From Conidiobolus incongruus B7586 (taxonomy: Eukaryota), in NCBI GenBank assembly GCA_000697335.1, contig JNEM01011368.1, positions 1 to 33,783 on the forward strand: a DNA stretch of 33,783 nucleotides. Reading direction: 5' to 3'. The translations under genes were made by a program, and so were the position numbers. Of the stretch, positions 1 to 33,783 are shown in pieces (position 1 is the stretch's first letter; every line of letters begins with the position of its first letter). Under the pieces are notes generated by a model, which was not told the DNA's origin, made no database searches, and saw nothing but the letters and a program-made list of their open reading frames with translations.

Positions 1-489
1 AATAACTAATTTCACTTAATAAAATATTTAAAATTATTTTTAATATAAATATAAATCTAATATTATTTTATTCTATTCATTTTTAAATTATAAATTTTTC
101 AACAAATTGGATATTTCAAATTATTTGAAATTTTAATTATAGTAATCAAATTTTATTCGATCGAAATATCAATTTTAATTAAATTGTTAATAATTTATAA
201 AATAAATTCAATTTGTGTAAATTATTAAAAATTATATTAATATTAATTAGAAAAAATTTTCAAATATTATTTGATAGTTTATTATGTATATACAGAGCAA
301 GACTTAAATTTCAAGTAGTCATAGTTGATCATTTTAATGGTAAATCAGACAATATTTTGTAATTATGTTGATTTGATTTAAGATTACAAAGGTGAAAATT
401 AAATGAGTAATTCAAATGATTAAGTTGCCAAATAAATTAAACTGATGCAATTACATATTTAGTTTATTAATAATTATTATACAAACAAT

Positions 490-1965
490 TTAGCGATCTG
501 AGGAGAGAGCTTTATCAATGCCATTAAGCAAAGCTGAAGTACTCTGTAGCATTTGGCTGAGGTTGGCCATTTGTACTTGGAGCTCGCGCTTGTGAGCTGC
601 AAGTGCATCACGGTCAAGAGTATTAACATTCTTGTGGGAATCTAATAAAGGGGAAGATATCAGATGGGATTGTGTGTTCGTAATTTGCTGTGGGAAATTG
701 GGATAGACTTCTCGAATGGATGGGAGAGTAAGTTTTTGGCTGGATTGCATTGATTTTGGTGAATGATAAGGAAGAGATGAGGAAGAAGAAGAGGAAGAGG
801 AGCTATAATTAGAGTTAACTAAAGGAGGTAGAGAAGTACTCTTATAGATTGGTGACACCGATTCGGAATGATGATTTTGAATGGAATGAGGATGGTAAGA
901 AGGCTGAGGAGGAGGTTGAACTGAAAACTTGGATAGAGATGCTGGCATAGAACTGCTAACAGCGGGAGCGGGAGGAGATGTGGGTTTAGGTTGAGTTCGA
1001 ATAGGAGAATAGTTGTCACGAATGGATACTGGTGAAGGTTGGGCTTTAATAGGAGCATAATGGTTGTCAGTATCTTCTTCAATAGTTCTCTTTGCTAACG
1101 CATTCTGATCAATATCAGCTGAGTCGATTGTTGTCTTTTTCTTTGGTCCTAAATAATCTTCAATTGCTGGGACCTCACCATTCAAAGGTTTAGATAAAAC
1201 GATTGGATTAGGATTCCTTTTAACTTTAAAAATAGGCTGATTGGGGCGTGAATGAGGCTTCACAGATGTAGTTGGAGGATCAACGCTCGGTTTTCTTAAT
1301 GGTGAAGGGCTTTCAGTAGGTTGTATATCTGTGTTTTTGGAATTGGCTGGAGTTTCTGAGGATGGGAAAGTATTAATACGTTTGTTACCTACCAACAAAC
1401 GCTTTCTTCGTTTAATCACACTCTTTTTGAGAGATACTGGACGATGAACTTTATGAAGTTTGTAGTATAAACCACATGCATTACATATCGTTTTACCTTC
1501 CTCATCCCTTCTCCAAAGTGGGGTAGTTGTGCTTCCACAATTGCTGCATACAGTCTCTCGCTTAGCTTGATGACTCTGATTATAGACAGGACAACCTCCA
1601 CAGGAGGCAGAACCACCTGTACCATTACATTGACCACTTCCTTTACAAGTTCCCTCACAGTCATTGGTGGGATTCGATAAATTTTCTGGTTTTTTGAGCC
1701 ATGAAGGTCTGAGAGAGCTGCGAGTTTTCAGGTATAAACCACAAGCGTTGCACATAATTGTACCATCGGGAGCTCTCCTCCATAGCGGCGTCTTTGTAGT
1801 TTTGCAGTTTGAGCACATGAGGGCAGTTACTTTAGCTGATCCATCATCTTGATTACAAGATCTCTTTGGTGAGTTGGCTTCTTCTGGTTCGCTAGCACGT
1901 TTACTACCTGGCGAGGGTATATCGTCATAAGAATTGAGATCTCTGATTTCAGTTGAATCATTCAT
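490..1965 (-). CDS. sreA: Iron-responsive GATA repressor of the SreA/Fep1/Urbs1/Sfu1 type (491 aa, no intron evident)
   Basis: Two GATA fingers ([14 protein letters not shown]...CNACGLY and [14 protein letters not shown]...CNACGLY). They flank the Cys-rich linker [20 protein letters not shown] characteristic of Fep1/SreA. A low-complexity middle region is followed by a C-terminal coiled-coil-like segment ([23 protein letters not shown]). Confidence 0.92.
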
Positions 1966-2296
1966 TATTATAATTGATAAAAAAAATGTGATTAACTAAG
2001 ATTGAAAGAGATTAAAAATTAAAACATTAAAATTTTGTCAAATACTTTAATTTATACTAAAATTCAACAATAAAATATCAATCAAATTGTTGATAAAATT
2101 TATCTAATCAGATTTACTCAATTCATTCATCTTACTATTTTTATTTTTTAAAATTCTTATCATCAAATTATCAATTCCCTTTATCAATTGATCAAATCAT
2201 TTTATAACATAACTCTAACCAATCATCTATAGTTATCATCAAATGAGGGTGTAAATTACTTGTCAACTTCCAAATTTAGAAAATTTAAGTTTTTAT

Positions 2297-2722
2297 ATCT
2301 GATAATCTGTTGGATATTAGAAAGTGGAGTTGATCTAATAGTTAGTAGAAATAACTTCAACTATATATTACTTATTCATTCTATTGTATAAAACTCTTTT
2401 TAACACTTTGAAATTGCAGAGAAGTGTCAATTTCTTCAATAAAATATATAATTATTTTATAGAAAGAACTAGATATTAATAATGTTAATTAAATATCGCC
2501 CTAGATCTATAATAATTTCGCATCAAATAAATGATATAATTCTAATATATGAGATTATCTATCATCAGATTTTATCACATCACAAAATAATGATTAGATG
2601 TAACAAATTAACTATCCAAAATGATATTGTAAAAAGCATAAAAGAGTAAAATGATATGATTTTTTTACTTAATATATGAAATTTATCAGATACATTAAAT
2701 TAACAATTTGTCTATCTGATAA
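2297..2722. promoter_or_regulatory. Cluster of extended GATA elements (ATCTGATAA) upstream of sreA
   Basis: Exact ATCTGATAA at 2297-2305 and 2714-2722 and its reverse complement TTATCAGAT at 2683-2691, plus near matches such as TTATCACAT at 2572-2580. This matches the ATC[AT]GATAA consensus bound by Fep1/SreA. Confidence 0.65.
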
Positions 2723-3643
2723 ATATAATGAACTTAATTCGTAATTTAACTATTTTTAGGTAATTATTATTAAATTTCAAAACTATGATTTATGGAAGTT
2801 TGATTATTTAAAAACATTACTTTTTCTCTTGATTTATATACTTGAATAAACAAAGAATTATTAATTGAAAGCATATCTTTTTGAACAACTTAAAATAGTT
2901 AACATTTACAAATTGATTCAAATGAGGTATACTTTATTAAGCTTTGACTTAATAAATATAATAAAATATCAATAATGCAATAAACTATAACTTAAATATT
3001 TATAATCCGATTTAAAAATATTTATCAAGAATACTCTGTTATATTTTAATTCTAAATTTACCACTCAATTAGCTTTATTCAATTGAATATTTGTGTGACT
3101 ATTTTGATAAAATAAATTCTTAAAAATGAGAAATTTAAATTATTTTTTTATTAAATTTTATTGAAAAAAAATCTAATAAAAATTATTTAAATTTTGATTT
3201 CAATTAAAAATTTCAAATTAGAAATAATTTTAAGAATTCTTAATGATAATATATATTATTAATTAAAATTTATAAAAATAATAACATTTATTTTGAAATA
3301 ATAAATTAATGGAAATATTTAATAATTTGATCAATTGATTAAAAATATCCATTGATTAATGATGTGACTATTGATATATTTAAATAAAAATATATTACAT
3401 TAAGTTTTTAACTCTACAAACTTAAATTCATATTATTGACTAGAGTTACTAATATGTATTTGTATTAAACCAATCCCATAAATTCTATCTCCCTTAATAT
3501 ATTTCAATTTAAACTGATCTGATCTGAAGTGGAAATAATTTAAATACTGATATTATTTAATATTTAAAATTCCAAATATTTTTTATAAAAGAATACAATA
3601 ATATTTAAATTAATTTTCAAATTTAATTTCAAATCATATATTG

Positions 3644-3695
3644 ATATTATAAAAATAATATTATAATATTATAAAAATAATATTATAATATTATT
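3644..3695. repeat. Tandem duplication of a 22-bp AT-only unit
   Basis: ATATTATAAAAATAATATTATA at 3644-3665 and 3666-3687, plus a partial third copy. Confidence 0.6.
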
Positions 3696-3999
3696 TTTTT
3701 TTGACCTATTAAAACTTTAAAATATTAATATAATTCTATATAATTAATAAAAAAGAACAGATTAAAAATTTTGATGAATAAGTTAAATTTCAAATTATTT
3801 AAAATTATTTTCACTAAAAATTTGAAATAGATAAATAAATAATATTCAAGTAAATTAAAGATATATTAATATTACAAAAATTTCAAAATTTTAGTATATT
3901 TTAGGTTATTCAGTTATAATATATATTTTTTATTTTTTTATTATTGTACTTAGTAATTCTTATAGTTTGAAAGGTTTAGTTTTATTAACATTTCAAAAG

Positions 4000-5170
4000 T
4001 TATTCATAATACCAAATCCTCAATATTCTTATCAATAACACTGCTGAATTAAAAAAATTAAAATATATTATGAATAAGTTGAATTTAAGTACTTGGAATA
4101 TTCAGCTGAAAGTGCCTCCCAGCGTCAAGTCTACGATTTTGAAAGAGCTGAAGTTGAATCACAGTGCGATATTCAATTATTTAAGAAGGACGATACAGGC
4201 TGAGAGGTTGAAGGTTGTGATGGGTGGAGAATTGGGGGAGAGTTTTCATAATAATTATCATATGAGTAAGGAGAATTTGGTCTAGTATGGTTTGGTTGTT
4301 GCGAATCCGAGTACGATTAAGGATATTACTATTGGTAAGACGCATTTAGGTCAGGATATTCGAGGTGTTGTGATTACTAATAATATCGAGTCTAAATTGA
4401 CAAATTGAAGCCAAAATTACTAATTCATGGGGGTCAACATGCTGGGGAGTGAATTACAGTTTCTTCCGCTATGTTTTTTAATTGAGAAATTTATCAACTC
4501 CAAGTCCAATATTTTAGATATATTTCAGATTATTCTGATTCCTATTCTGGACGTGGATGACTACGACTATATTTAGGATCAGGATCGATTTTGGGGCATG
4601 AATAGACAGAAAGATCCCAAATCCAATCATATGGGAATTGATCTCAACCGGAATTGGGGCGAGCATTGGGCGCCATCCACTAGGAATCGCTGTAATGAGA
4701 TATACCCTGGGAGTGTAGCTTTTTTAGAGCTCATAATCAAAGCTTTATCCCAATTTATTTTAGATCAGAATAACTTGATAAGATATTTGAATTTGCATGC
4801 GTACAGCCAAGCTTGGATGTATCTGTTCAAATATACTTGTGATCCCAAATTGAAAGTTCAAAATAAATAATATGTGCTATCTTACCAGATGTCGCTTTCT
4901 CTAGCTGAATTTTGAAATACAAAATATCATGAGTTTGGACTTATTTGCAATACAATTTATGCAGCACACGGCAGTTCTGTGGACTAGGCCAATACTCAAG
5001 ATAATATCAAATATTCATCTACTATTGAATTAAGAGATAAAGGTCATTTTGGCTTGTTTTTAACTTAGGGACAGATTATTCCAACTGGTAAGCAGTTGAT
5101 GAGGGGATCGATGTGCTATATTCAAAAACTTAAGCCACTAGTTTATAAGTTTAAAATCGTAAAATATTGA
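4000..5170 (+). pseudogene. Zinc metallocarboxypeptidase (M14A, carboxypeptidase A/B-like) pseudogene; 5' boundary approximate
   Basis: M14 motifs appear in order: HGGQHAGE* (HAREW-like, TGA 4450-4452), DYDYI*DQDRFWGMNR (TAG 4574-4576), GIDLNRNW, CNEIYPGS, LHAYSQ, IYAAHGSSVD* (TAG 4985-4987) and TIELRDKGHFGLFL...QIIPTG. There are multiple stops and frameshifts. Confidence 0.9.
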
Positions 5171-5358
5171 TATATTCAATTAATAATTTTATTGAATGAT
5201 TAATTAAATATATGGTAGTGATTTATCTGAGTTGATTAAATATGAGCATAAAATTTGTTAATAATGAATCATTCAAAGTAATTAATAAATCAGTATTTTT
5301 TTTATCAAAAATCAATTTAATTGCTGAATTAGAAAAATACAAACAAGCCGAAAAAATA

Positions 5359-6225
5359 TTAAAACTTGGCAATAAAGCCCAATCCACCATTTTCGAGACG
5401 ATGGATGGTTTCCGCGACCATTTCCTGTCTCAACATAGCGTAAACACTACCTCCCACGACCATTTTAGGGGCAACAGCTTGAGCGATTTCCTTAGCTTTT
5501 GATAACACTTCTTTCTCAGGAGCAATAGCATCTACTAAATCATTTTCCAAAGCTTCATCAGCTTTAAAGCGATGACCTAACATCAATACCTTTCTAAAGG
5601 TGGAGAATTTGGGGATCTTGCACTGAAGGACACTGGACATACCAGGGGAGAGTGGACCAGGAATGTCAATTTCATTCTAATATAATCATTTAATATATGA
5701 AAAATATCTATAAATCATATTAATTTACCATGCATAAATATCCTCTATCGGACCTCATAACTCTAAAATCATGAGCCATACTAAAAATCTAATACAAATA
5801 AATATGTATCATATAATACAATATTAAAAACAACTTACAAAACCTCCAGCAAATGCGTGACCATTAATAGCAGCAACCGTGGGAATTGGAAATTTCAACA
5901 TAGTAGCCATTAGTTTATGATACATAGCAAAGAAAGGTTCCATACCCACATCTCCAATAGCTTCCAAATTCAACCCATTAGAAAAGATATGCTTCTGGCC
6001 AGTTGTCACCAAAGCTCTGGGGCGTTCTTCCTTTTCGCGCTCATCCCAATAGTGTTTGGCAATGTCGTCTAAAGCTTTTTGGATTTGAGGCATTGATTGG
6101 GGATTGAAACGGTTGTCAGCTTTTACTAAGTGGAGAATATATAAATCACCTTCCATTTCAACCCGACATATGGTATCGTCACCAGCGTTAGGAGGATATG
6201 AAATAGGGAATTGAATAGATGACAT
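5359..6225 (-). CDS. Crotonase-fold enoyl-CoA delta-isomerase/hydratase-like protein, probably peroxisomal (~254 aa; exons 6225-5839, 5788-5729, 5676-5359)
   Basis: Motifs FSNGLNL and PIPTVAAINGHAFAGG|IFSMAHDFRVMRSDRGYLCM|NEIDI. Two GT-AG introns of 50 and 52 nt restore one frame. The C-terminal AKF resembles a PTS1. Confidence 0.9.
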
Positions 6226-7477
6226 TTTTTAATATTATTCTAAATGAATTTTAATTGAATAACTTTGAATTAATAAAAGTGAATTAGAAGGTTTTTATAA
6301 TTTAAAAATTAATTAAATTGTCTCAATATCATATGCTAATTAATTAAATATTCCTAATTTGTTTAAATTTCAATCATATATAAATATATTATCAATAAAA
6401 TTTTGGAATGAAAGTATATACAAATTTGACAGATATTTTTATTAATCAAAGAGATATAAACAAACTTTTATAATAATATCTTAAAATAGTGTTTATTTTT
6501 TTGTAATGAATAAAAGCATTCGAATAGCAATGGAGTTAATTTAAAACTATTCTACTTGAATAAAAAATTCGAATTTAAAACAATTGAGACAAAAATTAGT
6601 TCAAAATTATAATGAACAAATTTTTGGTATTTAAGAGAATGTTAAATCATTTTGATGAAGTAAAATAATAAAAATAACGATATGATAATTATATTCAATA
6701 TTGAGGTTAGTGAATATAGTATTATATTTATAGAAAAGTTTTTAAAATTCTGGGAAAGAAAACATAACCAATAGAGATTACTTTTAATAGTTACTTAAAG
6801 AATTTGATTAAGAACTTTATATATATATGTATAATATAAATTTCAAATTCAACTAAAACAAAAAATAATCACCTAGGTCAAATGAACTGAGGATCATATA
6901 TGTGCTAGACAAGTTTGGTAATCAACTACATTACGAGACTTTATTTTGCATTTCAATATTCTGATGATAATAGTTGATATTCATTGTCACTTTATTTTTA
7001 TAAAAACTTTTCTTGAACATTATTTAAATTTTTTGAGCAATTCAGTCTATAAATATATATATATCATTTTATATTTAATCCAATTATACATTTCAGAATT
7101 ATTTAACCTATTGCTTTTATTGAATCAACATATTATGTTTATTACGATTTCATATTAATAATCTTTAATATATTTTATAACAATTTTTAAATATTGAATA
7201 TATATATATATATATAGATTCCCTATTAATCTTTAACTCCAATTAGTGAATTAATTTAACCTATTTATATAACATTTAATAAATTAATGTCATTAAAATA
7301 TATTTAATTTTTATAAATAATAATTTATTTTATCAAAAAACTAAACAATATACTTTATAAATTCTATAATAATAAATTATTCATAGTATTAACTGTATTA
7401 TTTCTAATTTCATTTACTATTCAACTATAAAATTGAAATTTTCTAAAAAATTGTGAAAGGACCAGTGTTCAAGATAA

Positions 7478-7908
7478 TGATGGGGAATAATCTTGTCTAT
7501 CACTCAAGAAACTCTGACTATTGCACTAATGCAAGAAGTTACATTGGAAGTACCTCATTTTATGAACTAGTTCAACTTATTACTTTCTGTCTGAAGTTAT
7601 TCATAGCCACCTAAACTCAGCAATTGAAACTAATATAAGATTATCACAAGCCAATTAATAAACACTTCTTCCTATCTTCATTTTCAAAAGTATCCAGTCT
7701 CTAAGTTTTTCTTGTAACACTTACAAAAGTGTTGAGTTGTGACAAGTGTGAGATATTTTATTTGAAGAACCCAATTTGCAGTAAGCTAATTTCACCTAAT
7801 TTAGTGAACCCCCTTAATTTCCCTTAACTTTGTGGTAACCTATTGTTTACCACTGGCGATTTCCTGTTTAAGCTCTAAAGTCTATTTCTCCCACATTTAC
7901 AGACGTCA
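7478..7908 (-). mobile_element. Solo-LTR-like dispersed repeat, copy A (orientation given relative to copy B)
   Basis: Its reverse complement aligns along its length with 24014-24450 (shared blocks AATCGCCAGTGGTAAAC, GACTGGATACTTTTGAAA, GTGATAATCTTATATTAG, ACAAGATTATT). Termini are TGA...TCA. It is flanked by ATAA at 7474-7477 and 7909-7912, a candidate 4-bp TSD. Confidence 0.75.
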
Positions 7909-9166
7909 ATAACAAGGAATTACTGTATATCTTAATAGCTTGAAAAATTTATTTCATATAATATGCTCTATTAAAATATTCACTTAATTGATTTATTTCA
8001 ATTATTACTTATAATAATTTCAAAAAAATACTAAAACAAATACCTTAAATGTTTTTTAATAATTGCTCTACTTATTAATTATTGAGATATTAATTCAATA
8101 TATTTAGCTATATATAGTTTTATTTTTTCCAAATGTTGACTTGGTCATATATTTTAATAATATAATCTGAAAAATAAATTTGCTTTTATTCTATTATTAA
8201 CATGTACATCTAATTGGTTAACAAGATACTATTTTATAGTTAAATATTAGATTCATATCTTATGTTGGGTAATATAAATTTAAAATATCTTCTTATCTTT
8301 TAATTAATTTATATTATTGATTTAATTAGACAGTATTATGTTTATATATAAATTTTATTAATAGTGCAATATCATTCTGAAGACTATATATCTGTATAAA
8401 ATTTAATTATTAAATCTTAGGACTTTTTGATATATAGTTATTTTGTAACTTCATTAATAAAAATACTACAATTAACAAAATTTAAAAAAAATCATATTTT
8501 TAATATCAATTATTTTAAAGATTATTTAATAAAAATACAGTTGAAATATATTTAATATGTACAATGTTAAATAGTCTTTTTAAACTCAAGTTGATTTATC
8601 CAATTGATTATATTCTATAAATAACAAATTGATTCTAATTATATATTTATAAATATGATTAATATTACATATTTACAATTTCGAATTTTGATTAGATATT
8701 TAATCAAGTCCAAATTTTTCATTAACGAGTTGTGTCAGGTATATTCACAAGGAAATCAGAGGCTCGAAAATTTCAACTTTCAAAATCGAAATTCAGATCA
8801 ATCAGATATTTTCTGATATTGACAATATTTAGACTAAAATGCCATAAATCTAATTATATATCTAAAAAAGTTAATATAAAATTAAATTATTAAAAAATTT
8901 CTTATTTTTTCAAATTGAAAATGCAAAAATCCATTTGTATAACTATCGAATAACAGTACAATCAAATTTTTCATTTAATAATATAAATGTCGATAATGGA
9001 ATAATCGGTGAATTTACTAAATATATTAGATAAAATGGACGATATCTTAATTGATCTTAAATTACACTTGAATCTAAAGCTGATAAGTATCAACTCATCC
9101 ATACATTACTGACTTTATCAGGAACTTTAGATTACAATTTGTGTTATCAATTTGAAAAATCATTGG

Positions 9167-9268
9167 TGACGTGATGGGAATTTCCTAATTTGGTAGGTAT
9201 GAATCCAAATTATTGTCATGAAGTTTGATGACTCAGTAAATGTCAGAAATACAGTCAAATTATAAAAA
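9167..9268 (+). promoter_or_regulatory. ARO1 promoter with a Gcn4/CpcA site, a CRE-like site and a TATA box
   Basis: ATGACTCA at 9228-9235, TGACGTGA at 9167-9174 and TATAAAAA at 9261-9268, 130-230 bp upstream of the ATG. This fits general amino-acid control of an aromatic biosynthesis gene. Confidence 0.6.
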
Positions 9269-9398
9269 CCCTTGAATATTTTTTTATCTTGAAATATTAA
9301 ATTCATCATTAAATAGTTTTGATTATTTACAATATTTTACATAATAGTTAATATTATTGCTTTAAATTATTGTTATTAAAAATAAATAATTACATATA

Positions 9399-12300
9399 AT
9401 GTTTACTGAAAGTGTATCAATTCTTGGAAAAGAATCTATTTTCGTTGGCTATGATTTAATACCAACGATAATTTCAAGTTTATCAAAAGAAAAATTCAGT
9501 AAGGTAGTATTAGTTACTGATCAGAATTTAGCCTCTTTGTACCTTGAACAATGGAATTCCCAATGGGATCAGTTCTACTCTCAACCTGAAGGAAATCAAG
9601 CTCATAAAGAATTTTTTACTTATATCATTCCCCCTGGCGAAGGAAGTAAATCAAGAAAAGTAAAAGCTCAAATAGAAGATTATTTACTTGAGCAAGGATG
9701 TACAAGAGACACATGTTTGATTGCGTTTGGGGGTGGAGTTATTGGGGATTTGGTCGGTTATGTTGCTGCTACTTTTATGAGAGGTGTTCCAGTTATTCAA
9801 GTTCCTACATCCCTATTAGCTATGGTTGATAGTAGTATCGGTGGAAAAACTGCAATCGATACTCCTCACGGAAAGAATTTAATTGGCGCTTTCTGGCAAC
9901 CTCTTGCCGTTTATGTCGACTTGAGTCTTTTACGAACTTTGCCACAACGAGAATTTTTCAATGGAATGGCTGAAATCATCAAAACAGCTGCTATAAGCAA
10001 TGCAGAAGACTTTGAGTTATTAGAGGTAAAGCACTTGGATATGTATCTCTCTGTCTATCCTGATTCACCTAATGAATTTATCGAAGGTAATACAATTTTG
10101 TATTTTTAAATGATTTTGTGTTTATTTTATCAGTCTTAATATTTATTAATAGTTTAAATGATATACTAATATTAACAATTTTCAGGTAAAAAGCTACTTC
10201 AAAAAGTAGTAGTTGGTTCTATCAAATTTAAAGCCCATGTCGTAACAGAAGATGAAAGAGAAAGCGGATTGAGAGGTTTACTCAATTTTGGTCATAGTAT
10301 TGGACATGGTATCGAAGGACTGGTATCCCCTCATTTGCTTCATGGCGAATGTGTTGCCATTGGTATGATTCAAGAAGCTGAAGTTTCCAGAAGTTTAGGA
10401 CATTGCTCTCAAGCCACTATTGCACGTCTTACCAGAGTATTAAAATTATATCAACTTCCTGTTTCTTTAGATGATCCAATCGCTTCAAAGAGACTTCCCA
10501 ACCAATTGAAACATTTAAAAATTGAAGATTTGATGCGAGTCATTAAAGTTGATAAAAAGAATATTGGAGGAAGAAAAAGAATTGTGTTGCTTGCTAGAAT
10601 CGGTGCCACTGTAGAATTACAACCTACTTTCGTTGATGATTATCTTATTGAAAGAGCAATGGCTCCTGCCATTCAAATTCCCAAGTCTTCTCTTAACGAT
10701 ACTTCTGCTGCCGAAATTGCCGTCCCAGGTTCTAAATCTATTTCTAATAGAGCTTTAGTATTGGCTGCTCTTGGTCAAGGGATTTGTAGATTGAAGGGTC
10801 TTCTGCATTCGGATGACACACAAGTCATGTTGGAGGCATTGAGATTATTTGCAGGAATCCAGTATCAATGGGAGGATAATGGTTTAACCCTAGTTATCGA
10901 AGGATGTGGCAATCCTTCCAAATTTGTTGTTCCATCAGTTCCTCTTTACTTGGGTAATGCTGGAACAGCTTCTCGATTCTTGACTTCTATTTGTTGTTTA
11001 GTTCCCCCACAAAATCAACCAGATTCTAATGAAGGTCTTATACTAACTGGCAACGCACGAATGAAGCAAAGACCCATTGGTCCTCTTGTTACAGCACTAA
11101 GAGAAAATGGTGTCGATATCAAATATGTGGAAAATGAAGGCTCTTTACCATTACTTATCAAGCCATCGGCTGGGGGCTTTGCTGGAGGTGAAATTAGACT
11201 TTCTGCGACGGTTTCATCCCAGTACGTCTCCTCAATCTTAATGGCGGCTCCATATGCTAATAAGGAAGTCGTGTTAATACTTGAGGGTGAACATGTCATT
11301 TCTCAGCCTTATATTGATATGACTATAGCTATGATGAAGAGCTTTGGTGTTAACGTTGAAAGGTTATCCGAAACTTCTTATAGAATTCCTGTTCAATCAT
11401 ATGTAAATCCACCAGTTTACCAAGTAGAGGGTGATGCTAGTTCCGCTACTTATCCTCTCGCTCTTGCTGCTATTACAGGTCGTCAAGTTACTGTAACCAA
11501 TCTTGGTAGTGAGTCTCTTCAAGGTGACGCGGGTTTTGCTGTTAAGGTTCTTAAGCCTATGGGATGCCAAGTTACCCAAACTGCTTACACCACTCAAGTG
11601 CAAGGCCCTCCAAAAGGTCAACTCAAATATCTTCCAGATATTGACATGGAGACTTTAACTGATGCCTTTTTAACTGCTTCAGTACTTGCAGCTGTAGCTA
11701 CTGGTCGCCCTGATGATGCTCCTGCCGATCAACCACCGGTTACCAATATTAGTGGTATTGCCAATCAAAGAGTTAAAGAGTGTGATAGAATTGCTGCCAT
11801 GGTCACAGAATTAGCTAAATTCGGAGTGAAGAGCTGGGAGCTGCCTGATGGTATTGCCATTCAAGCATCCCGATATGATCAATTAAAAGCTCCTGTTGAA
11901 GGGGTTCATTGCTATGATGATCATCGTGTTGCTATGAGCTTCAGTATTTTAGGTTGTATCGTTCCTGATACTATTATTAATGAAAAACTTTGCGTTGGAA
12001 AAACTTGGCCTAACTGGTGGGACGATCTTAGCCGCTGCCTCAAAGTCACTGCTTATGGTGTTGAAGTTCCACGTCCTATTCACAAGTTAGAAAGATCTAT
12101 TTCATCTCAAAATCCCAGCATCTTTATTATTGGTATGCGTGGAGTCGGAAAGACTACATCTGGAAAGATAGGTGCTAGCCATTTGAATATGGACTTCATC
12201 GATCTTGACGAATATTACCAGGAAGTTTACCAAATCTCAGTTAGAGAAACAGTTGAAAAAGAAGGATGGGAGGTGTTCAGAGACAAAGAACATCGATTAT

Positions 12301-14336
12301 TATTAAAGGTATTGGCTGAGTTCCCTAATAATACTTTAATTTCTTGTGGTGGAGGTATTATTGAAATGGAAGAAAACTGTAAACTCCTCATAGATTATGG
12401 AAACAATGGTGGAATAGTTTTGCATCTCAGAAATGATGATATTGAGAGTATTGAGCAATATTTAAATCGAGATATTTCAAGACCTGCTTATTCTGGTGCT
12501 GAAAGTATTCGAGAAGTTTGGAAACGCCGTTGTCCATTGTATGAAAGATGCAGCAATTATGAGTATAATATAATTAATCCAAGTTTGGATAACTGGAAAT
12601 TGGTTAAAGTTGATTTTATTGAATTTTTAAAGAATATTAGCAACCCAAGACCCATTCCTGCTTATTCACCCGATATTTCAAGCTTTTTCGTTTGTTTAAC
12701 TAGTCATAATATTTCTGAGGTCAAGGAACAATTAACAAATATTATTCAAGGATGCCAAGCTGTTGAACTTAGAGTTGATTTACTTAACCCCCCTAATTCG
12801 CCTAATGCCCAAATCTTAGATTTTAGCACTGAACAAGAATTGTATACCTTCGAAAGATATGTCGCTTTACAAGTAACTGAATTGAGACACATTGTTAAAA
12901 AGCTTCCTATTATTTATACGTTAAGAACCAAGAGTGAAGGAGGAAGATTATCTAATTCTTTACCTTTACCTTTCTTGAAGAGATTATTTAAACTTGGTTT
13001 CCAATTAGGTTGTCAATTGATTGATATTGAGATGAATCTTGATGTTCAACAAATTTTGTCTGATTTACCCAGCTTTCGAGGAACTTCCAAAATTATTGCC
13101 TCATTTCATGACTTAAATGGTCAGCTTGATTGGGGAGAAGCTAATTGCTACGAAAAGATTAAACAAGGATCTTTGTATGGAGATATTGTCAAATTGGTTT
13201 CAGTAGCTCAAAATATGGAAAATAACATGAAATTAGAGAGTTTTTTGGGCGATTATTATTCGAAATTATCTCAATTCAACAACATTCCTTTGATTGCTCT
13301 TAATATGGGTTCTAATGGACAACTATCACGTATTCTAAATAGATATCTCACCCCTGTAACACATCCTGCTCTTCCTACAAAAGCTGCACCAGGCCAATTA
13401 ACCGTTCAACAAATCAATTATGCTCGACATCTTTTAGGTTTAATCCCTGCTAAAGATTTATACTTGTTTGGCACTCCCATCTCCCAATCACCATCTCCTT
13501 CAATACATAATAGCTGGTTCCAAGCTCTTGGATTTCCACACAAATACCAACTCTGCGAAACAGATCAAATCGATGTAATGAGAAAGGTTGTCCAAAGTCC
13601 AGCTTTTGGTGGGGCTAATTGCACCATCCCAACTAAAGAAATTGGTATAGAACTTGTGGAAGAACTTTCAGAATCAGCTAGAATAATTGGTGCGATCAAC
13701 ACAATTTATTGGGGTGATTCCCAAGATAAAAAGAAACGTATACTCAAGGGAGATAACACTGATTGGCTCGCATTATTCAACAAAATCAACGAAAAACTCG
13801 AAGGAGACAAACCTGATTCTAATAGATCCGCTTTGGTATTAGGAGCTGGTGGTACTGCCAGAGCCAGTTTATATTCTTTATACAAGGCTGGGTTCGAGAC
13901 TATCTATTTGTATAATAGAACTCATTCTAAAGCCAAGCTATTAGCTCAGCATTTTGAAAAACTTTTCAAGATCATAGTAGTTGATGAAAATGTCAATATC
14001 GCTGATTTCTTCAGTAATAATTCTAACTCTCAAGTTAAACCGCCTCAGATCATTGTAGATACCCTACCTGGCTCTGCTCAAGTGTTGACAAATGAGCTCG
14101 AAACTGCTTTATTTAATTCATTTAACTCTCAATCTAGATCTAAAAATATAACTGTTCGTTTTGCCTATGCCAAATATCCAAGTAAACAGTCTACCCAAGA
14201 AGCAAGTTTAATTTCTGCTGGGGATTCTTCTAACAAGGATTCGAATTCGATAGAAGAAATTACTGGTCTTGAATTGTTAAGGGAACAAGCTAAATATGGA
14301 TTCCAATTATGGACTGGTATTTTCCCTGAATATTAG
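9399..14336 (+). CDS. ARO1: Pentafunctional AROM polypeptide (~1612 aa; exons 9399-10086 and 10186-14336)
   Basis: DHQ synthase ([31 protein letters not shown]), EPSP synthase ([30 protein letters not shown]), shikimate kinase (GMRGVGKT), type I dehydroquinase (VELRVDLL) and shikimate dehydrogenase (GAINT, NTDW, GAGGTA). A 99-nt GT-AG intron at 10087-10185 joins the two listed ORFs in frame. Confidence 0.98.
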
Positions 14337-14569
14337 GGAATATGTTTATTGTTAATGAAATTATTTTGATAATATATATTCAAATAATCAAATATTTCAA
14401 TTAATCCTATTTCTTTTTATATCATATAAAAAAGGAAATCTAAATTTATTAAATATAAGATCCTTAATACTATAAATTCTCATGCATTCTTTTGATCAAT
14501 AGATTAAATCGATCTTTCAAATTTATACATTTGAAATACTTTCATAATATTACAATCCATTAAGGAGCC

Positions 14570-17265
14570 AAATTTAATGATTGCTATGCTAGTATGGCCA
14601 TTAGTCATAGTTTATTACCAACAATTGGGTTGACATTTTTTATCCATGGATCCTTTAAATTTATTTTTATCAAATAAAATATTTTATGTGAAATATTATA
14701 TAATAGTTTAATCGTTGATTACTTTTCCGAAATATGGTTCTATATCAAAACATTGCGATTGGTACAAGCTCATGATGTTACCAAAACAACAGGCTACAAT
14801 ATTAATTAAATTTTATTTGGTATATTTTGAAGGTATTTGTCCCCAAAAATCACTTGAAACTGAAATTCTACCTGTATTAAAAATTATTGGTCATGCTTTT
14901 AAATATTTTGAAATTATCCCTATTGATAGAGTCTATTTTAATGATGAGAGATGTAAATATATTTTTCGCTTCAATATTTGAATATTTAAAATATATTGCT
15001 AGTAGTTGAATGCATCAAACAATATGGTCTTAATGAAGATGTTCAAAAACTCCAACCTCATTTAACTTTAAAGTAACACTTAAAAATTTTATAAAAAATA
15101 TTGTTTATTTAATGTAGATATTATGGGTTGGCGGCTTTAGCATGACTATTCAAGTAAATAAAACACACAAATTACATTAAATTTAATAATATTGGTAGAT
15201 ATATGGAATTTTATATAAAAACCTTTTTCCCTCAAAGTTCTGAACATATTGTATGTACAGATGCAAAAGGTAAAATAATAGCTAAATTATGAGATCATCT
15301 AAATATTGGTTATGTAAGTTCTATGATAATTTGTAGTTTAATTTGAAAATAAAAAACTATTACTAAAAAATATTAGATCCGTATATTTGTGCACCAATGA
15401 AATCATTAAGAGATATTGATACTAATGCTTTTAAACATTATTTTTGAAGATTAAATTCCATTATTAATACCTTTATTATTTTTATTGAAAAACGATGCAA
15501 TAGACAATACCTCTACAAAAATGTGAGCAATGAATTGAATATTAGTATTGATATTCAATTATTAAAATGGTTTAGTCAATCACCTGAAATTCAACATTAA
15601 TCAATTATTAATTGGTGAATATAAATGAAATACAAATACATTTTCTAAATATATTTATACGAAAATACAGTGGAAACTAGACTGAACCGTATTGAAGGTA
15701 AGGTTTTAATCAAATTTAAAAATAAAACTAAATAATAACTTTGAATATTATCCTATCCCATTATGTAAACTAAATTGATATATCCATTGTTAAATTAAGC
15801 GATTATTTAAAAAATTATCAGTTTGATTAATAAATGTGCTCATAATTAAATCAAATTCAAAAAACAGCAGTTAATAATATCAAAGTTATTTGTATATGAA
15901 TCATTTCATGATGTAGATTTTATCAGGAAATATGCATTAGATATCATTTCAAATTTTAAAAGCCTAATATTTATATAGGCGAATAACGAAAACAGTTCAA
16001 TCAAGCATTTGGAACAAAATTTTATATTAGTTTCAAAAAATGGATTAGATTTAATTGCAAATATAATTCAACTTAAGTATATTTAAAAATCATTTGATTC
16101 AAAATATATATGAGATTAATAATATCTTTAAGTCGATTGTAGAAATATGAAATATGTATTGTGAAAAATACAGGAAATAATACAAACTAATCAATGAAAA
16201 ATAAATTGTCTATTAAATGTTTTTTCAATCGAAACCATTGGTTTGAATAACCTTTCTCAATCAAATAATCCAATATATATTATAAGGTTAATATAATTAA
16301 ATTCTTCATTAGGATAGGATTAACTTAAATAATGTGCAAATAATAGCCTACGATGCTGGTAATATAAATTAATTTTTCAGCCTGAAAAACTTATTCAAAA
16401 AATATTGATAATATATTTGCATTAGTCAATGAATATAAATGTATTTTTATGATCTATGCTTAACATATATTATAAACACAAAATTAGCTCAGCTCTCATT
16501 AGCATCTCAACTTAAATATATCACTAATTACGAGTATCAGATTCAAATTTCAAAAGTTCAAAGTCGTATTAATTACCTAATATTTTTCCAAGAGGATCTA
16601 AAAAAACAATATGGCATATCTAACAACCTTAGATATAATAGGACATTAAATAATATTGATCAAGTACAGATTATTCAATAGTCTGAGTTAAATGAAGGAA
16701 TGAAGCATTCACTTGATGAAGTTGATTTAATTTCAAATGAGTAATAGGAATTTTATCAACAGTTCTAATATTGAGTAAAATCAAACAAAATATAAGAATA
16801 TTATATAAGCTCCCTCAATCTATTTCATTCCTTGATATGATGGTCAGTTTCGCAATTCATGCTTCCAAACATTGTTTAGATATTTAGCATTTGAATATTA
16901 TTTCAATTTTTAATTATCGTTTATTGAAACTGATATTTGGGAAATACGACAATAAAAATTTCTGATATACAATTTTATATAGTGAAATTCAATCAAAATG
17001 TTCTCCAAACAATATATTATTCTCTTAGAATAAAAGCTTTTCAATCATAACTTGACCTACTATGAGTGGAAAACAATTTTCTTAAATCAAGTCACACTTG
17101 AATATATTATAGCAAAAATTAGAAGATAGTAAATATTTTTCAATTTTTCATTTATTAGTATCCCAGTAAAATTTAAAAATATCAAACTAAATAATCAAAT
17201 ATTAGATTATTATTCTCAATAATCTGAATTTTTATTCAAATTTATCATCTCAACAAGAGTTAGAT
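14570..17265 (+). pseudogene. MSH4: MSH4-like (meiotic MutS-gamma) multi-exon pseudogene; boundaries approximate
   Basis: Collinear fragments: IIPIDRVYFNDE; KYYGLAALA*LFK|YMEFYIKTFFPQSSEHIVC (15119-15270, with GT-AG introns); TVETRLNRIE; TYSKNIDNIFALVNEY; LYKLPQSISFLDMMVSFA (16801 onward). The ATPase region reads PNNILFS*NKSFSIIT*PTMSGK, then after a frameshift TIFLNQVTLEYIIAKI (17005-17125). These recall MSH4 KYYCLAAAAALLKYVE, LYKLSDTVSMLDML and IITGPNMSGKSTYLKQIAL. Confidence 0.82.
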
Positions 17266-17269
17266 TGAA

Positions 17270-18515
17270 TTTAATATATAAGTATAGAAATTAAGAAATG
17301 GCAAATTTTTTAATTTCTGATCTTTCAAACATATTATATATTCAATTTTAATTATTTATTTATTAAAATATTTTAATTTTAAAATTTACACTTAAATTTA
17401 ATTATGTTTAAATTAGATAGCAATTATTAAAAGGCTTTTATTTTTATATCTTTAAAACTTAACTATAAACCCTTTAAAATTATTTAAAACTTATAAATAA
17501 TTTATAAAGATATTATTTTATTTAAAACTACTATATATCACTAGATTTGTAATTTTAAAGTTAAAAGGAATATTATTTAAAATTTGTTAAAATTTAAAAG
17601 ATTAGTTTCTATTATTACTCTTTTATTTATTAATAATATAAAAAAATATTCAATAATATCTTTTTATTTTTGTTAAAAAATTATTAAAGTAATTTAATAT
17701 TAATTATATAAGCATATTATATATATTTAAGTTTAAACTTAAATTAATTAATAAAAATATATAATAAATACTTTATAATTTAACAAAAGCTTAAAAAAAA
17801 ACTAAAGTAACTATAGTTAAATTAAATTTATTAAGGTATAATTAAAAACAAAGGTTTTTACAAAAAATATTTATAATTAATAAATTTTAAATTTTTTTAT
17901 ATAATCTTTTACTTAAAAATAAAACAAAATATTAAGTTAAATTAATCCTTTTTATAAATTTTAATAAATAAACATTTTAAATACAAGTGAATGTTAATTA
18001 TTATAATAGATTATAATAGTATATGGTTTTTTTATTTAATACCTTAAGGAGAATTAATTAATAACAAATTATATATTATTTCTTTATATAAAATAATTTT
18101 TAAATAATGTTTTTAATATAAATTAAAGATATATATTATTTTATATAATAATTATAAAATATATAAAGTTATAAAAGATTTTTTATATAAGAAAATAGAA
18201 AAAGTTATTACATCTAGTATATTTACTTAATTATCACTTATATAATTATAATTGTTTTAAATAATTAAAAAAACAACTTATAAGAAAAAAATTCCTATAA
18301 ACAAATTAAATTAATTTATAAAATATCAAATTTTAATCCTTAATAAAAAAAACTATTTTTCAAATATTAAAAGCTTACTAAAAATATAGAAAAAAGTTAT
18401 TAATAATAAAAGAGGCTATTAATTTTATATTATTTATTAATTTTTATATATTGTTTATTAATTTATTTGTTTAATTTCAATTTCAAAATTGTAATATTAC
18501 TTTATATTAATATTT
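17270..18515 (+). mobile_element. Hypermutated mariner (Tc1/mariner, DD34D-type) transposon; transposase relic ~17404-18422
   Basis: Reversing C->T and G->A changes recovers mariner motifs in order. TTIYH*ICNFK...NLLKFKRL ~ W...F...DLPRSGRP (17527-17604); *ILYNLTKA*K ~ WIPHNLTEAQK (17765-17797); FLQKIFIINKF*IFLYNL ~ ..TIDE.WI..YDP (17855-17908); MLIIIIDYNSI...IP*GELINNKLY; ILYNN ~ ILHDN (18138-18152); *KKLLHLVYLLN ~ WE.LPHPAYSPD (18196-18231); NIKSLLKI*KKVINNKRGY* ~ GI..LP.RW.KVI...G.Y (18363-18422). Length ~1.25 kb. TIR boundaries are uncertain. Confidence 0.88.
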
Positions 18516-19792
18516 TACACCATACATTAAGTTCAAATTTGTTTCAAATTAAAGGATTTAGTTAAAATATTTGGTTTAATATGATATTAAATATTATTTA
18601 CTTTTTATCAATTTGGTATTTCTCAATATTTATTAAGATTATTGTTCACTGTATTCAAAAAATTAATATCTTCAAAGGTAATCAATTCTAATAAAAATAA
18701 GAATATATTAACTTTTATCATCTATTACATTTTTTTCAACACATTTTACTGGATCCTCAATTTATTTTTTGAATCATTCAACTGTAAACACTCCAAAGTT
18801 TAGCATTGTAGTATATTTTAATACCAATGACTTTTGAAATTATTATTTATTCATAAATAGAAATTAAAATTTCAGGGCAAAAATGTATCACTTAAAATTA
18901 TAATTTTTCCAGTGGATTTGAGCAAAAAAAGACATTATAGCAAGTTTCAAATGATTTTAAATTGAATTATAATTAGAATTTCAAGATTAAACTGACCAAA
19001 CAGGTCCGATACGATCTTTTATAAATGCAGCTAGTAGAATCTCCAATGAGATAACTATATATAAATTGGTTTCATAATATTAATAGAGATGTAATATTAG
19101 TCTTGACAAGGGAAATCTAGTTATACGATTTTTGTATAAAGCCAACAAAAATATTATAAAATATCAACATTCAAATATATAATGAATAAATACAATGTTA
19201 ATAAATACTCATGGTTTCAGATAGTATAATTTATATTATTAAAAAACAAAAATGGGCCAAGGATTAACAAGACCAAATTATTAATTCAAGCCAAAGATAT
19301 GAACTAATACACAATATAAGTATATATATATATATCTAACATGATTAACTTGTAGGCTTATCCTAAACATTTAAATTTATACTACATATAATTGGAAATT
19401 ATCTTTTATATATATTCACTAATATAGAAGCTTCCTGATTTGAAATATAGTTGTATGGTTATATATCGTAATAGTTATAGTATCAAAACTTTTTATGAAA
19501 CAGAGTACTCAATTCATCCCTCATTTTGAATTAAATCACTTAAAATTTATTGAAATAAGTTCAATTTCTTCATCAATATTAGAATACAAAGATAAATAAA
19601 GTCACTGTTTAGTTACATGTTAAAAGAGAAATTCGGTAAAGGATAATAGTATAACATCTATATTAAATAAATATTTAATTGAATATAAATAAACATTATT
19701 AATGGGAATTAATTTTTGTGATAAAAAGTTACACAAATATAAAATTTCTAGTATGTCAGGTTGATAAACGAAAGTTATTTAAAATAAATATT

Positions 19793-20283
19793 TTAAGCGG
19801 AAGGGTTTTCCGTTTTTTTTGGAGGTTCTTCTGGGGTAGTTCCAATCTCGAGATCTATTCTTTCTTTGGCTCTGAAAATCTTAGACTGTAGATAAAATGA
19901 ACCACCTTTAGTTGGGTCATTAATATTAAATAAATGCTCATATTTCTAAAAAACTAATATTAGTATTTGTGTTAATAGATTTTAATAATATTAATAATAA
20001 ACCTTTTTAATCTCTTCAACTTTGGCATCCTTTTCAACATTCAAAATTTGATAAGCTTCTTGTAAAGTAATACCAGTTTGGCGGGAAATAGGGTCATTAG
20101 CAGTTTTTGCGGCGGCTGAAGCACCTTGAGTGGCAGCATCTATATAAATTATTAGTTAATATATTAAAAATAAAAAATTTTAACCAAATTACTAGCAGCA
20201 GCAACTTTATAAGCGTCAACAAAAGCTCTTCCCAAAATAGTGGCACCACTGATAATTACTTGTGCAATAGCTCTAGCAGACAT
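19793..20283 (-). CDS. PAM16: Mitochondrial import motor subunit Pam16/Tim16 (~126 aa; exons 20283-20193, 20139-20003, 19945-19793)
   Basis: Spliced translation [31 protein letters not shown]...[13 protein letters not shown]...[30 protein letters not shown] matches the Pam16 J-like domain. Introns are GT-AG and in frame. Confidence 0.95.
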
Positions 20284-20992
20284 TATTTATAATCTTTTTT
20301 TAATTATTAAAATAAATAATAGTTAAAGGTTTAGTTAGATTTAATTATCTATTTAATTCAATTAAATGTAACAAAGAATTTATTTATATCTGGAAATTCG
20401 ATTGAAACATTTATAATATATTTTAATATTATAAAATTATGGGATATTTTGATCAATTTTAATCCATCAAAAATATTCTAGAAACTAAAAAAAGAATTGA
20501 TTTATAGAAATAAAGAATGATTTCACAAAAAAAATAGATTAACTAAAAAAATATACCTTATGTTTGAAATAATGCTTAGGGTGAATTAAAAATTTAAGTC
20601 AAATTATTATCTTAATATTACCGTTATATTTAAATCAAAGGTATAAATAAATATCTCACAATTGTTAATAAAAATATTTAATTACATACTGCTAATCAGA
20701 AAATTATGAAATTAAAAGGGTAAAAGAATCGATACAAAGTGTTGATAATATAAATTGTTTGATGAAAATAATTAATTTTAAACTAACCTTTTGTTTTTTA
20801 AATATTAATTATATATCAATTATTGAATAAATTAGTTTTAAGGAACTTAAAACCAGAAAATAGAATCCCATAAAAGAAAATTTTAGAAACAGAATATTTA
20901 TAAACTTTGTTAATTGAAAAAAATATGCATTAAATATACAAAAAAATTTATTCATTAATAAATATATTTAATATTAAATTGTTTTTTCGAAA

Positions 20993-22189
20993 ATGGTCAA
21001 AAAACATAATGTCCAAGTATCCGTGAATAACATCGATGGAACCCAATTTTCTGGTCCTTATCTCACTCCTATTTCAGGGTTTTTGCCTCCAAATAATATA
21101 CAATATCAAGGCTATTATAAGGATAAATCAGTTCATCAAAGAATATTATATGGCGAAAATGACAAAATGGAATATACTTTGAGCAATACTGGTTCCGATG
21201 CTCAATACGGCGTGAACAGCCAATATTTAGTAGGTATTTATGATCCTGAAACTAAATCTGTCACCTTTCAACCCGCACCTTTTCTCCACATGAATCGTGA
21301 AGTTAAGGTCCTTAAGACGCTTTCTGGTGCCAACGAAGCGGCCACCAAATCATATGTTGAATCTGTTGAAGCTTTGGGTCAAGAATTTGGTACCAAGAAG
21401 AAACGCTCTGAAATTGCCATGAAGAAGAAAAACACTGTTGATGTGTCTACCATGCAAAATGATTTGGATCAAATTTCAGGTTCTATTAAAGCTGAAGCTA
21501 ATCCAGAAAATTTGGATCCTCTTGTTGGATTCAAACAGACTCTTCCTACTTTCAGCCTTACTGCCAAGAATCCAGAAGATATTTACAACTTGAAGACTTT
21601 CTTCAACAACCAACTTTTAAACACTCTTCCAATTGGCAAGCTTTTGAATTGCACAGATCCCAAAGAGCTCGATCAGCTTATGACTTACCCTCAATCCAAG
21701 TTTTTACACGCTCATCTCAGCGAGCATTTGGGTACCTCTGGACCTAAGAATAAGGATATTATCAAGAAGCTCCAATTTATTGGCCTTATGATGAAATTAT
21801 ACAGTGCCTCTCGTGATGCAATCGCCAACCCCACTAAATTAAAGAATTTGTTCAAGAATTTCACCAGCGTTGGTGACGTTCTCATTGAGCACTTCACTGA
21901 AATCTCTCAAAATTTTGGAAGCAAAGCCACAAGAGTTTTGCCAGATAACTTGAAGACTAAGCTCGCATGCCACATCATCGTTATGATTCTCACCCTCAGC
22001 AACTATCAAATCGATTTGGTTACCCTTGCAAGTGACTTGAAGATCGATTTAAATCGCGCTACTCAACTGGCCTTCCTTGTAGGTTGTAAACCTGCATCTT
22101 TCGGTAAAGGCAACTCCGCCACTTCCAAGGTGTTCAAATTGGTTGCTCCTCTTTCTTTACAAACTGAATCCAAAAAGAGACGTAAATAG
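20993..22189 (+). CDS. RPA49: RNA polymerase I subunit A49/PAF53-like protein (398 aa)
   Basis: Intact ORF with QYLVGIYDPETKSVTFQPAP, LGQEFGTKKKR, LPTFSLTAKNPEDIY, KLACHIIVMILTL...LASDLKI...VGCK and LVAPL, plus a basic C-terminus. These are typical of the A49 family. Confidence 0.88.
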   Translation: MVKKHNVQVSVNNIDGTQFSGPYLTPISGFLPPNNIQYQGYYKDKSVHQRILYGENDKMEYTLSNTGSDAQYGVNSQYLVGIYDPETKSVTFQPAPFLHMNREVKVLKTLSGANEAATKSYVESVEALGQEFGTKKKRSEIAMKKKNTVDVSTMQNDLDQISGSIKAEANPENLDPLVGFKQTLPTFSLTAKNPEDIYNLKTFFNNQLLNTLPIGKLLNCTDPKELDQLMTYPQSKFLHAHLSEHLGTSGPKNKDIIKKLQFIGLMMKLYSASRDAIANPTKLKNLFKNFTSVGDVLIEHFTEISQNFGSKATRVLPDNLKTKLACHIIVMILTLSNYQIDLVTLASDLKIDLNRATQLAFLVGCKPASFGKGNSATSKVFKLVAPLSLQTESKKRRK

Positions 22190-22920
22190 TTTAATTAAAA
22201 TTTGATATTTCAATTACTCGATAGACTCAATAATAAACTAGCTCACATATTTCCTAATCTTAGAAAATAATATTTATAAACATTAATTTTACAACTAAAT
22301 CGCATTTCGTATTTATTTAGCCTCAAGTACTACCAATTCTTTATATTAAGCAACATTATATAGAAAAACCAACTTTGAGCTTTTACTAAATTTCCAAACT
22401 ATATCATATTATCAAACGATATATTCATAATATTAAAAAATATTGTTAATATTTTACTTAGGATTTGAATCAGTCAATTTATTCTTCATATAATTTTTTC
22501 TTTCCCTCGATATTTCGACTGTGAATTCTTACGATTTTGTTTAAAATACTTACATTGGTTGATAAATTATCGATCTAAAGTTAATTATACTTGATATTTA
22601 GGATTAGCAATTATTAGGTTTGGAAATTTAAATTTTTGATGATCAAATCCAACCAATCTAACAGATTTATAAAAAAATACCATCCAAAATATTTGTAAAG
22701 GAAAAAAATTATTTACTAAAAACTGAATAATAGCGTAAAGTGCTAAAATCATTTGATATTTCTATTATTATTTTTGAAATCTAAATATTCCACCAATTAT
22801 AACAATTTTCAATTACTAAATTCTTCTTAAAGATCCCACAATTGATATATTTGTTATTGTGTTAATTTAAAGAGTGATACCCAAGGGTTTATAAATGAAA
22901 AATCCTAAAATAAACGAAAA

Positions 22921-23699
22921 ATGTTTAATGAACAATATACATTAAATCAGCTTATCTTAATAGGTTTATTAGGATTTAGTACTGGTTATTTATTAAGTAA
23001 ACTTAGAGTAGTTTAATATATATTACCAATAATTATATATATTAATCATTTGAATATTTTAGTCAAAGTTAAAATTACCCCAAGTAACAGAAGCTGCCAA
23101 GTCTAAAATTGAATTTAGCCCTAATGAAGAATTTAAAATGGTTTTGGTTATTAGAACAGATCTGGGTATGACTAAAGGCCAAGTAGCCGCTCAGGTATTA
23201 ATATACAAATTTCAATTTCCATTAAATACGATATTAATTCCATCATTACTAGTGTTCTCACGCTACTTTAGCTTGCTATAAAGATTCGGTTAACAGACAT
23301 GCAGATGTGATATAATTAGCATTGATCATAATTTATTATTTTTTAATATCGATTTATAGATATTACAACATTGGGAAAATAATGGTCAACCTAAAATTAC
23401 TTTGAAATGTGACAGTGAAGAAGAAATGTAATATATTAAAAGTTATCTTAGCAATTGAACACATTTATTTTTCAATTTAATTAGGTTGAAAATGCAAACA
23501 CTAGCTAGACAGTTGGGATTATGTGCTCACAGCATCAGAGACGCTGGTAGAACTCAGATTCCTGCTGGCTCTAGAACTGTGTTGGGTATTGGACCAGGTA
23601 ATTTATGATTTTAATTTTTTAATAATACTTTTATTAAAATTATCTTTAGGTCCCGTTTCTTTGATCAATCAAGTTTCTGGTCATCTTAAACTTTATTGA
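22921..23699 (+). CDS. PTH2: Peptidyl-tRNA hydrolase 2 with N-terminal membrane anchor (~167 aa; exons 22921-23007, 23063-23194, 23253-23306, 23360-23427, 23485-23597, 23650-23699)
   Basis: Spliced translation includes [39 protein letters not shown] and [37 protein letters not shown]. Five GT-AG introns give a continuous frame. Confidence 0.93.
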
Positions 23700-24013
23700 A
23701 TAACTGATAAAAAGTTAATTATTTTAAATATATAGTATATTTATTTATTAGTTCAGAGATTATACTAAGAATTAATGTTTAGCTTCATATTTTAAAAAGA
23801 TAATATTTTGAACGAATTTATTTTTTCAATTAACACTATTATAAGCATATAAAATTTATATCATTCAAGTTTTTCAAGTTAATGGATCTATCTATAAATT
23901 TTAATTATAATTGAATCACTTTATAAAATTTGCACCACACTTAATCTATATTTTTAAATACATAATAATATAAATTATACAGAAATTACAGAGTAATAAT
24001 AATATTTTATTTA

Positions 24014-24450
24014 TGACAACCGTAATTGTGGGAGAAAATAGACTTTTAGAACTTAAACGCGGAATCGCCAGTGGTAAACGATAGATTACCACAGAGTTAG
24101 GGGAAATTAATGGGGCTCACCAAATGAGGTGAAAATGGCTTACTATAATTCGGGTTCTTCAAGTAAAGTGAATATCTCATGCTTGTCATGACTCAATACT
24201 TTTGTGAGGGCTACGGGGAAAACTTAGGGACTGGATACTTTTGAAATGAAGATAAAATAGATATGTTTATTAGTTCATTCGTGATAATCTTATATTAGCT
24301 TTCATTGCTGATTTTTATGAATAGGAATGACTCAGTGATAGAAAGAAACACAACCACTCAGTTCAGGAAATGGGTGTTCCCCAATGTGACTTCTCGATTC
24401 AGTGTGGTAATCACAGTTCCTTGAAGGATTAACAAGATTATTTCCTATCA
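24014..24450 (+). mobile_element. Solo-LTR-like dispersed repeat, copy B
   Basis: GC-richer island running TGACAACC...TTCCTATCA, homologous in inverted orientation to 7478-7908. No clean TSD (TTTA vs GTCA). Confidence 0.72.
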
Positions 24451-24919
24451 GTCAAAATCATAAATTTTTTGGCATATTATTATAAGTTCTAATTAACTCT
24501 GATATGAAATGATTTAATCAATATTATTAAAAATAATATATAAGTGCTATATAAAGCTTGTATTTGGGAAATTGAAATGTCATTATTGTTTAATTATCAA
24601 TACTTGAATACTAATTTCATACAAATTTTAATTAATTCAATATTCAAAACATTTATTTGTATTTTTTGATATTCAATTATTATAAATTAGTCCATATTTG
24701 AAACTAATCAAAATTAGAGTTTGTAAAATTCATTAAAATATCCATATTATAATTTATACAATAGTAAATGAACCAATATATTAATTAATTGCAATGTTAA
24801 TTTTCATGCTGATGATCATTAATTTTAGCTGTCTTAATATTCAAAGTGGTGATTTGGTCCATTCCTTATTAAAATAAATTTAATATTTGGGAATTAATAA
24901 TTTTATTAATTCAATGGTC

Positions 24920-25970
24920 AATATGCAAGAAAATAATTTCCATTCTGCTGGGCCATGAACAATTCATAGTTCAGCTTGTATAGTGGTATGAAGATGGGTA
25001 TAGGACTTGCTAGGAAAAGAATGTAGATCATGATAGAATGGAGCTTGCTGATGATGCTGTTTTTATATTTGGTATTTCTGTGAAACCGGGCTATGATTAG
25101 ACCTAGAATGTGCTGGAAGAGGTAAAAGAATAGTCTAACAATTCTAATTCATCTTAAATATTGGCCAGGATGTTTTTTGCATCTGGTTCAAACTCACAAT
25201 TACTAGAAATATGATAAGAAAAACTGGTGTATCACGAGTCAAGACGGTGATGTGATAGATGAGCTATCTCTTGACAAATATTGATCTCAAAGATCAAACC
25301 ATCATTTTTTCAAAAAATGGAACAAAATTTGTTGCAGAGGTTATTAATACAACGTATAGAGAACCGTTAAATCCATTCGAAATCTCAAATTATAGTTCCG
25401 CATTGAGATTCCAAATTCGCTGCTCCATAGTCGTAAATTGAAAGTTTCAGAAATGTTTGATTCACCTATAATACAGTGCAACCAATATCTTCACAACTCA
25501 ATGTAATTACCTTGGATTGGTAGTAGCAGTATTTGGGTGGAAATACTTCGGGATATAATCACTTCCGTTAGAGTTCATTTGCATTTAACGCATCATGAGC
25601 TTTTGCACAGTTGTTTACATCACGGTCGAGTATAAAGCGAGAACAGTTTGGGGTGATCATAGAATAATTTTTACTGAAAGGATATTGATTATTAAGAGAA
25701 ATTAATTGAGAAAAACTAGTGCTTGTGCGATCTGCAACAAGGATGGAAGAGTTGGATAAAATTAATGCAGTTATAATGAGTAGGCATTGGTGCTATTTCT
25801 AGTCGAATGCCTGCTCATCAATTTCTAATTCAATATCTATATTATAAAATTTAATATAAAATTACTCAAGTTATTTTTGATTTCAGAGATCACGTTCAAA
25901 AAAGTATTATTGATTGTCCAAGTTTAAAGGCATTCATTGTTCAAAGAACAAATAGTTTAATCCAATAAAC
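24920..25970. other. GC-enriched decayed coding-like island of unknown origin
   Basis: About 1 kb with exon-like GC content but no long open frame on either strand (only a 60-aa ORF). I recognised no family motif. Confidence 0.35.
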
Positions 25971-26947
25971 TATCTATGCCATTAATCAATTTGATAAATT
26001 AATTATATTATCAGTATTAAAACTAGGTAAATTTTCAAAGAAATTTGTTTGATCTTCTTATTTGAATGTCTTAAATTGCTTTATCTAGTTTTTAGATAAC
26101 AATTTACCTGTACAAAATAAAAAAATGACCAAAAGAACTAACAGATAATTATGATCATGATTGAATAGTAATTTAACTTATTCCTTGATTGATTTAAATA
26201 CCGTTTTTGAAGATTTTAAAATTAAGATATTATATATATCCACATTACAATTCATATTCCAAGTTTATTATTTCAATTTTGATAATTATTTCTTTGATTT
26301 ATTTTAAAAGTTGATCTTTTTAATTTTCTCTGGTTTTAGTATATCATATTTAGTATTTGTTTGGATTGTTATCAATTATTAACCCGAATATAATGCTCAT
26401 TTTAAATCTTTTATACATTGGAAATTGATTTGATTAATATATTTAATTTGAAATGTAAACATTAGATAATTTATAATAATGTTAATGTATTTTTCTCATT
26501 GATCGTTTATGTATTAGAAAGCAGTCACCACTATTCAATATATACTTATATAAGTCCTTATTATCAAACATTAAGTTATATTTCTTGGAAAATATATACA
26601 TTTTTGGTGAATGAATATTTCAGGTGAGTATTCAGTATTGAATAAAAGAATTATGGATAATCAAAAGGTTGGTATTATTAATTGATAGTATTATATACAA
26701 TTCAATTCAATCTTATCAAATATCAAATATTTTCAGTTTCTTTTTATACTTTATGAAACGTTTAAAATTATAAATTTTACTCATCTTTTCAATTATACTT
26801 AAAATCTGTGATCAATCTTTTTAAAATTCAAGGAATGGAAGAATTATAGTAATAGATCATTTCTCACAATCATTATAATTTTAGTTAAATTATAAAAGAT
26901 TAAATTAATTATTATCACTTTGAAATTATTAATACTGTAATATAATT

Positions 26948-27912
26948 ATGGAAATTGCTGTGAGTATTTTGGCGACTTCAGCTTCAGCAGTCGTAGTAGA
27001 TCTATAACTCATCCTTGTAAGTTGATAATGTGGATCCTTAACCCTTTAAATTAATCTGATTATTTTAGTGGATACAATTAGAACAAGAGTACAAGCGGGT
27101 CTTCCAGCGATCCCTTCCGCTCAAATTGATGGCTCCAAATCATTTACTAATACTTTAGCAGGTCTTTATCGTGGTTGGTCCATAGTAGTCCGATTTTCAA
27201 TCCCTGGACCCTCGGTGTTTTTAGGTGGTTATGACGCTTCAAAATATTTGTTGGATAAATATACTAATTTGAAATCGGATAATTCTTTGAATCATATGAC
27301 TTCAGGTCTTATTGCACAACAGTTTGCTCACTTAATATTTGCTCCCATGGAATTATTCAAAACTGTTTATCAAACTTCGACTCTAACGAAAGGAACGCCA
27401 CCTGTTCCTCTCACTTCTATTATTAGTCAAATGTACAAACTTGATGGATTTAAAGGAATATATCGTGGAGATTTGCTGGGTATGGCTGTCTATGTTCCTC
27501 ATATTATTATTTATTTTAGCGCTTATGAGAAATTTAAAACTTTATTGGGTTCTAAAAAGACTGGAAAAGAAGCTAAAAACTCAATGGCTTGGAATATTTA
27601 ATCGCATCATCCGGTGCCACAGCAATTGGTGTAGTATTCACGCACCTTGTGGAAGTAATTAACACACGATATCAAGTCGTCAACACCCAAACCTCTGTTT
27701 CTAACGAGACATCTTTTAAGAAAATTGAGCTCAGGCAGCTTGTAAAAACCATGCATTCAGCTTAAGGGCTGAGAGTATTTTATTCTGGACTGATTTTTCG
27801 TATTTGTTGGATGGCACCAAATACAGCAATGAGTATGTCTTTATATGAGCTATTCAAATCCCAAATTCTATATTATTTACAATCCTCATCATTTGATTCT
27901 ATTAAAATTTAA
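26948..27912 (+). pseudogene. Mitochondrial carrier (SLC25) pseudogene
   Basis: Three carrier repeats: HP|LDTIRTR across intron 27017-27068, APMELFKT and HLVEVINTR, with GLYRG, GIYRG and VFYSG. Lesions: a frameshift in exon 1 (~26995), a frameshift at ~27590 and an in-frame TAA at 27763-27765 where EG is expected. Confidence 0.85.
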
Positions 27913-28181
27913 ATTAATTAATATATTTAGAAAATAAATCACCTAAGATGAATTCTTTTGAATAATACTTGAATATATAAACTTACAAATTGTTGGTTGA
28001 TACTTGATTCATATTTACAAATTCTATATTTGTTTTTATTAGATTTTTGACTCTAAGAAATCTTGTTATTAATAGTCTATTTTTACTAATTACATTTAAT
28101 GTTGATATCATAGTTTTAACTATATCACTGAAAATTTTGATTAAATAGGAAATTATGTACTTGTTAAACTAGTCAAAGGAA

Positions 28182-28203
28182 ATATATATATATATATATA
28201 TAT
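28182..28203. repeat. (AT)11 microsatellite
   Basis: Perfect AT dinucleotide run. Shorter runs occur near 7198-7216 and 19321-19334. Confidence 0.8.
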
Positions 28204-28256
28204 TAAACGATTATATGAAATTGTTTGAGTTGATAAAAATACAGCGACATACGAAA

Positions 28257-30194
28257 TCAGGAACTTATATCAAAACCTAACTTGAGTGAAATACTCTTTA
28301 GCTTAGGCAATAAATCCTTGAAAGGGGCATAGTTTTGACTACTTAGCTCAATCTGTTGATAAATAATTTTGAGAGACTCTCTCATTTCTGGCTGAGCACT
28401 AAGTGGTAAGTGGGGATATTCTTGAAAGCAGATTGTAGCTGCTCTAATAATATAAATATATCGAAAACTAACAAAATTAGGAGGGTATAGTGCGGTAATA
28501 TGAGCCAATTGACGACTAGAATTGATCAGTCTTTTCATTTGACTTGAAGGCAAGGGCGAGGATGTATCTGAATTGGCGTGGGGTCGCAGAGAATTTACAA
28601 TAATACTAAAGGTCTTAAGCATAAGAACAAATCCCCACACAAATGGAGTGATAATCGAGTGGGCAGTTAGATCTGTATACTTGCGACTGAGATTGGTGAA
28701 ATGAGTCAATCCAAAAATATATCCGCAATCTAGAGAAATATTTACAATTCGAATATGTTCTAAAAGTCGTTCAGGAGAAATAATTTCGGTTGGGTCTTGC
28801 GGGGAACTCAGTTTCCGAATATGATAAGCAACAGGCAAAACAAACTTTTCAAGGATATATCGAAATAAATACAGGCATTTAGGTTGGATTTGGTCAATAA
28901 TATGGTTATGATGATCATCTTGACTATTTTCGGGACTCGAGTTAGGACTACATTTCTGGTACCAGAACATATGTTGGTTGGGTACAATACCATTTGGAAG
29001 GTCAAATTTATGAATAAAGCTTAAATTCAAAGGTATGTATCCGTTTTTAGAGATGATACCGGATGAAATACAGTTAGGGCTGTATTCAGTTTTTCTGAAA
29101 TATACCTCTGGGATGAAAGAATCCGTATTAAAAAATGAATTCCCAGAAATATCGAAAGATATAAGGATATTCCAAATATTGGCCCTATTCATTGTTCGAT
29201 CATATAAAAATTTAGGTTCCAAGCGGTGTAAGCCCAGACTGTAAGCAATTCGTATTGCTTGTGTGAGAAAAAATTTGCACAATGATATATTGTTGGAATA
29301 GCCTATGGAGTTGGCCATGATCATCATTGCATACATTAGAGGGAAACGGTCATTGTAGTACATTTTACTGATCTGTCTCAGTGAATATTCCTTCAAGTAT
29401 TGACAAAGAAAAGGATCCTGGTTCGGACGACATAAATATCCAATATAATACATGGCTGAAAGTAAACAAGGAGAGGTTTTTAAACGGTTTTGTTGAAATC
29501 CTTTAAGGTCGAAGATTGGGTAAAATATATGGACTCTATTGATATAAATATCAATTAGTTCATTCCAAAATTGAGGATCAAAAAGATTTTGAAAACTGTC
29601 GCTCTGAATTAGCTTGGACAAATGAGATCCTTCCAAATTTAATTCTGCGAGGCGGCCTTGAAGCTTCAAGAAGAAAGCCGAGCTATCGGGATTGGTAATA
29701 ATTGATGGAGTTGAATTAGTTTTTCCAACCAAAAAGTCAATAGACGAAGAGCTATGGGGTAATGACAATAATTCTTCTATCTTGCTTTTATCCGAACTGA
29801 GTAAAGCCAAAAGCAATTTCTTGCCTATAGGTGTTAAGTCAGTGTTAAGATTTAGTGAACTACTTAATTTAGATGAAGGTATATATTCAACTAATCTTTT
29901 TTTAGAAATCTGCATATCATTTCTTGGACTAGGTATACCATACTCTATTAAATGTTTTTGAGAGTTAATTATTTCATTTTGTTTAATTTCATTCAAATTA
30001 TATTGTGGTAAAGTATCAATGAAATGCGTCTTCTTCTGTTTTTGGCGACCTTTGAAATTATAATAACACGGAACTTTACGTTTTGTACAACGAATACAGG
30101 CAGGTAGTTGGCGATCGCATTTCACCCTTCTCTCTCTACAGTCAGTACAGGAAACGACGCTAACCCTCTCATTGACTGCAAACTGAACAATCAT
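28257..30194 (-). CDS. Zn(II)2Cys6 fungal transcription factor with middle homology region (645 aa)
   Basis: CTDCRERRVKCDRQLPACIRCTKRKVPC binuclear cluster. LIDIYINRVHIFYPIFD and QAIRIAYSLGLH...RANIWNILISFD resemble the fungal-specific TF domain. Confidence 0.92.
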   Translation of the reverse strand: MIVQFAVNERVSVVSCTDCRERRVKCDRQLPACIRCTKRKVPCYYNFKGRQKQKKTHFIDTLPQYNLNEIKQNEIINSQKHLIEYGIPSPRNDMQISKKRLVEYIPSSKLSSSLNLNTDLTPIGKKLLLALLSSDKSKIEELLSLPHSSSSIDFLVGKTNSTPSIITNPDSSAFFLKLQGRLAELNLEGSHLSKLIQSDSFQNLFDPQFWNELIDIYINRVHIFYPIFDLKGFQQNRLKTSPCLLSAMYYIGYLCRPNQDPFLCQYLKEYSLRQISKMYYNDRFPLMYAMMIMANSIGYSNNISLCKFFLTQAIRIAYSLGLHRLEPKFLYDRTMNRANIWNILISFDISGNSFFNTDSFIPEVYFRKTEYSPNCISSGIISKNGYIPLNLSFIHKFDLPNGIVPNQHMFWYQKCSPNSSPENSQDDHHNHIIDQIQPKCLYLFRYILEKFVLPVAYHIRKLSSPQDPTEIISPERLLEHIRIVNISLDCGYIFGLTHFTNLSRKYTDLTAHSIITPFVWGFVLMLKTFSIIVNSLRPHANSDTSSPLPSSQMKRLINSSRQLAHITALYPPNFVSFRYIYIIRAATICFQEYPHLPLSAQPEMRESLKIIYQQIELSSQNYAPFKDLLPKLKSISLKLGFDISS

Positions 30195-33100
30195 AATAGC
30201 ATTTAATAAATGTATTGATTAGATATAAACAAAGACTATGTGGCAATTTTATATTTGGTAATGATTTAATTAAAATTAATATTGATAAAATATATAAAAT
30301 CAAAATAATTCACTTTGAATAAATGAAACTCATTAATTATAATTAAATGTAAAAACTTAATTATTAATTCTTCAAAACAAGCAAGTTGATTGGATGATTA
30401 GGAACCAGTCTTTTTCTCATCTCTTAATCAAGTTGCCACATTTTTAAAATCATTTTGTTGTCACATTATATTATTAATTATTAGCATTACTTTTATCCAT
30501 TTTATTTTCTAGAATGCCCACTTCACTCCAGGATATGTTAAACTGCCTATTAATAGCAAAAACTCCTGATATATTTTTCAATTTAGAACCCATCAGATTT
30601 TGAAGTACCAAACGTACTTTGTAACACTTGGTGAACCTGTATGGTGCATGTTTCCAGTTTCAAATTTGCTTATGTTTTTTAATCAAAATTTAATTATATT
30701 TGAATTATCATGAACATCCGTTTAAATTATATTTTAGAACCTTGAAGGTGTATTGCTATCAAAAATATTTTTTTGTTGCTCAAATATTGGGAAATTTTTC
30801 GGGATTCAAAAGTAGTTTGTCTTAACTCAATAAAATCATAGCGATCACAGAGTAATTAAAGTAAATCTGAATTAAGATTATAGTGTGTGATAAGTTTAAT
30901 GATGCTGGAAAAATATAATAGCTTAAGAAAATCCATTTTTATTATTTAAAAATTCATTTGAACTTTGGGTTTGATGCTTATGAATGATCTAAAGTTATTG
31001 ATATGCTTATTTAACGTACAATACATTGTGTAATTATTATACATTATTGTTTGTTATAAAATAAATAAACTATCTGTATATTCAATGAATTTATTAGCTA
31101 TTAATATTTGAAACCATTCCATTTAATTAAATATAATTTAGAAATAAAATGAGGGTTTTGAAATTTTAACAACTATCCGAAAATTTTCCTTATCAACCAC
31201 TAATCTTTCATTACTTTCTGATTAATTTGCGGTTTTATTTACAGCAAATTTATTGAATAATTTAATAAACAAATTTAAATTGATCTGAATTCTAATCAAA
31301 ACATTGTATACTTCAATATCATGGTTTCATGGTTTCATTGTTCCATATTTGAAATATATTTCTTTGCAGATATTAATCATTTAGTGATCTATATTAAAGA
31401 GTAACCAGTATCCTAAGCAGTGTAATAAGAAATAGTACACCCAAACAGTAATTACAAATCAAACCATTTTGAAGAGTGTTTTGATATTTGAATCATATAA
31501 TCCAAAGTAATGGTTAAATGATCATATTTTGTTTCTCTTTATTAATTTAATCGAGTCATGGGCTACTTTCTATTCTGAACAAGCCTTTAACCGCTGATAC
31601 CATTGCTATTTGAAAATATTATAGTCTTTTTAGGTATATGATTTTGCTCTGTTTTGAAAAAACTTTAAATACTATTTCCTTATTATCTAAACTGGTAGTG
31701 TCACAAAATCAATATCTGGTCCTATATTCTCAAAAATTATCTCATAATTATATTCTAATATTGTTTGAACCATACGGATTAGCACCTCTAAGAATATCTC
31801 CTATCATGATGCTTTTAAGCTAGAACATTATTTTTAGATTCTATATCCATTATTTTCCAAATTTAAAATAAATATTTGAATATAATACAAAATTAATTAA
31901 TTTAATATAATCAATTAAATTTGAGCATATTAACTTTAGAATCTTAAGTTATTTTATCTCAATTTTAAGTTGTTTTAGAATAAGCCAATCAAAGCTCTGA
32001 TTGTATTCAATAGACTTATATAATGTTTAATCAACTTTATAAATTTCAGTTGAGAGTGAATAAATTAATATTCATCTATTAACTCGTTTGTTGATTTTTA
32101 GAAAGTTTGTGAAAGGACTTATCTTGCTTGTTTCCGGATATTGGATTCAATATTCAACTTGTGTAATATTCCATGATTAAATATTTAAATTATTACAACT
32201 GTACAAATATAGAATATATCATCTGATTATAACATTAAAAACATCTTATAGTTCCGTTTTCATATATTACTTATTATTTATACTTTAATTAAACAAATAT
32301 AATAGTATAGTAATTCGATACTTTATATAATTTTGTTAAATATACAAAGTGAGTTTATAAATGGTTATATGAAAGCTTGCTAGAAAATATAATAAAATCA
32401 ACGTCAGTATATTACAATGGATTTTTGTAAAATATTCAGCTAAATCAATGAGATACAGATTAAATTTAAAGATCGCATTATCTATTACTGCATGCGATCA
32501 AAATTAAACTATGTACATTATCGATTGCCACAAATTTGGCAGTATTTTAACTTTGACTCAGTTTTTAAATTATTTTCAACATTTCTCTACACTCACTAGA
32601 TATAAAAGGAACAAATAGCGAAGACAATTATAATATTGTGAAAAACAATCCCAGTTTAATTGATTATTAAAAATTTGAATAATTAGCCTTTGAAACAGAT
32701 GTAACCAAATATAATTGAATTTATTATTGAAATGCACTTTAAAATTAATGATTGAATAATTATTATTTTTTGACTAATTTGGTAAATTGAACAACATAAT
32801 AATTATTTTTTCTTATTTCAATTAGTTTATTAAAATATAACTTGAATTTATTCTACTTTGCCTGAATAAATAAAACATCAGGATCAATATTAAGTAAATG
32901 GATATTAGATTTATTTTTTAGATAATTCGACTTTTATTTTAAATTATTTAATATACAATAATTTTTGTTATGATACACAATAAATATTTAAAGTGAATAT
33001 TTTATAAATTTTTATCTATAACTGATATATTAAAATATTTTAAATCTATAATTCAAGTATAAATTTAAAATAATCATTATTTTGAGAAATTTCCACAGTT

Positions 33101-33389
33101 TTGGTATATATAAATAAATATCTGAGTAGTATTAACAAATATTTACCAAATAGTAAATGACTTTGTAAATAATCAGTTATTCAACTTATTTTGAATAGTG
33201 GAGTATAATAAATTATTGATATAAAAAGTATTTTTTAAATTTATTAAATATTGATTCAGAAATATGATATAATATAATCATTAATAATGTTTAATTGAAA
33301 AATATATTACTTCATAATAAGCATGATATGACAATATATATGAAAACATACTATATTAAATAGGGATACCTTTTATTATATATATATAT

Positions 33390-33783
33390 GCTAAATATTA
33401 TAAATAAAAGTATATTATTTATTTTTTTAAAAAATTATATTTGGTATTTGATATTTTTATAAAAATTAAATAATAACAAAATTTTAATATTAAATATTAT
33501 ATAGTTTTTATATTTAGTATACAAAAATATATAATAATTATAAAAATAATTTTATCTTTAATTATCAATAACTTTTTACCAAACTTTTTATAAATCTTTA
33601 ATATTTAAAAAATATTGATGATTTTTAATAACTAATATTTGATTATTCAAATAATTAAATTTATTTCCCAGAATTTCCTTTCCAATAAGCATATTCTTGA
33701 ATTAACCAAAATAAAAATAATTATATATATTATAATAAAAAAATATCTTATATATGGTAGATTTTTTTTGATTTATCTTTATA
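33390..33783 (-). mobile_element. Second hypermutated mariner copy (3' part only; continues beyond the window)
   Basis: A minus-strand frame at 33726-33556 reads YNYFYFG*FKNMLIGKEILGNKFNYLNNQILVIKNHQYFLNIKDL*KVW*KVIDN*R. It aligns with the C-terminus of the 17.4-18.4 kb relic (YNYNCFK*LKKQLI.KKIPINKLN...QILIL...YFSNIKSLLKI*KKVINNKR). A segment near 33390-33420 resembles the end of copy 1. Confidence 0.72.

Follow-up and report, generated by a model that had tools for sequence, protein, structure and literature searches.

Outside meiosis a cell can do without MSH4 and MSH5, and decay of these genes is known from fungi. Aspergillus nidulans and A. rugulosus are described as having Msh4 and Msh5 pseudogenes; in the available passages of that preprint, they were found by synteny, and their degraded remnants evade ortholog searches (bioRxiv 10.1101/750497). 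Among the budding yeasts, ZMM genes have been lost repeatedly, the K. lactis MSH5 is frameshifted (PMC11460703), and ZMM gene loss is also described in Lachancea (PMC9851511). In the portions of these two papers drawn on here, the MutS-gamma genes of Lachancea and K. lactis are lost or broken though meiosis persists, which marks the pathway as dispensable (PMC9851511, PMC11460703).

The locus considered here lies in a 33,783-nucleotide stretch of DNA from Conidiobolus incongruus B7586, analysed as a whole and called the window below, with positions counted from its first letter. It resembles the Aspergillus cases in that a meiosis-type MutS gene appears to be decaying between neighbours (bioRxiv 10.1101/750497, available passages). 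However, the window relic is far more decayed than the Aspergillus pseudogenes, to the point of having zero matches in the public libraries, and its neighbour is ARO1, a gene not mentioned in the available passages of the Aspergillus preprint (bioRxiv 10.1101/750497). Moreover, as the accessible parts of these sources present them, the paralog in Aspergillus was fixed by synteny together with intact orthologs in congeners, and the yeast cases stand on whole-genome inventories and recombination maps, whereas the Conidiobolus relic is known from one locus. The main reading, to which a probability of roughly 0.7 is given, is that 16768-17073 is a MutS-family remnant and that the surrounding 2.7-kb AT-rich stretch is likely a decayed MSH4, possibly an MSH5.

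A dead MutS-family gene beside ARO1

In this fungal window, the GC content is 35-42% in genes and drops to 10-15% in spacers. The product of ARO1, which bounds the relic upstream (Table 1), matches the Pfam families DHQ_synthase, DHQS_C, EPSP_synthase, SKI, DHquinase_I, Shikimate_dh_N and Shikimate_DH. A metagenome scan for syntenic relatives, conducted via the C-terminal half of ARO1, returned 56 pattern matches and 0 relatives. Elsewhere in the window, exons of an M14 zinc carboxypeptidase (4010-5500, plus strand) and of an enoyl-CoA hydratase (5359-6228, minus strand) appear to overlap or abut at ~5360-5500. Two segments with codon-usage signal (58.6 and 36.8 bits) lie on the minus strand at 19797-20283, within an apparent AT-rich spacer, and probably mark a small intron-containing gene that is not annotated. 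An inverted repeat has its arms at 7613-7879 and 24045-24315, with 16 kb between them; it is made up of three adjoining pieces of 123, 76 and 57 nt, and the arms are 81-85% complementary, with no long ORF in either.

The MutS-like block was located with a profile HMM of 867 positions built from prokaryotic proteins: 120 mutS loci were fetched by a P-loop pattern, and selection for an open frame of 780-1000 aa left 73 of them. Scanned without filters against all six read-through frames of the window (67,562 residues), the profile has a single match, at 16768-17073 in frame 0, which covers HMM positions 539-629 with an E-value of 1.2e-4. The score of the region 14300-17400 is 13.3 bits, a value reached by 0 of 500 dinucleotide shuffles (six frames each), the best of which scores 1.6. 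In a profile-profile comparison by hhalign, the read-through of 16741-17172 aligns to the MutS alignment with a probability of 94.4% and an E-value of 9e-8, over 90 columns at 27% identity.

The match resolves into two blocks, collinear and in the same frame: one is the helix closing domain III, the other leads up to the Walker A motif and covers its start. The seed sequences of the HMM were selected on a Ser-containing Walker A motif, a choice that slightly favours block 2 and has no bearing on block 1. A separate line of evidence comes from the ESM Atlas, in which the nearest named clusters to the stop-free 48-aa ORF at 16741-16884 carry MutS_IV (18 of 30 matches, score 0.90); 4-10 of 100 shuffled proteins also reach 0.9, but for any family and not for MutS in particular. 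Judged by profile similarity to the core domains, 16768-17073, and only this part of the stretch, belongs to the MutS family.

This MutS-family gene is dead, and a stop codon occupies the place of its Walker A glycine. The sequence-only reading had listed the first and the last two of the stops in Table 1, and all three are present; it had also proposed that the last of them replaces the Walker A Gly, and this is what the HMM alignment displays, with ITGPNMSGK of the profile facing IIT-stop-PTMSGK of the window. Four stops (16885, 16963, 17026 and 17053) fall within 102 aligned codons and are confirmed by contigs, so no open reading frame is found even allowing for splicing. The Walker A consensus GxxxxGK[S/T] is not intact: in addition to the TGA on its first Gly, Thr stands for Asn and Gln follows GK. 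With these stops, the loss of both the Gly and the Ser/Thr of Walker A, and no remaining ATPase match, the window copy cannot give rise to a working MutS protein. Across the wider stretch, each plus-strand frame of 14570-17265 has 76-78 stops per 898 codons, and 14400-17399 has 83 stops in 1000 codons; this is no lower than by chance, since 253 of 1000 shuffles contain as few stops or fewer.

The lesions were checked against Logan contigs assembled from sequencing runs. Four runs of one sample, possibly the source of the assembly, contain the stretch, and their contigs are not an independent sample. Contigs of two of these runs, X1 and X4, cover 14300-17300 with 0 differences; consequently, the lesions do not stem from one assembler alone and, as far as the contigs show, are not assembly errors. 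Two other runs with the same species label, X5 and X7, are uninformative, with 1 and 0 contigs aligned.

Like prokaryotic MutS and like MSH2, MSH3 and MSH6, the relic has an LD..SFA helix and, leading into the P-loop, the ...PN...ITGPNM.GK segment. Unlike them, it has no detected domain I, Walker B or C-terminal part, carries four in-frame stops, and has had its P-loop Gly and Ser/Thr destroyed.

Table 1. Features of the window; the asterisk marks a stop codon, and HMM positions refer to the MutS profile
Feature	Position	Strand	Remarks
GATA factor	490-1995	-	
ARO1 (pentafunctional AROM), intact	9390-14336	+	one intron at ~10087-10185; upstream neighbour bounding the relic
Putative upstream body of the dead gene	14570-16767	+	AT-rich, stop-riddled; resemblance to printed Arabidopsis MSH4/MSH5 by eye only
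TGA	15143-15145	+	present in the sequence
MutS block 1: helix ending LD..SFA (end of MutS domain III)	16768-16872	+	frame 0; HMM 539-573, 8.9 bits; hhalign
TAG, in frame	16885-16887	+	within the MutS-aligned stretch
TGA, in frame	16963-16965	+	within the MutS-aligned stretch
MutS block 2: ATPase Walker A approach and start (…PNN…IIT*PTMSGK)	16999-17073	+	frame 0; HMM 605-629, 11.5 bits
TAG, in frame	17026-17028	+	nine codons ahead of Walker A
TGA on the Walker A glycine	17053-17055	+	later GK, then Q, not S/T
Possible last trace of the gene	17074-17265	+	no match past MutS position 629
RNA polymerase I subunit A49	20978-22189		
Zn2Cys6 transcription factor	28257-30218	-	

Of the collinear MSH4 fragments that the sequence-only reading had drawn across the whole stretch, those within 16768-17073 hold as MutS-like by HMM and hhalign, whereas 14570-16767 has no match by either tool. 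Throughout the roughly 2.2 kb upstream of 16768, the MutS HMM scores at most 0.7 bits, and six read-through fragments from there have hhalign probabilities of at most 0.4%, as do seven of the eight read-through fragments of the stretch taken together. The best local hhalign alignments of the upstream fragments fall roughly in MutS order, each of them insignificant. The longest plus-strand ORFs in 14570-17265 are 89 and 80 aa, versus at most 53 aa on the other strand, and a second-longest ORF of at least 80 aa is found in 4 of 1000 dinucleotide shuffles. By codon-usage log-odds, the best plus-strand segments of the stretch reach 12.7-14.3 bits versus 8-13 in spacers, i.e., no coding signal remains. 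Comparison by eye would extend the collinearity over 14570-16767 and would add the lesion at 15143, a frameshift after Walker A and the putative introns; intron models drawn by eye (GT..AG plus branch-like sites) give no consistent frames.

On the downstream side, the plus frames of 14300-17400 have no HMM match beyond position 629, either to the Walker B / DE..GRGT signature or to the C-terminal dimerisation part, and the fragment 17133-17291 has an hhalign probability of 0.1%. The 3' third of the dead gene would have been deleted or have decayed past recognition. Right after the relic, 17300-19700 forms about 2.4 kb at 10-15% GC; this AT-rich segment may be a replacement of the dead gene's 3' third.

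The diverged second copy of the locus

The sequence-only reading had tied its biological conclusions to the premise that this is the only copy, and that premise fails as stated: the same sample carries a second copy, ~85% identical, joined to an ARO1 3' end. In runs X1 and X4, this version of the sequence downstream of ARO1 is present at equal depth, 20.5 and 19 versus 19.8 and 17.3 in X1, and 12.8 and 10.3 versus 9.2-13.9 in X4. It is made up of contigs of 901 and 3080 bases, which align to the window at about 82-87% in blocks at 14582-15204, 15179-15636, 15903-16109, 16373-16529, 16670-16872 and 16954-17073, and its ends rejoin the window, one at the ARO1 3' end, where 14380 is joined to 14582, and the other from 17219 onward. 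The unalignable stretches between the blocks have similar lengths in the two copies (266/265, 263/285, 140/146 and 81/88 bases), which fits introns or faster-decaying parts and proves neither. Retained introns, from which the sequence-only reading argued for decay in place and against a retrocopy, are putative here.

Inside the alignable blocks, the second copy differs from the window by many 1-2-base indels; among the differences listed, it has gained a TAA at 15287-15289 and lost one base at 15291. Substitutions between the copies comprise 82 AT>GC, 68 GC>AT and 35 A<>T changes, with 115 transitions and 80 transversions. Since the changes are balanced, the second copy and the relic are similarly AT-rich, the GC content of the former being far below that of intact genes.

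The equal depth of this copy and its joint to an ARO1 3' end would be expected if a working gene remained, either as the 85% second copy or elsewhere in the genome, with the window holding a dead allele or a duplicate. But the second copy is not G+C-richer than the relic (a net +14 AT>GC over the aligned pieces), whereas intact genes have 35-39% GC, and its many short indels, extra TAA and lost base also speak against this reading; a surviving working copy is unlikely. Instead, the second copy is likely a similarly decayed second haplotype, although as a sequence it fits a decayed haplotype, a homeolog or a duplicate alike. The presence of so diverged a copy suggests that the genome is a heterozygous diploid, dikaryotic or hybrid one, or else that the segment is duplicated. 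A more specific proposal, namely that a deeply decayed MutS-gamma relic beside ARO1 is common to the two haplotypes of a fungus that is heterozygous, dikaryotic or hybrid, and that the class I machinery died before the ~15% divergence, is decidedly doubtful; were it true, the lineage would be an old ZMM-less one, possibly long clonal or of hybrid origin. As it points to a heterozygous or hybrid genome, the second diverged copy may outweigh the relic itself in importance.

MSH4, MSH5 or another paralog

The MutS-family relic is likely a MutS-gamma gene, with MSH4 tentatively put somewhat ahead of MSH5. These two are the most likely candidates because they can be spared outside meiosis and decay in other fungi, because the N-terminus of an MSH6-type protein would not fit between the blocks and ARO1, and because the blocks resemble the printed plant MSH4 and MSH5 sequences. 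The label of MSH4-like pseudogene, given to the stretch beforehand, stands as far as a dead MutS-family gene is concerned; its MSH4 part is putative, the by-eye comparison with Arabidopsis being split between MSH4 and MSH5.

In the sequences printed in the available part of the source, the Arabidopsis P-loop is GPNMSGKS in MSH4 and GPNYSGKS in MSH5, and the helix reads LDMIVNSFA in MSH4 and LDCILSLA in MSH5 (PMC9957857). Compared with them by eye and scored by hand, the relic's LDMMVSFA is nearer MSH4 than MSH5, whereas the PNN...IIT.P.MSGK block is nearer MSH5 except for Met versus Tyr; the middle pieces are a draw (PMC9957857). The relic P-loop, TMSGKQ, is not diagnostic of MSH4, since NMSGKS is common in prokaryotic MutS too. 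A metagenome pattern aimed at MSH4, combining the P-loop with a downstream motif, also fits the bacterial EMN variant; all 120 loci that it returned are bacterial-type MutS, at 369-1170 bits to the MutS HMM, and no MSH4 was obtained.

MSH4 and MSH5 lack the mismatch-binding domain I at the N-terminus; in the MutS HMM scan, this domain has no match anywhere in the window, an outcome that decay could also produce. If the relic were a decayed duplicate or fragment of MSH1, MSH2 or MSH3, it would be silent on crossover pathways. The significant block does match a generic prokaryotic MutS profile, and the homology supported by tools is confined to 16768-17073, so the relic could be no more than a fragment. 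However, about 2.5 kb separate the ARO1 stop (14336) from the LD..SFA block (~16830), which leaves no room for the N-terminus of an MSH6-type protein and little for that of MSH3, by lengths taken from PDB chains and from general knowledge. Furthermore, eukaryotic mismatch-repair paralogs have Gly at the P-loop position where the relic has Ser, and the two long plus-strand ORFs upstream hint that more of the sequence there was once coding. An origin from MSH1, MSH2 or MSH3 is thus improbable, and a decayed MSH4 or MSH5 is the preferred assignment.

Mode of decay and significance

The relic has a GC content of 23%, versus 38% in ARO1, yet AT-richness is genome-wide, as GC3 is only 26% in ARO1. 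RIP is indicated by TpA/ApT above about 0.89 and (CpA+TpG)/(ApC+GpT) below about 1.03; in 14570-17265 these indices are 0.80 and 1.59, on the other side of both thresholds, and in ARO1 they are 0.79 and 1.41. The link to RIP drawn by the sequence-only reading is therefore unsupported, the indices of the relic resembling those of an intact gene. Within the window, the relic has no repeat partner. The gene would have died long ago and drifted to an AT-rich neutral composition by ordinary mutation, not RIP.

That RIP killed the gene, in which case the lesions would date from a sexual cycle, is very improbable. RIP would be in keeping with an AT-rich stretch next to spacers of 10-15% GC and with the TpA/ApT of 1.08 and substrate index of 0.91 in the 1-kb bin 17001-18000. 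But the AT bias extends to the whole genome, the relic as a whole has indices like those of intact genes and lacks a partner in the window, 80 of the 195 differences between the copies are transversions and the changes are equal in both directions, and a TGA cannot arise from a Gly codon via C>T or G>A alone.

Searches of public libraries were blank. Pfam has 0 matches both for the three read-through frames at E<=1 and for 48 stop-to-stop ORFs at E<=10. In the PDB, whose MutS-family content comprises MutS, MSH2, MSH3, MSH6 and MutS2 and includes no MSH4 or MSH5, phmmer with four read-through pieces picks out nothing of the MutS family; one of the pieces, 16741-17265, has 0 matches at E<=10, and the chains returned for the others are noise (artemis, colicin and others; E 0.2-8). 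A word-index protein search with frame residues 775-925 yielded 176 candidates, none of them at E<=10, and an exhaustive phmmer search with 15367-17172 against 1.84 billion representative proteins found no MutS; its 2 matches were rejected as tandem-repeat proteins, with scores summed over repeats and nonsense Pfam matches. The 89-aa ORF has no usable match in the ESM Atlas.

These blanks, together with the missing coding-potential signal and a stop density no lower than in shuffles (253/1000), are what ordinary AT-rich spacer with coincidental MutS-like motifs would give, but chance resemblance is hardly credible when every one of 500 shuffles stays more than 11 bits below the real score, the hhalign E-value is 9e-8, the match is the sole one in 67,562 translated residues and the ESM Atlas independently points to MutS. 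The relic is a real and very old MutS-family pseudogene, likely of MSH4 or MSH5. Relics of this age escape Pfam, the PDB and billion-sequence searches, and a local family-profile test alone finds them.

The inference of lost sex from a lost MSH4, likewise drawn in the sequence-only reading, is weak, given the Msh4/Msh5 pseudogenes of sexual Aspergillus and the repeated ZMM losses of yeasts, as reported in the available parts of these sources (bioRxiv 10.1101/750497, PMC11460703). Because dead MutS-gamma genes are known in fungi that retain meiosis, the relic alone can show neither loss of sex nor loss of the crossover pathway. If it is MSH4 or MSH5 and the genome holds no intact copy, crossovers in this fungus, if any, would take place without MutS-gamma, like those of fission yeast, Lachancea and Aspergillus nidulans. 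The locus would then call for no new mechanism and would be one more data point on how frequently the interfering crossover pathway is lost.

Follow-up and report, generated by a model that had tools for sequence, protein, structure and literature searches.

A mariner transposon of a Conidiobolus-grade fungus erased by C-to-T mutation on both strands, including non-CpG contexts

Introduction

Repeat-induced point mutation (RIP) of Neurospora crassa and other Pezizomycotina depends on RID and DIM-2 and converts C:G to T:A on both strands of repeats. The mariner element that we describe here, from a 33,783-nucleotide stretch of DNA (the window, analysed as a whole), resembles this system in its two-strand C:G to T:A change within a repeat, its preference for CpA, its positive composite RIP index, and the sparing of unique neighbours. 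Unlike in N. crassa, CpT and CpC are also heavily mutated, CpG is gone, and the host belongs to the Entomophthoromycotina.

In Zymoseptoria tritici, as described in PMC8016269, mitotic C>T mutation of repeats depends on Dim2, is raised more than tenfold, and needs no sexual cycle. The confinement of C>T to repeats, at roughly ten times the background rate, is like that of the window element; in the same account, however, more than 98% of the changes are at CpA and CpG is spared, whereas the element has a broad, graded spectrum in which 16 of 36 forced changes (those needed in the conserved codons described below) fall on CpC or CpT and CpG is absent. The CpG/TpCpG hypermutation of transposons in Pucciniomycotina is described as RID-less and tied to DNMT1/Masc2-class enzymes (PMC4352252); CpG is lost there as it is here, but most forced changes in the window element are non-CpG.

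RIP-like defence outside Dikarya is disputed. RIP has been proposed for Entomophthorales from dinucleotide indices, with major caveats stated by its authors and with RIP index values of 24.2% for Z. radicans and 2.4-5.7% for three relatives (PMC11105155), whereas a k-mer screen of 1,239 genomes scored all eight Zoopagomycota, C. coronatus included, as having no RIP (PMC12543289). The window element shares its subphylum and the proposed phenomenon with the former study, which is index-based as described; here one element is set individually against its sister copies and against pseudogene controls. The initial annotation of the window had presented a RIP-like process in early-diverging fungi as new; given the earlier proposal for Entomophthorales in PMC11105155, that novelty was overstated. 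Our literature search, with most subscription papers outside its scope, found no study that follows C>T hypermutation in Conidiobolus copy by copy.

Results

An intact ARO1 exon (10176-14336, plus strand) was used to place the host. Among 120 listed matches, the closest named one is from Neoconidiobolus thromboides (61%); the top-scoring match (P0001) is internally duplicated and has 46% identity. In a tree of 26 sequences, comprising the window and 25 of the 120 listed matches picked for spread, the window groups with Neoconidiobolus and Massospora at 100/100 and branches outside that pair. Because of this placement, and because a carboxypeptidase relic in the window is closest to Conidiobolus coronatus (62%), the host is a Conidiobolus-grade Entomophthoromycotina fungus, and the non-Dikarya host suspected from the sequence is borne out.

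The relic of a full-length mariner transposase gene occupies positions 17404-18422 on the plus strand, from an ATG at 17404 to a TAA at 18420-18422. These 1,019 bases have 10.6% GC and no CpG, and they contain 26 CA+TG (48.4 in shuffles) and six TCA+TGA, compared with 21.4±4.1 in 5,000 shuffles, none of which was that low; the scarcity of TCA/TGA noted initially is therefore real. It is also not a general property of AT-rich DNA in the window, as five other stretches with 13-16% GC have 26-46 TCA+TGA per kb, compared with 5.9 in the element. The hypermutated zone (no strand) has approximate limits at 17345 and 18475, 9.9% GC, no CpG, 5.3 TCA+TGA per kb, and a composite index of +0.64. Its edges are sharp: TCA/TGA are common up to 17342, number six up to 18476, and are common again beyond. 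The composite index in 1-kb windows is positive only at this zone in the whole window, with a peak of +0.67.

For identification, mariner loci were fetched with short motifs, and eight intact or partial ones were aligned into a 355-column profile, which was scored with a frameshift-aware codon model under alternative mutation processes, the null being given the same process. The mutation-aware profile scored 101-106 bits over columns 1-350 of 355, aligned to 17407-18419; 60 shuffles scored 18±2 bits (maximum 24.9), and the best of 52 other tiles of the window scored 21.6. The match is colinear, with the N-terminal HTH region and the WVPHEL-type and YSPDLAP-type motifs in order. The alignment contains 27 stops and five frameshifts, the frameshifts reflecting either decay or sequencing error. 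The region is thus confirmed as a dead copy of a mariner (DD34D) transposon, as the initial annotation had proposed. It is like the transposases of PF01359/PF17906 in its full-length colinear match and motif order, and differs from them in being dead and in an Asp spacing disturbed by indels. Terminal inverted repeats (TIRs) were not found: a purine/pyrimidine search for inverted repeats around the element did no better than shuffles. Conventional searches missed the element, including Pfam on three frames, phmmer against PDB (noise at E>1), tblastn with mariner seeds, and hmmsearch (best 3.3 bits). A motif derived from the window found two mariner loci, at most candidate relatives, in metagenomes, and a generic mariner motif had no match among viral contigs. 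One metagenome locus (L001), which matches PF17906 and PF01359, served only as a profile seed. Many of 16 further loci (L003-L018), on contigs in bacterial genome bins, carry mariner transposase frames, which are probably eukaryotic contamination.

The score depends strongly on the assumed process. Two-strand C>T/G>A gave 106 bits, a model with half transversions 78, C>T only 64, G>A only 36, no mutation 24, and C>A/G>T 22; only C>T and G>A on both strands explains the element, consistent with the earlier observation of both changes on the same strand. Fitted rates are 0.67-0.73 for C>T and 0.045-0.085 for C>A, with other substitutions at the grid floor of 0.005. Of the 66 conserved profile columns, 31 can be explained by C>T/G>A alone and 17 show no change; the other 18 call for a different change, as is partly to be expected from a distant profile. 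The 36 forced changes in the 31 conserved codons comprise 21 G>A and 15 C>T, and 56 C and 52 G are left in the element. Some 60-70% of the element's C:G pairs have become T:A, with both strands affected.

The triplets quoted in the initial annotation are in place. The WxPH linker motif (17765-17776, plus strand) reads TAA ATA CTT TAT, and in the profile alignment all three columns of the D, D, D triad read AAT. For the first (17879-17881) and second (18147-18149) catalytic Asp positions, both on the plus strand, the ancestral G and hence Asp is inferred from the profile only, whereas the third, at 18244, has G in about 27% of sister-copy depth, so the claim that Asp codons had mutated to AAT has direct backing at the third. 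This residue lies within the HPxYSPD..PCD motif (18208-18246, plus strand), identified from sister copies and the profile. The distance from second to third Asp is 97 nt rather than 105 (34 residues), with indels relative to the sisters at 18185-18202.

Sister copies came from contigs of four runs of one sample, in which the window occurs and which is possibly its own source, and cover 18168-18416 (249 bases); no RNA run was listed as containing the window, and three further runs (X5-X7) have next to no words in common with the window and were left out of the counts. Between 2,102 and 2,797 contig records per run match this region at a likeness of at least 80%, a cut-off that would miss intact copies and could admit unrelated AT-rich contigs. 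Their summed depth, which is not a copy number, reaches 110,000, compared with 20-31 for three contigs of 1.2-1.8 kb. The mariner family is high-copy and dispersed, and probably comprises hundreds of copies. The sisters hold C or G at 18208, 18209, 18224, 18229, 18238, 18242, and 18244, and in the C-terminal mariner segment (18294-18419, plus strand), which the sister copies identify, their letters restore Trp at 18312, Gly at 18363, and Pro at 18378. Together they give back the codons for the third catalytic Asp, the Ser and Asp of SPD, Pro, Cys, Gln, Trp, and Gly. Because sister copies directly show the restored letters, the ancestral codons no longer rest on motifs alone. The ancestral reading CAT CCA GCA TAT TCA CCT GAT stood in part: C at 18224 and G at 18229 occur in sisters, but CCA, GCA, and CCT (18214-18228) are absent among the best 40 of 105 variant rows.

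Transitions make up 68 and transversions 22 of the 90 place-kinds (kinds of difference counted by place) in run X1, and the sisters have G/C where the element has A/T at 46 places, so that 46 of 78 C/G were lost over the 249 bases. Among the best 40 of 105 variant rows, 37 are transitions, at sites where 12-98% of the depth carries the mutated base, in line with repeated mutation across many copies.

Mutation extends well beyond CpG, as initially inferred, since 20 of the 36 forced changes cannot be CpG (the other 16 could be). Survival of C relative to intergenic DNA is 0.24 at CpA, 0 at CpG, 0.73 at CpT, and 1.25 at CpC; relative to intact genes, CpC survival is 0.14-0.25, which is partly due to CpC being destroyed by loss of either C. 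At the trinucleotide level, survival against the intergenic background is 0.10 for TCA, 0.13 for CCA, 0.54 for ACA, and 0.41 for GCA (small counts), and TCC is not depleted. CpA is thus preferred over CpT and CpC; no CpG is left, so CpG is not rankable against CpA. We also simulated four starting genes under seven models that were set by hand and not fitted. Under the uniform, CpG-only, CpA-only, and CpA+CpG models, at least one of GC, index, and TCA count is wrong: with uniform C>T the index falls between -0.15 and -0.51 and TCA+TGA number 18-35 per kb, and with CpG-only GC stays at 26-37% and the index is negative. Only graded models, with CpG and CpA above CpT and CpC, reproduce the three together, giving 8-12% GC, an index of 0.65-0.88, and 6-10 TCA+TGA per kb (observed: 10.6%, +0.68, and 5.9).

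A pseudogene of an M14 zinc carboxypeptidase provides a neutral control within the window. It spans 4010-5152, the control part being 4238-5143 on the plus strand (Pfam PF00246, E=9.7e-45), and its fitted alignment has seven stops and two frameshifts. Against its best match, C. coronatus P0121, fitted C>T is 0.10 (0.07-0.13) and C>A is 0.005; fitted C>T in the intact ARO1 is 0.01. The pseudogene keeps 35% GC, 18 CpG, and normal CpA. Its 60 single-step changes comprise 33 transitions, 24 of them C>T/G>A, and 27 transversions, compared with 37 transitions in the 40 best-supported sister rows (p=4e-5; p=0.013 with all 90 place-kinds). The C>T load of the element (0.67-0.73) is therefore about ten times that of the pseudogene (0.10), in a comparison with relics that may differ from it in age and copy number.

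The left flank of the element is a second relic, a decayed MutS-family gene that spans 14700-17330 and has a stop at the conserved Gly of the Walker A region. Its ATPase segment with Walker A (17005-17123, plus strand) scores 38.2 bits against 15.3±1.6 (NCBIfam MutS, E=0.014), and serves as a compositional control without the signature: this flank has 22% GC and a composite index of -0.92. The fit covers 39 codons, too short for a substitution spectrum. By eye, the relic may resemble meiotic MSH4 and may continue to the right of the element, where TFFSTHF occurs near 18700-18750. The score for such a continuation is not significant (48.5 versus 45.6±2.5 bits) and database searches gave no match for it, and we therefore do not claim that the element was inserted inside the MutS gene. 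Of the subfamily searches for the relic, one gave no match and another gave two, which were unrelated tandem-repeat proteins and were discarded.

From the M14 and MutS relics, the baseline of this genome is rich in C>T but lacks the context signature of the element. An equal transition bias in single-copy neutral DNA, which the initial annotation had raised against its own reading, is not what the M14 pseudogene displays, with 10% C>T and with CpA and CpG kept. Confinement of the mutation to the repeat held up within this one 34-kb window, where the element is the only zone with a positive index and the pseudogene controls are negative. The accompanying view that the neighbouring genes are intact is wrong for the left flank and right for apparently intact host genes elsewhere: a GATA factor (490-1995), an enoyl-CoA hydratase/isomerase (5359-6228), the RNA polymerase I A49 subunit (20978-22189), a mitochondrial carrier (27050-27601), and a Zn2Cys6 factor (28257-30218). 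A stop-riddled, coding-looking region at 24800-25700 (31-34% GC), with no Pfam match on three plus-strand frames, is possibly another pseudogene, and positions 3651-3698 form a near-perfect A/T palindrome of 48 bases.

Other repeats in the window lack the signature. An inverted two-copy repeat (7478-7900 and 24022-24450) is 78% identical, with 51 transitions and 22 transversions, has 33-37% GC, and exhibits no TCA loss; the first copy has one CpG, compared with eight in the second, and a slightly positive index (0.14). Pfam had no match for the second copy. RIP has an identity limit of about 80%, to which this pair is close. At the window edge, a second piece, 33518-33746 (minus strand), resembles the 3' end of a related mariner and is more diverged than the main copy; it has 11.8% GC, no CpG, and a negative composite index. 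It scores 116 at the DNA level (47.8±6.1 in shuffles) and marginally (24 bits) with the protein profile, differs from the main copy by many transversions, lacks TCA loss, and is possibly of an older mariner subfamily. Given this piece and the repeat pair, not every repeat bears the signature. Positions 18953-19090 reach 28.5 bits with the mariner N-terminal profile under a low-mutation model (other tiles at most 23.8), which hmmsearch did not confirm; they are possibly an old, non-hypermutated mariner fragment.

Discussion

The outcome at this locus matches that of RIP, and the process may or may not be RIP in mechanism (homology pairing, premeiotic timing, RID). We lean towards a transposon-targeted mutator that is linked to cytosine methylation, other than RID, as the cause of the C:G losses. 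The host would mark high-copy elements, a DIM-2/DNMT1-class enzyme would methylate cytosine in them in more than one context, and deamination, whether passive or promoted by an enzyme, would fix C>T over many cycles and independently in many copies. Either a mitotic mutator of the Dim2 type or deamination of dense 5mC would account for these data. 5mC raises mutation about tenfold, and methylation-linked mutation, whether by 5mC or as in Zymoseptoria, could produce the roughly tenfold excess over the M14 pseudogene. In favour of this mechanism, PF00145 genes are described in all entomophthoralean fungi of the set in PMC11105155, and the repeat-directed mitotic activity of Dim2 is a precedent (PMC8016269). 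Against it count the C>T-rich baseline of the M14 pseudogene (24 of 60 changes), the 22 transversions among the 90 place-kinds, the repeats of the window that show no TCA loss, a spectrum broader than that of the Zymoseptoria mutator, and the scarcity of 5mC in Zoopagomycota reported in PMC11258239.

Genuine RIP would involve homology recognition of any long duplication, a burst of mutation at a sexual or resting-spore stage, and an analogue of RID. Such homology-directed RIP fits the sequence equally well: the two-strand transitions, CpA preference, index of +0.67, 10% GC, and sharp edges are what it would leave. Z. radicans reaches 24.2% by composite index and relatives have RID-like domain architectures, but the identity of these candidates to RID is 12-14% and the authors stop short of claiming homology (PMC11105155); C. 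coronatus has 555 1-kb repeat hits of 80-95% identity and not one of 95-100% in the supplement of PMC12543289, but that screen scored eight of eight Zoopagomycota as no_rip. RID is not reported in the lineage or outside Dikarya in PMC5751038, and meiosis in zygospores is described as undemonstrated in the group (PMC3734969). We therefore regard genuine RIP as possible and rather less probable, and a methyltransferase-linked mutator as likelier than RID-type premeiotic RIP.

The remaining explanations are all improbable, in differing degrees. The 5' pyrimidine preference (TCA and CCA survive less than ACA and GCA, on small counts) would suit a cytidine deaminase that acts on element DNA without methylation, which we consider improbable, as both strands are affected (with 56 C and 52 G left, and 21 G>A against 15 C>T among the forced changes) and TCC shows no depletion; a cut-and-paste element also has no cDNA stage. 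Slightly less probable still is that a very old element simply decayed under the usual AT bias. The genome is AT-rich, with some intergenic stretches at 12-13% GC, C>T is common in the M14 pseudogene too, and the element may predate that control; yet uniform C>T yields a negative index and three or more times the observed TCA+TGA density in simulation, the flanks and both relics retain CpA and TCA, substitutions other than C>T and C>A sit at the grid floor with only five frameshifts, and the proportion of transitions differs from that in M14. Such decay is largely refuted at this locus. Least probable is methylation decay limited to CpG, as in rusts and anther smuts, with which the absence of CpG and the 16 forced changes that could be CpG agree; the 20 forced changes that cannot be CpG, together with the high GC and negative index left by the CpG-only simulation, rule it out as the sole cause. 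The confinement of changes to CpG that the initial annotation had weighed against its reading is thus not observed.

This mariner locus adds evidence, at the level of single copies and sites, that C>T loss in Entomophthoromycotina can be strong, extend beyond CpG, and be confined to a repeat, to a debate in which an index study stands for RIP-like defence and a k-mer screen against it. Copies that escape Pfam, tblastn, and phmmer suggest that screens based on repeat annotation may undercount the process. The family also offers a target for testing methylation, homology dependence, and timing. A bolder proposal, possible but not the likelier one, is that Conidiobolus-grade fungi run true homology-directed RIP without RID, possibly without meiosis, and erase transposons past recognition by homology tools. 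If this were true, such erasure would explain the no-RIP scores in genome screens, and repeat-induced mutation would either predate Dikarya or have arisen twice.

Follow-up and report, generated by a model that had tools for sequence, protein, structure and literature searches.

A dead, transition-eroded mariner-type transposon in a Conidiobolus-like fungus

The window, that is, the whole stretch of 33,783 nucleotides that was analysed, carries fungal genes for a pentafunctional AROM protein, a two-finger GATA factor, A49, a Zn2Cys6 factor and Pam16. The closest named match of the AROM protein is that of Neoconidiobolus thromboides (63%), and a quick 25-row tree groups it with Neoconidiobolus and Massospora (SH-aLRT 100), the window protein branching before them. 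A49 has 75% identity to a cluster that contains a Conidiobolus coronatus protein. Exact look-ups of three proteins of the window gave no match in the collection searched. On the strength of the AROM placement and the A49 identity we conclude that the host belongs to the Entomophthorales, and its genus is likely Conidiobolus. The preliminary description of this DNA spoke of a fungal genome, and the gene set, the AROM tree and the A49 match all agree with it. A fragmented M14 carboxypeptidase-like segment was also seen, at 4010–4870 on the + strand.

At 17270–18515 on the + strand lies a dead mariner-type element, delimited by alignment, depth and GC content. Its left end at 17270 is putative, and its right end falls at about 18510–18515. 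The GC content is 10.3% between 17270 and 18515, as against 21–23% in the flanks. The relic transposase reading frame (17404–18422, +) has an ATG at 17404 and a TAA at 18420, and is broken by many stop codons and about four frameshifts: near 17646, 17988 and 18192, and one within 18290–18335. This copy is a full-length relic that can no longer encode its transposase. A search of the element for terminal inverted repeats gave a best end-to-end match at the level of chance (187 of 500 shuffles reach its score), and exact and tandem repeat finders returned low-complexity matches and no terminal repeats. A TA follows directly after 18515, and this dinucleotide is common in the surrounding DNA. Five other stretches of the window (1–290, 3100–3990, 7050–7460, 8000–8700 and 32930–33450) also have 10–15% GC and almost no CpG; none of them gives a mariner score, and they may be relics of different repeats.

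Judging from its flanking sequence, the element appears to lie within a broken gene of the MutS family; the right-hand part of this gene was seen by eye only. A P-loop segment of a MutS-family ATPase, containing stop codons and a frameshift, lies just to the left of the element at 17005–17124 (+). Its score against bacterial MutS is 29.9 bits with the decay parameter at 0.4 (shuffle maximum 18.8) and does not rise above shuffles at 0.05; the segment has no Pfam match. The right flank gives 16.3 bits against MutS, where the shuffle maximum is 17–19. A likely MutS-family pseudogene with stops and frameshifts extends over 14580–19200 (+), on both sides of the element, the P-loop segment being the only part that scored; going by its motifs, this pseudogene may be MSH4-like. 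A short open reading frame in the left flank (14712–14978, +) has no family match and no usable match in an atlas search, and PDB searches with two flank pieces returned nothing meaningful. The right flank (18600–19300) also occurs in a second, diverged form in the sample that is described below, at a similar depth (19 against 16.8 in sequencing run X1); this form has inserted bases near 18618–18621 and several unlike stretches of 70–110 nt. This is possibly a second allele, nucleus or paralog, and might represent an intact gene or an empty site. The first intact gene to the right of the element is the intron-containing Pam16 gene, at 19790–20290 on the − strand.

When the six raw frames of the element were searched with stops read as X, Pfam returned no families. 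The DNA was aligned as codons to protein profiles with a custom aligner that models decay by G>A and C>T changes and allows frameshifts. Reference mariners were collected by a motif scan of metagenomes, which gave 116 loci; 16 ORFs were taken into the first profile. Against this 16-protein profile the + strand scores 75.2 bits and the reverse complement 13.5, and none of 100 dinucleotide shuffles reaches 75.2 (mean 16.1, s.d. 2.0, maximum 22.0). A 109-protein profile gives 97.5 bits (shuffles 15.4 ± 2.0, maximum 23.9). The alignment is colinear from 17410 to 18419 with profile positions 4–350, running from the HTH region through the C-terminal motif over about 330 codons. When the same aligner was moved stepwise along the whole window, scores as high as 69 bits appeared on either strand at borders between GC-rich coding and AT-rich DNA. 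This is an artefact of the background model, and therefore only the shuffle and strand controls are used here for claims about scores. MAFFT alignments were excluded where fragments of the window had been misplaced. Of 48 well-conserved profile columns, 39 can be reached through G>A and C>T changes alone (12 are identical), a count that leans towards these changes because the alignment itself was optimised under that decay model; 14 of the same columns can be reached through G>T and C>A, and random codons would give about 10. The other nine cannot be reached by G>A or C>T, and the residues that stand at the FWD and LAP positions are unusual.

The individual motifs of the family follow in order along the + strand. 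The relic of the N-terminal DNA-binding (HTH) region, at 17404–17760, aligns almost without gaps to an irritans-like profile. The profile alignment then places a WVPHEL-type linker at 17765–17785 (WIPHNLT/WIPHDLT when transitions are allowed for), in which W, P and L are reachable by transitions at 17765, 17771 and 17780. The first catalytic Asp motif, similar to TIDE.W, is at 17873–17890 with codon AAT at 17879; the second, similar to LHDN, is at 18141–18152 with AAT at 18147; the third catalytic codon, AAT at 18244, lies within an HPAYSPD..P.DY..F-like motif at 18211–18258. A C-terminal W.KVI...G.Y-like motif, identified by profile alignment, occupies 18387–18419. The preliminary description had listed these motifs as mariner-type, and every one of them is found colinear and in place, within an alignment that scores 75–97 bits where shuffles give 15–16. 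In the YSPDL-type motif H, P, Y, S, P, D, P, D and F are reachable by transitions; the L and A that follow D are not, nor is the S that precedes the third Asp, so the motif is a variant. The AAT at 18244 is followed by TAT, and both codons also occur in a second copy (below). AAT can be reached by transitions from the Asp codon GAT and not from Glu codons; the third catalytic residue, as had already been proposed, was probably Asp, and would have been altered by a G>A change. The second and third Asp codons are 97 nt apart, whereas DD34D requires 105. In run X2, a consensus of the loose ends of 40 contigs behind 18171 is two codons longer than the copy in the window. Sister copies thus supply six of the eight missing bases, which makes DD34D likely; the final two would be explained by the local frameshift. 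The 97 nt given in the preliminary description are confirmed, and its explanation of the short spacing, a small deletion plus a frameshift, fits the six bases and may hold for the last two.

Related transposases were scored as controls. Among 32 loci, taken from a contaminated metagenome-assembled genome rather than from fungi and including two with no ORF of scorable length, no Tc1-like, pogo-like or IS630-like ORF exceeds 23.7 bits, and the sole mariner locus scores 59.1. The two Tc1-like ORFs reach at most 15.6 bits. By this comparison, and with mariner proteins scoring up to 92 bits (below), the element is nearer to mariner than to Tc1, pogo or IS630. Two candidate assignments were rejected: pogo/Fot1, for which ten DDE_1 (pogo-like) control loci score at the level of noise (at most 19.7 bits), and Tc1 (DD34E), where the AAT of the third codon is not derivable from GAA or GAG by transitions and the NPIE-type Glu was not found. 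A motif fitted to the PCDY variant of the element found two loci in prokaryote genomes, of which the full-length one scores 59 bits and is not close; all four motif scans of viral contigs gave no matches. In one prokaryote genome record, matches to mariner and Tc1 transposases stand beside at least 20 of the DDE_1 (pogo-like) type, likely through eukaryotic contamination.

Contigs from two runs (X1 and X2) of one sample, from a single study and probably the source sample, were aligned to 17400–19600 at 80% likeness. All runs listed as containing this DNA belong to that study, and no RNA run is among them. The matching contigs number 9,671 of 493,904 in X1 and 12,784 of 1,490,999 in X2. Summed contig depth, which is not a copy number and to which unrelated contigs can contribute in AT-rich DNA at this likeness, ranges in X1 from 6,060 to 65,022 inside the element and from 24 to 132 beyond 18510, with a drop from 28,127 to 40 between the bins 18436–18509 and 18510–18583. 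The element is thus highly repeated, and the figures point to a family of hundreds of copies or more. A single contig of 1,673 nt spans the right junction with no differences, which shows that the element is integrated in host DNA at this end. Two runs under another organism label had 0 and 1 matching records, which is no proof of absence. At the edge of the window (33458–33783, − strand) blastn found the 3' end of a second, diverged copy, which is about 69% identical over 316 nt and is cut by the window end. The alignment score is 282 (200 shuffles: mean 142, maximum 180); against the protein profile this fragment alone gives 16–17 bits, which amounts to no score. Compared with the first copy it has indels and transversions, retains more G, and has neither a TpA excess nor a RIP-index signal. 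Given its identity of about 69%, its indels and its transversions, the family has diverged branches.

The decay of the element is dominated by transitions. The profile score is highest at a transition probability of 0.7–0.8 (88–93 bits); with unbiased GC>AT decay it is 57.6 bits and with transversions only it is 16.4. Some 75–80% of the ancestral G and C appear, on this alignment, to have been lost through transitions. Places that vary among the copies are transitions in 254 of 315 cases in X1 and 255 of 321 in X2. The element contains no CpG, and its observed/expected CpA ratio is 0.66, compared with 1.04–1.21 in the flanks. Of 67 windows, 2 have a composite RIP index greater than 0.1, and both lie within the element. 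The genes of the window are intact, while its intergenic DNA outside the element is equally AT-rich, in this one window. Intergenic stretches elsewhere in the window reach 10–15% GC without a TpA excess, and the second copy lacks a RIP-index signal; we therefore consider that a general drift towards AT contributes.

A donor was sought among 351 mariner proteins, comprising 84 metagenome ORFs, 150 representatives of 38,641 matching clusters, and 117 more. None of those scored is a close relative, the best reaching 92.0 bits. When the decay of a known element was simulated, it scored about 400 bits against itself, 200–240 at 60% identity, 95–127 at 40% and 68–92 at 30%. On this scale nothing scored is nearer than about 30–40% identity, so the search neither identifies a donor nor hints at a recent jump. 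Among 120 listed hits 18 are named to organism, all of them arthropods, a result biased by the use of non-fungal mariners as queries. No organism is named for any of the ten best scorers; among the 150 cluster representatives, the highest score that comes with an organism name (73.5 bits) belongs to a mite protein. P0365, the relative that scores best, matches Mos1 with an E value of 8e-48 and also SETMAR structures, and Sleeping Beauty only at E 0.001; its clade is presumably irritans-like. Single irritans-like proteins have a median of 57.5 bits as against 50.4 for others, and random 8-protein profiles score alike (85.3 and 83.9), so that neither subfamily is preferred.

It is barely credible that the element is an artefact, made up of chance motifs in AT-rich DNA or brought into the assembly by animal contamination. 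Its very low complexity and the lack of a Pfam match in the raw frames might suggest chance, but none of 100 shuffles comes near the score, which is specific to one strand and colinear over 330 codons; contamination is at odds with the bridged right junction and with the fungal genes on both sides. We consider this reading to be already largely refuted. The cause of the decay is a more balanced question. RIP-like, repeat-targeted mutagenesis in a host outside Dikarya is in our view probable. A possible alternative is that deamination of methylated or unprotected cytosines, together with a genome-wide bias towards AT, wore down an old repeat. The complete absence of CpG is what decay through methylation predicts, CpC and CpT sites are hit as well, other non-coding stretches have reached 10–15% GC, and the available text of a kingdom-wide screen reports RIP-like signatures in Ascomycota only (PMC12543289). 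However, about three quarters of the G and C have gone with only some four frameshifts and few transversions, and within the window CpA depletion together with TpA excess is limited to the element. Index-based RIP has moreover been reported, with major caveats, for 24.2% of the Zoophthora radicans genome (PMC11105155, in the text available).

As to the origin of the family, the most economical explanation and, we think, a probable one is that it was gained long ago from an animal. The mariner host table of PMC7325037 (supplement file 3, parts 2–3) lists animals, Trichomonas and a few doubtful bacteria and has no fungal row, fungi being listed there under Tc1 and pogo. The available text of PMC11544213 divides the hosts of mariner and of Tc1/pogo in the same way. 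The preliminary description had called mariners animal-type, which accords with this table; a search of openly licensed literature found no DD34D mariner in Entomophthorales. An unlikely but arguable alternative is that mariners have been inherited in Entomophthorales or early fungi since before the genus arose and are absent from surveys centred on animals. The equivalent of only 30–40% identity to any scored mariner, the unusual FWD and LAP residues among nine unreachable conserved columns, and the diverged second copy would all suit such a history. 'Tc1 mariner' DNA makes up 12% of Entomophthora muscae and 13.9% of Entomophaga maimaiga, given at a level above the family (PMC11105155), and Tc1/Mariner elements have been counted in Conidiobolus genomes through Pfam domains including Transposase_1, again not split into families (PMC5751038, as far as its available text goes). 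Against this stand the mariner table with no fungal host, the frequent horizontal transfer for which mariners are known (PMC7325037), and Massospora cicadina, which is effectively without DNA transposons (PMC11105155). The preliminary description proposed transfer from an arthropod. As a recent event involving a particular host or prey this is improbable: the host's order consists of arthropod pathogens (PMC11105155) and the best organism-named cluster representative is from a mite, but a donor with 80–100% identity would give 270–400 bits where the best of 351 gives 92, and the copies differ by indels and transversions and have diverged to the level of subfamilies. For an old gain, ecology and the known host range would make arthropods the likeliest group of donors. 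What does hold from that description is a DD34D-like mariner in a fungus, as seen in the profile scores, the triad codons and the fungal host genes; it made no mention of a high copy number or of RIP-like decay in a non-Dikarya fungus.

Mariners are bounded by terminal inverted repeats of 20–30 bp and duplicate a TA target; their transposases bind the terminal repeats, excise the element and insert it at a TA. By family membership, the live element would have moved by the same cut-and-paste route. We lean towards a history in which a mariner family, likely DD34D, entered the lineage of this near-Conidiobolus host from an animal long ago and spread into many copies, before a RIP-like process silenced it by transitions that replaced most G and C with A and T, leaving the dead full-length copy described here. 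The stronger statement, that no genuine DD34D mariner family was found in a fungus before this one, and that it is derived from an arthropod, present in hundreds of copies or more and erased by a RIP-like defence in Zoopagomycota, is somewhat doubtful. The element is a real addition to the mariner family, from a host in which none was expected, and horizontal transfer is a reasonable though unproven inference.

Given that the host table of PMC7325037 has no fungal host, a large family of mariners in a fungus associated with arthropods would amount to the transfer of a transposon from an animal to a fungus. Such transfers lie outside the scope of a recent preprint, which, in the text available, screens for transfers between fungi and finds that fungal Tc1 and pogo elements have often moved between them (10.1101/2025.06.16.659975). 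RIP outside Dikarya is disputed, the index signal in Zoophthora (PMC11105155) standing against the ascomycete-only screen (PMC12543289), and a RIP-like defence in Zoopagomycota, if true, would move repeat-directed mutagenesis far beyond Ascomycota. It would also account for the failure of standard annotation to see such elements: hypermutated mariner relics escape counts based on Pfam. With its many copies that can be aligned, and an ancestral protein that can still be recognised, such a family makes it possible to measure the direction, context and rate of mutation directly. A broken gene that may be meiotic, next to a RIP-like relic, would also merit attention.

The element resembles known mariners (Mos1, Hsmar1/SETMAR and irritans-like elements) in its length of about 1.25 kb, its single ORF of about 340 codons, its HTH region, WVPHEL-type linker, D-D-D triad and YSPD motif. 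It differs from them in its fungal host, in its FWD and LAP positions, and in having been killed by mass transitions. The Tc1 (DD34E), impala and pogo/Fot1 elements that are common in fungi belong to the same superfamily and also move by cut-and-paste, whereas the third codon of the present element fits Asp. The nearest precedent near fungi for exchange with animals is that of transposons between microsporidia, as animal parasites, and animals; the microsporidian Tc1/mariner consensuses in the available text of PMC4202319 fall into Tc1, pogo or separate groups and not into mariner as here. In its decay the element shares with Neurospora RIP C>T and G>A changes on both strands of the repeat. 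CpA depletion and TpA excess, further marks of RIP, are seen in this copy and, for TpA, not in the 326-nt second copy; the single-copy genes nearby are intact. RIP depends on a methyltransferase of the RID/DIM-2 type and on the sexual cycle. The decay of the element differs from Neurospora RIP in that its host lies outside Dikarya and that the sequence context is broad, taking in CpG and CpA and also CpC and CpT. A RIP-like signal has been described in Zoophthora and Entomophthora, and the present host falls outside the genera in that RIP analysis (PMC11105155); the evidence for decay here goes beyond indices alone, resting on alignment to a protein family and on sister copies.
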